From the IMG/VR virus record IMGVR_UViG_3300042988_001938: 64,000 nt of DNA; one strand, given 5' to 3'. This DNA is from an uncultured virus (IMG/VR IMGVR_UViG_3300042988_001938) (Duplodnaviria > Heunggongvirae > Uroviricota > Caudoviricetes). A program made the translations under genes and the position numbers. The notes beneath the pieces are model-generated. The model had not been told where the DNA came from and ran no database searches. It worked only from the letters and a program-made list of their open reading frames with translations. Position 1 is the stretch's first letter; each line of letters opens with the position of its first letter. Below are positions 1 through 64,000 of this stretch, in pieces.

Positions 1-62
1 ATTCATAGTCTCTCTTTTTATTTGTTTACATCACTCTAACAACTGAAATTTCAAAAATCACA

Positions 63-183
63 AAAATTATAAATCTATTTGTTTTTTTATTATAAATTTA
101 GAAAATTGTGCAAACCCAGAGTTTAATGCAGGCTGGAGTCTACTCTTCCGACTGTATTTCAAAGCCAGGCCCCTTTTATATAG
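63..183 (-). ncRNA. putative small RNA cassette (family copy 1)
   Basis: No ORF between motif copies 184 and 34; core AGAGTAGACTCCAGCCTGC (128-146) shared with three other non-coding cassettes. Confidence 0.5.
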
Positions 184-307
184 CTCTAACAACTGGAATC
201 TCAAAAATCACAAAACCCCCAGTTGGTAGGCTGGGGGTCTCGCTGGACTAAACAAACAGGGCTAACCAGCCCACCTGCACGCAGCAGGTCTCGACAAACA
301 AACTTTT

Positions 308-499
308 TTATTTATTTTCAGTTACGCTTTTAATAGCGTCAATGTAATCTTTCTGCAACTTCTCTGCTCCTGCCTCATCTACCGTCTTCAACTTGGCAAT
401 AAGGTCATTTACACCACAACCCTTAACAGGAAGTGTTTTATTTTTGATGGCTTTCAGTTTTGTCTTGATAGCCTTCTCTAGGTCGTCTGCGTAACTCAT
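308..499 (-). CDS. hypothetical protein
   Basis: ATG at 499 (MSYADD...) directly after the stop of 501..680. Confidence 0.7.
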   Translation of the reverse strand: MSYADDLEKAIKTKLKAIKNKTLPVKGCGVNDLIAKLKTVDEAGAEKLQKDYIDAIKSVTENK

Positions 500-500
500 C

Positions 501-680
501 TTAGTTCTCTTCTTTAATTTCAACTGTCAAAATACCGTCTGTGTTAATATCTTTAGGCAACTCAACCTCTGTGTTGTAGACATTTGAAATTTGAAGTGCT
601 CGACCAATTTCAATCAGGCGTACCGCTAGTTGGTCTACTGACCCACTTCCTGAAATGTTTATGTTTAAGTTCTTTGCCAT
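501..680 (-). CDS. hypothetical protein (59 aa, not in ORF track)
   Basis: Hand-translated MAKNLNINISGSGSVDQLAVRL...; ATG 16 nt downstream of motif 697. Confidence 0.7.
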   Translation of the reverse strand: MAKNLNINISGSGSVDQLAVRLIEIGRALQISNVYNTEVELPKDINTDGILTVEIKEEN

Positions 681-729
681 TTTACTTTCTTTACTTATCT
701 AACAACCCGTTTCTCAAAAATCACAGAGT

Positions 730-984
730 TTATTTTGTTAACTTTTCAATCAACTCATTTGGAGTTCCTTTCCAAGTTTTTCCACCAATAGAAACTTCAA
801 TTTCGCAGTTTTCTCTTCTTTTATAAGATTCACCAAAACCCTCAAAAGCATCCACAGAAATGTAATCTTCATGTGAGTTGTTTTCAGAGCCGCCCACAAA
901 AGAAACAACTTGTCCTTTGTTTTCTTGGTAAGAAGGGCTTCCGCCTCTAACACCTGTAACTTTTAAGTTTATTTTTGCGCTCAT
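730..984 (-). CDS. hypothetical protein
   Basis: ATG (MSAKIN) downstream of motif 999; the track's longer start lies inside the motif. Confidence 0.75.
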   Translation of the reverse strand: MSAKINLKVTGVRGGSPSYQENKGQVVSFVGGSENNSHEDYISVDAFEGFGESYKRRENCEIEVSIGGKTWKGTPNELIEKLTK

Positions 985-1029
985 AAATTCGTTTTTAACT
1001 CTAACCACTCGTTTCTCAAAAATCACAAA

Positions 1030-1236
1030 TCAAATGTTTGACTGTGCAATAATTTCCTTTGCTTCATTGGTGAACTCATCATCACTCAAAGCCAATAGTC
1101 GGTCTTTCTCTTCTTCGTCAAACCAAACTGAAACAGCAACAACGTTGTCAGTTACAAGAGCAAGGTTAAATAATCCCTTTGCCATAAGGTTTCCTTCGTT
1201 AAGGCGAATATCGTTTACTTGTCTTAAAACATTCAT
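1030..1236 (-). CDS. hypothetical protein
   Basis: Fills the interval between motifs 1260 and 999. Confidence 0.75.
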   Translation of the reverse strand: MNVLRQVNDIRLNEGNLMAKGLFNLALVTDNVVAVSVWFDEEEKDRLLALSDDEFTNEAKEIIAQSNI

Positions 1237-1290
1237 GTCTATATCATTTGGTTACAAGACTCTAACAACTCGTTTCTCAAAAATCACAAA

Positions 1291-1758
1291 TTACTTATGA
1301 CTTTTTATATATTCCATTTTTTTAGCCAAGGCTTCTTTCATCATGTCCTCAGTGAACCAAGAAAACATTCTGCTGTCAATTACCATGTGAACGAATGTCT
1401 CCACATGAACAACAAAAAATGAACCAGCTGGCTTAACTTCAATTTTGTACTTGTGAGGAATTCCACCGCTACAACTCCAAGAACCATTTTCTTTAATAAA
1501 GCAAGAAATTGTTTCTAAGTTTTCATTGTAGTCAAGACTTTGAGTGTGGACGTGCCAAGCAAGGTCGTTCTTGCTAATTCTCTCCCATCTGTTCCAATTA
1601 CTTGTATGCTCCGAATAGAACCCGTTAAGGAGGTCTGTAACATATCGTGCAACGTCCTCAAGAGTTGGAAGTGTTATTGAACTTGTTCCCTCTTGCGCAG
1701 AAACATATGAAGTTCCCGTTGCGTGTAAATTGTTTGCTTCAAATTTTATTAGTTCCAT
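1291..1758 (-). CDS. hypothetical protein (leaderless)
   Basis: ATG 4 nt from motif 1763. Confidence 0.8.
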   Translation of the reverse strand: MELIKFEANNLHATGTSYVSAQEGTSSITLPTLEDVARYVTDLLNGFYSEHTSNWNRWERISKNDLAWHVHTQSLDYNENLETISCFIKENGSWSCSGGIPHKYKIEVKPAGSFFVVHVETFVHMVIDSRMFSWFTEDMMKEALAKKMEYIKSHK

Positions 1759-1847
1759 GTTACTCTAACAACTCAGTTCTCAAAAATCACAAAGGGAGAG
1801 AAAAACTTCCCTCCCCTTGCAACATGAAAACAAACAACAAACTTTAG

Positions 1848-1922
1848 TGGCACATCAGGGATTCGAACCCAATCAACCTATTATTTCAGTTGCGCCTTCA
1901 CTAGGGAAGCCAATCATGTGCC
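1848..1922 (-). ncRNA. tRNA-like element (degenerate tRNA)
   Basis: Acceptor stem GGCACAT/ATGTGCC plus A, T-arm GGGTTCGAATCCC; non-canonical D and anticodon arms. Confidence 0.55.
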
Positions 1923-1941
1923 GTTTTTTAAGCAGGGAGAA

Positions 1942-2172
1942 TTAACTCCACTGCTTCATTTTTTCTGTGAAGTATGTTACAACTTCGGGAATGTATTTTT
2001 TGTAGTAAGGCTGGTTGTCCATGCACCACTTCTTAACTTCATCTTTTGTCTTGAAGGGGTCAATGTGTGAGCGACCACTCATAATCATATCGAACGTAGG
2101 TTCAAGTTCCTCAATGAACGCCCCAACTGTCCAACCTTCCCAAATGTGCTTATTCAAATTTACGTTTGCCAT
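1942..2172 (-). CDS. hypothetical protein
   Basis: Downstream of motif 2192. Confidence 0.8.
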   Translation of the reverse strand: MANVNLNKHIWEGWTVGAFIEELEPTFDMIMSGRSHIDPFKTKDEVKKWCMDNQPYYKKYIPEVVTYFTEKMKQWS

Positions 2173-2224
2173 ATCTGTTTGTCTTATATTACTCTAACAA
2201 CTCATTTCTCAAAAATCACAAGAG

Positions 2225-2674
2225 TTACTTTAGCAACTCATGTTTTAAGCTTCCAATTCGCTTGTAGAACCCTGCTGTGTGTTTTGAGTCATTAAGTCCA
2301 AGCAACTTGTAGTCGAAGTGGTGACAAAGCTCATGTAGGAGCGTATCCAGTGTTGTCTTGTTCGCTACCACCTTTCCAGTCTTAGCTGTGTGCTTGTAAA
2401 GTGTAATAGTGCTTCCAAGCGCTCTGTAAGTTCCATAAATCTTTGAGGCAAGCGTACCTTTGGAGTTTGTACTGTGCGGCTGCTTTCCACCGTATGAAAT
2501 CGAGCAAACTGGAACTGCGAGGTCCTTGCAAATTGCGTCTGCAATAGACTTTAGTTCACCAACCGTCAAGCTGTCTGCGTTGAAAAACTTTTGGAACTGT
2601 GCTCTTGTTCCTGTCTTAATTTTATTAAGTTTTGGAAGTGTCTCAATGCTGTTTGAAATTTCGTAAGTTGTCAT
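2225..2674 (-). CDS. SprT-like / zincin metallopeptidase-domain protein
   Basis: TLLHELCHH (HExxH) followed by H-x-x-x-F near the C-terminus. Confidence 0.7.
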   Translation of the reverse strand: MTTYEISNSIETLPKLNKIKTGTRAQFQKFFNADSLTVGELKSIADAICKDLAVPVCSISYGGKQPHSTNSKGTLASKIYGTYRALGSTITLYKHTAKTGKVVANKTTLDTLLHELCHHFDYKLLGLNDSKHTAGFYKRIGSLKHELLK

Positions 2675-2724
2675 GTTGCTTGTTTTGTTTGTTTACAACA
2701 CTCTAACAACTCAATTCTCAAAAA

Positions 2725-2931
2725 TCACAAGTACTTTTTACCAAATTCTACAATTTTTTCATTTGGCAAACAAGAATATTTAATATGAATTGGAATTGAA
2801 ACTTTCAGTGCTTTTAGAATCTCTTCTTTTTCTGCTTCATCAGTCTCCTCTTCAAGTTTTTGAATTAAATTAAGTGTTACCTCTTTTAAGAGACCTAAAT
2901 CAATTGTACTGAATAAATTTTCTAAAGTCAT
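2725..2931 (-). CDS. hypothetical protein
   Basis: Stop TGA lies in motif 2701. Confidence 0.75.
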   Translation of the reverse strand: MTLENLFSTIDLGLLKEVTLNLIQKLEEETDEAEKEEILKALKVSIPIHIKYSCLPNEKIVEFGKKYL

Positions 2932-2986
2932 ATTGAGTGTTTATATAAGTCTAACAACTGGAATCTCAATAATCACAATGATGCCA

Positions 2987-3253
2987 CTATTTAATAATGG
3001 CATCAATCTTTTCTTTCTCACTGAAGTTCTTGATGTATTTATCATAGAATTCGGAGTTTGTTGCCTTTTGCTTCTCTGTTGGCTTTAAATAGAATTTTCT
3101 AAAAGACTCAAATCCAGCAATTGAAATACCTATAAATCCAAGTCTTTCATTTACATGAAATGTTAATTCAATTTTACCGTATTTTCTAAAATCAGACTGT
3201 GAAACTGCGCCAGTTGAAACGGTGTTATCTGTTGTAAATCCTGAAATATTCAT
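2987..3253 (-). CDS. hypothetical protein
   Basis: Between motifs 3277 and 2949. Confidence 0.75.
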   Translation of the reverse strand: MNISGFTTDNTVSTGAVSQSDFRKYGKIELTFHVNERLGFIGISIAGFESFRKFYLKPTEKQKATNSEFYDKYIKNFSEKEKIDAIIK

Positions 3254-3300
3254 TATCTTGTTGTTTGGTTACGACACTCTAACAACTCGATTTTCAAAAA

Positions 3301-3597
3301 TCACAGTTTAATTCCTGTAATTACAATTCGCTTATCACTAATATAAGAATACTCAAATAAATCTTTAAACATTTGTTCTTGGTCATCAAAAGGAAAACAC
3401 TCATCCCAATTAACATCAAGAACTGGTTTATCCCCCTCCATTGTCAATCGCATCATACCCTGACCACTTGTTCTTGAGTCTGCTCCAAAAAGCCAAAATG
3501 CTTTGTATTTTTGGTTTGTGAGAATGAATACAATAATTGTCTGCAATTCCATTGCTTTAAGACTTTGAGCTTTTTTCTTTAAATATTGAATGTTCAT
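3301..3597 (-). CDS. hypothetical protein (leaderless)
   Basis: ATG 4 nt from motif 3602; stop in motif 3277. Confidence 0.8.
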   Translation of the reverse strand: MNIQYLKKKAQSLKAMELQTIIVFILTNQKYKAFWLFGADSRTSGQGMMRLTMEGDKPVLDVNWDECFPFDDQEQMFKDLFEYSYISDKRIVITGIKL

Positions 3598-3625
3598 ATC
3601 ACTCTAACAATTAAGTTTTCAAAAA

Positions 3626-3835
3626 TCACAATTTCTCCACCAGCTTAAGTGTGTTTTCATTGACAAGACAAGGCAATGAAAATTTTCCTTCTCCACGGTC
3701 AATAAGTACAATAGCTTCTCCATTTTCGAATTTGCTAAGAATTCCTTTGATTAGAACTCCATTGTGAATACCACAGCACCCAATTGCGCTTACTTGGTGT
3801 CCAATCATTTTATTCACTTCATCAAGAAATACCAT
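3626..3835 (-). CDS. hypothetical protein
   Basis: Stop in motif 3602. Confidence 0.75.
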   Translation of the reverse strand: MVFLDEVNKMIGHQVSAIGCCGIHNGVLIKGILSKFENGEAIVLIDRGEGKFSLPCLVNENTLKLVEKL

Positions 3836-3886
3836 GTTCGTTTTGTTTGCTATAACACTCTAACAACCTAAATCTCAAAAATCACA

Positions 3887-3990
3887 GATTGGCTTGAGGA
3901 GTCCTTTAAAAAAAAATAAGGAGCAGGTTGGAGTCTACCCTCCGCAACAAACAAAGTTGTTGAGCCTGTCTCGGTCTCCCACCGACATAA
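3887..3990 (-). ncRNA. putative small RNA cassette (family copy 2)
   Basis: Motif-flanked, no ORF, hairpins, core AGGGTAGACTCCAACCTGC (3923-3941) then T-tract. Confidence 0.55.
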
Positions 3991-4025
3991 CTCTAACAAC
4001 TCAAATCTCAAAAATCACAACCTTC

Positions 4026-4388
4026 CTACTGAATAGTTATAAAGTACCCACCTCCCAAATATTTCTGTCTAACTTCTTTGTGGTCTCTTCTAAATACTTC
4101 ACGAGCAGCCATTTTGTTTTTTGCCTGAACGGTGCAAGTCCAAAAAACCTCTCTACTTCGGTTGACAATTTTAATGACAAAACTTTTTTCTCCTGATTTT
4201 TTTATTTGGCTTGAGTAGGCTTGTGTGTTAATTGCCGCTCGTTCCTCAGCTCGTTCTCTCAGGTAATGAGCTTTTTCTTCTTCGCTCAAAATAGTACCAT
4301 CCAATGTCAGCCTGTCTCTCTCTTCGGGTGTTAAACCCTCCCAGAAATCCATTTGCTCCATTGAGCCATATTCGTCATTAATATCCAT
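4026..4388 (-). CDS. hypothetical protein
   Basis: Downstream of motif 4412. Confidence 0.8.
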   Translation of the reverse strand: MDINDEYGSMEQMDFWEGLTPEERDRLTLDGTILSEEEKAHYLRERAEERAAINTQAYSSQIKKSGEKSFVIKIVNRSREVFWTCTVQAKNKMAAREVFRRDHKEVRQKYLGGGYFITIQ

Positions 4389-4435
4389 GATAAGCCTTTA
4401 TATTTACAACACTCTAACAACCCAAATCTCAAAAA

Positions 4436-4750
4436 TCACCAACGACCACGCTTTCCGCCCTTGTTTTTTCTTCCCATGAACTTGGAGAACGGGTGGTAAC
4501 TCTCAATCTCTCTCTTGGTAGGAATGTATTCAGTCTCAAATTTTGGAGGCGCAGTTAATAGAATTGTCTCCATTGAAAGTTGTCTTTGTTGCATAATTTC
4601 TTCGTGTTCATTAATATTTTCAAGTGTTGTAATTAAAATACCACCTTTCATGCTTGCTTCTAAACTTGCATTTTCTGCTATTAGTCTCCTAGTAGCTTCC
4701 ATACAAAAACCCATACCAACTACTATAACATTAATTTTCTGCTTTTTCAT
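4436..4750 (-). CDS. hypothetical protein
   Basis: ATG (MKKQKI) after the stop of 4753..4896; stop in motif 4412. Confidence 0.7.
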   Translation of the reverse strand: MKKQKINVIVVGMGFCMEATRRLIAENASLEASMKGGILITTLENINEHEEIMQQRQLSMETILLTAPPKFETEYIPTKREIESYHPFSKFMGRKNKGGKRGRW

Positions 4751-4752
4751 AA

Positions 4753-4896
4753 CTAGAGTTGAACTGTTGTTGAACATTCGAATCGTGTGCCATCCTCATT
4801 GTATAGCCACTGGGTAAGGAGTGTTCCCTTATTTTGTTCTGCAGCAACTTTTTTTGCTTCATCACTCAATTGCTGGTATTTGTATGCTGTTCTCAT
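4753..4896 (-). CDS. small hypothetical protein (47 aa, leaderless)
   Basis: MRTAYKYQQLSDEAKKVA...; ATG 4 nt from motif 4901. Confidence 0.65.
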   Translation of the reverse strand: MRTAYKYQQLSDEAKKVAAEQNKGTLLTQWLYNEDGTRFECSTTVQL

Positions 4897-4924
4897 AATG
4901 TTCTAACAACTAATTTCTCAAAAA

Positions 4925-6025
4925 TCACACATAGTACTCAACATCTTCGCTGTGGGTAATAGAATGTACAATTCTTACAATTCTATAAAATCCCTCACCA
5001 GAACATCTCTCCTTAAAAATTTCTTTTCCGTTTCTTAGTTCGCAAATTTCATAAGGAAGTGTGTTTGGCTTATTCAGTTGAGTTTTATAAATTTTCTTAA
5101 CTAAATACTTGCAATAATCACCACTTCTTAGTCGTCTAATATTGCAATAAGCATTTCCTCTTGAGTAGTACAATTCATGTCTTGCATAACTAAACTGCAA
5201 GACAACCAAGTTATCATCCCCCTCTTGTAATTCACTCGCATCTACTTTTTGAAAATAAACATGACAGCGTTTTTCATAATCCCAAACACAAATGTTATCT
5301 TTATTTTTAACAAAACCTTTTTCATCTATGCAGTCGCTAGGAACTCTATAAGGCATTCCATGTTGTAGCCATCTCCAAGAAGAAAGTTTTTCATCTCGGT
5401 AAACAAGACCATCAATAATTTGAATCGGTGTATGCTTGTATGGGTATTTTGTTGCAAAGTCAAGAGTTCCCTCCTCAGACTTAAATTCACACTCCCAAAA
5501 TTGAACTGTATTTACTTCAAAGTCTTTACCTAGAACATTGAATATTTTTTGTGCTAAATCAGAATCATTCAAAATCACATGGCTTCCAGTATCTTTTGCA
5601 ACCCAGTCAAAACCTCTGTAAACATAAAAGTTTCCAGTAGTAGAATTTGCTTCCCAACCACCAAGAGTTAGCGTGTTATCAGCGGAAGCGTGTCCAGACC
5701 CATCAAGTCTAAAAGACAAATGTGTAATAAATTTAGCTCTACCTCTGTTTTCAACTTTTCCAAAAAAGTCTTGAAACTCCTTAGGTAACTCCTTAACTTT
5801 TAGTATCGCTGGACCTCGGTCTTTACCTGTAAATCTATCAATTCCACAGTCCCAATCGTGAACATGGCAGTTATAATGAATAATGTCTGCGCAATAAACA
5901 TGAACTCCATCAATCTTATCGTATCGACTATTCTCATAGACAGCATAAATAGACTCAATTCGTTTGCCGTTGAACTTCGGCAATTCATCATATTTTATTA
6001 ATGTCTTTTCGTTTCCTAGTGCCAT
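4925..6025 (-). CDS. hypothetical protein (366 aa, largest in the array)
   Basis: Long ORF; stop in motif 4901. Confidence 0.85.
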   Translation of the reverse strand: MALGNEKTLIKYDELPKFNGKRIESIYAVYENSRYDKIDGVHVYCADIIHYNCHVHDWDCGIDRFTGKDRGPAILKVKELPKEFQDFFGKVENRGRAKFITHLSFRLDGSGHASADNTLTLGGWEANSTTGNFYVYRGFDWVAKDTGSHVILNDSDLAQKIFNVLGKDFEVNTVQFWECEFKSEEGTLDFATKYPYKHTPIQIIDGLVYRDEKLSSWRWLQHGMPYRVPSDCIDEKGFVKNKDNICVWDYEKRCHVYFQKVDASELQEGDDNLVVLQFSYARHELYYSRGNAYCNIRRLRSGDYCKYLVKKIYKTQLNKPNTLPYEICELRNGKEIFKERCSGEGFYRIVRIVHSITHSEDVEYYV

Positions 6026-6135
6026 AATGTCTATGTTTTTTAATCTAACAACTCAATTCTCAAAAATCACAAAATCAAAAAGGGGAAGCATTTACTCCCC
6101 CGATTTGGTAACAAACAAACAACAAACTAAAATCT

Positions 6136-6627
6136 TTATTCTTCGACTCCTTCGCCTAAGTATTCATTAATAATCTCGTACTGTGGCATTCCATCTAGGT
6201 CAAGCTCACTTTCTCTTTCTTCAAGAAGAACCATTTCACCAGTACATTGAATCTTGACAAACTTTTCATAAGCTTTCTCTTTATCTTCAAAGTATTCATA
6301 TACAATATATCCGTTCTTACCATGTGTTCCAACTCGGAAATTTGGTGTAATCCCATCAATAACGGAGTCAATCGCAATGCAAAGGTCTTCTAATTTTAGA
6401 GAATCAAAGCTATATTCATATCCTGAATTGTCAAACAATCCATCTTCTGAAATCTCAACAAGCCAACCATTTGAGCCTAAGTTAAACATAGCTTCATCAT
6501 CGTGAATCATAATCACAAGACGACTATTTGTGAATCTACTCTGAACCCCTTTTGTTTCAAGAAGTGTTTCAATAGTATCTTTAACCTTTTGGTTAAATGT
6601 TTCAAGTTTTGCTCCTAATTTTTCCAT
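6136..6627 (-). CDS. hypothetical acidic protein (leaderless)
   Basis: ATG 4 nt from motif 6632; hairpin terminator at about 6075-6103. Confidence 0.8.
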   Translation of the reverse strand: MEKLGAKLETFNQKVKDTIETLLETKGVQSRFTNSRLVIMIHDDEAMFNLGSNGWLVEISEDGLFDNSGYEYSFDSLKLEDLCIAIDSVIDGITPNFRVGTHGKNGYIVYEYFEDKEKAYEKFVKIQCTGEMVLLEERESELDLDGMPQYEIINEYLGEGVEE

Positions 6628-6655
6628 GACTCTCTAACAATTGGTTTCTCAAAAA

Positions 6656-6835
6656 TCACATAGAGTATTTTTTCAACTTCTTGAAGGACTTGGTGTGTCT
6701 TCCTTTCTTCACGTCATCTTGCGAGAAGAAGAAACAACCTTTTTCCTTGGTTGATAGAATTGCTTCCATCTTTGTCGGACGTGCTCTTAGGAAATCCCCT
6801 TTGCTGTTGAATACGTATGTCTTTTGATTTTTCAT
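6656..6835 (-). CDS. small basic hypothetical protein (59 aa, leaderless)
   Basis: MKNQKTYVFNSKGDFLRAR...; ATG 4 nt from motif 6840, stop in motif 6632. Confidence 0.7.
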   Translation of the reverse strand: MKNQKTYVFNSKGDFLRARPTKMEAILSTKEKGCFFFSQDDVKKGRHTKSFKKLKKYSM

Positions 6836-6856
6836 ACTACTCTAACAACTCATTTC

Positions 6857-7207
6857 TCAAAAATCACGCATGAAATCATCCAACTCTTCTCTCAACTCCA
6901 ATTGGGTTGCAATCTTTTGCACTTCCTCAATGACAAACTTATCGCCATTAACAACTTCAAGTTTTAGGTAGGTCAAGACAATTGACTTTAGGCTTGCATT
7001 GTCAATCCCTGAAACGTAAACACCAAACCCACGAGAAAGGTAATGAGAACGCTTAAATCCTAATCCTACTGGGCGCAAGTCCTCTTCCTTTGCTCGTAGG
7101 CTCTCTCCATTCAGTTTCATTACTGAAACCTCATCATTCATCAATTTTCCTGACTGAATGGTAACCACTCCAAATCGTGGGTGCTGTCTGTAGTTTGTAA
7201 AATCCAT
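6857..7207 (-). CDS. hypothetical protein (leaderless)
   Basis: ATG 4 nt from motif 7212; stop is the second TGA of motif 6840. Confidence 0.8.
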   Translation of the reverse strand: MDFTNYRQHPRFGVVTIQSGKLMNDEVSVMKLNGESLRAKEEDLRPVGLGFKRSHYLSRGFGVYVSGIDNASLKSIVLTYLKLEVVNGDKFVIEEVQKIATQLELREELDDFMRDF

Positions 7208-7235
7208 GACTCTCTAACAATTGACTTCTCAAAAA

Positions 7236-7754
7236 TCACAGAAGAATTTCAGCAATTCTTTCAAACTCCTTGAAGGTGTCCTCCAGCGTTGTGTAAAACC
7301 CGTGTGGAATATTTCCACCATAGACCTTAAGAGTCTCGGTCATAAAGCTATCTTGCTTCTTGAACTCTGTGTATTTACCCTCTCTGAGAGAGTCAACGTT
7401 TTGATAAAAACTGAACTCCTCAACGTACAACACCTTGTTATTTTGGTTTTGGTGAACTCTTAGGAGCGACTTGCCAGCCTTAAGTCTTTCTTCAAGACCC
7501 TCCTTGCGTGAAATCTTAACATCAAAGAATACCTTAAGGTCGCCAGCCTTAGCAATCACTCTGTCTCGACTTCTGTTGGGACAAGCACCCCAATTGTGAC
7601 CAACACCAAGTTCAATCACAATTCCACGCTGGGTGTTAACTGCGTCTTTTAGTGTTGTCGGGCAAAGTTCAATCACTTGCGAAGCTGAAAAATAGCAAGT
7701 TGAGTCTGCTAAAATCTTTTGATTAATTTTTAGTCCATCCATCTTTAAAATCAT
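7236..7754 (-). CDS. hypothetical protein
   Basis: Stop in motif 7212. Confidence 0.8.
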   Translation of the reverse strand: MILKMDGLKINQKILADSTCYFSASQVIELCPTTLKDAVNTQRGIVIELGVGHNWGACPNRSRDRVIAKAGDLKVFFDVKISRKEGLEERLKAGKSLLRVHQNQNNKVLYVEEFSFYQNVDSLREGKYTEFKKQDSFMTETLKVYGGNIPHGFYTTLEDTFKEFERIAEILL

Positions 7755-7794
7755 TTAGTCCGACCATCTAACAACTCATCTCTCAAAAATCACA

Positions 7795-7820
7795 AACCCC
7801 AGGAAAATTCTCCTGGGGTC
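7795..7820 (-). terminator. intrinsic terminator hairpin whose T-tail merges into the motif
   Basis: ACCCCAGGA-N5-TCCTGGGGT then TTGTGATTTTT. Confidence 0.7.
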
Positions 7821-7832
7821 TGCTATAGGTTT

Positions 7833-8246
7833 TTAGAAACCTAAGTTCGTGTTGAGAACTTCAAAACCTTCTGCCTTTGCCTTCTCAACTTCTTTCTTGA
7901 GTTGCGCTAGGTGCGTCTTTTTCGCTTGTGCAATTGAAATCTTGAACTTCTGTGTGAAGTAGTTGCCATCCTTCTTCAAGACAAGAGCCTTGGTCTGTCT
8001 CTTTTGAACAATGTTCAACTCTTCCGCAAGACCCATAATTTCACAATCTGTGTCTAGGTTTGCGAGGTGCTGAATATCCTTCCAAGTTTTCCCTTCCGCT
8101 GGGTAATAGTCGTTGCTTCCACCCTTTCCACTATTTTTGACGTGTGCAACCAGTTTACCATCCTCATATAGGTCTGCAGAGAAACATGCTGTTTCTTCAC
8201 TCATGTCCTCATGAAACTTGAGGTTTTTTAAAGTTAATTTTCTCAT
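7833..8246 (-). CDS. hypothetical protein
   Basis: Downstream of motif 8267; SEET-x-CF-x-A...N-x-G-x-GG pattern. Confidence 0.8.
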   Translation of the reverse strand: MRKLTLKNLKFHEDMSEETACFSADLYEDGKLVAHVKNSGKGGSNDYYPAEGKTWKDIQHLANLDTDCEIMGLAEELNIVQKRQTKALVLKKDGNYFTQKFKISIAQAKKTHLAQLKKEVEKAKAEGFEVLNTNLGF

Positions 8247-8343
8247 TTTTTTGTTTTACGTTGAGCCTCTAACAACGCAAATCTCAAAAATCACAAAAAG
8301 AAAAGGAGAGCAAAAGCCCTCCAATCCTACGTGTAACCAAACA

Positions 8344-8526
8344 CTATTTTTTTCCATCCTTTGAGCCGTATTCAATGATGTTCTTCACTTGTTCTACGTT
8401 CTCAATCATGGTACGACCCCCAAACTCAATTTTCACCTTCATTAGCGAGTCGTATAGTTTCTTCTGTTCCTTGTTAAGCTCCTTGCCATTGGTTGTGAGC
8501 TTGTCAATCGCTTGGTTTATTGTCAT
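8344..8526 (-). CDS. hypothetical protein
   Basis: Preceded by a host-type TTG...TAACTTT promoter rather than the motif. Confidence 0.7.
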   Translation of the reverse strand: MTINQAIDKLTTNGKELNKEQKKLYDSLMKVKIEFGGRTMIENVEQVKNIIEYGSKDGKK

Positions 8527-8576
8527 AACTTTTCCTTTGTATAAAGTTATGAAAAAAAGCAGAATTTTTCAAGTTA

Positions 8577-9302
8577 TTATGTGTATTTGAGAATCATGTA
8601 GAACGAATTAATGTCCGCAATGTGCTTGTAGTGTGTAAATTCACCCTCCTCCTTGTAGCCGTAATGCTTAACCCCATCCTTTTCATCAGACTCAAAGCGC
8701 ATACGAATACTCATTATCAATTCACCACTCTTGTTGTAGAACAAAACCTCGTCAGCGGTCATCTTATTGACGTATTCGTTTTCGTTCTTGAAGTGCTCTT
8801 GCATCTTCTTGTGGAGAACCACTTTCCCCTCAAAAAGATTTCTACAATTTTTAACATCAAATGTAATCTTCTCGGCTTTTACCGTTTTCTTAACGGTGCG
8901 GAAGTTATCCATCTTTCCGTCTTTCCAATCCCACTTAAAGTCGTCTTCTTCCTTATCGTATTTTTCTTTGACAACATTGTAAACTATGTAGTCCTCTTGC
9001 TCCTTTAGTGCCTTCTTGGTTATGCGTTTCTCAATGCAATTCACAAAGCCTTGAATTCTCTTTTGGAACATACCCTTAACAAAAGCGTCATCGAACTGAG
9101 CGTATCCCATTAAGCACTGATAATTTGCTTCAGGGTATTCGGGTAAGTCGCACTGAAGAATTGCTTCAGGGAGCATGAAGTGAAATGCATAAGTATCACT
9201 TCTCTTTCCACCCTTTTCTTTCTTTTCTTCCTTAGCGGCTAAGTCCATGAAGTCCTTAAGGAATTTTTTTGTAAGTTCTTGAAGTTCTGTTGAAATTTCC
9301 AT
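8577..9302 (-). CDS. hypothetical protein (leaderless)
   Basis: ATG 4 nt from motif 9307. Confidence 0.85.
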   Translation of the reverse strand: MEISTELQELTKKFLKDFMDLAAKEEKKEKGGKRSDTYAFHFMLPEAILQCDLPEYPEANYQCLMGYAQFDDAFVKGMFQKRIQGFVNCIEKRITKKALKEQEDYIVYNVVKEKYDKEEDDFKWDWKDGKMDNFRTVKKTVKAEKITFDVKNCRNLFEGKVVLHKKMQEHFKNENEYVNKMTADEVLFYNKSGELIMSIRMRFESDEKDGVKHYGYKEEGEFTHYKHIADINSFYMILKYT

Positions 9303-9330
9303 ATCCCTCTAACAACTGGTTTCTCAAAAA

Positions 9331-9669
9331 TCACGCATGAATCATCATCACACGCTTGTCATTAATATGAATCCAGACATGGCTTCTGGTTCTTCCGCAT
9401 TCGTACTTTTCTCCAGAGTTCTTTGCGAAGTCAGAATTTACAAGCCCCTTGCAATCTAGGAGAAGCATTTCCAATAGAAAGTCATCTGGAGTCATTGTCT
9501 TAGCCATCTCTTGAGTTTCCTTATCACCCCATTTGCCTGAGCGGTTGTTCTCAATTGACTTCTTACCCTCTCGGTTCCAGAAGCTAACACAATCAATAAC
9601 CATGTTTGTAACATAGTCAGGCTTTCTGTCCTTAAGTTCGTTCTGAATTTGTAAATTAACTGCTTCCAT
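9331..9669 (-). CDS. hypothetical protein (leaderless)
   Basis: ATG 4 nt from motif 9674; stop in motif 9307. Confidence 0.8.
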   Translation of the reverse strand: MEAVNLQIQNELKDRKPDYVTNMVIDCVSFWNREGKKSIENNRSGKWGDKETQEMAKTMTPDDFLLEMLLLDCKGLVNSDFAKNSGEKYECGRTRSHVWIHINDKRVMMIHA

Positions 9670-9703
9670 ATTATTCTAACAATTGGTTTCTCAAAAATCA
9701 CAA

Positions 9704-9922
9704 TCAGTTAAGCATGGCAGACCAAAGAATGTTTCTCTTTCTCATCAAGACAATCAACTCTTGAGCCTTTGAGTTCTGTTCCTTTGTTATTACGTCCTTC
9801 GGAGTTCCATCGCTATTGAATAGTTCTGTCTTTAGGGAGAGTAGTCTTTTTGTTTCCTCGTGAGACATACCTGCTAGTCCGTCAATGATATGTTCGCCCT
9901 TAAGAAAAATTGGATTGTTCAT
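9704..9922 (-). CDS. hypothetical protein
   Basis: Between motifs 9944 and 9674. Confidence 0.75.
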   Translation of the reverse strand: MNNPIFLKGEHIIDGLAGMSHEETKRLLSLKTELFNSDGTPKDVITKEQNSKAQELIVLMRKRNILWSAMLN

Positions 9923-9974
9923 GTTGTTTGTTTTTGTTCAAAGCTCTAACAACCCAATTATCAAAAATCACAAA

Positions 9975-10308
9975 AACCCCAAGCCCTAAAAGGTTGAGGA
10001 GTTTTTGCTTTTTGTTCTTTTAATCAGTCCGAGAACACTTTTATCGGTCTTGCCGTTACCCGACCTTCGGAATCGCTCTAGGAGGATGCGCCCTTGTTGT
10101 CGCAACCACCATGGCATTGCGGACGGGTAAATCGGCTAATAATCATCTTTTTGGCGTTTATCTAGTGCTATCTCAACCCCGTAGCCACACGAGGTGCGCT
10201 GTTTTTGGAACAGTGGCTTGTCCCATTATCAGCACGTTCGCCATCTTAAGACTAATTAAAGAACTCTTTTGCAGTCACCGTAGCATAAGCCCAACATCTT
10301 GACCGCAA
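9975..10308 (-). ncRNA. large structured non-coding RNA candidate (~300 nt)
   Basis: GC-richer, no minus-strand ORF; long-range stem GTTCTTTAATTAGTC/GACTGATTAAAAGAAC encloses several helices; ECF-type promoter upstream, terminator hairpin downstream. Confidence 0.65.
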
Positions 10309-10312
10309 TTCT

Positions 10313-10341
10313 TTTTACGAAATTATTTAAAAAATGTTACA
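10313..10341 (-). promoter_or_regulatory. ECF-sigma-type promoter (TGTAACATTTTT...CGTAAAA)
   Basis: Same AAC...CGTA pattern at 18244, 31677, 35629, 41483, 41910 (minus) and 41945 (plus). Confidence 0.65.
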
Positions 10342-10349
10342 ATTTTCTC

Positions 10350-10523
10350 TTAACAATTTGGCAACCTTGCCCGTGCTTCTGGGCTGCTCAAGTATCCGTG
10401 GGCTACTCGGACTCGTTGAAGCACTATCTTCTGCCCATGACCCTGGAAGGTCATTCTCTCCGCCAACTTGCTTGCCTGCAAGACGACTATGAGAAGGAGT
10501 GCTGTTATCATTAGTGCTATCAT
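10350..10523 (-). CDS. small membrane-anchored hypothetical protein (57 aa, leaderless)
   Basis: MIALMITALLLIVVLQ...; ATG 4 nt from motif 10528. Confidence 0.6.
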   Translation of the reverse strand: MIALMITALLLIVVLQASKLAERMTFQGHGQKIVLQRVRVAHGYLSSPEARARLPNC

Positions 10524-10551
10524 GCTACTCTAACAATTTGTTTCTCAAAAA

Positions 10552-10698
10552 TCACAGAAGACCCAAGATTTTCTTCGCTTCCATCAAGACTTCCTCTTGC
10601 ATTTCAGCATCTGTCTTCTGCTTACGCTTTTCTCGCACCTTGTTAATGCGCTCTGCTTTTCTTTTTCTCTCAATGAGAAGTGTCTGTCTCTCGTTCAT
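10552..10698 (-). CDS. small basic hypothetical protein (48 aa, leaderless)
   Basis: MNERQTLLIERKRKAER...; ATG 4 nt from motif 10703, stop in motif 10528. Confidence 0.7.
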   Translation of the reverse strand: MNERQTLLIERKRKAERINKVREKRKQKTDAEMQEEVLMEAKKILGLL

Positions 10699-10863
10699 GT
10701 CTCTCTAACAATTGGTTTCTCAAAAATCACGAGGGGGCTTGTGTTCCCCTCGGCTTTCTCCTTTGTGAATATTACTTCTCTCCAAAGTAATATTCCATCA
10801 ATGCTACCTCTTTTTCGTACATGGTTCTCTTTTTATTTGTTCAACACTCTAACAACTCATTTC

Positions 10864-11277
10864 TCAAAAATCACAGCCTTCTCCACACTCGCAATATTCA
10901 GGACGAAGACCGCAAAAATCGCAATTTGCTACATGACAACCATGAGCCTCCCATGAGCCATCGAAATCGTCAACGTGATTCTTCATGGTTTCCACATCAG
11001 GAAATCCGAACTCTCGTGCTTTCTCAGGCAGAATAACGTTATGGTAGTACGCTGAATTAGCGGGTGAAATTCTCGTGGTGTTACAACGCTTACTTGGGTC
11101 AACGTTGTTCCAATAGTTGTCCTTACACTTCGTTCCTCCCTTACTCTTGCAAAATACGCTTTGGTAGGACTTCTTGACGTGGCTCGTTCCACATGAAGGA
11201 CAAACAATGGTATCCCCAACCTTTGCATCAAGACATTTCTGTCTTGCTTGAATTAGTTTTTGTTTGTTCTTGTTCAT
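10864..11277 (-). CDS. Cys-rich (zinc-ribbon-like) hypothetical protein
   Basis: CPSC, FC..C, CDFC..CEC; leaderless; stop in motif 10847. Confidence 0.8.
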   Translation of the reverse strand: MNKNKQKLIQARQKCLDAKVGDTIVCPSCGTSHVKKSYQSVFCKSKGGTKCKDNYWNNVDPSKRCNTTRISPANSAYYHNVILPEKAREFGFPDVETMKNHVDDFDGSWEAHGCHVANCDFCGLRPEYCECGEGCDF

Positions 11278-11291
11278 GAGACTCTAACAAC

Positions 11292-11600
11292 TCAATTCTC
11301 AAAAATCACAGACATAGTTATGCAATCAGTTTCATCATCATGCTCCTCCAAGTCTGCATACTCTTCAGAATTGTATTTAATCTTAATGCCTTTGCGCTGT
11401 TCCTCGGTCAATTCAGAAAGGAACTTTTTCTCTGCTTCCTTCCAAGAAAGCGTGCGTGGGTATGGAGACCATCTGTCAAAAATCCAAACACGCTCTTCAG
11501 CTTTAACTTGAATTGAGGTTAATGAGTTTTGTGTGTCATCCTCAAGAAAATAAATCTTGCCGAATACTTCAGTAATGTGTTGTCTGTCTTGTGTCGTCAT
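11292..11600 (-). CDS. hypothetical protein (leaderless)
   Basis: Reads into motif 11282 (VIFEN*). Confidence 0.75.
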   Translation of the reverse strand: MTTQDRQHITEVFGKIYFLEDDTQNSLTSIQVKAEERVWIFDRWSPYPRTLSWKEAEKKFLSELTEEQRKGIKIKYNSEEYADLEEHDDETDCITMSVIFEN

Positions 11601-11628
11601 ACCTCTCTAACAACCAAAATCTCAAAAA

Positions 11629-11970
11629 TCACAAGTACTTAACTTTGTCTTGCAATTTATTTAAGTAATAAGGGGTATTTAATTCTCTTGCATCTGAAAG
11701 GTGTACTTCATACTCTTCATCTGTTACAAAATAGTCACCACTCTCAGGCTCTAAGTCATCTTGAAGGCTATTTTCATTCCAATCCTCCATTTCCTCTCTT
11801 TGCGTTCCAGCGACCTCTGCAACAGTCCCACCAACTGAACTTACCCAGAATAAAAACTTTCCATGTGAGAACAAGTAGTGAATAGTGTTTTCAGCATCTT
11901 CAAATACATTTTTTTTGAAGAAACGAAACTGTTCCTTATCGTTAATGTCGAAACTCAACTTATTTTCCAT
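11629..11970 (-). CDS. hypothetical acidic protein (leaderless)
   Basis: ATG 4 nt from motif 11975; stop in motif 11605. Confidence 0.8.
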   Translation of the reverse strand: MENKLSFDINDKEQFRFFKKNVFEDAENTIHYLFSHGKFLFWVSSVGGTVAEVAGTQREEMEDWNENSLQDDLEPESGDYFVTDEEYEVHLSDARELNTPYYLNKLQDKVKYL

Positions 11971-12159
11971 GGAACTCTAACAACCAGAATCTCAAAAATC
12001 ACAACTTCGTTGTTCGTGCCGAAGCAAATCAAAAAGAGGGATACTCCTGTATCCCTCAATCTGGTAACGTAAAACAACAAACAAAAATCTTTATTCTTCT
12101 GGGTGCCTGTCTGGCTTCAGAACCAGCATCTCATCTTCAGGTCATCCCTTGTATCCTAG

Positions 12160-12233
12160 TACTCCCATCAGGATTCGAACCTGAGACCTACTGCTTAGAA
12201 GGCAGTTGCTCTATCCAGCTGAGCTATGGGAGC
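12160..12233 (-). tRNA. tRNA-Arg(UCU)
   Basis: GCTCCCA/TGGGAGT acceptor, D-arm AGCTCAGCTGGATAGAGC, ACTGC-CTTCTAA-GCAGT anticodon arm, GGTTCGAATCC; no encoded CCA; motif 12242 lies 8 nt upstream. Confidence 0.95.
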
Positions 12234-12265
12234 TTATATATTTCTAACAACTGATTTCTCAAAAA

Positions 12266-12529
12266 TCACACTTTCACCAAGTAACAAGAGAAATCAATGT
12301 CATTTTCTGCAGAAGTCTTAGCCATTGATTTTTCTACATCGTATCCAAACGAGGTAATTAACGACTTGAATTTTTCAAACTGAGTCTTCGTAAGAAACAC
12401 AACTGCATTGTGAAAAATGCCATCTGTACGACCACCCATTGTGTCACCTCGCATGGCGGAGAACAAAAACAAAGCATTGTTCTTTAATCCCACCTTGATA
12501 ATTTCCTGTTTATTTGCTGAATTCTTCAT
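12266..12529 (-). CDS. hypothetical protein (leaderless)
   Basis: ATG 4 nt from motif 12534; stop in motif 12242. Confidence 0.8.
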   Translation of the reverse strand: MKNSANKQEIIKVGLKNNALFLFSAMRGDTMGGRTDGIFHNAVVFLTKTQFEKFKSLITSFGYDVEKSMAKTSAENDIDFSCYLVKV

Positions 12530-12557
12530 GATACTCTAACAACTGATTTTTCAAAAA

Positions 12558-12791
12558 TCACAAAGTCTTTCTTCTCAATTGGTAAACTCTCATTTTTAAA
12601 CTTGAGACTGCACCTTCAATAGTTGAGCCTTGACCATGACAATTTGAGAATTCTCCACCCAATAAAGTTGTGCTATAAAGACCTGTGAAAACATCACGAC
12701 TAAATGAAAACTTCATTGTTCCACCTCCAACTCCTAATAGGGGAGTGGAGTAAATTCCATTAGGGCTTTCGCAAGTAATAATAGTTTCCAT
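12558..12791 (-). CDS. hypothetical protein
   Basis: Stop in motif 12534. Confidence 0.75.
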   Translation of the reverse strand: METIITCESPNGIYSTPLLGVGGGTMKFSFSRDVFTGLYSTTLLGGEFSNCHGQGSTIEGAVSSLKMRVYQLRRKTL

Positions 12792-12837
12792 GTCTGTTTG
12801 TTTAATTACAACACTCTAACAACTCAGTTCTCAAAAA

Positions 12838-13053
12838 TCACAAGGGAGAATTGGCTGCATCAATTCCACGCTGGAACGCTGCATCTGAAAAACCTGACAA
12901 AGACTCGCAAAGTTCTGCAATGTCTTGCTCATAGTATCCAGCAAAGAAGCAAACGTCAACAATTCTTTCGAACAAGGGAGACCCCTCTGGATTCTGAATG
13001 GGGTAGTGCTTCTTAACCACCTCCGCAACTGATTCTTTATCAATGTGTGCCAT
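12838..13053 (-). CDS. hypothetical protein
   Basis: Stop in motif 12814. Confidence 0.7.
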   Translation of the reverse strand: MAHIDKESVAEVVKKHYPIQNPEGSPLFERIVDVCFFAGYYEQDIAELCESLSGFSDAAFQRGIDAANSPL

Positions 13054-13238
13054 ATCTTATTTTTAAAGAGGGGAAAGTCAAACCATCATCTGTATTCAAT
13101 CAAATCCAAGTGATGATGAGGTTCTTGGCAACCATTTTAATGACTTCCCCCATTACTCTAACAACCCAAATATCAAAAATCACAAGAAAGGGAGAGGCAA
13201 TGCCCCTCCCAAACTCTGTAAACAAACAACTAACTTCT

Positions 13239-13856
13239 TTAGTAGTTTTGCACTTGTCGTAATCTGTATTTATCTGTGTATCTACCTCCGTTGTAGGCAT
13301 CACAACAAACTCCGCAAGCGTGCTTTACTCTAGTAGCTTTTTTGTGGCGAGGCGTTTCCTTGCCGCAATTATCACAAATCAATGTGTATTTTGTAGTCTT
13401 TTTTTCTGTCGGCTCTCCACCTATCGGAACACATCTTTCTGCTATTGAAAGGACTTGTGTTGCAATATTCTTCCACTTATAACTATGGTCGCTAAATCCT
13501 CTTATCTCAAAGTCAATAGCGTGTGCAATCTCGTGTCGAATAGTGTTCTCAAATCTCCACGCCTTGTCTAAGTGTTGCTCAAGGTACCAAGTAGAAACAT
13601 AAATGGTTTTCTTTCTTCCAGAGCAAAGTCCAAGAGCCGTTTTTCTTGTATTAAACTCAAAGTGCCATCCAAGGTCAATTAAGTTAAACTCCTTGCGTGT
13701 GAAACTGTTAATGTCAATCGTCCAAGTTGAATTCAGCAATTGAATTGCCAACTGCTTTATCTCCTCCTTTGTTGTGCTTTGCTCTCTATTGAAGAATAAC
13801 TTTTTTGTCAAGTCCTCGAATAGTGCATCGAATTTTGGGTCTTTGATAAGTTTCAT
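13239..13856 (-). CDS. SprT-family zinc metalloprotease-domain protein
   Basis: R..LGLC, HEIAHA, H...WK, C-terminal CxxC...CxxC. Confidence 0.85.
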   Translation of the reverse strand: MKLIKDPKFDALFEDLTKKLFFNREQSTTKEEIKQLAIQLLNSTWTIDINSFTRKEFNLIDLGWHFEFNTRKTALGLCSGRKKTIYVSTWYLEQHLDKAWRFENTIRHEIAHAIDFEIRGFSDHSYKWKNIATQVLSIAERCVPIGGEPTEKKTTKYTLICDNCGKETPRHKKATRVKHACGVCCDAYNGGRYTDKYRLRQVQNY

Positions 13857-13905
13857 GTCGTGTTGTTTATCTGTTACAATACTCTAACAACTGATTTCTC
13901 AAAAA

Positions 13906-14100
13906 TCACAACTCCCAATTATGTGCTTCGCAAATTACAATTGCATCTTCAATCTTGTACGTTTCATCGTAGTGCTTCAAGTTTGTTACCCACATTCTTG
14001 CACTCACCTTACCGAAGTACTTGTCAAAAAACTCTCTCTTTTCAACTGAAAGGTTATCTAAAATATCTTGCTCTTTCTTTGTTAAATTTGGCTTGTCCAT
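13906..14100 (-). CDS. hypothetical protein
   Basis: ATG (MDKPNL) downstream of motif 14125; stop in motif 13882. Confidence 0.7.
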   Translation of the reverse strand: MDKPNLTKKEQDILDNLSVEKREFFDKYFGKVSARMWVTNLKHYDETYKIEDAIVICEAHNWEL

Positions 14101-14148
14101 GTTGTTTGCTGTTTCGTTACAACACTCTAACAACCCAAATCTCAAAAA

Positions 14149-14424
14149 TCACAAGTCATTCAATGACTTTCTTATCACAAAGTAACCATGCTTGAATGGT
14201 TGAGTTCCAGTGTCGCATGGAATTGATATATCAACAAAGTCAAAACCATCCTCCGTGTCATGTACTGAAAAAACTTGGTAATTTTCTTCGTCATCTTGAT
14301 ACTCCCTAACCTCGTCAAGTCTTTCGGGGTGCAAGAAAACGAAATCTCCATATTTCTCAGAAGAACCCTCTCGTGCCTTAATAACTCTGTCTCCGTACTT
14401 TGAGAAAAATTCTTCTTTGGTCAT
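14149..14424 (-). CDS. hypothetical protein (leaderless)
   Basis: ATG 4 nt from motif 14429; stop in motif 14125. Confidence 0.8.
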   Translation of the reverse strand: MTKEEFFSKYGDRVIKAREGSSEKYGDFVFLHPERLDEVREYQDDEENYQVFSVHDTEDGFDFVDISIPCDTGTQPFKHGYFVIRKSLNDL

Positions 14425-14452
14425 ATCACTCTAACAACTGACTTATCAAAAA

Positions 14453-14917
14453 TCACAACTCAACATCCACAGAGCACTCAAGCCAAATCGGTTCATCCTC
14501 ACCTCTTGCGCCAATAATGTTAAAGTATGCGTATTCTTGCGCTCCTTCATAGTCCCAATTATTCTGAGCCATCAAAATTTCAATAAGTTTCTCGACTGAG
14601 TAAATCAAGCGCATAGAATGGTAATCAAAGCCCATAACCGCTTCATCAAAGCCCTCTTGCTTTCCTATTAAGTCATTGCCAAGGTTCGCTTCAAGAAACT
14701 CCATTCGGCTCGGTCCTTTATAGGTGTTTTCTTTTTCCGCTTCCTTCAATGACTCATTGATAATTCCCTTTACCAATATGTCATTGGCGAAGAATAAGGC
14801 AATACAAACCACCATCAATGGTGCTCCAATGGCTACATTCCCGAACGCCAATAGAATTACGGCAATTGGAAGTAGTACGACTAAGGGGTAGAAAATTGCA
14901 ATGTGAATTTTTTTCAT
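14453..14917 (-). CDS. membrane protein with conserved phage domain
   Basis: Two N-terminal hydrophobic helices; GFDEAVMG...IYSVEK...A.EY..FNI.GA domain related to 43843..44364. Confidence 0.75.
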   Translation of the reverse strand: MKKIHIAIFYPLVVLLPIAVILLAFGNVAIGAPLMVVCIALFFANDILVKGIINESLKEAEKENTYKGPSRMEFLEANLGNDLIGKQEGFDEAVMGFDYHSMRLIYSVEKLIEILMAQNNWDYEGAQEYAYFNIIGARGEDEPIWLECSVDVEL

Positions 14918-14966
14918 GACTGTTTGTTTATCTGTTACATTACTCTAACAACTCATTTCTCAAAAA

Positions 14967-15302
14967 TCACACAATCTCGCTTAATTCTTTTTCTAAATCC
15001 TCTCTCGTAATCCCATACTCCAAGCAAGCAATTTCTTTAAACAACTCCAATTTTTCCTGACCAACACGAATCGCATCATTAATGGTTGGAAATATATCAG
15101 AAGCCAAAATATCTTTTTTATCTTCTAATTCCCCAGTGTGCCAGCCACCAGCGTCATTAACAAACACATACCGACCTACAGCAAGTTCCTTCTTCATGAA
15201 CTCAATACCACTATCGAGAACATTAACCCTTACGTTTTCAAGTTCTTGAATGCTTGATATAATCATCCAATAAACTCCGTTGTAAAATCCAAATAGTTTC
15301 AT
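14967..15302 (-). CDS. hypothetical protein
   Basis: Stop in motif 14943. Confidence 0.8.
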   Translation of the reverse strand: MKLFGFYNGVYWMIISSIQELENVRVNVLDSGIEFMKKELAVGRYVFVNDAGGWHTGELEDKKDILASDIFPTINDAIRVGQEKLELFKEIACLEYGITREDLEKELSEIV

Positions 15303-15360
15303 GTTGTGTTCGTCTTATATCTGTTACACCACTCTAACAACCCAAATCTCAAAAATCACA

Positions 15361-15465
15361 AGAGCATCTTGAGGGAGACCCTAAAAAAAATAAAGAGCAG
15401 GCTGGAGTCCACCCTATGCGCTTTCCGAAGAATGCGAACCCGTATCGCTTGTGGCACCTACACCA
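15361..15465 (-). ncRNA. putative small RNA cassette (family copy 3)
   Basis: Motif-flanked; GTAGGTGC..AGCGATACGGGTTC..AGGGTGGACTCCAGCCTGC..T-tract. Confidence 0.6.
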
Positions 15466-15489
15466 CTCTAACAACCCAATTCTCAAAAA

Positions 15490-15699
15490 TCACAGGTTTG
15501 TTTCCTTCCAATCCTGGTACTCACAGAAAATAACCAGAACACCCTTGCTTGGCTTTTTCTTCTGGAACTCCTCATGTTCCTCCTCGCTCATCGAAATAAC
15601 TGCTTCAATAGTGCTAACAACTTTCGCATCCATGTGAGAGCCAATCTTTACAATATTGCTTCTCTCTAGTTCCTTTATAAATTCAATTGTCTTGCTCAT
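15490..15699 (-). CDS. hypothetical protein (leaderless)
   Basis: ATG 4 nt from motif 15704; stop in motif 15466. Confidence 0.75.
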   Translation of the reverse strand: MSKTIEFIKELERSNIVKIGSHMDAKVVSTIEAVISMSEEEHEEFQKKKPSKGVLVIFCEYQDWKETNL

Positions 15700-15732
15700 G
15701 ATACTCTAACAACCCAATTCTCAAAAATCACA

Positions 15733-15761
15733 AAAAAGGCTTCACAACCGTGAAGCCTTTC
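15733..15761 (-). terminator. intrinsic terminator
   Basis: AAAGGCTTCAC-GGTT-GTGAAGCCTTTTTTT running into the motif. Confidence 0.75.
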
Positions 15762-15815
15762 AATTTTTCCGAAATATCTATTAATCTTATTTGAGTTTAA
15801 TGTTTTCCTCGCCCG

Positions 15816-16049
15816 TTAAGTAAAGCCCACAGGGTACTCCTTAGCGTTTGAGAATGCCCCATTGGGCTTGCGTGCGTTCAACTCAACAAAGACCTCAAGA
15901 CCTACAGCGAAATCGCCTACCTCTTCATCAATCGCCATAACCGCCTGAGAGGTCGAAGCCACCACCTGAACATCAGGCTTCTGCTTCTCGAACTTCTCTG
16001 CTTGATGGCTTGAGAACAAGAGGGTTAATATGAGTGTCGTTATTATCAT
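15816..16049 (-). CDS. hypothetical secreted protein
   Basis: N-terminal signal-peptide-like segment; downstream of motif 16057. Confidence 0.65.
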   Translation of the reverse strand: MIITTLILTLLFSSHQAEKFEKQKPDVQVVASTSQAVMAIDEEVGDFAVGLEVFVELNARKPNGAFSNAKEYPVGFT

Positions 16050-16089
16050 TCTGTTACTCTAACAATTGGTTTCTCAAAAATCACAAGAC

Positions 16090-16302
16090 TTAGGCGTTTA
16101 ATATTTTATCTGCCATTCTTCCAATTCTTCTTAACTCCTCAAGAGCATGAGAATTCAAAGTGCTAACTGAAATTAAATCAACCTCCTGAATACCTTGAAG
16201 CGTGTTTACAATTTCGTTCTTTGTATCAAAAATCATCGCTTCTTTCTCATCAGTGAATATTTTTCCATTCACTTCAAATGCGTTTATTTTATTTACTGCC
16301 AT
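16090..16302 (-). CDS. hypothetical protein
   Basis: Downstream of motif 16323. Confidence 0.75.
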   Translation of the reverse strand: MAVNKINAFEVNGKIFTDEKEAMIFDTKNEIVNTLQGIQEVDLISVSTLNSHALEELRRIGRMADKILNA

Positions 16303-16365
16303 GTCGTTTGTTGTTTATATCTTTCTAACAATTGGTTTCTCAAAAATCACAAGATATTGAAGGTT

Positions 16366-16686
16366 TCACCCCTCAACTCTTGAATTAATTACACTTATCA
16401 AAACGTCCACGTAAATCCCTTCCATCTTGTCAACAATCTTTCCTTTCGCTGTCGTGAAGTATAGGGTGAATGTATCATCCCAACCAAGAGCAATATAAAC
16501 GTGTCCGTAGTGCTTTCTTCCTTGAACCATGAAGCGTGCAAACAAGTCCTTGTGAACCGCAAAGGCATGAGCGCCCCAGCAAGCCATTGTCCAAAATGCA
16601 CCCTTTCTCATGGCTGTTAATAACTCCTTTGGGTCGAAACTTCTTTGCCCAATTTTGTCTGTCTCAATTGTTTCTCCAATATTCAT
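16366..16686 (-). CDS. hypothetical protein
   Basis: ATG (MNIGET) downstream of motif 16711. Confidence 0.8.
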   Translation of the reverse strand: MNIGETIETDKIGQRSFDPKELLTAMRKGAFWTMACWGAHAFAVHKDLFARFMVQGRKHYGHVYIALGWDDTFTLYFTTAKGKIVDKMEGIYVDVLISVINSRVEG

Positions 16687-16750
16687 GTTGCTTGTTGTTT
16701 GGTTACAACACTCTAACAACCCAAATCTCAAAAATCACAAAGGGAGACTT

Positions 16751-17050
16751 TTAATTTAAGTTAATATCCCCTAGCAATTCATCAACCGCCTTTTGAGCCT
16801 GCATATCCTCCACAATCTCTTCAAGTTTGTGAGTGCTCTCAATATTTAATGAGAACGCTCCAATAGACTTATCTACCCAATGAATGTGGACTTTAAGACC
16901 AATGATGTATGGTTGCTCGTTTTCAGGTCGAATAACGGCTAAAAACTCTGTTGTTCCCTTAACTTGCTGACCAATGTTTGCGAAAGGGAGAAGCTCCTGC
17001 AAAGCTTGAACTACCAAGTCCAATTCTTCTTTACCATTCAAAAATTCCAT
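16751..17050 (-). CDS. hypothetical protein (leaderless)
   Basis: ATG 4 nt from motif 17055. Confidence 0.8.
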   Translation of the reverse strand: MEFLNGKEELDLVVQALQELLPFANIGQQVKGTTEFLAVIRPENEQPYIIGLKVHIHWVDKSIGAFSLNIESTHKLEEIVEDMQAQKAVDELLGDINLN

Positions 17051-17145
17051 ATTATTCTAACAACCCACTTCTCAAAAATCACAACTTCTATTTTTTTAGA
17101 AATAAAGGGAGAGTTCTGTGATTTTTGAAATTCCAGTTGTTAGAG

Positions 17146-17230
17146 TATTGTAGGTGCGAGAGCGATACGGGTTCAGGGAGAGATTTCTGCAGAGGGTAGA
17201 CTCCGACCTACCTTATATTTTTTTTGGGGA
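17146..17230 (+). ncRNA. putative small RNA cassette (family copy 4, inverted)
   Basis: After inverted motif 17117; GTAGGTGC..AGCGATACGGGTTC..AGGGTAGACTCCGACCTAC..T-tract. Confidence 0.6.
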
Positions 17231-17503
17231 GAGTTTCTAAACTTATAAAAATTCGTTTTTCCGCCCCCTTTTGAGGAGCGGTCAAGATTCAGTTTAACTT
17301 GGCTCTGCACACCCATGCAGTCAGTTAACACGTTTTCGGAGGGAGAGTTTCAGTCTCAGTAACCTTTCTTCATTGTCTTTCTCTTTTTGCTTATCTCTCT
17401 AACAACCCATTTCTCAAAAATCACAACTTCGTTATTCGTTCCGAAGCAAGGGAGGGAGAGATTCTTTTTAGATGGATGGGAGGGCTTAGCCCTCCCCAAT
17501 CTT

Positions 17504-18085
17504 TTAGTCAATGATTCGGTATTCAAACCCGCCAATCACAAACCCCTTCAAGTTGTCGAAGTCAACGGTACGGAAGCAGAAATCATTCTCGCTATCAACC
17601 GCCCCACGTCCACTTGTGTACTCTTTTGGGTTAAGTCCTGCAGGAGTGATGTAGTCAGCGTTCCAAACTTGCTCCTTGTTCACCTCTTGCATTGTTTCAG
17701 CAATGTAAAGTTTGTGGTCGCTTACTCTTGTGTGGTTCTCAACAATGAACACTAGGTAACGCTTTGTTTGTGTCTTTGTGTCACGTACCACAGGCGACCC
17801 GTCAATGTAGTACTCCTTGCCGAATTGTGGTTGAGCCACGAAGTTAATAACCTCACCTTGCTTGTTCTCAACAATTCGGTTTACTTTCTTCTCGTAGTCT
17901 GAACCAATCGTTGCGTTCAACTTTACGAATTTCTTAAGCAATTTCTTGCCTCCAACCGTTTTGCTTTCAGCAACATCTACCAAGTAAGAAAGGCTTGAAA
18001 ATGCTACTCCACTTGCTGAAATGTTCTTGTAGTCCTCGAACATTGCTACCGCTTGTGCTTTTGTAATGTGTTTTAAATTTTTCAT
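17504..18085 (-). CDS. hypothetical protein
   Basis: 193-aa ORF downstream of motif 18113; hairpin terminator at about 17476-17499. Confidence 0.85.
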   Translation of the reverse strand: MKNLKHITKAQAVAMFEDYKNISASGVAFSSLSYLVDVAESKTVGGKKLLKKFVKLNATIGSDYEKKVNRIVENKQGEVINFVAQPQFGKEYYIDGSPVVRDTKTQTKRYLVFIVENHTRVSDHKLYIAETMQEVNKEQVWNADYITPAGLNPKEYTSGRGAVDSENDFCFRTVDFDNLKGFVIGGFEYRIID

Positions 18086-18449
18086 GTCTATCGTTTTTTG
18101 TTTGTTACACTACTCTAACAACTGACTTCTCAAAAATCACAAGTTTTTAAGAAATTCTGAAAAAACTTTAAGTTTTTTCTTGTTATACTATTCTAACAAC
18201 TGACTTCTCAAAAATCACAAGACTTTCAAAAAGCTTTAAGCTTTTTTACGTAAGAAACGAAAAAATGTTACAAACAAAAGTTTATCGCAGGTCTGGATTA
18301 CCCTTGCGCTTTCTGTTTCACTAGCGGGCTTACACTACTCTAACAACCCAATTCTCAAAAATCACAAGATTTTTTTTTATTTATTTTTGACTAATGTTGT
18401 GATTTTTGAGATGATAATTGTTAGTATTATGTAACCAAACAACAAAACA

Positions 18450-18623
18450 ATGACAAAGAAAATGAAAATATCAAGAGAGCAAATTCTGACAATGGAGCGA
18501 GCAATTCGCAGACAAGAAGAAATTGACGCTCGCCCGCTTGGTGGCTTCGCTGCAACGCACAAAGTCCACAAGAGCAAGAAGGCATACAACCGCAAGGAAA
18601 AGCACAAGGGGAGAGAATTTTAG
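18450..18623 (+). CDS. small basic protein, ArfA-like C-terminal motif (57 aa, not in ORF track)
   Basis: MTKKMKISREQ...HKVHKSKKAYNRKEKHKGREF; inverted motif 18398 plus GTAACCAAACAACAAAACA leader. Confidence 0.65.
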   Translation: MTKKMKISREQILTMERAIRRQEEIDARPLGGFAATHKVHKSKKAYNRKEKHKGREF

Positions 18624-19170
18624 CCCTTGTCGCCTATTTAAGGGGTCTAATGGATTAGCACCCTATACGACCCCCCTAGGGCTTAAATAAGGGGTCTATT
18701 TAGGCTCGCTCGGATAATAAGCCCCCTAAATACCAACCCCCCTGAGGAGGGTCCAGGACCGCTCACAAAATTTTCCCCAATTTTTTCCAAAATTTCTCAA
18801 CCAACGAATTCATATAGCCCCCAGAGGTTATAACACACAGTTAAAGCTCACAGGCGTTATAATTCTGGCTCAAAATTCTCAACCAATGAGCTACAAATAA
18901 AAAGAGGGGTACCCCAAAAAAGAGAGGGGGGGGTCGAAAAGTGCATCTGAAAAAATTTTTTCCCAAAAAAAAATAGTCAAAAATCTGGACCCTATTAACC
19001 ATCGGAATGACCAACGGAATTTTTACTAGAGAGTCTTGATGAATCCCTTACTGGGCGTGGTCTACAGAAGATTTACAACGAACGGAATTTTTTTTCTATC
19101 AACTAAGAAATAAGTTGACTCATCAAGCCATTCACTTACTTTTTTTTATTGGTGTAGTTATAATAAAAAT
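18624..19170. other. non-coding junction with G/C and A/T homopolymer tracts and short direct repeats (candidate origin / terminal-repeat boundary / pac region)
   Basis: taaggggtcta x2, ttctcaaccaa x2, cggaat x3, long runs; no ORF; marks the end of the motif array. Confidence 0.4.
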
Positions 19171-19173
19171 CGT

Positions 19174-19569
19174 ATGGGAAAATTTAAACCTTTTATTGAG
19201 CTTGAGCCTAAGAGGCCAAATAGATTTATTGTAGAACTTATAGGGACGGATGTTCAGAGTTGGGCAATATATGAGGCTAGAAGACCTGTGTACACACTGG
19301 AAGATGGGTGGCAGGACATTGAGATAGAGCTATTGGACCCGATTGGACCTTCAACATCTCAGGCTATATATAATGGAATTATAAATAAGGGCTTGAGAAA
19401 TCGTGAGATTCAAATAAAACTATTAGACCCTACTGGTATTGAAGTTGAGAAGTGGGAAATTAAGGGTGACTATAAGGTTATAAACTTCGGTGAACTTAGC
19501 TACTCTAGTGATGAATTAATGAAGATAAAAATAACATTCAAGGTATTATCTTGCAAACTGTGTTATTGA
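19174..19569 (+). CDS. T4 gp19-like tail tube family protein
   Basis: NRF.V, W.DI.I.L.DPI.PS, LLDPTG..VEKW, FGEL.Y.SD motifs. Confidence 0.8.
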   Translation: MGKFKPFIELEPKRPNRFIVELIGTDVQSWAIYEARRPVYTLEDGWQDIEIELLDPIGPSTSQAIYNGIINKGLRNREIQIKLLDPTGIEVEKWEIKGDYKVINFGELSYSSDELMKIKITFKVLSCKLCY

Positions 19570-19619
19570 TTTGACTATTTTTTCTATATTTAGAAGAAAT
19601 TAAAAACCTAAAAAACGTC

Positions 19620-19805
19620 ATGAAAAAAATATTTCTCTATATAGTCTCAGCCGTATTATTAACAACATACTCTTGCAAGACATCCAGTCATGGTAGTTGC
19701 GATGCATATGGCCAAGTAGAGGATAATCAAGAGAGCGATATTCATAAGCTGAATATTGAGGCCTCTAAGAAGTACATGACGGTTACAACGGTTAGACTAA
19801 ATTAA
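19620..19805 (+). CDS. small lipoprotein
   Basis: MKK + hydrophobic stretch + TYS-C lipobox-like site. Confidence 0.6.
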   Translation: MKKIFLYIVSAVLLTTYSCKTSSHGSCDAYGQVEDNQESDIHKLNIEASKKYMTVTTVRLN

Positions 19806-20022
19806 TAGAGGACTCTTCTCCGCAGTGGTCCTCATAGATTTTACATATTCTAAGCGCTGTCTCCATCTTGAGGCAAAATAGAAGGAACTCATCATTTGAC
19901 ACACCGTTCCAGGAGAAGTTAGCAGCCAGAAACTCATAGTATGCTCCTTCATAGAATTCTATGTATGAGGCCCAGCTTTGGTCTGGAAGTGAGTCTAAGT
20001 ATAATTGGCTTGGGATTTTCAA
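19792..20022 (-). CDS. HC-tail family small protein
   Basis: C-terminal ...KIYEDHC. Confidence 0.65.
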   Translation of the reverse strand: MKIPSQLYLDSLPDQSWASYIEFYEGAYYEFLAANFSWNGVSNDEFLLFCLKMETALRICKIYEDHCGEESSINLV

Positions 20023-20225
20023 GTGCAGTGTTTTTTTAGTGTTCTTAAATAAATAAGTTTGATGACATAATTTAGGTAAAATTTAGCAGCCCCTTGTCTA
20101 TCATACTCCAATGCAAGATTATATCTATACATATAATATTCTGCTTCTCCATAGACAGAATTATACTTGAGATTGATTATACCAGTATGTGGGTCAACTA
20201 TTGGCCTATTATCTCTCATGAGCAA
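20019..20225 (-). CDS. HC-tail family small protein
   Basis: Ends LKKHCT. Confidence 0.7.
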   Translation of the reverse strand: MLMRDNRPIVDPHTGIINLKYNSVYGEAEYYMYRYNLALEYDRQGAAKFYLNYVIKLIYLRTLKKHCT

Positions 20226-20443
20226 TATTTTTGGTGCATGATTTCAATTCTAAACTTTATGCTATTTATCAAGCTATTGAATAGCGGTTGAACCACAGCT
20301 TCTCTAGTAAACTTATCTGGTCCAATAATAAATTCACTTCCACTTGATGAATAAACCTTAAGCCCGTTGAAGTATTCGTCATACAGGACGTTAACTCTGG
20401 AATCTGTAATATCAAGAATTTCTTTAGTGTTAAAAATGAACAT
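20216..20443 (-). CDS. HC-tail family small protein (KYC variant)
   Basis: Ends IMHQKYCS. Confidence 0.7.
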   Translation of the reverse strand: MFIFNTKEILDITDSRVNVLYDEYFNGLKVYSSSGSEFIIGPDKFTREAVVQPLFNSLINSIKFRIEIMHQKYCS

Positions 20444-20693
20444 TGCAATGACTATTATAAATTTTTCTTAATTGAAGTCTGATTGACATCTCCAGAAATA
20501 TAGATGCAATTCTAGGAACGGAATCTATGAACTCAAGATATTCTTCATTATAGAATGAGATTGTTTCATCTATGGAGTTCTGCTCAAGACATTCATCTAG
20601 CCCATCGACTTCAAGCTCTCTCCACTCCAAGAGCTCATCATCATCGAAAGATGACCAGAATTCTTCTCTTATATTTCCACTATCAGATGTCAC
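20430..20693 (-). CDS. HC-tail family small protein
   Basis: Ends KIYNSHCNVHF. Confidence 0.7.
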   Translation of the reverse strand: MTSDSGNIREEFWSSFDDDELLEWRELEVDGLDECLEQNSIDETISFYNEEYLEFIDSVPRIASIFLEMSIRLQLRKIYNSHCNVHF

Positions 20694-20941
20694 TGGCAGT
20701 GTTTTGATTTAATTATTGCTGTCCTAATTGGTATTATTCTCCTCAGGCAATCTATTGCATCATGATATTCCCCAGCCTCTAAATTAATTGTTAGCATAAG
20801 CTCAGGGCGGTCTAGCTTATTTAAGCCCGTTGGCTCATAGCTCTTACCATTGATTTTATATGATACAATTTTTTGAGTATCATCAATAATTAGCGACATA
20901 GAAATGTTACTGTTCCAATTTTTATGATGAATAAAATCCAT
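20690..20941 (-). CDS. HC-tail family small protein
   Basis: Ends IIKSKHCQ. Confidence 0.7.
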   Translation of the reverse strand: MDFIHHKNWNSNISMSLIIDDTQKIVSYKINGKSYEPTGLNKLDRPELMLTINLEAGEYHDAIDCLRRIIPIRTAIIKSKHCQ

Positions 20942-20970
20942 GAAAACTCCTATAACCTCATCCTTATGCT

Positions 20971-21387
20971 TCAGAACTCATATACATTTTTAACTCTCAA
21001 CATCTTCTGGGATAGCCTAGCATACTTCTTAGGCTCATCATTGAACGACAGGTGATGAAGTCCATCAATAAAATTCTCAAGTCTCTCCTCAACTTCTCCT
21101 TCTCTTGCTCCTATAAGGTACAGGTGAGCCTTAAGCTCTGAGTCAGAGACTTCGTAGTTATATTGCTTGAAGGTGCAAGGGACGTTGCAGCTAACAAAGA
21201 TACTTGTAGGTCTCTCCTCTGGAATAAGAGTGACTGAACCACCAAGCTTCATAATTCTCTGGAGCAGATTCCTGGAGTTCTCAGATAGAGGCTGTATTTC
21301 AAACTTAAATTCCTTAAGCTGGACGCTGTAGGGATGAAGGGGAAGGGGAAGTTCAACAGTTGGGTCTGTAACTTGTTTCATATGCAA
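20971..21387 (-). CDS. hypothetical protein
   Basis: 138-aa ORF in a tightly packed minus-strand run. Confidence 0.7.
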   Translation of the reverse strand: MHMKQVTDPTVELPLPLHPYSVQLKEFKFEIQPLSENSRNLLQRIMKLGGSVTLIPEERPTSIFVSCNVPCTFKQYNYEVSDSELKAHLYLIGAREGEVEERLENFIDGLHHLSFNDEPKKYARLSQKMLRVKNVYEF

Positions 21388-21620
21388 TGTTTATTTTTTA
21401 TTTTCCTTATTATTAAAGTTATGAGATTTTTATATTCACTCAAGCAGGCTTCATAATTAATTTCAAGACCTCTTGAGTTAAGTTCTATTGCACTACTTAA
21501 CATAACATCTAAGTATTCAATATCATCGTCTATTGTCTTATTTTCACGAGAAGTTATTTCTATAAGAGCTTCAAAGATGTCAAATTTCTTAGATTTTTTT
21601 GATGTTAGTGAGTTATGCAC
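21378..21620 (-). CDS. HC-tail family small protein
   Basis: Ends KIKNKHCI. Confidence 0.7.
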   Translation of the reverse strand: MHNSLTSKKSKKFDIFEALIEITSRENKTIDDDIEYLDVMLSSAIELNSRGLEINYEACLSEYKNLITLIIRKIKNKHCI

Positions 21621-21918
21621 AGTGCTTATTTTTTATATTTTCAATCATTAATTTTATTAAATTTCTATTGGATGAGAAACAGACTTCTATATTACTGAGC
21701 CAACCTGCAAGAATAATAGGGTAGTAATGTTCAGCAGCTCTCCTATAGACTTCAATTTTCTTATCAATTGTTAATTCAATATTATTATTTTCACTTAAAG
21801 GTTCCATCGTCATTGATAAAAATGAATTCGTGCATGGGGTCAACTCTGAATATGAAGTATTCCTTCTCTCCAGAGCAAACCTCATAGTCACACTCAGTCT
21901 CTGTATCCCAGCAAACAA
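21613..21918 (-). CDS. HC-tail family small protein (true start probably ~21810)
   Basis: Ends NIKNKHCA. Confidence 0.6.
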   Translation of the reverse strand: MFAGIQRLSVTMRFALERRNTSYSELTPCTNSFLSMTMEPLSENNNIELTIDKKIEVYRRAAEHYYPIILAGWLSNIEVCFSSNRNLIKLMIENIKNKHCA

Positions 21919-22060
21919 TTAGGTCACCACCAATAATTACATTCTCCTGGCTGAGCTCATAGGTCTGCACAACAACGCCAAACTTAATTCCTCCAGCCTG
22001 GCAGACCTTATCACCCACCTCAAGAAACTCTCGATACTCTATGTCAATTACGTGTTGCAA
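21791..22060 (-). CDS. hypothetical protein
   Basis: TTG start embedded in the HC codons of the upstream gene. Confidence 0.65.
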   Translation of the reverse strand: MQHVIDIEYREFLEVGDKVCQAGGIKFGVVVQTYELSQENVIIGGDLIVCWDTETECDYEVCSGEKEYFIFRVDPMHEFIFINDDGTFK

Positions 22061-22461
22061 TGCTCTAACTTAATTTTTTCTGAATACAATATAATTTGTC
22101 TCATGATTAATTCTTCCATAAATTGAGTGTTCTTCCCAATACTGTGGCACTTAGTTATCTTAATATCATTATACCTAATCTTATCATAAAGTGACGCTTT
22201 ATTATATTCTGGAATAAATGCCATCTTAAATTCAAATGGAGTAGACCTATCTCTTCCAAGTATTTCAAACGTCTCTTCAAGTGTATATAAATCATACCCC
22301 ATCGCCATTAAGATTTGATTTAATCCACATGAATGAATTATCAAACTCAGGAGACTGGGCCCACTTGGCAGAGCCATTTCTAATAACCTTTGCTCCACAT
22401 TCTGGACATGGATTAGCTGTGTGAAGGTCCTCATAGAGTCCGATAAGACCGCAGTTCTCAT
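22048..22461 (-). CDS. HC-tail family protein (true start probably ~22308)
   Basis: Ends KIKLEHCNT. Confidence 0.6.
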   Translation of the reverse strand: MRTAVLSDSMRTFTQLIHVQNVEQRLLEMALPSGPSLLSLIIHSCGLNQILMAMGYDLYTLEETFEILGRDRSTPFEFKMAFIPEYNKASLYDKIRYNDIKITKCHSIGKNTQFMEELIMRQIILYSEKIKLEHCNT

Positions 22462-22678
22462 TTGAGCACTTATTCACATTTGCAAACGTTCCCTTAACAT
22501 ACCCGTGATACCTTGGCTTAAGATTCTTTGCCATTACCTTTATCAATCTAGGCATTGGAGGTGGGGAAGTTGCAATTCTCCTAAGGTCCCTAGGCTTCTC
22601 CTCCTGAGTATTCTTTCCTAGCTTATATCCAATAGCCATGAATAGTATGGATACAATTAAAAATTCAATCATTGTCAT
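22292..22678 (-). CDS. membrane-anchored zinc-ribbon protein
   Basis: N-terminal TM; CSNENC...CPECG. Confidence 0.7.
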   Translation of the reverse strand: MTMIEFLIVSILFMAIGYKLGKNTQEEKPRDLRRIATSPPPMPRLIKVMAKNLKPRYHGYVKGTFANVNKCSNENCGLIGLYEDLHTANPCPECGAKVIRNGSAKWAQSPEFDNSFMWIKSNLNGDGV

Positions 22679-22863
22679 GTGCAGTGTATTTTCATTATTC
22701 TATCAATCAAGAGTGGGATTTCACTTGTGAGTGAAATGGCTTCCATATATGTATTAAAAAAACTTATATATTGCATTGTGGACATAGGTGTTCCATTCAC
22801 AATTGTACCAGAAATTCTGGCAGAATCATCCCAAACAAGCTCAACATTAATGCTAAGAGACAT
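22675..22863 (-). CDS. HC-tail family small protein
   Basis: Ends RIMKIHCT. Confidence 0.7.
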   Translation of the reverse strand: MSLSINVELVWDDSARISGTIVNGTPMSTMQYISFFNTYMEAISLTSEIPLLIDRIMKIHCT

Positions 22864-23631
22864 TTATCGAATAATCTGAAGTGGTTTTCTTGCTCTAAAG
22901 TTATATAGCTTAAGAAGCTCATCAATAAGCATCTCCGCCTTTGGTTGGTCATGCACGATTGCGCTGGCAGACCTTAACTTCTCCTCCATCTGTGATGGCT
23001 TATATTCTGGGTGCAAGTAAAGTCTAAGAAGCGCACGAATGAATCTTTCCTTATCAGCGAAGTCGTAGTAATTTTGGAACATTTGTGCATGCTCGAAGAA
23101 ATCATCAATGTTGATGTCATCTCTAAACTGGAACACACCCTTCTTAACTAGGTCTGAATAGTTTCTGATAGAGTCGGTCATCTTACCAAAGTGTGAGATA
23201 ACTGATATTTTCTGCTTGTACTTAGCGGCAAGGTCCATCATTCTAATATAAGGCTCTCTATGTCTCTTAGCGTAGTGCTCAACATAGTCATTGATTCCCC
23301 AGTTCTTAGAAGCCTGGTTAATTTCTGCAGCAGCATAGATTTTAATGTCTCTGGAAACAATGAAGTAGATTGGCTTCCCAAGTTCCTTGCATGCAAGGAA
23401 TCTATTCTGTCCGTCAACGATGTTCATTTCCTTATCTACAAGGATTGGTTGATACATGGTGTAATCCTTTTCTCTAATGGAGTCACGCACTTTCTTATAG
23501 TGAGAAGGAACTCTGTTGAACTCGTTAAGCTTGAACTTGCTATAGTCTGTAGCAACCCAAATTTTAACTTCCGACTCAACCGCAAACGGTTCTTCACCAA
23601 CGGTTTCTGAATGATATTCTACGTCTAGCAT
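22864..23631 (-). CDS. ParB/Srx-like N-terminal domain protein
   Basis: PILVD...IVDGQNRFLAC motif. Confidence 0.75.
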   Translation of the reverse strand: MLDVEYHSETVGEEPFAVESEVKIWVATDYSKFKLNEFNRVPSHYKKVRDSIREKDYTMYQPILVDKEMNIVDGQNRFLACKELGKPIYFIVSRDIKIYAAAEINQASKNWGINDYVEHYAKRHREPYIRMMDLAAKYKQKISVISHFGKMTDSIRNYSDLVKKGVFQFRDDINIDDFFEHAQMFQNYYDFADKERFIRALLRLYLHPEYKPSQMEEKLRSASAIVHDQPKAEMLIDELLKLYNFRARKPLQIIR

Positions 23632-23708
23632 AATGAATAAAAATTTGTTATTAATTTATTTAGTAACAGCGAAGTTATGAAATGAAGATGATATTTGCAA
23701 ATTTTTTT

Positions 23709-23927
23709 TTATTTGCAGTGCCTATCTAGGATTTTTTGAATGAGGGCTGAAACCTTATCATCAAGTATTGCAAGGTCAATTTCTGCCTTCGCTATTGGTG
23801 TTAACTCAAGACCACCTCTAATACCAAGTATAGAAGCGCTGAAGCTCAATACAGAAGGGAACTCAAAAGTTTCACCTCCTTTAATCATGCGATTAAAAAA
23901 TTCTTCTGGTTTTAACAATTCACTCAC
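23709..23927 (-). CDS. HC-tail family small protein
   Basis: Ends KILDRHCK. Confidence 0.7.
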   Translation of the reverse strand: MSELLKPEEFFNRMIKGGETFEFPSVLSFSASILGIRGGLELTPIAKAEIDLAILDDKVSALIQKILDRHCK

Positions 23928-24081
23928 AGTGTTTAATTTTAATGTCTGTTAACAAGTGTTGTATTCTAGCTGCTAAAAATACAAACTCCAGTTTATTCTG
24001 GAACTCTGTGCTATTGAGCTTAGCAGCTGTTGGACTTGGTATATCGCTATACGTAATTCTCATCTTTATCTTCTTACTCAC
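23920..24081 (-). CDS. HC-tail family small protein (53 aa, not in track)
   Basis: Hand-translated; ends DIKIKHCE. Confidence 0.6.
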   Translation of the reverse strand: MSKKIKMRITYSDIPSPTAAKLNSTEFQNKLEFVFLAARIQHLLTDIKIKHCE

Positions 24082-24166
24082 AGTGCCTAGCTTTTATTTT
24101 ATTAATTAACTCAAGCAAGGATTTCTTAACAAAAAAAAGGCTTACCTTAACTTTTATATTACTCAC
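24074..24166 (-). CDS. HC-tail family minimal peptide (30 aa, not in track)
   Basis: GTG start; ...SLFFVKKSLLELINKIKARHCE; duplicate of the neighbour's 3' end. Confidence 0.5.
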   Translation of the reverse strand: MSNIKVKVSLFFVKKSLLELINKIKARHCE

Positions 24167-24329
24167 AGTGCTTATTTTTTATTTTATCAATTAACTCAAA
24201 CAAATCTTTCTTCACGAAGAAAAGATTTAGTCTAGCCATGAATTCATCTTCATTGATTGTTTTTGTGGTCCAAACCTTATTTACGTCAAACGATGGAGAG
24301 TTTGTATTTATATGTATGTCATCCGACAT
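24159..24329 (-). CDS. HC-tail family small protein (56 aa, not in track)
   Basis: MSDDIHINT...LFFVKKDLFELIDKIKNKHCE. Confidence 0.65.
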   Translation of the reverse strand: MSDDIHINTNSPSFDVNKVWTTKTINEDEFMARLNLFFVKKDLFELIDKIKNKHCE

Positions 24330-24332
24330 TGA

Positions 24333-24566
24333 TTAGCAGTGTTTTTTAAATATTTCGGAGTACTTAATTTCAGTTAGAACTCTTAGCATCGAGAGTTGTA
24401 GATTAAGGCCTCCAACTGAAAGTTTTTCTATGGCTGAGCCTGATGCTCCGACAGAGCGTGATTTACTGACTGGAGTCCAAGGGGTTGTAAAATCAACATC
24501 ATCAACACCCTTACTCAAGGCGGCCACTGATTGATACTTAGGCTTTCCTTTATCTGAATTGCTCAT
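24333..24566 (-). CDS. HC-tail family small protein
   Basis: Ends EIFKKHC; TAAATTTG box upstream. Confidence 0.7.
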   Translation of the reverse strand: MSNSDKGKPKYQSVAALSKGVDDVDFTTPWTPVSKSRSVGASGSAIEKLSVGGLNLQLSMLRVLTEIKYSEIFKKHC

Positions 24567-24592
24567 AGGTGCAAATTTAACAAATTAATAGC

Positions 24593-24826
24593 TCACTTGC
24601 AATGCTTTCTTATAATTTTATCAGTGATAATGACAACAAGGTTCTCAAGAGCCTTAATCTTAACACCATTGTCTGGGTGATTCCTTGAGATTGCATTAAG
24701 CCCTCTGACAACTTCATCCTCGGTGGATGAAATGCTCATATATATCTCTCCATCATAGACAAAGGAGCCTTTGCTATATTTTCCGAGGTCACGAAACTTA
24801 TCCCTATTGTATGAGAAGTCATCCAT
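24593..24826 (-). CDS. HC-tail family small protein
   Basis: Ends KIIRKHCK. Confidence 0.7.
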   Translation of the reverse strand: MDDFSYNRDKFRDLGKYSKGSFVYDGEIYMSISSTEDEVVRGLNAISRNHPDNGVKIKALENLVVIITDKIIRKHCK

Positions 24827-24960
24827 ACTAATAAATAGACATCAATTATTTCATATTATGAAAAAAATGAGTATATTTATAAATACGCTCGACCTGCCCA
24901 TGGAAGATGGGGGTTCTCAACTAAGAGTTCTTCAAGTGGGCTTCACATAAACTATTGATT

Positions 24961-25302
24961 ATGAAGAAGCTACTAATACTCGTTTTCTTAATGTTGTTCG
25001 GGAGCGCAGTCTCTCAAGAATCTCTTTTCGATGAAGAATGGCACCAAGGTCTAGGCAGTGACCTAGAGTACATTTGCTATCCAAGCTACACCAATGATAC
25101 ACTGAGTGTGAGGGTCTATAGGGGCACATCTGAGCAGCATCTTATGACAATTAAGAATGAAGTGGGAACTGTTGTCTACACGCAAGTGTTTAGCAGGGAA
25201 GAGGATTTGGACTTGTCCAAGCTTTGCAGTGGGGTGTACGTCCTAACTGTGTCAAATGATAAGACCAACCAATCTCAGGTAATTTTTGTTAGCATAAATT
25301 AA
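24961..25302 (+). CDS. signal peptide + T9SS (Por) C-terminal sorting-domain-like protein
   Basis: MKKLLIL signal; YP...D.L.V, I.N..G..V, LDLS.L.SGVYVL. Confidence 0.7.
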   Translation: MKKLLILVFLMLFGSAVSQESLFDEEWHQGLGSDLEYICYPSYTNDTLSVRVYRGTSEQHLMTIKNEVGTVVYTQVFSREEDLDLSKLCSGVYVLTVSNDKTNQSQVIFVSIN

Positions 25303-25376
25303 ACTCCTGGCAGCTTGGGCGAGGGGTAAAAATTGGGCTCAAAAAAAATTTTTGCGCTTTCCTGTTTTAAAGTTAA

Positions 25377-25697
25377 TTAGCAGTCGCTTGCATGGTCCTT
25401 GCAAAGCTTGTATGTTGCACAGTCTGGATTATCTTCATCGACTGGATTACCGCAGTAGCACTTATTGGGCCCAAGAGCTTTTTCTCTTGGAACAGCGTCA
25501 AGATGTTCAAGTAGCATTTTCTTAAATCTTTCATACCCATCTGCGAGTGAGAACTCTGAATCATCCAGACAAATTCCTATTCCATATAGGAAGTCATCAA
25601 TAATTGTCTTAACTGAATAACCCTCATGACCAAGTTGCTTGTCATAGGTATTCACGTAGTTCTTAAATTTTTCTAAGTCAAAATTTTCCATAATCAC
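25377..25697 (-). CDS. hypothetical protein with C-terminal Cys cluster
   Basis: CYCG...C...LC..H. Confidence 0.7.
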   Translation of the reverse strand: MIMENFDLEKFKNYVNTYDKQLGHEGYSVKTIIDDFLYGIGICLDDSEFSLADGYERFKKMLLEHLDAVPREKALGPNKCYCGNPVDEDNPDCATYKLCKDHASDC

Positions 25698-25888
25698 ATT
25701 ATATAAACATTTCCATCAATTATTACTGGGACTGGTGTGTAATCTGAGGAAACCTCTTGTCCCGTGCATATTGCATAAATTATTATTGCTAGGAGAACCA
25801 ATAGCAACGATGGCATAAGCAGCTTCATGACTATGTGCTCAAGCCAGGTATCATACTTACACTTTCTAAAGTAGTCAAAAAATATCAT
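25694..25888 (-). CDS. small membrane protein
   Basis: Single hydrophobic helix; overlapping start/stop. Confidence 0.65.
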   Translation of the reverse strand: MIFFDYFRKCKYDTWLEHIVMKLLMPSLLLVLLAIIIYAICTGQEVSSDYTPVPVIIDGNVYIM

Positions 25889-26067
25889 TGCTCACTATTT
25901 TCTGTTTCTGAAATGGAGTCAAATAGCTCAACGACTCCCATTACCCTCTGGTAGAACTCATTGAGGTCAACCTTGGTGACCACGCCTTGAACAGACTCGT
26001 CAAGCTCTCTATAGAGACTTTTCTCTCTGATGCTCTTAATTGTCTTGATTATATCTTGTGCTTCCAT
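25885..26067 (-). CDS. hypothetical protein
   Basis: Packed minus-strand run. Confidence 0.6.
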   Translation of the reverse strand: MEAQDIIKTIKSIREKSLYRELDESVQGVVTKVDLNEFYQRVMGVVELFDSISETENSEQ

Positions 26068-26824
26068 TTACTTTTGTTATATTAATTCCGTTGCTACGGT
26101 CATATTGAAGGGTGATTCCATCAAGCTCCTCAGCCACCATTACTCCATTTGAGATATTTGAGATAATCTTATTTAACTTAAAATAAGCGGTTGGATTAAT
26201 CATGTTGAATATGAGTCTTGGCAGTATGTTTCTAATATTAGAATAAACTTCATCATATTCTCTCTCAAGAGAAATGGCTTTCTTATATTCGACTCCAGTC
26301 ATTTGTACCTGTCCGTCTTCTTCTCTCATTAAGAATGGCTCTTCAATTCCGATGGGCTCCAGATTATTTGGCCTAAATCTATCTGGGTCATAAGAATGTT
26401 GCCCGATTTGTCTATAGAGGTCAGCGGTCCTGGACTCTCCATCAATAACTAGGAAAACGTCATCATGAATCATTGATGGTATGCATCTGTAAAATGAATT
26501 ATCACTTGCTGAAAACATAGTAGAACTTCCACTAAGATATTTATATTCATTGGAGTGTATTAAAACTCTTAATGCCGAAGTAGTAAGCTCTATAGAGTAT
26601 TTCTTTGCCGCAGCAAGCTTTTCACCCTTATTGTATAGCTCAGCGTATCTGGAGTGGCTTATAGTAATCCTGTCATCACCAACTGCCTTAGCGACATTAT
26701 CAGTTGCCTTTGCTACCTTGTCTGTTGCCTTTGCTACTCTATCCGTTGCAGCTGCAACTGCACTGTTGTCAATCGTCACACTTGTGGTTGACCTAACTAT
26801 CGTTGTTGTTGAGAATAGTCCCAT
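26036..26824 (-). CDS. hypothetical protein with heptad repeat (ATDxVAK)n
   Basis: ATDRVAKATDKVAKATDNVAKA. Confidence 0.8.
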   Translation of the reverse strand: MGLFSTTTIVRSTTSVTIDNSAVAAATDRVAKATDKVAKATDNVAKAVGDDRITISHSRYAELYNKGEKLAAAKKYSIELTTSALRVLIHSNEYKYLSGSSTMFSASDNSFYRCIPSMIHDDVFLVIDGESRTADLYRQIGQHSYDPDRFRPNNLEPIGIEEPFLMREEDGQVQMTGVEYKKAISLEREYDEVYSNIRNILPRLIFNMINPTAYFKLNKIISNISNGVMVAEELDGITLQYDRSNGINITKVNGSTRYNQDN

Positions 26825-26909
26825 ATCTATTTTTATTTTTTAAAGACGTTCGATAAACTAAAGAATGCAAGGCATCCTAGTAATAAAAGGTAAATAATAA
26901 CTAACATCT

Positions 26910-27176
26910 TCATCTTTCTAATTCTCGAATACAATATAGCTTTTCTGAGAAAAACATCGTAATGTCGTTTAAATCTTCTGGATTAACAATATCCAACATT
27001 TCATCTCCAGGATTTGAAATAGATTGAAGGATTTGTACGATTTCTAAGATAGCTATTTTAAAGCCCTCAGGGCCTTCATACTTTTCGTTTTTGTTAAGGA
27101 TACAAACTGGAAGGGCTTCAAAAATTTTTAAAGTCTCAGTTCTATTAATCACATCTCTAATTCTTAACTCCTTCAT
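26910..27176 (-). CDS. hypothetical protein
   Basis: ORF track, packed run. Confidence 0.65.
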   Translation of the reverse strand: MKELRIRDVINRTETLKIFEALPVCILNKNEKYEGPEGFKIAILEIVQILQSISNPGDEMLDIVNPEDLNDITMFFSEKLYCIRELER

Positions 27177-27402
27177 CTTCTGTTTGATTTAGTTTTTCAT
27201 ACATGTCCTTAAGACAATCTTCTGGATTCCAAAATCCTGGCCACTCATTTTCTTTGCCATCAACTTCCCAGTTCCAAAGTCCATAATTGTCTCTTCCACT
27301 GGGCAATTCAAGACCAGATGAATCTTCTTCACATCTTCTAAACTCACAAGTTATCTTGATGGAGCTCGTCTTTTTCATTAGCTCGATTAATTTATCGCTC
27401 AT
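27157..27402 (-). CDS. hypothetical protein
   Basis: ORF track, packed run. Confidence 0.65.
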   Translation of the reverse strand: MSDKLIELMKKTSSIKITCEFRRCEEDSSGLELPSGRDNYGLWNWEVDGKENEWPGFWNPEDCLKDMYEKLNQTEDEGVKN

Positions 27403-27418
27403 ATTCCTGTTTTTAATA

Positions 27419-28165
27419 TTATTTTAAATCAGATACTTTAATCATACCAACCCTGTGTTTCTTGGTATATCTAGTCTCAATCTTTGACTCTAGCTCAATG
27501 TCAGGCTTAATTTCATTTTTTGAACTAACCTCTCCATAGGAATTTGGGTCAACCTCTTTCTTGTAATACCTACTCTTAGTTTCGTCATATATGAATCCTG
27601 GGTCAATTGAAGTTACAATCCTATAAGGGGCTAAATAAGCTCCGTCATAAGGGATTGATTTGCTTATTTTATAAAGCTGCTTCCAAATTTCTTCAGATAC
27701 TTCTATTTTATGGTTTGTGAAAACTTGTCTATCACAAATCATACATGTTCCCTTGGATAAGTTAATCCCTCCAGAGTTTCCGCCACCCATATTGAAGGAT
27801 ACGGATACATGCTTAGCTGAATCGCAGCACATGCACTTAAGACGGCTGAATCCAGGAAACATATAATTGAGTACATCAATTCTATCTCCCTTGGTCATTC
27901 CTCCACCGCCAGTGAAGCAGGGCTCATTGTTTAGGTAGTCGTCTGGGACATCTTCATCAATTATAACAATGTGTCTATCACCGAATTGAACTGCGTCAAT
28001 GAATTCCTTATCCAGTTCAAGGTGTTTAAAATTCTCGTACCACATATTAAGCACATGAAATCCTCCAAGTGAAAAATAATTTCCGTAATCTACTGGATAC
28101 TTTTCTTTGTTAATACCCACGAGGCTAACATATCCAATATCGTTTTTAACTCTAACTTTTTGCAT
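27419..28165 (-). CDS. hypothetical protein with CxxC pairs
   Basis: CMCC...CMIC. Confidence 0.8.
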   Translation of the reverse strand: MQKVRVKNDIGYVSLVGINKEKYPVDYGNYFSLGGFHVLNMWYENFKHLELDKEFIDAVQFGDRHIVIIDEDVPDDYLNNEPCFTGGGGMTKGDRIDVLNYMFPGFSRLKCMCCDSAKHVSVSFNMGGGNSGGINLSKGTCMICDRQVFTNHKIEVSEEIWKQLYKISKSIPYDGAYLAPYRIVTSIDPGFIYDETKSRYYKKEVDPNSYGEVSSKNEIKPDIELESKIETRYTKKHRVGMIKVSDLK

Positions 28166-28168
28166 TTA

Positions 28169-28357
28169 TTAAAATTTTGTAGCTTTATCAAGCAACATGT
28201 CAAGCTCTTCTTTAGTATATCTCTTTGGCTCGTTTAAAATCACTTCAGAAAGAATATGATACATTCCAGCCTCAGTCCATTCATTGTGATGTGCGGGTCC
28301 AGTCTCTACAAGATACTTAAGCGCATCTAGTTGATTATAGTCTCTTTCGGTACTCAT
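28169..28357 (-). CDS. hypothetical protein
   Basis: Packed run. Confidence 0.65.
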   Translation of the reverse strand: MSTERDYNQLDALKYLVETGPAHHNEWTEAGMYHILSEVILNEPKRYTKEELDMLLDKATKF

Positions 28358-28360
28358 AAA

Positions 28361-28654
28361 TTATTGTTTTTTAATGTCACTATAGTGTATTCCACATTCT
28401 TTGCAGATAAAGTATTCCTCTAAAATCCAACTGGCAAAACCAGGTCCAAGTACACCGTTATTATCTCTTCTGCAGTAGTGCGTCTTATCTTTTGACTTAC
28501 ACAGTGGACACTCGATTGCGTTAACCCTATCAATCTCAAATTGCATCTCATCACGCTTTCTCTTCTCATTCTCTCTTTCATTGTCAAATAATCGAGACAT
28601 AAAATCAACTGGAGCGCTATCCTTATTGTCTTTTTCTTTTTCGTTATTCTCCAT
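28361..28654 (-). CDS. zinc-ribbon protein
   Basis: CPLC...CKECG. Confidence 0.7.
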   Translation of the reverse strand: MENNEKEKDNKDSAPVDFMSRLFDNERENEKRKRDEMQFEIDRVNAIECPLCKSKDKTHYCRRDNNGVLGPGFASWILEEYFICKECGIHYSDIKKQ

Positions 28655-29027
28655 CGTTAAAGTCTTTTATTATTTCGATTCTACCGTCTTTCCAGTGCCT
28701 AACAAATTGCTTGTGCTTATTCAGATAGACCATGGCAATTCCCTTATCCCAAGTTTCCTCTACAATTAGCTTGGATAGCTCTTTCTTGAAGGTCTCATTT
28801 TTCCAGGCTTCTGATTCCTGACCTTCAACCATGTGGCTGTCAAGAACGTCTTGCTCAAGTTGTCTTACTGGTTTTTCACTGGGGAATATTAAGGCCAATA
28901 CACAGATGATGATTCCAGCAGGAATTAGGAATGATGTAAGATGTGGCTTATTAGATATAGCTGGATAAAACATCGTTGTAATTCCAATAATGTAAATTAA
29001 GTTAACCAATATAAATCTCATACTCAT
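28644..29027 (-). CDS. membrane protein
   Basis: Two N-terminal TM segments. Confidence 0.7.
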   Translation of the reverse strand: MSMRFILVNLIYIIGITTMFYPAISNKPHLTSFLIPAGIIICVLALIFPSEKPVRQLEQDVLDSHMVEGQESEAWKNETFKKELSKLIVEETWDKGIAMVYLNKHKQFVRHWKDGRIEIIKDFNDGE

Positions 29028-29030
29028 ATA

Positions 29031-29696
29031 TTAATGTTTTCTATCTTGAAAAATTATTTCGAGAATTTCTTTGTCATAAAAGTTTCTTGAATCATCTCCA
29101 CCGCCAATTGAAGATTTCTCAACCACATATCCGTTAATATGACTCTCGTTCCACTCTGAGCCAATTACCTTGTAGACTGTTGTCACATAGTCGCTGGACT
29201 CATTTTTGTTTATTTCAATCATTGTAACTGGTCCAATCCAATCGTAATAGTCCTTCTTGATGATTACAGAATCACTGCTGGCATACATAGGGTTGTTGTT
29301 AATGGTTACAACTTTTGCCAGATAGAGCTCCTTGCCTTGAAAGTACTCGTCAAGAAATTCAAGCTCTGCACAGTCTCTTCCTAAAAACCTATTCTTCCAG
29401 CCTATTCCATGATAATTTCTATAGAACTGGTATTCAATCCAGCCAAAGAACCTGCTATCAATCTCCTTGGCTACCTTATCAAAATCTTCAGAGTATGTAA
29501 CCAGGATGTTTGTCCAATCAATCTTATTCTGGCATCCTCCATGGTCTGTGTGAGACAACTCTTCTCCGTGAGCACCAAACATGAAGGTGATAGAGTTGCC
29601 ACACTCATAGAACACATCTTGAGATTGTCTACTAGAGTCTGGCTGTCTCTCAAACTGCTTAGCTCCGCAATGTGGACATAATTCTTTTCCTATCAT
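29031..29696 (-). CDS. hypothetical protein with N-terminal Zn ribbon
   Basis: CPHCG...YECG. Confidence 0.75.
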   Translation of the reverse strand: MIGKELCPHCGAKQFERQPDSSRQSQDVFYECGNSITFMFGAHGEELSHTDHGGCQNKIDWTNILVTYSEDFDKVAKEIDSRFFGWIEYQFYRNYHGIGWKNRFLGRDCAELEFLDEYFQGKELYLAKVVTINNNPMYASSDSVIIKKDYYDWIGPVTMIEINKNESSDYVTTVYKVIGSEWNESHINGYVVEKSSIGGGDDSRNFYDKEILEIIFQDRKH

Positions 29697-30544
29697 AAAT
29701 TTTTAATTTCTGATGATAAATTATTAGCCTGTTCACGTATTTCAAGGAGCTTCACAAGCTCTGGACACTTTCTGTAGTCAAACTCTTCAATCTTTTTTTG
29801 TAAGTCCTCAATTGCTTTTATTTTTGCTTTCATACCTTCTACTCCATCACCAAAATTAAATCTATGGCTATCTGAGAATACTTTTTCAACCGTTTCCACA
29901 CATCTACTTTGCGTCCTTTCTGGAGTTGAACCATTCCACTTGACATCAACTTTGCCTTCTTCTTCAAAAATAATATACACGCCATCAGCTGGGGCCCCAT
30001 TTTTTGGTTTAATATAAAATCCTAGATTTCTAGCGAAAGACTGAAATAGATTTCTTGGCTCGTGCCACATGATTACTTCAATGTATTTGTCCTGAAAATA
30101 ATCATTTAGATAAGCTAGTGATGCATCAAACAAAATCTTTCCTTCGGTATTATACCTATCAAATATGGGCTTAGCCTTCTTTCTGGCTTCTATTATAAAC
30201 TTTACTTTATTACAAAAGTCAGATAGTTGTTTCGTGATGTCTTTATTGTAGTTTAGTGTGGTTGATGGGATATTTTGCTTGGGGTCATATTTATCTATTA
30301 TCTCAAAATCGTTGACCCAATCTTGTATTGTAGAAATAACTAAAAGCTTAACAGAGTTTTTGAAGGTTGCTCGGATAATGATTCCACTAAAGAAAATTGT
30401 CATAGCACCTTTTTCAAGCTGATATGTTAATTCTCCAAGATTACTTGATAGTATTTCAAATAGCTGTTTCTCTATAGGTGAATACTTTATTGTGTCGTGA
30501 ATCTTATCTCCATTACTCTTTATGTTTGTCTCAATTATATTCAT
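29693..30544 (-). CDS. hypothetical protein
   Basis: 283-aa ORF. Confidence 0.8.
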   Translation of the reverse strand: MNIIETNIKSNGDKIHDTIKYSPIEKQLFEILSSNLGELTYQLEKGAMTIFFSGIIIRATFKNSVKLLVISTIQDWVNDFEIIDKYDPKQNIPSTTLNYNKDITKQLSDFCNKVKFIIEARKKAKPIFDRYNTEGKILFDASLAYLNDYFQDKYIEVIMWHEPRNLFQSFARNLGFYIKPKNGAPADGVYIIFEEEGKVDVKWNGSTPERTQSRCVETVEKVFSDSHRFNFGDGVEGMKAKIKAIEDLQKKIEEFDYRKCPELVKLLEIREQANNLSSEIKNL

Positions 30545-30702
30545 CTGCAGTGCTTGTTATTAATTGATTTTATCCTTTCCTCTATAGATTGCATAAGTCG
30601 GTCAACTATGTTGTTCATAACTATCAATTTCCTTCTAATGCTTACTCTATCATTTTTGGAATCAATAACTTTAATCAACTTATCATATCGACCATCAATC
30701 AT
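30541..30702 (-). CDS. HC-tail family small protein (53 aa, not in track)
   Basis: MIDGRYDK...IKSINNKHCR; ATGA overlap with the next gene; TATCTTTG box upstream. Confidence 0.6.
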   Translation of the reverse strand: MIDGRYDKLIKVIDSKNDRVSIRRKLIVMNNIVDRLMQSIEERIKSINNKHCR

Positions 30703-31062
30703 TTTACAAAGATATTAATAATTAACGTTTTGCGCAAGAAATTTTGACTATTTATATCCAAACTTAAAAATGAGCGAAGATGGATAAGGAATTTGATGAT
30801 TATGATTGGTTTCCAGACCATGGATTATAACAAAAAACCCCATATCTTTCAACACGGGGTTTTTCAATAGCAACCGATGCACTGTAACACCAGTTTCAAC
30901 CAAATATAACATTAAAAGCACGACAGAATTATGCCTCTCTAAAATTATAAAATCTATAAAGTAAAATAAAGGTAAAAATAGAAAAAGCCACCCCCGCAGG
31001 AGAGTGGCTTTTTCTGTTGAACCAATAAAAAGAGACTGAGCCTCTAAGTTATTATCTTTTAG

Positions 31063-31404
31063 TTAGTCCCAGATACCAGAGCCCTTGCTCGTGTTATCTG
31101 ATTGACTGCTATTTTTTTCGTCCCTTAAGGCTGAGTTTACAACATCATTCGTCTTGTTATAGACAAACTTTGCTCCATTCATGGCCTGGTCATACATCTT
31201 GGCAATTGTGCTGTTCATTTTGTCATTCACATCTTGTATCTTCTGACCAAGATACTTAAGACCACCCTTTTCAACCTCTTCGTGAAAGAAATTTGCGAGT
31301 TTTGCCTGTTCATCAATCTCAAGAGTTGAGAACATTACCTTAATGAACTCAATCTTTTCTTCTTTGGAGAGTTCTTTTTTTGCTTCGTTGTTTACCTCAG
31401 ACAT
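31063..31404 (-). CDS. hypothetical protein
   Basis: Followed by hairpin terminator at about 30981-31014. Confidence 0.75.
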   Translation of the reverse strand: MSEVNNEAKKELSKEEKIEFIKVMFSTLEIDEQAKLANFFHEEVEKGGLKYLGQKIQDVNDKMNSTIAKMYDQAMNGAKFVYNKTNDVVNSALRDEKNSSQSDNTSKGSGIWD

Positions 31405-31405
31405 A

Positions 31406-31672
31406 TTATCCGTTTAAAATTGTTTTTCCCTTGTTTGCATTTAATTTTGCGCTATCATAATGATTATCAATTCTGATGTCACCCAGTATTGTGAATAAAA
31501 CCACAAAACCATTAATCAAAATTGCTATTCCATACATAGCGATTCCAAGCATAATACCTGAGAACGTGTCAACAGATTCTGAGTTAATTACAGCAAAAGA
31601 TAACACACTGCATGTAATCAGCGATATTACGTTGTGAATTAAAAATTTTGAAATGTACTTATTCATGTTCAA
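31406..31672 (-). CDS. membrane protein
   Basis: Two TM helices; ECF-type promoter 31677-31705. Confidence 0.7.
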   Translation of the reverse strand: MNMNKYISKFLIHNVISLITCSVLSFAVINSESVDTFSGIMLGIAMYGIAILINGFVVLFTILGDIRIDNHYDSAKLNANKGKTILNG

Positions 31673-31702
31673 TTATTTATACGATTAATAAAAAAAAATG
31701 TT

Positions 31703-32152
31703 TCAATCCTCCTTGTAAAAATTATTCTCACTTAGATAGATTTTATCTACAACAGCTGATGACTTTCCGTCAAACTCTGGGGTTGATAGAATCTCTGTAG
31801 CTAGTTCATATCTCTTATTAGCTTCTCTTGGGTCAAGATTCAATATTGAATTAAGAAGCCAAATAACAGTTGTCTTGTTGATGTTATTTGAGGCCTCTTC
31901 CACCTGATATGCGCTACGGAATGCACTCCTTTTATCTGGAGACTGTAAAATACCCTTAATCCTATCTGCTTTAATTGTTAAGAGCTTTTGAATAATCATT
32001 TTACCAATATCCTCCTTATCGTCCTTAGAAAGGTATTCATCATGATAAAATGACATCTTGCAAACTATCTCATCCTGAACAGCATCAGATACTAGAAGTT
32101 TTCTGCCGTCATCCGATATATGCAAGTCAAACTTTACTTTTTTTATTTCCAT
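31703..32152 (-). CDS. hypothetical protein
   Basis: ORF track. Confidence 0.75.
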   Translation of the reverse strand: MEIKKVKFDLHISDDGRKLLVSDAVQDEIVCKMSFYHDEYLSKDDKEDIGKMIIQKLLTIKADRIKGILQSPDKRSAFRSAYQVEEASNNINKTTVIWLLNSILNLDPREANKRYELATEILSTPEFDGKSSAVVDKIYLSENNFYKED

Positions 32153-32155
32153 AAT

Positions 32156-32500
32156 TTACTTATTTTCTTCCTTATTCCAATAATCTATGTAGTGCTGAAC
32201 CTGAGCATCAAGATTAAGGTCTAATTCATTCAGGTGTCTATGGTATGATGTTAGTATAACAGCTGACATATCATCTGGGTGTGATAAGCCTAGGTTGGTG
32301 AAATAGCTATATAACTTGCTATCCTTTGTCCATAGCCCCCAATTATTTCTTATCCACCTACCAAGTCCGTGATGAGACTTAATGACAGCCTCTTCCTCAT
32401 TGGCACTCTTAAACCAATCAGCATCATCTGCATCACTCATGATTTTATCTAGGCTCTTAAAGCACTCTAGCAGATTATTTGGCTGTAATTCATCTTCCAT
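32156..32500 (-). CDS. conserved hypothetical protein
   Basis: HHGLGRWIRNNWGLW...HPDDMS motif. Confidence 0.75.
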   Translation of the reverse strand: MEDELQPNNLLECFKSLDKIMSDADDADWFKSANEEEAVIKSHHGLGRWIRNNWGLWTKDSKLYSYFTNLGLSHPDDMSAVILTSYHRHLNELDLNLDAQVQHYIDYWNKEENK

Positions 32501-32591
32501 TTTTACATCTTCCAGTAAACAAAGTTAATTATTTATTTCGTTTTTCCAAAAAATAAATTAAATTTGCCTTATACAAACACAACAAAAGCAA

Positions 32592-33164
32592 ATGAAAAAC
32601 ATAATCGTTTTCGGACCTCCAGGAACTGGCAAGGGAACTGTATCTAAGAGACTCTCTGAGGAATTTGGTCTAAAGCACATATCTACTGGAGATATTATCA
32701 GAAAAAATCAAGAAGAGAAAACAAAAATAGGCCAGCTTGCCGATAAAATTGTTGATGGGGGGAATTTGTTACCAGATAACATAGTCAACGAGATGATTAA
32801 GCAGGAAATAATTGATAATCCTAATGTGACTGGATTTATATTTGATGGATACCCAAGAACAGCTGAGCAAGCAAAAGTATTGGACCAATTCCTAAATCAA
32901 AGAGGAACTCCAGTATCTAAGGCTATATTCTTAAACACTCCTAAGTGGGTTGTTCTGAATAGAATCATAGACAGAGGTCGTCAGAGCGGAAGGAAGGATG
33001 ATACTCAAGAGATTTTTGGAACTAGATGGGAGGCTTATCAAAAACAAACAGTTCCAGCTCTTAACTACTTTACAGAGAGGGGAAGAGTCATAGAGATTGA
33101 TGGGGATAGAGAAATGGAAGTTGTATATTCTGATTGCAAAAATGTAATTGATGGCATTGCTTGA
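32592..33164 (+). CDS. adk: adenylate kinase (short, LID-less type)
   Basis: GPPGTGKGT P-loop, HISTGD, FIFDGYPRT, GRKDD. Confidence 0.95.
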   Translation: MKNIIVFGPPGTGKGTVSKRLSEEFGLKHISTGDIIRKNQEEKTKIGQLADKIVDGGNLLPDNIVNEMIKQEIIDNPNVTGFIFDGYPRTAEQAKVLDQFLNQRGTPVSKAIFLNTPKWVVLNRIIDRGRQSGRKDDTQEIFGTRWEAYQKQTVPALNYFTERGRVIEIDGDREMEVVYSDCKNVIDGIA

Positions 33165-33486
33165 TGAATATTTAATGTGGGTCAGCGAACTGAATGACGA
33201 AGGTGGTACAGTTTGGTGCGAGGGCCACAAGATAATTTATGAAGAAGAAAGGTCTGTAGAAAAGTTTTCCATAGAATTTGATATTGATTGGTTGAAGATA
33301 ATGCTGGCCGATGAATTTGATGGATTTATGAAAGTTGGAAGACTTTTTTACTACACACACTCAATTAATCCTGGAGTAGAGGAATTTAGAATTAGGCTAA
33401 CAGATTTTCCAGAACCAACAAAGGAAGAGATAGAGCTTGCCAGGAAGGCTGCAGAGGAATGGGAAGAGTTTCTTAAGGGTGATTAA
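33148..33486 (+). CDS. hypothetical acidic protein
   Basis: Overlaps the adk stop. Confidence 0.65.
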   Translation: MMALLDEYLMWVSELNDEGGTVWCEGHKIIYEEERSVEKFSIEFDIDWLKIMLADEFDGFMKVGRLFYYTHSINPGVEEFRIRLTDFPEPTKEEIELARKAAEEWEEFLKGD

Positions 33487-33920
33487 ATAAGGTCTGGGTC
33501 TATCTTTCTCGAAAGCTTAGAGTTGACAGCTTGAATAAAGTTCTTATATCCCTGAACTGGGCCGACAGATTCAATCATCACAGGCTCATTGGAGCCACGC
33601 TCAACCTCTCCTAGATTAAGTTTCCAGTAGCTTTCATAGTTTGGGCTAATCATGTGAATGATTTCTATCAATTGACTTCCTCCATAGTTTGTATCAATCT
33701 CAAACATCCAAGTTTCTTTCATCTCAGAGTTTGGGAAATAGCTGCTCATATAATAATGCTGAAGTCCGCTAATATCCTTGGAAAGTTTATTAACTCCAAA
33801 TGCTCTACCAGATTCAAAATTGTAGAGAATAGGCTCATCATCGACCTGCTGAAAGTCTGCTATCTCAAGAAGGGTTTTTCTAAGTTCCTCTTGAACTATT
33901 TTTCTAATTATCCTTTCCAT
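33483..33920 (-). CDS. putative virion head-associated protein
   Basis: N-terminal IRKIVQEEL..LLE; CTATTTATAG upstream. Confidence 0.6.
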   Translation of the reverse strand: MERIIRKIVQEELRKTLLEIADFQQVDDEPILYNFESGRAFGVNKLSKDISGLQHYYMSSYFPNSEMKETWMFEIDTNYGGSQLIEIIHMISPNYESYWKLNLGEVERGSNEPVMIESVGPVQGYKNFIQAVNSKLSRKIDPDLI

Positions 33921-33942
33921 ACCTATAAATAGGTGGAGAAAA

Positions 33943-34473
33943 TCAGGATTCCTTATTAAAGTTGTTGATTATGTCGATGATGCCATTAAGAGCCTCAAGA
34001 GTTCCAGCTCTTGACTGTAGCAGCTTATCGGTCATAGCTTGTCTGTGATTTGCATCTGGAGTACTTCGTATCTTATTCTCAAATTCAAAATACTCCTTAA
34101 GAATGATAATCTTGTCCTCAATTGAAGTAATTGGATTTTCACCAAATGCAACAGATAAGTAACTCACGAGATTGCTCTTGAAGTCTTCAGACATTTGAAA
34201 CTCCTCCATTCCATCCTTGAGGTTTTTATTATGAAGGAGCTTATAGTATTGATTATACACAGTCTCGATGTCAGATGGTGTGCTGGCTATATCAAGCGAG
34301 TTAGCAATCTTTTCCTTATCATCTTGAGTGAGGTGAAATTCACTCATAAGCCTGGTTGAATATCCAAGCTTGAGGTTGATTAACTCTAGTTGTTTCTTCT
34401 CCTCTGATAAAGTATAATTTTGAAGCTCAAGCTCTTTAATCCTTAATTGTTCTGGTGTCTCTCTATTTTCCAT
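33943..34473 (-). CDS. hypothetical protein resembling the prohead scaffold C-terminal domain
   Basis: N.KL.Y...L.....LT...K..I...LD.A....I..VY pattern. Confidence 0.5.
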   Translation of the reverse strand: MENRETPEQLRIKELELQNYTLSEEKKQLELINLKLGYSTRLMSEFHLTQDDKEKIANSLDIASTPSDIETVYNQYYKLLHNKNLKDGMEEFQMSEDFKSNLVSYLSVAFGENPITSIEDKIIILKEYFEFENKIRSTPDANHRQAMTDKLLQSRAGTLEALNGIIDIINNFNKES

Positions 34474-35606
34474 TATTCCGATATTTCATATTTAACTGCA
34501 TACGATTCTGTCTGGTCTGGAACGTCAAGACTCCAAATCATATCTTCTACAGCTTTTTCTGGTACCTTGTACTCTCTATTACTATTCTGGCTCAAAAGTT
34601 TCTTGTAGGGCACTTCTAAGTAAATAACAACAACTTTTGCTCCGTACTCCTCGAACTCCTTGATTACCTTTCCACGCATATCCTTTGTGATATTTGTAGC
34701 ATTAAAGACAAAATCCCTCTTAGCTCTCATATGAGTTTTGCATATGTCCTTAATTTCTTGGTAAACTTGACCTTCTGCCTTGGAGTCACCTCGCTTAACC
34801 TTTCTTTCCCTTCTGAGTTCGTCAATTGATACCATTGGGATATTACTAAGGTTATTCTTAATGTAAGTATCTTTTCCAGAGCCAGGAAGAGCGCACATGA
34901 CATATGCTGTAAAGTTCTTTTCATCAAAAGGCTCATAGCCAGGCCAGCCATCTTCATTCTTGAAGAAGTATCTTCTACCAAGCTCTGATTTAAACTCTCT
35001 CTTATTTCCTAGGCATTCATTGACACTGCATGCCCACTCAAACATTTCAACCCTAGCCATCATGTCACCAGAGTCCTCAGCAATTCTGCCTAGAATATCT
35101 GCCTTAGCAAATAATGCGAGCATCTTTGTGTCAAGCTTCCAACTAAGTTCTGTTACAAACTTTTCTAGGTTTTCTCTATCCATAGCCCAGATTGGTGCTC
35201 CATGGTGTCTTACGAGCTTGCAAATATGCTCTCTTATGTGGAATGGAGTTGGAATTTCTTTATACAAGATAACCCTTGAAGTTTTCTCACCCTTCTTTGC
35301 ATGATTCTTAGATGTAATTCTTAGTTGACCGTCAATTTCCTCATACTCTGTAGTAGAGCGTTTTTCAACATCGTGCAGCATTGCTGTAGCAAACAAGATG
35401 TGCTTATCTTGCTCTGATAGGGCCTGGAAGTCTGGGTGTGAGACAAGTGCTTCAGCGACCATTTTTGTATGGATAAAGACATCCCCTTCAGCATGCCAAA
35501 TCGCATCCTGCTCGACACCTTTCATATCTCGGAACCATTCAAACTCACTTTCAAGCTTGTCCCAAGGTATAGGTTGTCCAACTTCATAATGAGGGAACTT
35601 CCACAT
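34473..35606 (-). CDS. HD-domain phosphohydrolase fused to P-loop (polynucleotide-kinase-like) kinase
   Basis: HAEGDVFIHT, LHDVEK, ADILGR; ALPGSGKDT P-loop, FNATN. Confidence 0.88.
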   Translation of the reverse strand: MWKFPHYEVGQPIPWDKLESEFEWFRDMKGVEQDAIWHAEGDVFIHTKMVAEALVSHPDFQALSEQDKHILFATAMLHDVEKRSTTEYEEIDGQLRITSKNHAKKGEKTSRVILYKEIPTPFHIREHICKLVRHHGAPIWAMDRENLEKFVTELSWKLDTKMLALFAKADILGRIAEDSGDMMARVEMFEWACSVNECLGNKREFKSELGRRYFFKNEDGWPGYEPFDEKNFTAYVMCALPGSGKDTYIKNNLSNIPMVSIDELRRERKVKRGDSKAEGQVYQEIKDICKTHMRAKRDFVFNATNITKDMRGKVIKEFEEYGAKVVVIYLEVPYKKLLSQNSNREYKVPEKAVEDMIWSLDVPDQTESYAVKYEISE

Positions 35607-35653
35607 ACAATTAATGTTTATTATGATATTATACGTAATATGATAGAAAAATG

Positions 35654-35821
35654 TTACTTATTTTTCTTTGAATTATTACCTTTGCTATATGGACAATTTT
35701 TGCAACCACCTCCGCAACAATAACCTCTCTTAAGTAGATACGCCTCAGTAAAAACTCTAAATTTTATACCGTTTACTTCTTCCCAGTAGTAATCAATTCC
35801 TTCGATGAGCTGCTTGTCCAT
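35654..35821 (-). CDS. small Cys-rich protein (DUF5522-like, 55 aa, not in track)
   Basis: VFTEAYLLKRGYCCGGGCKNCPY. Confidence 0.75.
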   Translation of the reverse strand: MDKQLIEGIDYYWEEVNGIKFRVFTEAYLLKRGYCCGGGCKNCPYSKGNNSKKNK

Positions 35822-35822
35822 A

Positions 35823-36224
35823 TTATTCTTGAAACTCTATTTTTTCTTCGACATAATGCCCAGGTGTAACTGTGCCCTCTATACTCTTAATTAGTTTCAA
35901 TTCTTTTTTTCCATTTTCATTTCTTGAAATTCCGTAAATTTCTTTCCAAACACGGTCAACATTAGCTCTTGGTGGCCAAACCGCAAGAGTTGTGTATGGA
36001 TTTGGTGCTTGCCTCTTAACTATTTCTATGAAATTTCCATCATGAGTTTCAAGAAAATTAAAGCTTTCAATTTTCACTAGGTTTTGATTATAGAATAATG
36101 AGTCAACTAACGATGAACCAATTGATGTTGTCGATGAACCATCATTTAACGAAGTACCATCAGTAATTGTGTAGCTAAACTCCCCTATTGTTGAGGTGGA
36201 TTTGTTTAAATTTTCTTCTGCCAT
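35823..36224 (-). CDS. hypothetical protein
   Basis: ORF track. Confidence 0.7.
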   Translation of the reverse strand: MAEENLNKSTSTIGEFSYTITDGTSLNDGSSTTSIGSSLVDSLFYNQNLVKIESFNFLETHDGNFIEIVKRQAPNPYTTLAVWPPRANVDRVWKEIYGISRNENGKKELKLIKSIEGTVTPGHYVEEKIEFQE

Positions 36225-36303
36225 GTCTTCAAAATTTTATGCAATATAGCTATAATATTTTACAATATCAATTGTTTTTTTCTATTTATGAAAAAGTGCT
36301 TTT

Positions 36304-36558
36304 ATGGAGGGAATAGTTAAGAAAATCGTGAGGGAAGAATTCGAGAGTGTTTTGTCAAAAACATACTCTGAAGATGAAATTAGAGAAGCTATTAACAAAA
36401 AGCACTTTATTCATACAAAAGACGGCTCAGTTTATTCTCCAGTGATTCTTAAGAGGGGCTTTGTATTAGGTGTAAACAATGATTGTCAACACGTTGATAT
36501 ACCTCTTGAAGAGATAACGTTGGTCCAAAGCAGGGAAGGAAGATTTGGAATTAAATAA
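36304..36558 (+). CDS. putative virion head-associated protein
   Basis: N-terminal IVKKIVREEF; CTATTTAT upstream. Confidence 0.6.
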   Translation: MEGIVKKIVREEFESVLSKTYSEDEIREAINKKHFIHTKDGSVYSPVILKRGFVLGVNNDCQHVDIPLEEITLVQSREGRFGIK

Positions 36559-36660
36559 AAGTCAAAAAAATCTTTGATTTTTTTGACTTATTTTCACTAA
36601 AAACATTAGTGTTTATAAATTAAGGGCTCTATTTATAATAGAATTTACAGGATAAACAGC

Positions 36661-36951
36661 ATGTCAAAGGTAGATAAAAAAGTAAGATTTATAAAAGCGT
36701 GGTACATTAAGGAGTGTGCTAATCTTGACTTTAGCGATAGGCTAAAGCTTGCCAGAGTATGGATTGAAATCTGCCTGAAAGACGAAGAGTATGAAATGGC
36801 AGCAGCCATAAGGGAAGAGAAGAGAAACATAGTTAAAAAACACATAAAAGAAAAGAGAAGCCAAAGAAGCTTCTCTCAAAGGTTTGTAATATTTATGTTT
36901 CTTCTTAAGAGAAGGATTTCTTCTCTATTCAAAAGTAAGCAATCAAAGTAG
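36661..36951 (+). CDS. hypothetical protein with UVR-like motif
   Basis: EEYEMAAAIRE; CTATTTATA upstream. Confidence 0.65.
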   Translation: MSKVDKKVRFIKAWYIKECANLDFSDRLKLARVWIEICLKDEEYEMAAAIREEKRNIVKKHIKEKRSQRSFSQRFVIFMFLLKRRISSLFKSKQSK

Positions 36952-37264
36952 TTTTCTTAAGAGCTTGAGCCTTGTCAAGCGAGTCCTTTGTGCCCTTGCT
37001 GGACCCATCCCAAAATACCACAACCATATCACAATTTTCTATGATTGTTGTATTTCTGAGGAAACCAGCCTTCTTTCCAAATAGGTCCCACTGAGGAACA
37101 TAAATCTCTTTTTGTAGGCCTTTTTCATTGGCGTATTTCTCACCGAGAGAATCTGCACCTCTTGCACCTCCAGAAACTATAACAGTAATTGGATATAGGT
37201 CAAGAATTCTCTTGACCCTATTGTAGTCATCGAAGTTTCTTGAGCCAATTACTGCTACTTTCAT
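36929..37264 (-). CDS. SLOG-family (YspA/DUF2493-like) nucleotide-binding protein
   Basis: VIGSRNF, VSGGARGAD, AGFLRN, FWDGSSKGT. Confidence 0.85.
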   Translation of the reverse strand: MKVAVIGSRNFDDYNRVKRILDLYPITVIVSGGARGADSLGEKYANEKGLQKEIYVPQWDLFGKKAGFLRNTTIIENCDMVVVFWDGSSKGTKDSLDKAQALKKTTLIAYF

Positions 37265-37476
37265 TAGAATGCAATTATGAAGGCCCAGCAAATTAAGGCT
37301 ATAATAAAGAATTTTATAGGCTGAAAAGTTCGTTTAATACCTTTTAGTTTATCAAGAGTCTCTTGAATTGAGCCAGGATATTTTAAAGATGCGTTAAGTG
37401 CTACAAGACCAAGGATAGAACAAAAAACTGCAACTGGCCACGCAATTATGTGAAGGAAAAAAATCAGATTATCCAT
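37264..37476 (-). CDS. small membrane protein
   Basis: Two hydrophobic helices. Confidence 0.65.
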   Translation of the reverse strand: MDNLIFFLHIIAWPVAVFCSILGLVALNASLKYPGSIQETLDKLKGIKRTFQPIKFFIIALICWAFIIAF

Positions 37477-37682
37477 TATATTTTATTTAGTAGTGAATGT
37501 CCAAACCTCATCCAGGAAGACATCCCTTTGTCTCCCTGAAAATATTCAGTATTGCTATCTGCTCTAACAAACATAAGTAGTCCAACAATAGAGCAAGCTA
37601 AACAAAGACTTATCAGCATCCAGATTATTAGCAATAATCCAATTCCAATTTTAGCCATTTGTTCTGTATTTTGAAGAGTCAA
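37476..37682 (-). CDS. small membrane protein
   Basis: Hydrophobic N-terminal half. Confidence 0.6.
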   Translation of the reverse strand: MTLQNTEQMAKIGIGLLLIIWMLISLCLACSIVGLLMFVRADSNTEYFQGDKGMSSWMRFGHSLLNKI

Positions 37683-38526
37683 ACACTGGAATTGTTTCCA
37701 TCTTGTGTTTATTTGAAGAGTTAAATCTTCTGTATATTTTCAAAACCTCTATTTGACGCTCTGTAAGTGTTTGGTCATCGCTATCTACGTAGTAAGCTCC
37801 AACACCTTGCTCAACGTTTGTGTGGTCTTCAATCCAGTTCATTGCCCACTCAAGCTCATCGTATGTAGCTCCAATTTGGTCCTCATCAGTTCTTCCATCT
37901 GCATGAAGCCCGTCTGTTGGGGCTGCAGTAAGGATGTCATTTCCAACTCCAAGCTCTGCTCCAAGTGCATAAACTTCTGACTTCATTAAATCACCGATTG
38001 GAGAGATGTCAACACCACCATCACCGTACTTGGTATAGAATCCAATTCCGAAGTCCTCAACCTTGTTTCCAGTTCCAGCAACAAGCATTCGATACATTCC
38101 AGCGTGTTGGTAAAGGGTGACCATTCTAAGGCGTGAACGTGTATTTGCCATAGAGAAGTCATAATCCTCTTGCATAATCTGCCTTCCAAATGGTGGCTCT
38201 CCCTTAGAAAAATCCTCATATAGGATGTCATATGCATCTGTAAGGTCAATTTCTTTTGACTCTACATTTGGAAAACTTGCTTTAAGCCACTTAATGTGGT
38301 TCTTGGCTCTTGTAACCTGGTCTTGACCTTGGTGAATTGGCATTTCTAAAATTAGAAGTGGTAATCCTGTGCGTGCACATAGGGTCGAAACAACGGCAGA
38401 GTCAATACCGCCAGATACACCCATCACAAAACCTCTTTGCCCAGATTTTTGAGCGTATTCCTTAAGCCAACTAGAGATTCCATTAGCAAGTTCTGTGTAA
38501 TTTAAAGTTTTAACAACTGTTTCCAT
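37651..38526 (-). CDS. nadE: NH3-dependent NAD+ synthetase
   Basis: GVSGGIDSA, NTRSRLRM, GTGNKVE, FYTKYGDG, PTDGL; ATG start METVVK. Confidence 0.95.
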   Translation of the reverse strand: METVVKTLNYTELANGISSWLKEYAQKSGQRGFVMGVSGGIDSAVVSTLCARTGLPLLILEMPIHQGQDQVTRAKNHIKWLKASFPNVESKEIDLTDAYDILYEDFSKGEPPFGRQIMQEDYDFSMANTRSRLRMVTLYQHAGMYRMLVAGTGNKVEDFGIGFYTKYGDGGVDISPIGDLMKSEVYALGAELGVGNDILTAAPTDGLHADGRTDEDQIGATYDELEWAMNWIEDHTNVEQGVGAYYVDSDDQTLTERQIEVLKIYRRFNSSNKHKMETIPVFDSSKYRTNG

Positions 38527-38530
38527 TTTC

Positions 38531-39151
38531 TTAATTATTAAAGAGATTGTTTTTCTTAATGTGTTCGATGACCTTATCTGGAACCAAGAATCTAAATGAT
38601 AGATTGTTCTTGATACATTTTCTGATATATGTAGCAGATACATCAACCTGAGGCACATCTGTTAGATAGATAGATACTGAGTGAGCCTTTTCTGTTAGCT
38701 CCCACTTCTTATCCTTTTCAGATAGTGTTCGAGGATATACGATTATGTCGTGATTATCCAACACTTCTTCACTTTTCTTCCAATAGTTTCCCATTTTTCT
38801 CTGGGTATCAGTTCCAGCTACAATTGAAAAATGGGTATCTGGATTCTGATTTCTAAGTAAGCGCAAGGTATCTGCTGTGTATGATGGTCTTGGCATATTA
38901 AACTCCGCATCACATACAAAGAACCCATCTCTACCCTCAATTGCAATCTTAGCCATCTCAAGCCTGTGATTTGCATCCTCAAGCTCACCAGTCTTTCTCT
39001 TTGCTGGGTTTTCTGGAGATACGACAAACCAAATTTCATCAATATCTGTCTGAGATAGAGCTGTCTCGGCAACAATCAAGTGACCAACGTGAATTGGATT
39101 GAATGAACCGAAAAACAATCCAACTTTTTTATTCAGAAGCTTCATTTGCAT
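38531..39151 (-). CDS. nadD: nicotinate-nucleotide adenylyltransferase
   Basis: FFGSFNPIHVGH, VSPENP, PSYTADTL, VSATYIR. Confidence 0.95.
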   Translation of the reverse strand: MQMKLLNKKVGLFFGSFNPIHVGHLIVAETALSQTDIDEIWFVVSPENPAKRKTGELEDANHRLEMAKIAIEGRDGFFVCDAEFNMPRPSYTADTLRLLRNQNPDTHFSIVAGTDTQRKMGNYWKKSEEVLDNHDIIVYPRTLSEKDKKWELTEKAHSVSIYLTDVPQVDVSATYIRKCIKNNLSFRFLVPDKVIEHIKKNNLFNN

Positions 39152-39791
39152 CGCTATTCATTTTTTCCATTAATTCCTGGTAGTACTTAAGACCCATTTC
39201 AACTCTGTCACCATTTCTTAAGTGCCAAAGAGCATTTGCTCCAATAATTGTCTTAGCATCAACTATTTCACCACTTCCAAACATCTTAAAGAATTCTGGA
39301 GCCTTAATATTGTGAATCTCAATGTTTTCGTGCTCACCTTCAACACCGCCACCATTAGAAACTTTATCTTCATTTGATACACTGGCAGCGAATAGATGAA
39401 TAATCTCCGTTGAATATCCTGGAGAAGCAAAGAAGCTACTTCTGTATAGAAGGTTTTCTCCTTTGATTCGGTATCCAATTTCCTCCTCAACTTCACGGAT
39501 TGCGGTTTGATTTGGCTCCTCTCCTTCATCCATTTTCCCAGCAACGATTTCGTATATGTCACCATTAACCTTACCCAGTGTTGGGTATCTGTGTTGCTTA
39601 ACTAGAATTACTGTATCTTCATCTGAATTGTAAACGATTACAGCTACAGCATTTGGTCGCACAACTTTTGAGCGTTGAAAAGATGCCTCTTCTCCATTTT
39701 CACCTATTTCTTTAACTACAGCTTCATCTATTTTGATGTAACCGTCATAAACTCTTTTTTCAGAGGCTATTTCAATTTTCACTTTGCTCAT
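39129..39791 (-). CDS. Nudix hydrolase (ADP-ribose pyrophosphatase-like)
   Basis: Nudix box AGKMDEGEEPNQTAIREVEEEIGY, SPG, E.E.I, DAKT. Confidence 0.9.
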   Translation of the reverse strand: MSKVKIEIASEKRVYDGYIKIDEAVVKEIGENGEEASFQRSKVVRPNAVAVIVYNSDEDTVILVKQHRYPTLGKVNGDIYEIVAGKMDEGEEPNQTAIREVEEEIGYRIKGENLLYRSSFFASPGYSTEIIHLFAASVSNEDKVSNGGGVEGEHENIEIHNIKAPEFFKMFGSGEIVDAKTIIGANALWHLRNGDRVEMGLKYYQELMEKMNSDANEASE

Positions 39792-40197
39792 GTTCTAATC
39801 TTTGTTTAATTTCTTCTTCAATTTCTAATTTAGCTCCAACACCAAGCGGTCTCTTATTACCCTCATCGTCTATTCGGACAAATATTACTTTTGTCTGGCA
39901 AACAAGTTTTTCCTCTTTGGTGTAAACGTTGTATTTTCTTGCCTCCATCTTAAGAACTATGGATGTATTTCCAATACTCTCAACTTCACCGTAAATCCAT
40001 ACTTGTTGATTTTCCTTAACCTTTCGTACAAACTTAATAGTTTCTATCTCAGCTGTAACCATTTTGTTTGATTGACATAGACGTGTAGCTTCAATCGCTG
40101 CGGCCTTATCAAGCCATGACATCATAGCCCCTCCAAATAAGTTTCCATGTACTCCAAGGTCTTTTGCTAAACACAATTCTCTAGTTATAAGTTTCAT
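39772..40197 (-). CDS. hotdog-fold acyl-CoA thioesterase
   Basis: HGNLFGG.MM.W.D.AA, VTA, GNTS. Confidence 0.88.
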   Translation of the reverse strand: MKLITRELCLAKDLGVHGNLFGGAMMSWLDKAAAIEATRLCQSNKMVTAEIETIKFVRKVKENQQVWIYGEVESIGNTSIVLKMEARKYNVYTKEEKLVCQTKVIFVRIDDEGNKRPLGVGAKLEIEEEIKQRLEHEQSEN

Positions 40198-40229
40198 TTG
40201 CTGCTATATTTACAGCAAATTTATATACT

Positions 40230-41459
40230 TTATTGAACTTCTGCAAGTTTTTCTGAATTTTGTAATCTCAAAGTTCTCTTACAAAGGTCGATTTCATCTG
40301 GAGTACCAGTATGCTTACCTGGATTATCACTAAGTTTAACAGTATCAACCCAAACATCACCAATAAGAACTTGAGTAATCTTGATTACAATGTTAAGCGG
40401 CTTAACGCCTACATCATTTGTCAAGTTAGTTCCAATACCAAATGAAGTTCTAATCTTTGAGTCAGCGAAATTGATTCCAAGCTTATTGCAGTACTTGTAG
40501 ATTTCTACAGCAAGTTCTGGATTCAGTCCATCTGAAAATACTATTGTCTTGGTTGATGGGTCGATGCCTAGTTTCTTGTAGTGAGCAACAACCTTGTCTG
40601 CGAATTCGAATGGGTCTCCAGAATCATGTCGAACACCATCAAATAGTTTTGCAAATTTTTTATCAAAGACTCTGAAGAAGTCTTCGGTTGTAAATGTGTC
40701 TGATAGGGCAATTCCAAGGTCTCCCTCATACACTTGAACCCAGTTCTCAAGAGCTCTAAAGTTTGCTCTTGTGTATCCATACTCTACTGCATGGAACATG
40801 AACCACTCGTGAGCGTGAGTTCCAATTGGAGTAAGTCCAAGCTCCATTGCGATAAACACATTTGATGTACCCACAAGGAACTTGTCACTTCCGAAGCACG
40901 ACTTCAAGTCAGTCACAACTTCCAGCTGATTATCAAATGAGTAGCGTCTTCTAGTTCCAAAGTCGGCAACCTTAAGACTGTTTTGATAGAAAAGTTTACC
41001 CTTTTCAATGTTTTTATTTTCTCTAACATTTCTTTGCTCAATTTCCTGGCCAGTCATTTCAAAGTATAACTCGGAGATAAGCGCCATAAGTGGGACCTCC
41101 CAAAGAACTGTTCGATACCAATATCCCTGAATGGTTACGGTTAGTTCACCGCCATTTTGTGTAACACCAACCTCTGAGGAGTCGAATTTATATCCACGAA
41201 GAAACTCAACGAAAGCTCTCTTGAAGAATGGGAGCTTGTATAGAAATGACTCTTCCTTCTCCGTGAGGGATAATTCCTCCATTTTTTTTAATTCCTGTCT
41301 GAGTCTTGAGTCAAATCCAATTGGGAACTGAGTCTTACCTCGGTTGATAAACAGATACCTTACAATTCTGTTTGGAAACAAAAACATAATTGCTTGCATC
41401 ATTGTTAGCTTATAGAGGTCTGTATCCAAAATCGACCTAATCATTCCTTTATTATTCAT
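40230..41459 (-). CDS. pncB: nicotinate phosphoribosyltransferase
   Basis: LDTDLYKLTM, DFGTRRR, GTSNV, GTHAHEW, RHDSGDP, FSDGL, FGIGT, KLSD. Confidence 0.95.
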   Translation of the reverse strand: MNNKGMIRSILDTDLYKLTMMQAIMFLFPNRIVRYLFINRGKTQFPIGFDSRLRQELKKMEELSLTEKEESFLYKLPFFKRAFVEFLRGYKFDSSEVGVTQNGGELTVTIQGYWYRTVLWEVPLMALISELYFEMTGQEIEQRNVRENKNIEKGKLFYQNSLKVADFGTRRRYSFDNQLEVVTDLKSCFGSDKFLVGTSNVFIAMELGLTPIGTHAHEWFMFHAVEYGYTRANFRALENWVQVYEGDLGIALSDTFTTEDFFRVFDKKFAKLFDGVRHDSGDPFEFADKVVAHYKKLGIDPSTKTIVFSDGLNPELAVEIYKYCNKLGINFADSKIRTSFGIGTNLTNDVGVKPLNIVIKITQVLIGDVWVDTVKLSDNPGKHTGTPDEIDLCKRTLRLQNSEKLAEVQ

Positions 41460-41482
41460 GGTAAAAATTTACTTACACCTTC

Positions 41483-41511
41483 TTATACGACAAACACTAA
41501 AAAATGTTTCA
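41483..41511 (-). promoter_or_regulatory. ECF-type promoter of the pncB operon
   Basis: TGAAACATTTTT...GTCGTATAA. Confidence 0.65.
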
Positions 41512-41521
41512 GACAGTAGAA

Positions 41522-41893
41522 TTAAATTTCTAAATAGAAATCCTTGTAGAAATATCGTGTACCATCGCTGTACCACCCACCACCTTCGCTTATCTTGCAG
41601 TTCTCACTTCTCAATTTAATGCCAGATTCATTAAGAATATCATTAAGACTTTTGCACCCAATATATCTAATCTCCATCCCTCTGGATAGAGCTTGTTCGT
41701 TTCTCTTATTATCAAGCATGTATGGGTGTTCGATTTGTCCGTCAAAAATTTTAGACATATGTGCCACCCCTCTTATAAAGCTCTTAATTCGCTTGTTATC
41801 TGCAGGTAATTTTAACTTATACTCCTTGCTTGTCTCTAAGCTAAAGTCTTTTGCAATCTCGGTTACAAAGTCTATATATGACAACTCTTTCAT
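41522..41893 (-). CDS. hypothetical protein
   Basis: ECF-type promoter 41910-41938 upstream. Confidence 0.75.
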   Translation of the reverse strand: MKELSYIDFVTEIAKDFSLETSKEYKLKLPADNKRIKSFIRGVAHMSKIFDGQIEHPYMLDNKRNEQALSRGMEIRYIGCKSLNDILNESGIKLRSENCKISEGGGWYSDGTRYFYKDFYLEI

Positions 41894-41993
41894 TAGAAGA
41901 TTTTAAAACTTATACGAACAAAGAAAAAAAATGTTTACTTGGTGTTAAACATTTTTGTATTTTTGACGTAAAATATAATATTTATATACAAAT

Positions 41994-42440
41994 ATGTTTT
42001 ATCTTACACTCATTCTATTTTGGTCAATAATTGTTATGTTGACGCTTGTCATAGTCTCGGCTGCATTAATTGAAGTATTCGGAAAAAAGAAGGGATATAA
42101 AGTTTTCTTTGATGACCTAAGAACTGTAGATATGGTGTATGACTCAAGCATGGAATCTGAGTTCATTGTTGTTAGAAACGTAAAAGATTTTAAGAAACTT
42201 ATTCAGGAAAAGGGAATTCCAGATTTTGTAAGTTTTGACCACGACCTTGGAGAGGATGAGTTTGGGAATATAGCTGAAGATGTATATGATGCTGTTAAAT
42301 GGATGGTATACGTTAAGGAATATGACCTAAGAAAAATGGACTTCGTTGTTCACTCTGACAATCCAGTGGGAGCAAAAAACATTGAATCGCTTATTAACAA
42401 CTGGAACAGGGAATTAGATAGAAGAGATGGAAAATTATAA
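41994..42440 (+). CDS. cyclic-phosphate-processing receiver-domain protein with N-terminal TM
   Basis: FFDDLR, SFDHDLG, HSDNPVG. Confidence 0.75.
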   Translation: MFYLTLILFWSIIVMLTLVIVSAALIEVFGKKKGYKVFFDDLRTVDMVYDSSMESEFIVVRNVKDFKKLIQEKGIPDFVSFDHDLGEDEFGNIAEDVYDAVKWMVYVKEYDLRKMDFVVHSDNPVGAKNIESLINNWNRELDRRDGKL

Positions 42441-43848
42441 CATTAGAAAAAAAATAAGAAACATACTTAAGGAGATGTTTATACAGGAAGAAATTGGAGA
42501 ATCCCAAAAGAGCAGACTATTGTCAATTCTGAACTCTCTTGAGTTTAAAGATGATGTTATTGCTGCTGGAGGTGATATTTACGCTGTTGGAGGGATTGTT
42601 CGTGATGCTGTTATGGGAACTACAAGTGATGACTTGGACATTGTTGTCAGAGGCGTTCCATATGATAAGCTATTTGCTATACTTTCAAAGTACGGAAAAC
42701 CGACTGATACATCACACGTTGACGAAAATGGAAAGAAAGATTTCGGCTCCACAAAGTTTGTTTCATCGAATCAAGACTTCAATAAGTTCCTGGCATCGAA
42801 TGGTGTTGCAAGGGATATTGATGTAATGCTTCCTCGTAAGGATGCTAAGGACCCGAATGTAAAAGGACACAAGGGTATACAGTCAGATGTTAATCCGATG
42901 TACACAATTCAAGATGACTTAGATAGACGTGATATTACAATCAACGCTATTGCCATGGACTTAAATGGGAATCTGATTGCAAATGGAACTGGTCTTGAGG
43001 ATATAAAAAATGGTGTGATTAAGGCTGTTAATGAAGATGCGTTTATAGAGGACCCATTAAGAATGCTTCGTGCAGTTAGGTTTGCAGCACGATACAATTA
43101 CAACTGGGACCCAGTAACTGTAAAACTAATTAAGGGTAATGCACCAATGCTTGCAGACAAGGCTGAATTACCAAAGGAGAGATTCCTTATGGAGTTTAAG
43201 AAAATGATTGGTAAATCTGACCTTGGAAGGGCTGTAAAGGCTCTTGTTGACTTTGGCATGTATGAGCCAATATTTGGAGTAAGTCCTAAGATAGGAGACT
43301 ACAGTAAGTTTGACAAGGCTAATTCTATTGGAGAGTTTGCGTACATGATGTTTGAGAATGAGCCAGAAAATACAATCGTAAACCTGGTTAACAGCAACAT
43401 AACAAATGACAACTCAACCCTAAGCTATGTTAAAGCTCTTGTAGATTACAACAAAATGTCTGCTGGCTCTCCTAGGGGAATTATGTCTAAGATGATGCCC
43501 CCAAACATTAAAATAGGTCAACTGGCTGGCTTGTATAAATTATCTCCAGAGGCCATGATGAACTCATCTTACATTCAAGGTGTTGATAAGGGTATAATTG
43601 AAAAATTTGTATCTGGAGCACTTCCTAAGAGTGAGAATGAAATCGAGCTAAAGGGTGATGAATTCAAGAACTTCATTATTGATATGATTACCAATAGGGA
43701 AGGTGACTTCAACATCAAGAGAGATGGCGTTAAGATGGGTAAGGCAAAAAGAATGGTCGTAGATGCAATCTATAACGAACAAGTTCCAAACACTTCTGGT
43801 GCGATTAAGAAGTACTTAATTGCTAACGCAGATAAATGGATGTTATAA
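42427..43848 (+). CDS. cca: CCA-adding tRNA nucleotidyltransferase / poly(A) polymerase family
   Basis: VGG.VRD, DLDI, DL.RRDITINA, EDPLRMLRAVRFAAR, ERF..E. Confidence 0.9.
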   Translation: MENYNIRKKIRNILKEMFIQEEIGESQKSRLLSILNSLEFKDDVIAAGGDIYAVGGIVRDAVMGTTSDDLDIVVRGVPYDKLFAILSKYGKPTDTSHVDENGKKDFGSTKFVSSNQDFNKFLASNGVARDIDVMLPRKDAKDPNVKGHKGIQSDVNPMYTIQDDLDRRDITINAIAMDLNGNLIANGTGLEDIKNGVIKAVNEDAFIEDPLRMLRAVRFAARYNYNWDPVTVKLIKGNAPMLADKAELPKERFLMEFKKMIGKSDLGRAVKALVDFGMYEPIFGVSPKIGDYSKFDKANSIGEFAYMMFENEPENTIVNLVNSNITNDNSTLSYVKALVDYNKMSAGSPRGIMSKMMPPNIKIGQLAGLYKLSPEAMMNSSYIQGVDKGIIEKFVSGALPKSENEIELKGDEFKNFIIDMITNREGDFNIKRDGVKMGKAKRMVVDAIYNEQVPNTSGAIKKYLIANADKWML

Positions 43849-44364
43849 TTCGATTGAAAATTCCTCTGTAACTGCAAATGCTGGAGTAACAGAGTCGCTT
43901 AGGCCATATCCAAGGTCATTGAATTCATACCACTCTACAGCATTTGAGTAGTAGCTTTCGTATTCTTCATCTATTTCCATGCCATCTTCTTCGTATTGTT
44001 TTGCGAGGTCTTCAAGGTATTTTTCCTTGTCGTATAGAAGCGATGCCTTATCGTCAAATGTTACATATCCAATTATACCAATATTCATTTGTGGCATTGG
44101 GAAAACTGGTGTTGAACTTGCTTGGTTTGCTAGTCTTTCAGCCTCCTCTGGGTCTCTTACTATAAAGGTATTGACACCTAGATATAGAGGTATAAAATGG
44201 CAACCAAATCTTTCTGCATATCCTATTAGTTTATCATGATTCTGGTCATCAAATTCAATGCATGGGTCAATTTCCAATAGGCGTTCTCTAACTTCGTCAG
44301 CAAGCTCTTTATTCATAGTTAAAAATTTTACATCAAAATTACTTAACTTTTTTTTCTTGTGCAA
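43843..44364 (-). CDS. hypothetical protein (domain shared with 14453..14917)
   Basis: IIG...LYDKEK...AVEWYEFN. Confidence 0.7.
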   Translation of the reverse strand: MHKKKKLSNFDVKFLTMNKELADEVRERLLEIDPCIEFDDQNHDKLIGYAERFGCHFIPLYLGVNTFIVRDPEEAERLANQASSTPVFPMPQMNIGIIGYVTFDDKASLLYDKEKYLEDLAKQYEEDGMEIDEEYESYYSNAVEWYEFNDLGYGLSDSVTPAFAVTEEFSIEL

Positions 44365-44422
44365 GAAAAGTGCTAAAATTGCATTTTTTTGTCTATTTAT
44401 TAGAAAGCGTCTATTAACAGTT

Positions 44423-44818
44423 ATGGATAAGAAGGTAATAAATGAATCTCAATTCAGAAAATTAGTAATTAGCGAAGCTAAGAAAATAATGATTTCAGAG
44501 GGTGAGGATAAAGCATCAGCTGAAAATTCTGAATTTAAGTCAAAAAGAAAGGTAACCTTTGAGGGTATTGAGTCTCTTATTGATAAAATGCAGGGAATGA
44601 ATAAGTCGATAGCATCAATTATCGAAGAGGAAAGTGTTAACAGTTCTGGAGAACTTATTGAAGGTCAGCAAACTGAAACTTGGGTGCCTAAACAAGAGAG
44701 GGACTTGAATCCGATTGAACACAATAAGAAAAAGAATATCATGCATGTTAATGAAGGCGAGAAGGATAAGTGGAACAGGATGCTCAACTACAAAATCCCT
44801 TCAGATGATGAAAGATAA
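44423..44818 (+). CDS. putative virion head-associated protein
   Basis: MDKKVINESQFRKLVISE; CTATTTAT upstream. Confidence 0.65.
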   Translation: MDKKVINESQFRKLVISEAKKIMISEGEDKASAENSEFKSKRKVTFEGIESLIDKMQGMNKSIASIIEEESVNSSGELIEGQQTETWVPKQERDLNPIEHNKKKNIMHVNEGEKDKWNRMLNYKIPSDDER

Positions 44819-44894
44819 ATAACACAACAATATGAAATTGCCTCAGCATTATGCTGGGGCTTTTTTTTTGTCACTTTTTTGCTTACATTTAACC

Positions 44895-45362
44895 ATGAGT
44901 GATATAGTTAAAGGAGAATATGACTTCAAAAAAGACCTCCAGAAAGGTATAGATGGGGAGGAGGTTATAATTAGGTATATGCAAAATCTTGGATTTACAT
45001 TTATAGATAGATGTAATGATAACAGGTATGATTTTTCTATGATGTATAATGACAAAGTATATACCTACGAACTCAAAACAGACATGTATTGCAGCAAAGG
45101 CAACGATACAGGAAATATAGCAATAGAAGTTGAGAGCAGGGGTCGTCCGTCTGGAATATCAGTGACTCATTCTGATTTTTTCGTTACATACTTCCCACAC
45201 CTGGGAGAGATATGGAGTATATCTACCAACAATCTAAGAAAATTGATTACAGAACAAAATTTACCTTTAAAAGAAGGTAAGGGGGACCCAGGTAGTAACA
45301 CTAAGTTTTATCTGGTTAAGAGAGAAAAGTTCAAACAAAACTTCAAGGTTCACTACATATAA
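44895..45362 (+). CDS. PD-(D/E)XK nuclease-like protein
   Basis: G..GE, YD, YELKTD, TGNIAIE, PSGI..T.SD. Confidence 0.7.
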   Translation: MSDIVKGEYDFKKDLQKGIDGEEVIIRYMQNLGFTFIDRCNDNRYDFSMMYNDKVYTYELKTDMYCSKGNDTGNIAIEVESRGRPSGISVTHSDFFVTYFPHLGEIWSISTNNLRKLITEQNLPLKEGKGDPGSNTKFYLVKREKFKQNFKVHYI

Positions 45363-45396
45363 TCAAACTTTATCTTTTCGAAACTATTTATAACAA

Positions 45397-46707
45397 ATGG
45401 AGGCAGAAGGTAAAATACCAGAAGGTGGAGGTGGAAGGAACCTATCACAAACAGCTAAGAGAAGTGCTAAGTACAGGAATCCAAAAGGCCCTGCAAAATA
45501 CTTTGCGCCCTATAAGAATATTAATTACATAATGGTAGGAGAAGACGTTGAGGCATCCGATGTAGATGTTCCAGTAGCACCTCTTCGTGATAAGCTTAAT
45601 TCTAAAATATGGACAGCCGATAACAAGCTTAAGCCAGAAGTTAGACAAGCGCTGATTGATATTGCCAATTCATACTTTGAGTCTATTGACCTTGACCTAA
45701 AACTTAAGGATATTTTGTTTACTGGAAGCTTGGCTAATTATGGTTGGACTAGCAGTAGTGACATCGACCTTCACCTTATTGTTGACTATACTGGATATGA
45801 TGATATTCCATTCCTTGAGGATTACCTTTATCTAAAGAAAAAGAAGTGGCTTGAGAATCATAAAATATCAATCTATGGATTTGAGGTTGAACCTTTTGCT
45901 AAAGATGAGGAAAAGCAACATGAATATAAGTCTATATACAGCGTTCTGAATGACGCTTGGGTCGTTGAGCCTAGAAAGGATAAGCCTACCATTGACTTCG
46001 AAACAGTAAAGGAAAAGACTGCCAGCTTAATGAATGACATCGACAGAATATTTGAAATTTCCAATACAGATAAAAGACATAGGGAAGCAAAAAAGCTAGG
46101 AGATAAAATTGGTGGACTTAGAAATATAGGACTTAGCCAGGAGGGTGAATATTCAAACGAAAACTTGATATACAAGACACTCAGAAAAGCAGGATACATT
46201 GATAAACTTGAAGATATTGAACATAAGGCGGTTGACCAAAAGCTATCACTAAATGAAGGGCTTAATCCTAGTAAGCTTATTAATCTTGGAGTAACCCCTA
46301 TGGTTCATACACTTGATGTTCAAAAGGGAATTGAAGGTATGACTCCAGAAAAAATTGAAGTCGTGAAGGATTTTATAAGCTTCGTATGTGGCAAACTTAA
46401 GATGGAGGAGCCAGTTCATGTATTTCTAAGAAAGGGAAGAGATGAGTACATCCAAACAACCGCATCTTACGTTCCAGGAGACAACACAAACCATATCAGA
46501 TGTGGTGGTAGAGCTCTTGTAGATATTTTAAGAAGTATAGCTCACGAGCTTGTGCACAACAGACAAAGAGAGTTGAATATGTTTAAGCCTGGAGAGGCTG
46601 TTCAGAACATAGGAGGGCACATAGAAGACCAAGCAAACAGTGTCGCTGGAGTTTTTATTAAGGACTTTACACACAACTATGGATTCGATGGAATCTATGA
46701 TTTTTAA
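45397..46707 (+). CDS. Pol-beta-superfamily nucleotidyltransferase fused to a C-terminal HExxH domain
   Basis: TGSLANY.W...SDIDLH; GEYS.ENL.YK.LR; LNE linker; IAHELVH..Q...E..AN. Confidence 0.8.
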   Translation: MEAEGKIPEGGGGRNLSQTAKRSAKYRNPKGPAKYFAPYKNINYIMVGEDVEASDVDVPVAPLRDKLNSKIWTADNKLKPEVRQALIDIANSYFESIDLDLKLKDILFTGSLANYGWTSSSDIDLHLIVDYTGYDDIPFLEDYLYLKKKKWLENHKISIYGFEVEPFAKDEEKQHEYKSIYSVLNDAWVVEPRKDKPTIDFETVKEKTASLMNDIDRIFEISNTDKRHREAKKLGDKIGGLRNIGLSQEGEYSNENLIYKTLRKAGYIDKLEDIEHKAVDQKLSLNEGLNPSKLINLGVTPMVHTLDVQKGIEGMTPEKIEVVKDFISFVCGKLKMEEPVHVFLRKGRDEYIQTTASYVPGDNTNHIRCGGRALVDILRSIAHELVHNRQRELNMFKPGEAVQNIGGHIEDQANSVAGVFIKDFTHNYGFDGIYDF

Positions 46708-46712
46708 AAAAT

Positions 46713-47048
46713 ATGAAAATAAATAACTTAAATGAGTTGAGAATGTTGATTAGGCGTGTGTTAAGTGAAGATTATGAGTTTAATATAGAGCCTGAATTAA
46801 ACATTGTTGGAGAAATTAATCCAAATGAAATAAGTGGAACAGTTCCTAAGGGAGCTCAATATGCCCACCTAAATCCGACTGAAAAATTTATTCAAAAATT
46901 CTATAAATTTGAAGAAGTTAAATTTAATGATGGAACTGTTAACAATATTCTAAAATATTGGGGTGAGCAAGGTGGGTGGCACCCTTCTGGGTACAACAGT
47001 AGCGAAAGAAAAAATTTAAAAGACGAAAAGTTTTTAAAAATAATCTAA
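46713..47048 (+). CDS. putative virion head-associated protein
   Basis: N-terminal ELRMLIRRVLSE. Confidence 0.6.
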   Translation: MKINNLNELRMLIRRVLSEDYEFNIEPELNIVGEINPNEISGTVPKGAQYAHLNPTEKFIQKFYKFEEVKFNDGTVNNILKYWGEQGGWHPSGYNSSERKNLKDEKFLKII

Positions 47049-47049
47049 A

Positions 47050-47919
47050 TCAAAAGAATTTCATTTGATTAGGTGATATTGTCTTATCTGGCTTATTAAT
47101 ACCAAATTTCTTCGCAACCTCTTTCATCTGAAAGTTAATCGAATTATTTCTATATGGCCCACTATCAGGAAGTCTTGGGTCAACGTAGAAGGTGTGGTCG
47201 AATAACCAATTTTCCTGAGCAATTCTAATGCACTCATGAGTTAGAACATCAGCGTCTTGAAGTCCAAATTGATTAACATGAAACAGGAGTGATGAGTATG
47301 GCTTGAGTTTTAAGTCTGGGTATCCACCAGGAACAGAGGCAGCAGCAAATCCAAGCTCAGACCTTCTCTTAAATGAATTGGAGTCCATGAATATGTCTAG
47401 CTCTTTTGAGCGTCTTACATCTGATAGAATGATGTTGTCGAATCCATTGGCATCAATCTCCATGGCCTTATTAATCCAATAATATGGACCATTTACCTCT
47501 CTAAGCTTTTCTCCATACCAAATGATATATGGACGTAGAATCTTTTTTAACTCAAGGTCTTCAGTAAAAAAGTCTATTCTGTCAACGGTAAAAGGTTTAT
47601 AGTTGACCAACGCTCCCTCTTCTATTAGTTTATGAACTTCTCTTTCTTCTCTTTCATTTATGTCCTTACAAACAACTTCCTTAAGGAATTTGTTCATCTC
47701 TCTCTTGATATTATCAGCAAATGCAACACGATGAAAACCATAATCATCAATAAATCTCTTTGCGATTGTGTCTTTACCAGATTTCCCATATCCACACAAT
47801 CCTATAAGCACCTTATTTTCTAATAGGTGTTCAAATATGTGGTTATGTTTTTCTTTTGTAATTAATTCCTGAGGAATTTCAATATCGAAGTTGTATTGAT
47901 GATTAAACATATATCTCAT
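47050..47919 (-). CDS. deoxynucleoside monophosphate kinase (T4 gp1-like)
   Basis: IGLCGYGKSGKDT, AFADNIK, R......GE..R, SDVR. Confidence 0.85.
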   Translation of the reverse strand: MRYMFNHQYNFDIEIPQELITKEKHNHIFEHLLENKVLIGLCGYGKSGKDTIAKRFIDDYGFHRVAFADNIKREMNKFLKEVVCKDINEREEREVHKLIEEGALVNYKPFTVDRIDFFTEDLELKKILRPYIIWYGEKLREVNGPYYWINKAMEIDANGFDNIILSDVRRSKELDIFMDSNSFKRRSELGFAAASVPGGYPDLKLKPYSSLLFHVNQFGLQDADVLTHECIRIAQENWLFDHTFYVDPRLPDSGPYRNNSINFQMKEVAKKFGINKPDKTISPNQMKFF

Positions 47920-47952
47920 TTTTATTTGGAGACAAATATACAGCTTTTTTTA

Positions 47953-49047
47953 TTAAATTGCAACAGGAGCTGGAATATGTGGATAAGGGTTATAATCAAG
48001 AACTTTAATATCCTTATATTGGAAGTCGAAGATATTCTTAATTTCTGGATTTAACCAAAGAGTTGGAAGCTTTGGACCATCATACAGACCAGTTGCTGGG
48101 TCACCATCAAAGAAATCATATATTTCACCTTCTTGATAGGTACCATCTTCTGGCTGTGGATTAAGCGTTCTTGAAAGGAATTCGTTTACCTGTTCCTTGT
48201 GATTTAGATAAAGATGTGCATCTCCAAATGTGTGGACAAACTTACCTGGTTTCATTCCAGTTACATGACATACCATGTGAAGTAATAGAGCATATGATGC
48301 AATATTGAATGGTACTCCAAGGAATGTGTCTGCAGAGCGCTGGTATAGCTGAAGTGATAACTCATATTTTGGAATTTTTTCGTCATTTAAAAACAAATCT
48401 ACATCATTTGTTTCCATATTATGAAAAGGCATATCAATAAATGGATTTTTATTATACCAGATTTTTTTTCTTTCCCATGATTCAAGTTTTCTTGATTGAA
48501 ATTGAAAGAATGCATGACAAGGGCGAAGTGCCATCGTATCAAGTTCTCCAACATTCCAAGCCGATACTATAAGTCCTCTATCAGTCGGGTTGAAATTTTT
48601 ATGACCTTCCGTTAGCTTGTCAATTATTATTTGAATTTGATTGATTCCGTTGAAGTGTTTGCCAGTAGAATTGGTTTCACCATTCCAATGTCCAGAAGAA
48701 AACCAACCACCCCAGTCAGTCCACTGAGTTCCATAGACAGGTCCAAGATTTCCCTCTTCATCAGCCCACTCGTCCCAAATGCGAACCTTGTTATCAACTA
48801 GATACTTTATGTTTGTCTGAGGGAGGTCCTTATATGCTTCAAGTTTCTTGTGATTACCAAGAAACCACAAGAGCTCATGAGTAACTCCAGGCATCCAGGT
48901 CTTCTTTAGGGTAAGAAGAGGAAATCCATCATCCATGTTGTACACACTCTGGTGTCCAAATATCTTTATTGTTCCAGTTCCAGTTCTATCATCTGATTCA
49001 GAACCTTCTCTGATTATTCTTGTAACTAAGTCTACGTATTGCTTCAT
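47953..49047 (-). CDS. thyA: thymidylate synthase
   Basis: [56 protein letters not shown]. Confidence 0.97.
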
Positions 49048-49053
49048 AATGTG

Positions 49054-49899
49054 TTATTGAGGGAAATTTTTATGTACGCCACTGTAAGATACACCCATTG
49101 AATCCATGTACTCCATAATTATGGTTTTTTGAGCTTTTTTGATTTGTATGCCGTCAGCGGGTACTGCAGTTTCAAACTCAAGAGAACCATTTAAACTATT
49201 GTAATTCAAGCATAAGTAAATGTACTTAGATTCACTAGATGACGCTGTAATGTCATACGAAAGCAAAAGTACAAATTTTCCAGCAAATATTTCCTCAATC
49301 TTTTCAGATAATTTAATTTTTTTCAAGTGACTCTCCAGCTGCTCTCTGTCTGTAATTAAACTAACAAGCAGGGGTCCATTATAATCCTTAGCCTCTTCAA
49401 GAAATGTAAAAGCGCCAAGGAAGTCTTTAGGATTCCACTTAAAATCCTTTGAAAATACATTGCTATTAGGATTTGCCTTAATAGACTGGATTATCTTATC
49501 TTTTTCATCCTTAGATACACTGATTCTCTCCCAATCAGTCTTTGGTGGAACTAAGCCTCCATTATTAATTTTTCTACCAACTTCTTCAGCTACATATTGA
49601 GAGTATGAAATAGACTCTTCACTTAATTCTGGATTTTCAAACCTGTCTTTAACTCCAGAGGCGATTAAGGCCATTCTCCTAATCGTGTCTTTTCTTTTTT
49701 CTTGTTCTTCCTCGCTCTTGATGAAGTCAATTATTTCTTTCTTTGCCTTATCATCAAAAGTGTGGTCACTTATCTTGTTGATTTCTGGAATATCAAGGCC
49801 CAACTCATCCTTAAGCTCAAATAGGAGGTTATTGATGCTAACTATATACTCCCTAACCTTTTTTCTATCATAATTGTTATTAAACTGTCTCATTGCCAT
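49054..49899 (-). CDS. hypothetical protein
   Basis: 281-aa ORF. Confidence 0.8.
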   Translation of the reverse strand: MAMRQFNNNYDRKKVREYIVSINNLLFELKDELGLDIPEINKISDHTFDDKAKKEIIDFIKSEEEQEKRKDTIRRMALIASGVKDRFENPELSEESISYSQYVAEEVGRKINNGGLVPPKTDWERISVSKDEKDKIIQSIKANPNSNVFSKDFKWNPKDFLGAFTFLEEAKDYNGPLLVSLITDREQLESHLKKIKLSEKIEEIFAGKFVLLLSYDITASSSESKYIYLCLNYNSLNGSLEFETAVPADGIQIKKAQKTIIMEYMDSMGVSYSGVHKNFPQ

Positions 49900-49955
49900 G
49901 CGAAATTTGCTTTTCTATTTTTAGAAAAATAAAAAAAAATATTAATATTAACAAA

Positions 49956-51101
49956 TCAGTAGGAAGAAAAAAGTTTGAAGTATTCTTCTGTTGTTATATG
50001 AGAACCAAATGAGCTCTTTACGTGTGAAATTTGGGTATTGATATAGTCAACATCCTTCTTCATCTTTGCAGCACCCTCAAAGTCATCTGCCTCAGATAGG
50101 GAAACCATTCGTCTTGATAGGAATGAGTTTAATTCTTCCGCCTTTTGCTCAATATCAGAAATTGATATGAACTTTCTTGACTCCGCAATGCTCTCTATTT
50201 TAATTTTGTTTGATAGATTGATTAGGGTGTCAAAACCCATTCTATTTGTTTCAACAACAATCGCTTGATTTGGGGTTAGGAACTTTCTTATTTCAGCAAA
50301 CTTGTATGGATATTTTTTCTCTTGAATCATAACAGCTCCAGACTTTTCTACACTGGTCTGATACCTGAAGAATCCGCTATAGAGTATACCAACTTCCTTG
50401 AGTAGGTCTGATTGCTTCTTACAGCTGCTTAGGATGATGGAATTTGGCTTATTCGGGTCAAATACTCTCTCGAAGTCTGAAGATACTATTTTGATATAGT
50501 TTCTGTCATCGTAGTCGTCAGAATCTCTAAAGTCACCATTAAACCTGATAGATGGTTTTCCTTGGTGATTAAATGCCAACTCTAGGAATAGGTAAAAATA
50601 TAGTGTAACCTTTTCTCCAACTTCTGGCTCCCTGAATTTAAACTTGAACAGTTCTTTCTTTGATTCTATTAGCTTATTCTTAGTTTCAATTGTTAATTCT
50701 GGTAAATCATCAATATCATAAGAAAAATCAGTTATACCATTAACCGACTCTATGTTTTTGTGCGCCAGCTTATCAGCCTCTGCCTTGAGATTACTTAATT
50801 CTTTAATTATATCAACTTCCAACTTTCTGCTATATTTTAATCCAAATTCTTCAAGCAGCTTCTTTATCTCATTTTGAGAGGATTCCTCTATTGAGTTGTT
50901 AGATGATTCGAATTGAAGTGGTGCCGTTTCTGTATATCCAAATTTTTCTATTACGTCCTTTATGTCTTTGTATTCATCATTTTCAGATAATTCGATACTC
51001 TTCTTACCTCTTCCAGACTTAGATATGAATATCATATTTCTACTACCATTTGAAAAGGGGTTAGGTATTATACAGAAGTTAAGTTTTAAGCGTTTCTTCA
51101 T
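49956..51101 (-). CDS. hypothetical protein with C-terminal UVR-like motif
   Basis: DDFEGAAKMKK; CTATTTATA upstream. Confidence 0.8.
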   Translation of the reverse strand: MKKRLKLNFCIIPNPFSNGSRNMIFISKSGRGKKSIELSENDEYKDIKDVIEKFGYTETAPLQFESSNNSIEESSQNEIKKLLEEFGLKYSRKLEVDIIKELSNLKAEADKLAHKNIESVNGITDFSYDIDDLPELTIETKNKLIESKKELFKFKFREPEVGEKVTLYFYLFLELAFNHQGKPSIRFNGDFRDSDDYDDRNYIKIVSSDFERVFDPNKPNSIILSSCKKQSDLLKEVGILYSGFFRYQTSVEKSGAVMIQEKKYPYKFAEIRKFLTPNQAIVVETNRMGFDTLINLSNKIKIESIAESRKFISISDIEQKAEELNSFLSRRMVSLSEADDFEGAAKMKKDVDYINTQISHVKSSFGSHITTEEYFKLFSSY

Positions 51102-51135
51102 AAAAGATTTTTTTTATAAATAGTTTAGGAAAATA

Positions 51136-51729
51136 TTGACATATTTATTGAAATATGATATTAATAAAATGTCAAAATTTAAAGTTAAAAAAGGCAAAAA
51201 ATTCTTCTGGGGACCAAGAGGTTGGATAATCGAGAGGAATAGAAATGGATTCTTAGCAAAAGCGTTCTTCCACCATAACTGCATCTACAGACTAACTGAA
51301 AACTACGACCAGATAAACAAGCTAACTGGACAATCATTTAGACTTTTTCCATTCTATGATAAAGTGGAAAGAAAGATAAAACCAGGTCATCATAAGGATA
51401 GTGTTAGATTTGGATGGAGGTGCCTAGATGGTGAAAACATAGAACTTCTTGCATATGTCTACATAAGCGGTGAGAGAAAAAGCAAAACCCTGCTCTCAAT
51501 AAAAACTGGTGAGTGGGCTCACTTAAAGTTCACAGAGACGGACAGCTTCTACACATTCAGAGTATTGGATGAAAACGGGGAATCGGCTATTGCAAAATTC
51601 AAAAAGGATACTACTAAAAAGGGTTTTCTTGGACTATTTATAAGTAGATTATATCCATACTTTGGAGGTAAAAAATCAGCTCCACACAATATGGAAATAG
51701 AGTTACTACACATAAAAAATGAAAGATGA
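51136..51729 (+). CDS. hypothetical protein (start probably MSKFK, ~51169)
   Basis: INKL.G, S.RFGWR, YFGG...APH motifs. Confidence 0.75.
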   Translation: MTYLLKYDINKMSKFKVKKGKKFFWGPRGWIIERNRNGFLAKAFFHHNCIYRLTENYDQINKLTGQSFRLFPFYDKVERKIKPGHHKDSVRFGWRCLDGENIELLAYVYISGERKSKTLLSIKTGEWAHLKFTETDSFYTFRVLDENGESAIAKFKKDTTKKGFLGLFISRLYPYFGGKKSAPHNMEIELLHIKNER

Positions 51730-51983
51730 TGAATAATCTAACAGAAGAAGATATAAGAGATATTGTAAGAGAAATGCTAGTCTCTGGAGAGTTAAGTGAG
51801 TATGATGCTCTATATCACAAGGAAAAGGAGTGGAAACAAGAATCAAGAGAACTTAGAACATTGCTTGTAGCCTTACTCAAGAATATTGAGAACGATGACT
51901 ACAAGGAAGGTGTCAGCAAAATTGATGATGTTGTTCACAAGCTACAAACTTGGAAAAGAAAAATTGAAAAATTCTTAAACTAA
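51726..51983 (+). CDS. putative virion head-associated protein
   Basis: LTEEDIRDIVREML...LSE. Confidence 0.6.
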   Translation: MMNNLTEEDIRDIVREMLVSGELSEYDALYHKEKEWKQESRELRTLLVALLKNIENDDYKEGVSKIDDVVHKLQTWKRKIEKFLN

Positions 51984-51988
51984 TAGTC

Positions 51989-52093
51989 ATGGAAGATAAC
52001 GTTTGTTCTTGCGGCTGTGAGTCATGTGAATCATGCTCTTGCCAAACTTGCTCATGCGAAGGTTGCGATTGCAATCAGTCAGCTGAGGATTGA
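51989..52093 (+). CDS. metallothionein-like micro-protein (34 aa, 10 Cys; not in track)
   Basis: MEDNVCSCGCESCESCSCQTCSCEGCDCNQSAED. Confidence 0.65.
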   Translation: MEDNVCSCGCESCESCSCQTCSCEGCDCNQSAED

Positions 52094-52986
52094 GTCTTAA
52101 ATGAAATAAGCTCTGGTCTACTCTTGAGAATATAGTTCCAATTAGAATCATCGAGCTTTGAAAAATTACAGTGAGCCAGAAATATTTCTGGCTTTTCTAT
52201 TAATAGAATTTCCCAGCCAAGAGGACTAATTGAGTCAACACCTCTATCCAGTATTAAGTGAGATAGGTCTGGAGAGTCAAACATACAACAAAGCTTTATT
52301 GAATAGTAGATGTCTCCGCTCATGAACTTTGAATAATTACAATACTTAAGCATCTCAGGCCTAACCTCAAGCAGGTTAATCCAATCAATGTTTGTAAGAG
52401 TTGAAATATCGAGTATATCAAGGTCTCTTTCCCCAGTGTTAACTAATATATCTGAAACCTGATAACCTTTTAAAGATTTGTAATTTACGTTCTCCAGAAT
52501 ATTTCTGTCAAAATTATAAGCCTTAACTATGTTCATTGATTCCCTGAAGTTGAAGTTATGCTTAGAAAGGTCTATTTTATCAAGGAAATAAATACTACCG
52601 AATGAGAGCAGCATAGCCGCATCAACAGTGTCTACTTCATTAAGGTCTATTGGGAAGAACTCTATAAACTCTGGCCTTCTCATAAAGAGGAAGTTCAAGT
52701 CCTTAACTCTGTATTCATAATGTTGAAGACTCTTCTTTATTTTTTCCAGGTCATTGACATTCTGGTCTATACATCTAATTAATATCCTGATAAGTTTCAT
52801 TTTATCAAGTCTATCCCATCTGATTATATCCCTAACCCTTTCATTATCAGCAACAACTCTATCTGGAATTGATTCATAATCCACTACTCTTGAGATATGT
52901 CTAAGCACTGAGAGCGGTAGTGTCTCCCAGTGATTGCAAAGCATATCAGATAAAAATGCATTTGTAGATATTGATATTACGTCCAT
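52075..52986 (-). CDS. hypothetical protein with degenerate W..LL..RP repeats
   Basis: DWINLLEVRP, GWEILLIEKP, NWNYILKSRP. Confidence 0.8.
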   Translation of the reverse strand: MDVISISTNAFLSDMLCNHWETLPLSVLRHISRVVDYESIPDRVVADNERVRDIIRWDRLDKMKLIRILIRCIDQNVNDLEKIKKSLQHYEYRVKDLNFLFMRRPEFIEFFPIDLNEVDTVDAAMLLSFGSIYFLDKIDLSKHNFNFRESMNIVKAYNFDRNILENVNYKSLKGYQVSDILVNTGERDLDILDISTLTNIDWINLLEVRPEMLKYCNYSKFMSGDIYYSIKLCCMFDSPDLSHLILDRGVDSISPLGWEILLIEKPEIFLAHCNFSKLDDSNWNYILKSRPELISFKTQSSAD

Positions 52987-53099
52987 TTGTTGATTTTAGA
53001 AGCTTAATTACTTACATTTTATAATGTATAAGATACTCAGTAATGAGTCAAACATAAATAATAAAATAAAAATTAGTACATATTTAAAGAGAACAAGTT

Positions 53100-53420
53100 A
53101 TGGAAGAAGGTAAGCAACAAGTTTCTATAGAAATGGCCGATATGATTGGTAAGACCTATTTTAAAGTGGCTACATGGTTTAATCAAGACTTTAATGAAGG
53201 CAAAGAAAGGCAAGATGCTCTAAAACATGTTTGTGCGGAAATCGTTCAACAAATCCTTGAAGATACATTTCTTCAAATTGACGGGATTGGAGCATATGAA
53301 GCAAAAACAGTTAAGAATTCTGAAGTTCCAGAAAGACCAATTAATCAAACATCTACAGGCACTGGCAAGATAATCAACATTAGTGAAGACGTGTTTACTA
53401 GAGCTCTAAGAGGAAAATAA
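53100..53420 (+). CDS. hypothetical protein
   Basis: ORF track. Confidence 0.7.
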   Translation: MEEGKQQVSIEMADMIGKTYFKVATWFNQDFNEGKERQDALKHVCAEIVQQILEDTFLQIDGIGAYEAKTVKNSEVPERPINQTSTGTGKIINISEDVFTRALRGK

Positions 53421-53427
53421 AAATACA

Positions 53428-54267
53428 ATGAATAAGTTTTTTCAATTTTTAACCAACCCAAAGAATGCCAGAATGATTATTCTGGCTGGGTTTATTATTT
53501 TAGTTCTATTACTTTTGCATCAGTGCAATAGAAGTAAAGGTCTCAAGAATGAGCTTGAGAAGCAAAAAACAGAGGCTCAGAGAGCTCAAAATAACTATGA
53601 GGCATCAAAGGGCTCTATCAGACAATATAAGCTTGATGATAGTACCTGGAGAGCTGAGAAGCTAGGATATGAATTAACTCTCGATGAGCTCAAGGGTAAG
53701 TATGCAGACTTACTTGGAGATTTTGAGGTGGAGAAAAATAAACCACCAAAGGTCGTAATCAAAACAATCGTAGAGATAAAAGAAGTAATAAGAGAAGTTC
53801 CAGTATTGGTTGAAATTGATGAGAACGGTGGCACCAATCTTGTTTTCAGAGATAGCACAAGACATAATACCAATAACTACAGAGTAATAGATGGAAGGAT
53901 TCCATACAAGATAGTGTTCAGCGAAAAGGATTCTACATACAATCTTGTTCCAGGAAATGCAACACTTGGTCTTGAGCTTGGTATGAACTTAAATCTTGGA
54001 CTATTCCAGGATAAGAAAACAAAAAAGGTGAGCATTGTAGCTGATACAGACTATCCAGGAATAACATTTACAAAACTAGAAGGTGCGAGCATAATGGATG
54101 ACCCTAAGAATAAACAAGCTCTTAGAAGCATGAGGAAAACATGGGGTCTTGGATTGAACTTGGGATATGGCGCAGTTGTCAATCCTTCATCTGGTTCAGT
54201 TAATCTTGGGCCTTACTTTGGACTCGGATTAAGCTATAACCCAAAATTTTTACAGTGGGGTAAATAA
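53428..54267 (+). CDS. membrane-anchored coiled-coil protein, possible spanin
   Basis: N-terminal TM, coiled coil, C-terminal amphipathic beta-hairpin WGLGLNLGYG...YFGLGLSY. Confidence 0.55.
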   Translation: MNKFFQFLTNPKNARMIILAGFIILVLLLLHQCNRSKGLKNELEKQKTEAQRAQNNYEASKGSIRQYKLDDSTWRAEKLGYELTLDELKGKYADLLGDFEVEKNKPPKVVIKTIVEIKEVIREVPVLVEIDENGGTNLVFRDSTRHNTNNYRVIDGRIPYKIVFSEKDSTYNLVPGNATLGLELGMNLNLGLFQDKKTKKVSIVADTDYPGITFTKLEGASIMDDPKNKQALRSMRKTWGLGLNLGYGAVVNPSSGSVNLGPYFGLGLSYNPKFLQWGK

Positions 54268-54303
54268 AAAAGCTTTTTTGAAGGTATTTATAGTAAAAGA
54301 ACA

Positions 54304-54855
54304 ATGGCTGCAAAAGATAACATAAAGGGTGGACTTGCTGATAAAATATCTGCTGAGGATATTGCAAAGAAACATGATGTAAGCCTAAAGAGTATAGAAG
54401 CCCAAATTAAGATGGGTGAGAAGGTCGAGATGGAGCATGTTGACGATAAAAAGTTAGCAAGAGAAATAGCTCTTGACCACTTATTTGAAATACCTGATTA
54501 CTATTCAAGACTTGATAAAATGGAAAAAGAAGCAAAAAAAGAAAACATCACTGAGTTTGCAAGAAGGATGAGAGAGCTTGCTGGTCTTTCTGAGAATACT
54601 CAAAAAAAGACAATTAGCACAATTCAGGAAGGAAAACTTCCAGGAGAGCTAGATGATAATGGAATGCCTATTCCAGCTGTTTGTCCAGCTCATCTAATGG
54701 GTGTTGAGATTAATGAATCTGAAGAAAAGGAATTTGAAACTCATAAATTTGAACAGAAGACAATAGAAGAAGCTAAAGAAGATGGCGAGCTTTACAGCCT
54801 TAATGAAAACACTATAATTGTTCTCGACTTCTTGGATGATGAGGATGAAAAATAA
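54304..54855 (+). CDS. DUF5661-like phage protein, probably virion-associated
   Basis: G.KVEMEH...IALDHL.E.PDYY.RL; RMRELAGLSE. Confidence 0.7.
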   Translation: MAAKDNIKGGLADKISAEDIAKKHDVSLKSIEAQIKMGEKVEMEHVDDKKLAREIALDHLFEIPDYYSRLDKMEKEAKKENITEFARRMRELAGLSENTQKKTISTIQEGKLPGELDDNGMPIPAVCPAHLMGVEINESEEKEFETHKFEQKTIEEAKEDGELYSLNENTIIVLDFLDDEDEK

Positions 54856-54941
54856 AGATACCTTGGGACAATAACGGACCCATCCTTTTAGGACCGTTAT
54901 AGTTACAAAAAAGAGGCCTTCGCTGGGCCTCTTTTATTTTT

Positions 54942-55187
54942 TTAGTACTCTGAGTAATCTTCTTCGTTTTCAGCCCCCATATAAGGTCCCTGTGGCGCTT
55001 GTGGCGCTTGTTGTGGAATATTCGCCTGTTGTTCTTGAGCACTCTTTGCTTGATTTTGCAGAGAGTTTAAATAAGAGATAGCTAAATAAATATAGTGACT
55101 CTCCTCAAGAGAATATACACCCCCCTTATTGTGTGCGATGTTTACGGCTGAAATTAGTGTGTTTAACGCTTCTGCTACTGAATTCAT
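54942..55187 (-). CDS. hypothetical protein
   Basis: Convergent with 54304..54855 on a bidirectional terminator at about 54907-54941. Confidence 0.7.
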   Translation of the reverse strand: MNSVAEALNTLISAVNIAHNKGGVYSLEESHYIYLAISYLNSLQNQAKSAQEQQANIPQQAPQAPQGPYMGAENEEDYSEY

Positions 55188-55254
55188 AATTACAAATTTT
55201 GGTTTATTCTAAATATAGAAAAATGAAAATTTAAAGTAAATGATTTTAATAAAA

Positions 55255-55719
55255 TTATCCAGCAGCCTCTACAGAAACATCACCAGCACCTCCTTGATGG
55301 AATGATTTAAAATACCATCTGCTACCATCAGATATGAATTCAACCTGGTCAAAAAGTTTTGCAGTAGCTGCAGCAAAAACTAATTTAGAAAATGAAGAAT
55401 AACTTTTGATGCCATTATCAGAAGTATGAGAAAAACCTCCAAGAGAATCTGTTGTAGGGCCCAATCTTATTGCAACACCAGAACCAGCGTTAACACTTAT
55501 TACAAATGTGTATCTAAATCCAACTGCAGAAGATGGAGAAGGTAAATTGTAAGTTACGTTATTGCTAGGATTAGATGGGTTTATGTTAATTATTGACTCA
55601 TTAGGATAAGCGGTAGTAGTCATATTCCTAACAATAGCGCCATCATTATTGTTTTCAGAAAAAATAAGGCTCTTTGTAAAAGCCTTATTATCTGTGTCAT
55701 TAAAATTTAATCCACTCAT
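55255..55719 (-). CDS. tail-fibre-associated / structural protein
   Basis: LP.P....G.RYTF, D.VE..SDG..WY fold shared with the fibre C-terminus. Confidence 0.6.
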   Translation of the reverse strand: MSGLNFNDTDNKAFTKSLIFSENNNDGAIVRNMTTTAYPNESIININPSNPSNNVTYNLPSPSSAVGFRYTFVISVNAGSGVAIRLGPTTDSLGGFSHTSDNGIKSYSSFSKLVFAAATAKLFDQVEFISDGSRWYFKSFHQGGAGDVSVEAAG

Positions 55720-55732
55720 ATTTTATTAGTTT

Positions 55733-57583
55733 TTACCAAGTAAATAAATTTGAACCGTCAGAGTAAAGCCTTGCAACACCAAAATTTGCAGTTATAGTTA
55801 CTCCAGTTGTTCCGTCAATTGTTTCAGCACCTTCAGTTTCAATTGTAATATTGCTTATTCCTGCATTTCCTCCCTGGTCTTTTATTATAAAAATTCTTCC
55901 AATTACAACGTCAGAAGATGAAATTGTAATTGTGCCACCAGTTGTAGCAGAAAATCCGTGAATAACATGCCCTGATGTGAAAAAGCTTGAACCTGATGTA
56001 AAAAGGCCAGTATCAAAAGATTTTTTAAGATTAAAATTTTCTGTATATAATGTATTTGATGTTGTAGCAGTTATATCTTGTCCACCTGCAATAACTGAAT
56101 TTATTGATGTTGATATAATAGCGTTTTTTGAACCCCCTATTATAGAGGAATAATTAGAATTTAACTCAATTATATTAAATTTACCATTTCCGATAAATGA
56201 ATAATTAGCGGAAGCCGAATTATTAGCACCATTTCCAATAAAAGAAAAGGAAGCTGAAGACAAATTGTTAGCACCGTTTACAACCGATGAATAAGTATTT
56301 GAAGATTTATTACCTTTTCCATTAATTACTGAAGTATGTATTGATGTTGCTGAATTTTGAAAACCTGTGGCAACAATTGATTTAGTTCCTGAAGCTAAAT
56401 TTTGATTTCCATTCAAAATTAAAGAATACTCTCCTGATGAATAATTCGATACACCGCCAAGAACTATTGGAGACATTTTAGATACAGCTTTATTGTTTTT
56501 ACCATTACCAACTAAAGAAATAATACCATTTGATGTATTATTAAAACCACCAACAATAGATGAATACAAACTTATTGCATTATTTTTATAACCTCCAAGA
56601 ATTGAAGAATATATACCATTTGTTGAGTTTTTAAAACCTCCAATAATTGAGGAATATTTTAAAGATAATGTATTTTCTACACCACCTCCAATAAATGAAT
56701 AATTTCCATTTAATAGATTTGAGCGACCTGCAACAACTGAAGAGCCTCTTGTATTAGCTGAATTTGATAGACCTCCTCCAACAAATGAATAATATCCACT
56801 TGATAGATTTGAGCGACCTGCAACAACTGAAGCAAATTGAGAAGATGCTCTATTAGACTGACCACCACCTATAAAAGAAGAGGTTCCGTTAGATTGATTT
56901 TGAGAGCCGCCTACTACTATAGAATAATTTGCTCCAGCCGTATTATTTGAACCACCGACAATAGATGAAGATAAATATTTAGATGTGTTATATTGACCAC
57001 CCCCAACAAATGATTTATTTCCTAATGCGTTATTTGAATAGCCGCCAACTACAACTGAATAATTATTTGTTGCAACGTTATATAAACCATTTCCAACAAA
57101 TGTAAATCTAGTTGAAGCTGTGTTTTTATATCCATTAGCGATGAAAGAATAATCTCCATTTGCAATACTCCCACTCCCTGCAGCAAAAGAATAACTACCA
57201 CTAGCTAAGTTCCCAGTTCCGTTATTTGCAATAATAGAGTTATTTCCAGTTGAAGCTGTCCATAAATTTCCAGATGTGCCTCCAGCTCCAAAAATATCAT
57301 AAAGATTTGTAGAACCAGAATAAAGTGTATCAGCAGATATAGAAGATACGTTTATATTGTCATTCATGGAGACAGAATAAATAGGAGGAGTGCTAACTCC
57401 AGATAAAGATACCTGAATGTTATCATCACCATTAACCACAACCGTTTGGCCTGTGTTAGCAGAAGCGACCCAAGATACAAGGGCACATCCAACGGCATCA
57501 AAGTTATTATTCCAGATGTTTCTACCTTCGTCTGGGTTGTGATGCTGTTCTACTCTAGTTATACCTGTAAAGCAATAAGACAT
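55733..57583 (-). CDS. tail fibre / beta-helix repeat structural protein
   Basis: ~15-aa repeats S.I.GG..N.A; C-terminal IIKD.GGNA...NITI...ETIDG...LYSDG. Confidence 0.75.
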   Translation of the reverse strand: MSYCFTGITRVEQHHNPDEGRNIWNNNFDAVGCALVSWVASANTGQTVVVNGDDNIQVSLSGVSTPPIYSVSMNDNINVSSISADTLYSGSTNLYDIFGAGGTSGNLWTASTGNNSIIANNGTGNLASGSYSFAAGSGSIANGDYSFIANGYKNTASTRFTFVGNGLYNVATNNYSVVVGGYSNNALGNKSFVGGGQYNTSKYLSSSIVGGSNNTAGANYSIVVGGSQNQSNGTSSFIGGGQSNRASSQFASVVAGRSNLSSGYYSFVGGGLSNSANTRGSSVVAGRSNLLNGNYSFIGGGVENTLSLKYSSIIGGFKNSTNGIYSSILGGYKNNAISLYSSIVGGFNNTSNGIISLVGNGKNNKAVSKMSPIVLGGVSNYSSGEYSLILNGNQNLASGTKSIVATGFQNSATSIHTSVINGKGNKSSNTYSSVVNGANNLSSASFSFIGNGANNSASANYSFIGNGKFNIIELNSNYSSIIGGSKNAIISTSINSVIAGGQDITATTSNTLYTENFNLKKSFDTGLFTSGSSFFTSGHVIHGFSATTGGTITISSSDVVIGRIFIIKDQGGNAGISNITIETEGAETIDGTTGVTITANFGVARLYSDGSNLFTW

Positions 57584-57658
57584 TGTTTGTGTTATTCATA
57601 GTTTCTCTTAATAAATAACACAAGAAAACTTTAAGCACATCTGTTTGAGTGCTTTTTT

Positions 57659-58426
57659 TTAAATATTATTTGACCTAAAATCTAAATTTAGAAACTTGAG
57701 GACCTCCTTGTTTTCTAGCTCCTTAAAGTCGCTTGCATAGAGAGCGTACTCACTATACATTCTAAGGTATTTATCCACTGGAGGCTTATTACTCTTTCCA
57801 AATTTCTGCGTTGTTGTTCTGCTGTTAACATCAACCTCTATTGTTACGTGCGGAAGGTTGTTCTTATCTCTGATAGACAGGATTATTGATTGCCTGTTCT
57901 TTACCTTGGACTTATAGTTTTTTCCGCCTACACAGTGGCCCATTATCTTGCCCTCATGTGTCAAATCATCCTCGCTTAATAGGTACAGGAAGTGTTCTTT
58001 ATCACTGAATCTAAATATCACTCTCTTTGGGTCTATTTCTGGAATATTTATCCTTTCGATTTGGTACTTCCTCATCATCTCATCATGCCAATCTTTCTGG
58101 GCCTCATATGCGCTTGAAAAGTTGTATTGAAATATGTCAGCATTTGTTTCTGTAGCCCAATCTACAATAAGCCTTATCTCAAAGGCTTTATTCAGAATAT
58201 CAGCATCTTTCTTCACTTCCTTTGAAATCCAGACATCATACTTATGCTTCCTTTTCTCAGCCTTATCCTTATTCTGAGTTACGTTTCCACCAATATATCC
58301 AATAGAATCTCCTATGGCAGATATTTTCTGCACCATAGAAATAGCCTCTCCCTCTTCCAGGTGAGAAAAAAAGGTATTCTTTATGTATTCTTCTCTATTC
58401 GTTAGCATTTCTGGCCTCTCCAACAA
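57659..58426 (-). CDS. PcfJ-like domain protein
   Basis: L..EG..MGHCVG, I.S.RD..N.PHVTIE. Confidence 0.75.
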   Translation of the reverse strand: MLERPEMLTNREEYIKNTFFSHLEEGEAISMVQKISAIGDSIGYIGGNVTQNKDKAEKRKHKYDVWISKEVKKDADILNKAFEIRLIVDWATETNADIFQYNFSSAYEAQKDWHDEMMRKYQIERINIPEIDPKRVIFRFSDKEHFLYLLSEDDLTHEGKIMGHCVGGKNYKSKVKNRQSIILSIRDKNNLPHVTIEVDVNSRTTTQKFGKSNKPPVDKYLRMYSEYALYASDFKELENKEVLKFLNLDFRSNNI

Positions 58427-58673
58427 TTAATTTAAGAACAACATCTTCATCAAGTTCCTCCACCTCAAATCTACCAGAATATTCCTTAGAATCATTTAAT
58501 CTAAGCCCATTTATCTTATGGCTTTTTTTGAAGGTGAATTCATTGGTTTCGTCATTTAGGTCAAAATCTACAATAGTGTAACACTTCATAAGCACCCTTA
58601 GTTTGTGCTGAATAGTGGAGAGCTTTCTTTTCTTAAAAACCCTCTTATTGATGACAAAATCCTTGCTGACCAT
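58395..58673 (-). CDS. hypothetical protein
   Basis: Packed run. Confidence 0.65.
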   Translation of the reverse strand: MVSKDFVINKRVFKKRKLSTIQHKLRVLMKCYTIVDFDLNDETNEFTFKKSHKINGLRLNDSKEYSGRFEVEELDEDVVLKLIVGEARNANE

Positions 58674-58676
58674 GGA

Positions 58677-59252
58677 TTACTTTGTTTTTTTCTTTTTCTT
58701 TTTTATTCCAAGGGCATTGATTTTCTTTTGAACGCTGCTTTCATTTCTATTTAAGTGAGTTGCGCAATACTTTCTTCCCTTCGTTGGATAGTGCTTTTTG
58801 AGGAATTGAATATCTTCTTCTGTCCACTCACCCTTAATGAACCCAGCTTCAACATACTGCTCAACCTGGCCGTTAACCACCTCAAGCCTATCAAGGTCTC
58901 CAGTGATTATCATTTCAGGAACATCAACAACGATAGTATTTTCTGTTGTGTGGAAGTGGTCCATTGGTTCATCATTGTTTGAGTCACTTGTTGAATCGAA
59001 GGTTGTTGTTACAACATCTTCAGATGATTCAACGACTTCATCGCTTATTAGCGAAAAAGATACAGATTCCATCAATTGAGCTGGTTCCATTGTTATAAAT
59101 CCTCTTTGTCTAAATACTCTTATTGTTTTTGTATCATAAGTGTCCACAATAATAGCGTCTCCAGCTGGAATAGTCACCTGCTTCTCAACGCCATTAATCA
59201 TGGCAAATAGAGTAATTGCATCACTGTGTACATTTTTAATTTCACTCTTCAT
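58677..59252 (-). CDS. protein with C-terminal Myb-like/HTH domain
   Basis: WTEEDIQFLKKHY...A..LNR...SVQKK...LG. Confidence 0.7.
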   Translation of the reverse strand: MKSEIKNVHSDAITLFAMINGVEKQVTIPAGDAIIVDTYDTKTIRVFRQRGFITMEPAQLMESVSFSLISDEVVESSEDVVTTTFDSTSDSNNDEPMDHFHTTENTIVVDVPEMIITGDLDRLEVVNGQVEQYVEAGFIKGEWTEEDIQFLKKHYPTKGRKYCATHLNRNESSVQKKINALGIKKKKKKTK

Positions 59253-59371
59253 GTCTTATATTAATTTTTTCCGTTTTTAGAAATTTAAACAACAGGGGTA
59301 AAAAAATCAAATTAAATGAAATAAAAAATCCACCATTAGGTGGATTCTTTGATATTTATTTTAAAAGTTTG

Positions 59372-61270
59372 TTAGTTAACTTTAAAGTTTGGGTTTCTAA
59401 CTAATCTTCCAAGTTCAGAATCAAAGTAGTAAGCTGTATTTGGAATTTCTTTAGATGGTCTTGGTTCAACACTCTCATTGATTGTAGAAACTTCTTCCTC
59501 AATTGTGTATTCCTCAACTTCTTGAGACTTATAGTTAGGGTTGTTTACCAAGTTTCCTGTGTTAAGGTCAAGGATAAACGCCTTGCTTTCATTAAGGTAA
59601 TCATCTTCAAATACTTTGAACTCAGCTCCAGAAAGAGAACCTGGTTTAGCAACAGCCATAACCACTCTTCCATTTACTTCATCACCAGCATTAACTGACT
59701 GATTTCTCTTCATGAATTCTGCCTTGTTTTCTTCTTCACCCTGTTCTCTTGAAACCATTTTTTCTCTGGTACCGTCTTCAATTGGACAACCGCAAGATTC
59801 AGCAAGCTTAACTGTAGAGTTTTTCTCAAAGTTAGAAAGAGATGCCCATCTATTCTTTTCCTCGTCAGAGTTTCTCTTGTGAGTTATGATATACCTCTTA
59901 TTAACTCCCTTCTCTTCATTTTCAGAGATGGTGAAAAATTTCTTCTTGTTAAGGTCAAGACCTTCTGAGAGACCCTTAGCTTCCTTACCTTTCATTGCAG
60001 CTCTTCCTTTTGGAGAACCCTTAGAAAGTCTGTCTTCCTCTGCAGAATTAACATCAACTCCATGCAATCCAAGTGGATGGTTTTTATCCATTCCCTTAGG
60101 AGCATATCCATCAGCATCAAGTTCAACAGTTGTCCAACCATTTACATTTTCTCTCTTAAGAGACCTTTTCTTGTCTCTTTGAGCGTAAGGTGTTTGAGCA
60201 AACTTATCTTCAGTTTCGCTTACTTTCTTTGTTGGCTTATTAGGTTTTTTCATTTCTTTATCGAAATCACCACCCTTAGCGAATGCACCAGGAGTTAAGT
60301 AAGCGCCCGCACCAGCTCCGCCAGCACTCATTGTAACCTCATCAAGATTCTTCTCTTTTTCTGACTCCCAGTCATTATTTATTGTCTTCCACTCAGATGG
60401 CTTAAGTTCCTTAGGATTTGAAGCACCGAAGTGTTTCATCTTCTTCTCGAAGTAATCTCTGTAGTCTTTTCCGTGCTTTTCTTCAGCCTCTTCAAGGTCA
60501 TCAAACAAAAGATTTCCAGGAGAATTTGCGTCCTTAACTTCTGGGTGATTAAGTTCTACATCTCCCTTTTCCTTCTTCTTTGTAGATTCCATGATTTTGT
60601 TGATTGTCTCATCAAAATCTCCACTAAGAATGTCTTTTAAGCTTAATTTGTTCATGTTATTTTCAACCATTGAGTTTATACTTTTTTCTACTCTATCTTC
60701 AATACCTAATTTTGTTTTTATCATGTAGTTAGCCTCTCTAACTGCATAATCATCAAACTTCTTCTTTAGTTCTTTCTTAAAGGTGTCCATTTGGTCTACC
60801 TTCATGCTGCATACATCATCAATCATGAAAGGGCCTTTCTTGTCATGATGACCTCTGAAGAATGAATCTTCAGTTGTCTTATAGGTGATGTCCATAGTTT
60901 TTGACTCGACATCCACATCAACGTGAATCTCGATAACCATTCTCTTACCACCGAAGCTGATAATTTTCTCAAAAAATCCGTTTGTTGCCTTCGGCCCCTT
61001 AACTCTGTTAACCTTAACATTGCACTGACCCTTTGCAGCACCCGTTCCATAGGTTGAACCGTCACCATAAACACCTCTATTCCAGCCTTGTTGGCCGCTT
61101 GAATCTTCTACACTACGAGTCTCAACCCCCTCGGACTTGAATGCTTTATCTGTAGAATCAATTAACTGCTCCTCAATCGCATCATAGACCTTAGACTTAA
61201 GTTCTTGATTTGTTGCGAATTCAGAACGCTGCTTGTCATTCTTTTCTGGATTATTTTCTATATTGGCCAT
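59372..61270 (-). CDS. large charged protein, probably virion head protein
   Basis: Many (I/L/V)xE sites, LDE..S.GG.G.Y.TP.AF motif; CTATTTATAG upstream. Confidence 0.7.
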   Translation of the reverse strand: MANIENNPEKNDKQRSEFATNQELKSKVYDAIEEQLIDSTDKAFKSEGVETRSVEDSSGQQGWNRGVYGDGSTYGTGAAKGQCNVKVNRVKGPKATNGFFEKIISFGGKRMVIEIHVDVDVESKTMDITYKTTEDSFFRGHHDKKGPFMIDDVCSMKVDQMDTFKKELKKKFDDYAVREANYMIKTKLGIEDRVEKSINSMVENNMNKLSLKDILSGDFDETINKIMESTKKKEKGDVELNHPEVKDANSPGNLLFDDLEEAEEKHGKDYRDYFEKKMKHFGASNPKELKPSEWKTINNDWESEKEKNLDEVTMSAGGAGAGAYLTPGAFAKGGDFDKEMKKPNKPTKKVSETEDKFAQTPYAQRDKKRSLKRENVNGWTTVELDADGYAPKGMDKNHPLGLHGVDVNSAEEDRLSKGSPKGRAAMKGKEAKGLSEGLDLNKKKFFTISENEEKGVNKRYIITHKRNSDEEKNRWASLSNFEKNSTVKLAESCGCPIEDGTREKMVSREQGEEENKAEFMKRNQSVNAGDEVNGRVVMAVAKPGSLSGAEFKVFEDDYLNESKAFILDLNTGNLVNNPNYKSQEVEEYTIEEEVSTINESVEPRPSKEIPNTAYYFDSELGRLVRNPNFKVN

Positions 61271-61371
61271 TGAAAATATATTTTTCTATAAATAGCTAAA
61301 AAAACTGAATTACAATAAAAAAGCCCGCTAATTACAGCGAGCTTTTCTAAGTTTGGTAGTTTAGGGTGCTT

Positions 61372-61674
61372 TTACTTAATCAAACCTTTCAATTTCCAGA
61401 CTTCCCAAGTTTCACTATCTACAGTGTGTCTAAATCCAGGATTATCGAGATACATAGAACCCTTGTACATATATCCAACAAATCTCCTCTTCGTAACCCT
61501 CTTTTTCTTGAAGGATATTTTACCAGTTATGTCAACATTATCTAAGGATAATTCATTATCTTCAACTTCATATGAGTGCATCTTGAACATCTTTTCAGCA
61601 AGTAACCAAAATTTATAGTTCCAGATAGCATTAAGTATATAAAATCTCAAACTTGAATGTTTCCAAATTTTCAT
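61372..61674 (-). CDS. hypothetical protein
   Basis: Terminator at about 61317-61347. Confidence 0.7.
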   Translation of the reverse strand: MKIWKHSSLRFYILNAIWNYKFWLLAEKMFKMHSYEVEDNELSLDNVDITGKISFKKKRVTKRRFVGYMYKGSMYLDNPGFRHTVDSETWEVWKLKGLIK

Positions 61675-61982
61675 GACAAAGTTATGTTGGAAAATATAAA
61701 ATACAAGAGGAATACAAAAAGAGATACCATTCCCGTCATCATAAAGAACATAGTTAAATTAAATCTAATTCTTCTCCAGATTGACAGTTCATCATAACCC
61801 TCTTGCTTTCTTGTTGTTTGGAAATCATTCCAGACACTCCAAACCGCAAACACATCTGCAATAGATAGTATGGCCAATATGACTTTTAAAAGTATTATCA
61901 TTTCTCTTCGTTGTTTTCTTCTTGAGATTCTGGCTTTGGTGGCATCATTGACTCCGCTAATTGTAACATGAAGAATTCGCAC
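61671..61982 (-). CDS. membrane protein (start probably ~61901)
   Basis: Two TM helices. Confidence 0.6.
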   Translation of the reverse strand: MRILHVTISGVNDATKARISRRKQRREMIILLKVILAILSIADVFAVWSVWNDFQTTRKQEGYDELSIWRRIRFNLTMFFMMTGMVSLFVFLLYFIFSNITLS

Positions 61983-62191
61983 TCTTGCATTTTTGCGTGT
62001 ATATCAGATAGCTTACCAAGCTCAAACTCTATTTTATCCATTAAGTCAACTTCGTTGCTGGCATTTGATAGTAGTGCATTTATATTATGCATAATACCAG
62101 CCTGCTTTGACTTAAGGGAAAGCATTACCTGTGATAATATTTCAAGCTTATTGGACATTTGTTCTTGAAATCTCAACGTCAAGGTCTTCAT
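61898..62191 (-). CDS. hypothetical protein (start probably MSNKL, ~62158)
   Basis: Packed run. Confidence 0.65.
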   Translation of the reverse strand: MKTLTLRFQEQMSNKLEILSQVMLSLKSKQAGIMHNINALLSNASNEVDLMDKIEFELGKLSDIHAKMQECEFFMLQLAESMMPPKPESQEENNEEK

Positions 62192-62603
62192 AGAAGACTT
62201 CGATTACTGGAGAAATTCCTACGTTTGTTGTCTCATATGTGAACATAGCGTCACTCAAGTACTCATCAAGGATTTCACCAGCATTTTTAACAGACTCAGC
62301 TTCTACCATATAGTTCTGCTTAACTTTTGTAATCTTGTCACCATCCTCGTGTGCAATGCTGATTTTACACAAGTACCACTGGCCGCCTTCATCGTTTCTT
62401 ACGATTTCAGTTACTTCTGTCACTGCCATGGCATGAACAAGGAATTCACCATCTGCAGTCTTACCAATCTCTTTGTTGATTCTTGCTTCTGCATCAGTAA
62501 AAGAAACTGCTGGAAGTAGAAATGCTTCGTTAACTTTCTTAGACTCTTCTCCTTCAGTGCCTTTTTTGTTGTACTTAACCTTTACGGTATACCATCTATT
62601 CAT
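62148..62603 (-). CDS. DUF4494-like Bacteroidota protein
   Basis: WY.VKVKY, A.SFTDAEARI, WY.CKI, YMVEA.S. Confidence 0.7.
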   Translation of the reverse strand: MNRWYTVKVKYNKKGTEGEESKKVNEAFLLPAVSFTDAEARINKEIGKTADGEFLVHAMAVTEVTEIVRNDEGGQWYLCKISIAHEDGDKITKVKQNYMVEAESVKNAGEILDEYLSDAMFTYETTNVGISPVIEVFYEDLDVEISRTNVQ

Positions 62604-62659
62604 AATGTCTATTTTTAGTTTACCACAAATTTATAACTTTACAAATTAAAATGCAATAG

Positions 62660-63493
62660 TTATCTGTGGATTCTGCTATTTGTTGTAGACATTATTTTGG
62701 TATTGAAGATTCCCATCCCCTTATTTGTACCAGCTCCGCCAGCTTTTCTGAGATTCTTCTTAGTATTTAGATTATCTTGATTTAGTGAGCCCATCTCCTG
62801 GTTTACCCAGTCCCTTCCAGAATCACCTCCACGAAGTTCCCATGATTGTATAATTCCTGAGTTTTCAATAGTCTTTCCAGCTGCCTTTTCTTTTCTGTGC
62901 TGCTCCTCATGAGTATCAAAGAAAGACTTCATCTTTCTCATCATATCAAAACTTTGAGTTTGTTTTGATGCTAGTTCTTTGGCTTTATTAAGTCCAGAGC
63001 CAATATCGGTACCAGATTGAGTGAGATTATTTCTTGAGACCACATTTATTGCAGCTTGCGATTTCTGTGCAACATTTGGTGGTGGAGTAAAAGTCTTGTT
63101 ATTATCAAAGTTAAATGCTTCACTCAGCACACTTCTGACTATGCTCCTAATCTCTTGTATGAATTCCTCTTTCATTTTTGGGTATCTAATCATAGTGTCA
63201 GAGTGCTCGTAAGATTTGTGCACACCCTGGTTTAACTTAAATCCAAATTTTTTATAAAACTGTACCAGCTTATTTTTGTTTCCACCAAAATCCGATGATG
63301 GAGTTAGGGTGATTACTTTTGTTGTATTGTCTGCGTAGTTCACAAGGTCGTTCATTATCTTGGTTCCAATTCCTTGATTTCTGAACTCAGGATTAATTAT
63401 AATTCTAGGAACTTTGATGCTACTGTTATTTTCGTGTACATCAAGCCCCAATAAATATTCTTCATACTTATCTCGTAAATAACCCTCAATCAT
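62660..63493 (-). CDS. GNAT acetyltransferase domain fused to a phage domain
   Basis: PEFRNQGIGT...FYKKFGF; IRSIVRSVLSE linker; PP..V...WELRGGD.G..W. Confidence 0.75.
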   Translation of the reverse strand: MIEGYLRDKYEEYLLGLDVHENNSSIKVPRIIINPEFRNQGIGTKIMNDLVNYADNTTKVITLTPSSDFGGNKNKLVQFYKKFGFKLNQGVHKSYEHSDTMIRYPKMKEEFIQEIRSIVRSVLSEAFNFDNNKTFTPPPNVAQKSQAAINVVSRNNLTQSGTDIGSGLNKAKELASKQTQSFDMMRKMKSFFDTHEEQHRKEKAAGKTIENSGIIQSWELRGGDSGRDWVNQEMGSLNQDNLNTKKNLRKAGGAGTNKGMGIFNTKIMSTTNSRIHR

Positions 63494-63500
63494 CTTATCC

Positions 63501-63983
63501 TTATTTAATCAAGTTAAGAATAGCCGTCTTTATATCTTGTGGTAATTTAGAGGGAAAACCTAAGTTAGCAAGATTCCAATTAACCTCGTCATAGAACGCA
63601 ATGTTATTTACTGGCGCTCCACTATTGAGTGTTCTCTTAATTGCCAATTCAAGAGCCTCACCATCCTTAAGAGCTATAGCATTCCCTTGTGCCCCTTGGT
63701 ACATTGTTGGATTGCTGTATAGATTGTCAATGATTGAAGTAACTGTTCTTGGCTGAGCAACACCACGCATACCGCCACCTGGTTCAGAGCCACCCATAAA
63801 GCCGCCCTGCTCAGATTCTTTTAGAGCTGCTGTATTCTCTCCAGAAGCAAGAGAGGATAATCTCCTGAACTCTTCCTGAAGTTTTTCTGCATTAGTTTCT
63901 TGTCTTTCTTCCTTAAAGATTTCACCCTTTTGCTCATAAGCCTGAGTAAGCTTACGCATTCTGTCTTTCTCTCTGTTTTCCAT
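63501..63983 (-). CDS. putative virion head-associated protein
   Basis: EKDRMRKL, LQEEFRRL..LA, LKE. Confidence 0.6.
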   Translation of the reverse strand: MENREKDRMRKLTQAYEQKGEIFKEERQETNAEKLQEEFRRLSSLASGENTAALKESEQGGFMGGSEPGGGMRGVAQPRTVTSIIDNLYSNPTMYQGAQGNAIALKDGEALELAIKRTLNSGAPVNNIAFYDEVNWNLANLGFPSKLPQDIKTAILNLIK

Positions 63984-64000
63984 TTTACCAAGTTATTACA

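Follow-up and report, generated by a model that had tools for sequence, protein, structure and literature searches.

Shared terminal modules in described systems

The T4-type capsid targeting sequence (CTS) is about 10 residues long. In the published account, the T-even internal proteins are small, mutually unrelated proteins that bear this common terminal peptide and are encoded at a strain-variable locus (PMC3012670). The genes described here belong to a freshwater phage that has not been cultured and that probably infects a member of the Bacteroidota; they share with those proteins the principle of one address for many payloads: small unrelated proteins, a short terminal peptide and a variable locus. 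They differ in that the CTS is N-terminal and cleaved by the prohead protease, whereas the shared part here is a C-terminal helix with an invariant His-Cys; the CTS has no sequence similarity to this tail.

The poxvirus ankyrin/PRANC (F-box-like) proteins constitute a viral multigene adaptor family in which variable target-binding fronts are joined to a conserved C-terminal hub-docking module; PRANC, a recognisable domain of ~40-50 residues, binds Skp1 in eukaryotic hosts. In the phage, too, a conserved C-terminal module, for which docking is putative, follows variable fronts across a multigene family, but PRANC belongs to eukaryotic hosts with Skp1 as the hub, and the phage members are far smaller. 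Encapsulin cargo-loading peptides are short C-terminal sequences, common to unrelated cargo, that direct it into an HK97-fold shell. The phage tail resembles them as a short C-terminal peptide on otherwise unrelated proteins; the encapsulin peptides, however, are extended, rich in Gly and hydrophobic residues and devoid of His-Cys, whereas the phage tail is a helix that contains it. C-terminal membrane-targeting amphipathic helices are found in MinD and FtsA.

The Rad50 hook and the zinc clasp use Cys pairs (CxxC or CxC). The Rad50 zinc hook and the CD4/CD8-Lck zinc clasp have two ligands per chain and a metal site that exists only in the complex, where it holds two helical segments together (PMC9569753, PMC5093744, PMC12198760), and such intermolecular Zn sites joining two chains are established but rare (PMC9569753, PMC12198760). 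Their Cys pairs lie at a coiled-coil apex or in cytoplasmic tails, unlike the adjacent C-terminal His-Cys and putative Zn considered here. A comparable Cys pair per chain is absent from the phage family: each tail has one His and one Cys, and 10/16 members have no second Cys.

A row of small genes with a common end

The window, that is, the whole 64,000-nucleotide stretch of viral DNA analysed, contains 16 tail-bearing ORFs, all on the minus strand. Fifteen of them form a single tiled row (19792-24826), and the sixteenth stands apart at 30541-30702; each of the 16 tails quoted in the sequence-only reading was recovered in place. True member sizes are 30-87 aa. Several are shorter than the longest ORF, with starts set by database gene calls or by stop/start overlap with the upstream gene (21807, 20899, 20219 and 22302).

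The row opens with 24593..24826 (77 aa, ending ...DKIIRKHCK), 26 nt before the next start, and 24333..24566 (77 aa, ...EIFKKHC), which has nothing after the Cys and is the sole member with an outside ortholog (P0007, 55% identity; both termini are conserved and the middle differs). These are followed by 24159..24329 (56 aa, ...DKIKNKHCE) and the minimal member 24074..24166 (30 aa, ...NKIKARHCE), which has no ATG and begins at a GTG inside the Cys-Glu codons of the upstream gene. It had been described as essentially the tail alone, and so it is; over 71 nt it matches the 3' end of 24159-24329 at 82% DNA identity (family D3), and judged by this match it is a recent partial duplicate of that gene. 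Next come 23920..24081 (53 aa, or 47 aa from an internal ATG; ...TDIKIKHCE) and 23709..23927 (72 aa, ...QKILDRHCK), after which there is a 77-nt gap and no coupled start. A non-member, a ParB-like nuclease-domain protein at 22864..23631 on the same strand (255 aa; phrog_12305, E 1.7e-33), lies within the row, and beyond it stand 22675..22863 (62 aa, ...DRIMKIHCT), 22048..22302 (probably 84 aa, ...EKIKLEHCNT; the likely start is an ATG overlapping the upstream stop, and the longest ORF reaches 22461), 21613..21807 (64 aa by the database gene call, longest ORF to 21918; ...ENIKNKHCA), 21378..21620 (80 aa, ...RKIKNKHCI) and 20690..20899 (69 aa by the gene call, longest ORF to 20941; ...AIIKSKHCQ). 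The remainder consists of the loose member 20430..20693 (87 aa, ...RKIYNSHCNVHF, 4 residues past the Cys), whose front is very acidic (21 D+E vs 6 K+R); the loose member 20216..20443 (75 aa, ...IMHQKYCS, with Tyr for His); 20019..20219 (66 aa by the gene call, ...RTLKKHCT); and the row's last gene, the loose member 19792..20022 (76 aa, ...CKIYEDHCGEESSINLV, 11 residues past the Cys). A terminator-like hairpin (31015-30980) and a sigma-70-like site (30852-30824) precede the detached member 30541..30702 (53 aa, ...KSINNKHCR), the first gene beyond them, whose stop overlaps the start of a 283-aa orphan gene. The neighbours of the row are ParB-like, zinc-ribbon and other non-structural small genes, not head genes.

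The best hits of the 16 members were to unrelated families under curated cut-offs, at E 0.036 in Pfam-A and E 0.014 in PHROG. A profile scan of 1.84 billion proteins returned the family's own members, one metagenomic ortholog that was itself part of the query profile, two repeat artefacts and nothing else. Together with the Foldseek result given below, these searches uphold the proposal that no described family matches. We read the 16 proteins as a lineage-specific, tandemly amplified, signal-less family of small phage proteins.

Extent and composition of the tail

Among the stop-to-stop ORFs of at least 25 aa in the whole window (n=1358), 14 have HC at their end with 0-2 residues beyond it, and 13 of the 14 are family members, all on the minus strand at 20019-24841 or 30541-30714; the lone HC-ending ORF outside the family (+41310-41408) sets the background at 1 in 1345. 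Three looser members, 20216 (YCS), 20430 (HCNVHF) and 19792 (HCGEESSINLV), bring the family to 16. In a His-anchored alignment Cys is present in 16/16 tails and His in 15/16, a single Tyr being the only replacement in the His-Cys pair across members. Position -1 is Lys/Arg in 12/16 and position -4 is Ile in 14/16, and hydrophobic residues occupy -7 in 13/16, -11 in 14/16, -15 in 15/16 and -18 in 12/16. The tail ends in [K/R]-H-C, usually with one arbitrary residue added: after the Cys there are 0 residues in one member, 1 in twelve, and 2, 4 and 11 in one member each. Where Cys is penultimate (12/16), the final residue varies (T, S, Q, I, A, T, K, E, E, E, K, R). The presence of this extra residue is mostly a consequence of gene overlap, its codon being part of the stop/start junction shared with the following gene. 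With a tail HMM trained on the full set, member scores are 25.8-37.9 bits, and the highest-scoring other ORF reaches 10.5 bits. When members are left out one at a time, only 8/16 outscore the best non-member by >2 bits and 6-8 are missed, so the helix is degenerate beyond I-x-x-[KR]-H-C; six members owe their assignment mainly to the end motif and their place in the row.

The sequence-only reading had proposed an amphipathic C-terminal helix. Two structure models bear out the helix, but its amphipathic character has modest support, with Eisenberg hydrophobic moments of 0.08-0.50 lying close to those of shuffled tails (z -1.4 to +1.8). The helix spans roughly 20-28 residues, with a hydrophobic stripe at -18, -15, -11, -8/-7 and -4. 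Its hydrophobic face is broad, taking in -9, -8 and -7, and these three successive hydrophobic positions make the heptad pattern non-canonical. The His is within 30 degrees of the hydrophobic face in 10/16 tails and the Cys ~95-150 degrees away; net charge is 0 to +5, with Lys/Arg on one side (-5, -3, -1).

Codon positions and the question of a nucleic-acid signal

Conservation confined to the DNA level had been named in advance as one outcome that would speak against a shared protein module. Instead, codon positions 1 and 2 are conserved and the third is near random: over the last 18 codons pairwise identity is 0.52/0.53/0.36 at positions 1/2/3 against ~0.28 for random, and at Ile -4 it is 1.00/0.88/0.31. 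The tails use CAC 11 times and CAT 4 times for His (background 143 and 125), TGC 12 times and TGT 4 times for Cys (background 69 and 64), and every synonymous combination of the His-Cys codon pair except CAT-TGT. These patterns demonstrate, at the level of codon comparison, that selection on the protein maintains the C-terminal helix, and from the same codon-position pattern we infer that the ORFs are translated. Spacing between the stop and the following start is variable (an 8-nt overlap at one extreme, gaps of 3, 26 and 77 nt at the other), and in this comparison the motif's position tracks the stop codon, not the start of the next gene.

A nucleic-acid signal at gene ends, acting in translational coupling, RNA processing or recombination and reading K-H-C only incidentally, would suit the location of most tails at overlapping stop/start junctions, the four cases in which a TGT (Cys) codon and its 3' neighbour contain the GTG start of the next gene, the exact coincidence of a homology breakpoint in strain X4 with the His codon of 20019, and the mild preference for CAC (11/15) and TGC (12/16). 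It is nevertheless already largely refuted, and we regard it as exceedingly improbable, given the near-random third positions beside conserved first and second ones, the free use of synonymous His-Cys pairs and the constancy of the motif relative to the stop, which is kept even where a 26- or 77-nt gap comes next. Moreover, A[AG][AG]CA[CT]TG[CT] also occurs outside the tails: 11 of its 13 minus-strand occurrences are in member tails and 2 are not, and 3 more are on the plus strand.

Variable fronts and predicted structures

The N-termini were first noted as unrelated, and no shared motif was detectable in them by BLASTP or Gibbs search. The best match in N-terminal-only BLASTP has E 0.034. In the Gibbs search the N-terminal parts reached an information content of 11.24 (shuffles 11.39 +/- 0.18); run on the C-terminal ends, the same sampler reached 15.03 (shuffles 10.83 +/- 0.29). 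A T4-type shared N-terminal peptide is absent by the same measure.

AlphaFold monomer predictions for two members differ in their fronts. The model of 21378..21620 is all-helical (helices 13-24, 30-49 and 56-79; mean pLDDT 70, pTM 0.37), and that of 22675..22863 has three strands (7-11, 17-22, 25-27) followed by a 33-residue helix, 29-61 (mean pLDDT 87.5). In both, a confidently predicted helix (56-79 and 29-61) has the His and Cys in its final turn. The three-helix packing of the former is uncertain at that pTM, so its tail helix may do no more than form the core of a small monomeric bundle. For the latter, a 62-aa protein modelled as only a 33-residue helix and a three-stranded sheet, a stable monomer is unlikely. 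Foldseek found no match for the 22675 model in the PDB at E <= 0.001, and its best fold rows, none reaching Z 5, are the Wag31 N-domain (Z 4.3, rmsd 4.9, 53 aligned), COMMD (Z 4.3, rmsd 3.2, 59 aligned) and GpsB (Z 4.0). The DivIVA/GpsB N-terminal domain and the COMM domain, to which these Z 4.0-4.3 rows belong, are small dimerising strand-plus-helix modules. The claim of dissimilar fronts is upheld; the term "cargo domains" is too strong: only ~25-60 residues exist besides the tail, so the members are better regarded as single small domains that include the helix than as a tag on independent cargo.

Strain variation and the proposed origin of new members

Run X4 represents a related strain, mostly 90-99% identical, compared through single Logan contigs with 40 of 308 differences listed. 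At 20019 the His and Cys codons and everything downstream have no listed difference, while the 66 nt upstream of the His codon hold at least 24 substitutions and 2 indels; K-1 is changed to R, and the His, Cys and stop codons are unchanged. At 22055-22089, in the tail of 22048, there is again no listed difference, against 50 in the contig's other 456 nt. A candidate 276-nt in-frame skip from 24246 to 24523, seen in a single contig, would fuse the opening 14 codons of 24333-24566 with the tail half of 24159-24329. Tandem duplication is evident in families D3 and D9. Tandem duplication, in-frame deletion and the exchange of cassettes may all generate new members, and the breakpoints would lie at the tail.

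Possible functions of the His-Cys helix

The reading that we tentatively favour, while giving it somewhat less than an even chance, is that variable host-takeover proteins share a helix for assembly or docking, with an intermolecular His/Cys site as its cap. Through the hydrophobic stripe of this helix, members would pair among themselves or bind a single partner, of phage or host origin, common to all. The terminal His-Cys would supply half of an intermolecular metal site, most likely for Zn, or a reactive thiol that locks the contact, and the variable fronts would direct the members to different targets. Host takeover or counter-defence would be the most plausible setting, a role assigned by gene size and genome position. 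The whole protein contains only one Cys in ten of the 16 members and just one His plus one Cys in five; in such single-Cys members a four-ligand metal site would have to form between chains, and this "half-site" logic is consistent with the sequences. As a set of metal ligands a lone His-Cys pair is weak, and redox, catalytic or covalent chemistry would suit it equally well. In a bolder version, unlikely in our estimate, the His-Cys helix would be the universal plug of a phage combinatorial adaptor system, with metal-shared docking on one hub or in mixed pairs; one conserved interface would carry many fast-evolving warheads, swapped by recombination at the tail-coding DNA.

The members could also be ordinary fast-diverging paralogs in which the helix is the most constrained part of one small monomeric fold and the His-Cys is intramolecular or belongs to an active site (redox, catalytic or ligand), with neither a shared hub nor tag/cargo logic. 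Their small size, which leaves scant space for separate cargo, the tandem duplication, the three-helix unit of the 21378 model with the tail helix included, and alignments extending beyond the tail (21378 with 21613 over 51 aa, E 9e-9; 19792 with 20430 over 58 aa, E 3e-4) all point that way. We consider it somewhat unlikely, as N-terminal secondary structure differs between the two models (helices vs strands), the N-terminal motif search was no better than shuffles, the 30-aa member is the helix alone, and a monomer could hardly bury a solitary helix as long as residues 29-61 of 62. As a virion- or capsid-targeting signal, the tail would load diverse small proteins into the head for injection, a concept closely parallel to the T-even internal proteins, and the row is likewise plastic between strains (X4); encapsulin cargo signals, too, are C-terminal. 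This reading is distinctly unlikely, since the T4 signal is N-terminal and removed by the prohead protease where the shared part here is C-terminal, the members have no common N-terminal motif, and the row does not lie among head genes.

Basic C-terminal signals are recognised by ClpX, and the ssrA/ClpX-type degron consists of defined last residues beside the free carboxylate. The basic-hydrophobic protein end could accordingly be a degradation or chaperone tag, read by a host AAA+ protease, an adaptor or a tail-specific protease and limiting protein lifetime; the penultimate Cys in 12/16, the location of the motif nearly always at the extreme end and the basic -5, -3 and -1 positions resemble such signals. 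Yet the last residue is unconstrained, four members have 0, 2, 4 or 11 residues after the Cys, and the conserved helical stretch of ~20 residues exceeds what a degron needs. To our knowledge, known degrons have no invariant His-Cys, and a tag of this type is quite improbable. A membrane-targeting helix of the MinD/FtsA kind, bringing the fronts to the inner face of the cytoplasmic membrane, would agree with the C-terminal location, the one-sided Lys/Arg and the net charge, but is very improbable with a hydrophobic moment so unremarkable and the invariant His-Cys unaccounted for. A CaaX prenylation box, in which the Cys lies exactly three residues before the C-terminus, was considered and rejected, as 0/16 members have a Cys there.

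Implications

Even on an ordinary reading, this is a 16-member orphan family without relatives beyond its own phage lineage among 1.84 billion proteins. If the tail is a metal-bridged docking or pairing element, it would be among the smallest natural protein-protein clasps and would add a new case of phages diversifying host-takeover or counter-defence proteins around one fixed interface; protein engineers would also gain a compact assembly tag that can be switched by metal or redox state. The combinatorial adaptor system, if real, would be a bacterial-virus counterpart of the F-box/PRANC adaptor families, using an undescribed minimal metal clasp. The family row is a hyper-plastic region that will be of interest once such a phage is cultured. 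Freshwater Bacteroidota phages are almost unstudied, and a docking or pairing element of this kind, if confirmed, would help in understanding them.

A Row of Small Proteins with a Common His-Cys Tail

The minus strand between 24826 and 19792 is tiled by 19 short genes, mostly with overlapping stop/start junctions. A His-Cys motif ends 15 of them, as well as one further gene at 30702-30541. In-row genes outside the family are the ParB-like 22864-23631, the membrane zinc-ribbon gene 22292-22678, 20971-21387 and 21791-22060. All 16 tails quoted in the sequence-only reading are present in the sequence, and the observation that they are shared is confirmed. The six frames of the whole window contain 1358 stop-to-stop ORFs no shorter than 25 aa, and 14 of them terminate in His-Cys followed by 0-2 residues; 13 are minus-strand genes of the row family, and the remaining one, of 32 aa, lies elsewhere in the window. 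Three members are looser: 20216 has Tyr for His, the sole replacement, and 20430 and 19792 carry 4 and 11 extra residues, respectively, after the Cys. Anchored on the His, the alignment has Cys in 16/16 members, His in 15/16, Lys or Arg at -1 in 12/16 and Ile at -4 in 14/16, with hydrophobic residues at -7 (13/16), -11 (14/16), -15 (15/16) and -18 (12/16). The tail was originally described as an amphipathic helix. Its hydrophobicity is most strongly periodic at 3.6-4.0 residues, which is helix-like, but amphipathicity is modest at best, as the hydrophobic moments (0.08-0.50) are no better than those of shuffles. An HMM of the last 28 residues, built from the members themselves, scores them at 25.8-37.9 bits versus at most 10.5 bits for any other ORF. 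Leave-one-out runs place 8 of the 16 clearly above background, and this weak recovery indicates that the helix is degenerate and that the hard core of the tail is I-x-x-[KR]-H-C.

Conservation at the Protein Level

The invariant residues are encoded by synonymous codons: tail His by CAC (11) or CAT (4) and tail Cys by TGC (12) or TGT (4), with background usage in the window's long ORFs being about equal (CAT 125, CAC 143; TGT 64, TGC 69). Averaged over pairs, nucleotide identity across the final 18 codons is 0.52 at codon position 1, 0.53 at position 2 and 0.36 at position 3, compared with ~0.28 for random pairs; for the Ile codon at -4 the corresponding values are 1.00, 0.88 and 0.31. The motif lies at a constant distance from the stop codon but not from the start that comes after it, the stop being followed by overlaps of 8 nt and 4 nt or by gaps of 3, 26 and 77 nt. 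Conservation at the DNA level only, named beforehand as one refutation, is not what is found: codon positions 1 and 2 are conserved and position 3 is near random. Taken together, synonymous variation, codon-position identities and a stop-anchored motif make a purely DNA- or RNA-level signal very unlikely, and the codon-position pattern is the one, indirect, sign that the ORFs may be translated.

A single variable residue follows the Cys in 12/16 members. Its codon and the stop form ATGA, GTGA or TTGA with the next start, and the residue is best explained as a product of this gene layout. At four junctions (24166, 24081, 23927 and 21620, minus strand) the next gene begins at a GTG contained within the Cys codon TGT and the codon behind it. 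At the three GAG junctions (24166, 24081 and 23927), 'C-E-stop' becomes 'M-S-x' one base later; a Met-Ser start is seen in 7/16 members.

Variable Fronts and a Plastic Locus

Once the tails (25 residues each) are cut off, the best alignment between any two members has an E of 0.034. A Gibbs search of the front parts found no shared 8-residue motif beyond shuffles (information 11.24 vs 11.39 +/- 0.18), and the same sampler applied to the C-terminal ends recovered the tail (15.03 vs 10.83 +/- 0.29 for shuffles). AlphaFold2 models made with the paralog alignment also differ: 21378-21620 is predicted to form three helices (mean pLDDT 70, pTM 0.37) and 22675-22863 a single 33-residue helix preceded by three short strands (pLDDT 87.5), with His and Cys in the last helical turn of both. 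Alignments, Gibbs search and models all bear out the earlier impression of unrelated N-termini. The accompanying idea of variable cargo domains survives in part: the fronts are variable, but independent cargo is not supported, as the proteins measure only 30-87 aa after start correction. Members of this size are better regarded as single small units around a common helix than as a tag on independent cargo. Elsewhere in the window, a possible second shared terminal peptide is found in two small genes of the left block, 13906-14145 and 16366-16731 (both minus strand), whose first 17 residues are 76% identical and which have nothing else in common.

Recent tandem duplication is evident at 24074/24159 (82% over 71 nt) and 21385/21620 (73% over 49 nt). 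Logan contigs of four other sequencing runs were compared with 19500-31000. The phage is present in the independent sample X3, where 16 of the 18 pieces reach at least 99%, and run X4 contains a diverged strain (45 pieces, mostly 90-99% or lower), for which the following points derive from single contigs and from 40 of 308 differences listed. In gene 20019, the codon before the His changes from AAA to AGG (Lys to Arg); the His, the Cys, the last codon and the stop are without difference among the 40 listed, and 24 substitutions plus two compensating indels fall within the 66 nt directly upstream. A contig over 22055-22545 has 50 differences, and its first 35 nt, which encode the tail of 22048, contain none of those listed. 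Another contig omits 276 nt (24246 to 24523), in frame by arithmetic, the intervening letters at the joint being 'not known'; this skip would fuse codons 1-14 of 24333-24566 with the tail-bearing half of 24159-24329. Such single-contig observations are consistent with a row that is plastic yet keeps its tail. A joint in run X5 (19613/20027) was set aside, one of its sides being only 20 letters long.

Relatives and Distribution

The family has no match in Pfam or PHROG and no usable neighbour was found in the ESM Atlas, while fold matches were not convincing (best BFVD E 1.6; best PDB Foldseek E 1.2; best VIA wide Z 4.3). A HMMER tail profile, with a sensitivity of 9/16 for known members, gave 12 matches at E <= 0.001 over 1.84 billion representative proteins: nine window proteins, two low-complexity repeat proteins that are artefacts, and P0007, a metagenomic ortholog from outside the window that formed part of the query alignment and so matches by construction. 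An earlier, independent word-indexed search with profile A1 had already turned up P0007, at E 3.8, alongside six window proteins; its identity to 24333-24566 is 55%, the two sharing their ends and differing in the middle. According to its protein database record, the window is a portion of a large phage contig of 137,481 bp, and the profile matches, at that sensitivity of 9/16, include no further members on the remainder of it.

A megablast comparison of 19000-31000 with 50,697 phage records gave no match, nor did tblastn with a 283-aa orphan encoded directly after 30541-30702 and a 616-aa baseplate-like protein. Nothing was confirmed by scans of IMG/VR (with alignment A5 and with a ParB-like protein encoded within the row at 22864-23631), JGI metagenome contigs (alignments A2 and A5) or GTDB genome contigs (A5). 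No related locus was found in these three collections or in GenBank phages. Relatives of the ParB-like protein are only 24-32% identical and occur in Flavobacterium, Streptococcus and Enterococcus phages; those of the 283-aa protein, at 47% and 31% identity, lie solely on contigs of 1.5-2 kb. The tail patterns KIKNKHC (32 loci) and IKNKHC-x-stop (31 loci) yielded only chance hits, with stops or junk upstream and no rows of HC tails. Among the named families compared, none has a defining feature that the His-Cys proteins clearly show, and a full-text literature search found no description of a phage small-protein family of this kind. The initial claim of novelty holds for Pfam, PHROG and the literature searched; judged by its sequences, the family is new, with a single phage lineage as its whole range to date.

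The Phage, Its Likely Host and Regulatory Elements

The sequencing runs that best match the DNA of the window are freshwater metagenomes, and no RNA run is among those listed. The window encodes NAD-salvage genes, a CCA-adding enzyme, thymidylate synthase, kinases, a baseplate-like protein and one tRNA-Arg. Divergent from the row, the plus-strand gene 24955-25302 encodes a 115-aa protein that combines a signal peptide with a C-terminal sorting domain of type IX secretion (PF18962; E 1.7e-6; 28.7 bits, cut-off 27). This protein is the main clue to the host and, given the known restriction of that secretion system, points to Bacteroidota. The NAD-salvage block (37651-41459, minus; 42427-43848 and 32592-33164, plus) sits beside the CCA-adding enzyme and adenylate kinase and encodes a NadE-like synthetase, a cytidylyltransferase-like/NMNAT-like protein, a Nudix hydrolase and a nicotinamide phosphoribosyltransferase; the NadE-like protein is 42-50% identical to counterparts in marine cyanophages and uncultured marine viruses. 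Within the 616-aa baseplate-like gene (55733-57583, minus), at least 10 copies of a 45-nt (15-aa) imperfect tandem repeat (56169-57192, 60-88% identity) suggest a repetitive beta-helix or fibre segment.

A 27-nt motif, TCTAACAA-N8-TCAAAAATCAC, occurs in 51 copies at 35-18425 (0-1 mismatch), where 0.03 would be expected by chance. On the plus strand there are 49 copies, roughly one every 370 bp, so placed that almost all small minus-strand genes have one 5-30 nt upstream of their ATG; the other two copies (17118 and 18399), on the minus strand, face plus-strand genes. The motif is absent from 18.5-64 kb of the window, and the His-Cys row lies just outside the motif block. The motif resembles a promoter or 5'-leader element specific to the phage, and its coding-strand form contains GATTTTTG, which is close to the Bacteroidota -7 box. 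Sigma-70-like sites number 60 against 47.4 +/- 7.3 in shuffles, a count that makes the promoter scan uninformative for a host that is probably a member of Bacteroidota. A rarer element, TTA(T)ACGA-N12-AAAAAATGTT(T/A)CA, with five plus-strand copies (31677-31705, 41483-41511, 41910-41938, 10312-10342 and 18243-18273), is possibly another regulatory site.

What the Tail May Do

A 33-residue helix on a 62-aa protein could hardly be buried in a monomer, which argues that the tail helix may serve as an interface; the His lies at most 30 degrees from its hydrophobic face in 10/16 members. The His-Cys would then act between chains. The tail Cys is the sole Cys in 10 members, and in five the tail His and Cys are the sole His and Cys, which leaves a single chain unable to build a four-ligand site. 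With two helices in parallel, two His and two Cys would meet, the classical tetrahedral zinc ligand set. Zinc sites built between chains in this way are known, though rare, as in the Rad50 hook and the CD4/CD8-Lck clasp (PMC9569753, PMC12198760). Zinc-ribbon-like CxxC...CxxC pairs occur in neighbouring orphan genes at 22292-22678, 25377-25697, 28361-28654, 27419-28165 and 29031-29696 (all minus strand), the first of which lies inside the row and has its pairs after an N-terminal membrane helix. Their products are possible metal-sharing partners of the members.

Other explanations have to be weighed against this one. A plain paralog family with a monomeric fold would keep that long helix within a single chain, and we consider it rather unlikely. 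The tail could also load the proteins into the virion, close in logic to the T-even capsid targeting sequence, but the T-even signal is N-terminal (PMC3012670) and the tail here is C-terminal, leaving this role improbable. A shade less probable again is a C-terminal degron, which the penultimate Cys of 12/16 members would suit, whereas the unconstrained final residue and the four members out of register would not. Membrane targeting by the helix would leave the His-Cys unexplained and gains little from the weak hydrophobic moment, so that we give it little credence; a nucleic-acid signal, disfavored by the codon-position data, deserves scarcely any.

The interpretation first put forward is partly supported: the shared module and its novelty stand, and its function is a proposal. 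Precedents exist in kind, namely hyper-variable phage multigene loci whose members share one terminal module; an invariant terminal His-Cys on a helix is a feature for which the full-text literature searched gave no description. In the reading we favor, the variable fronts would hit different targets in host takeover or counter-defence, a role only suggested by gene size, an operon-like layout among non-structural genes and strain plasticity. As a whole, the chain from helix interface through inter-chain His-Cys to fronts on different targets is tentative, plausible rather than probable.
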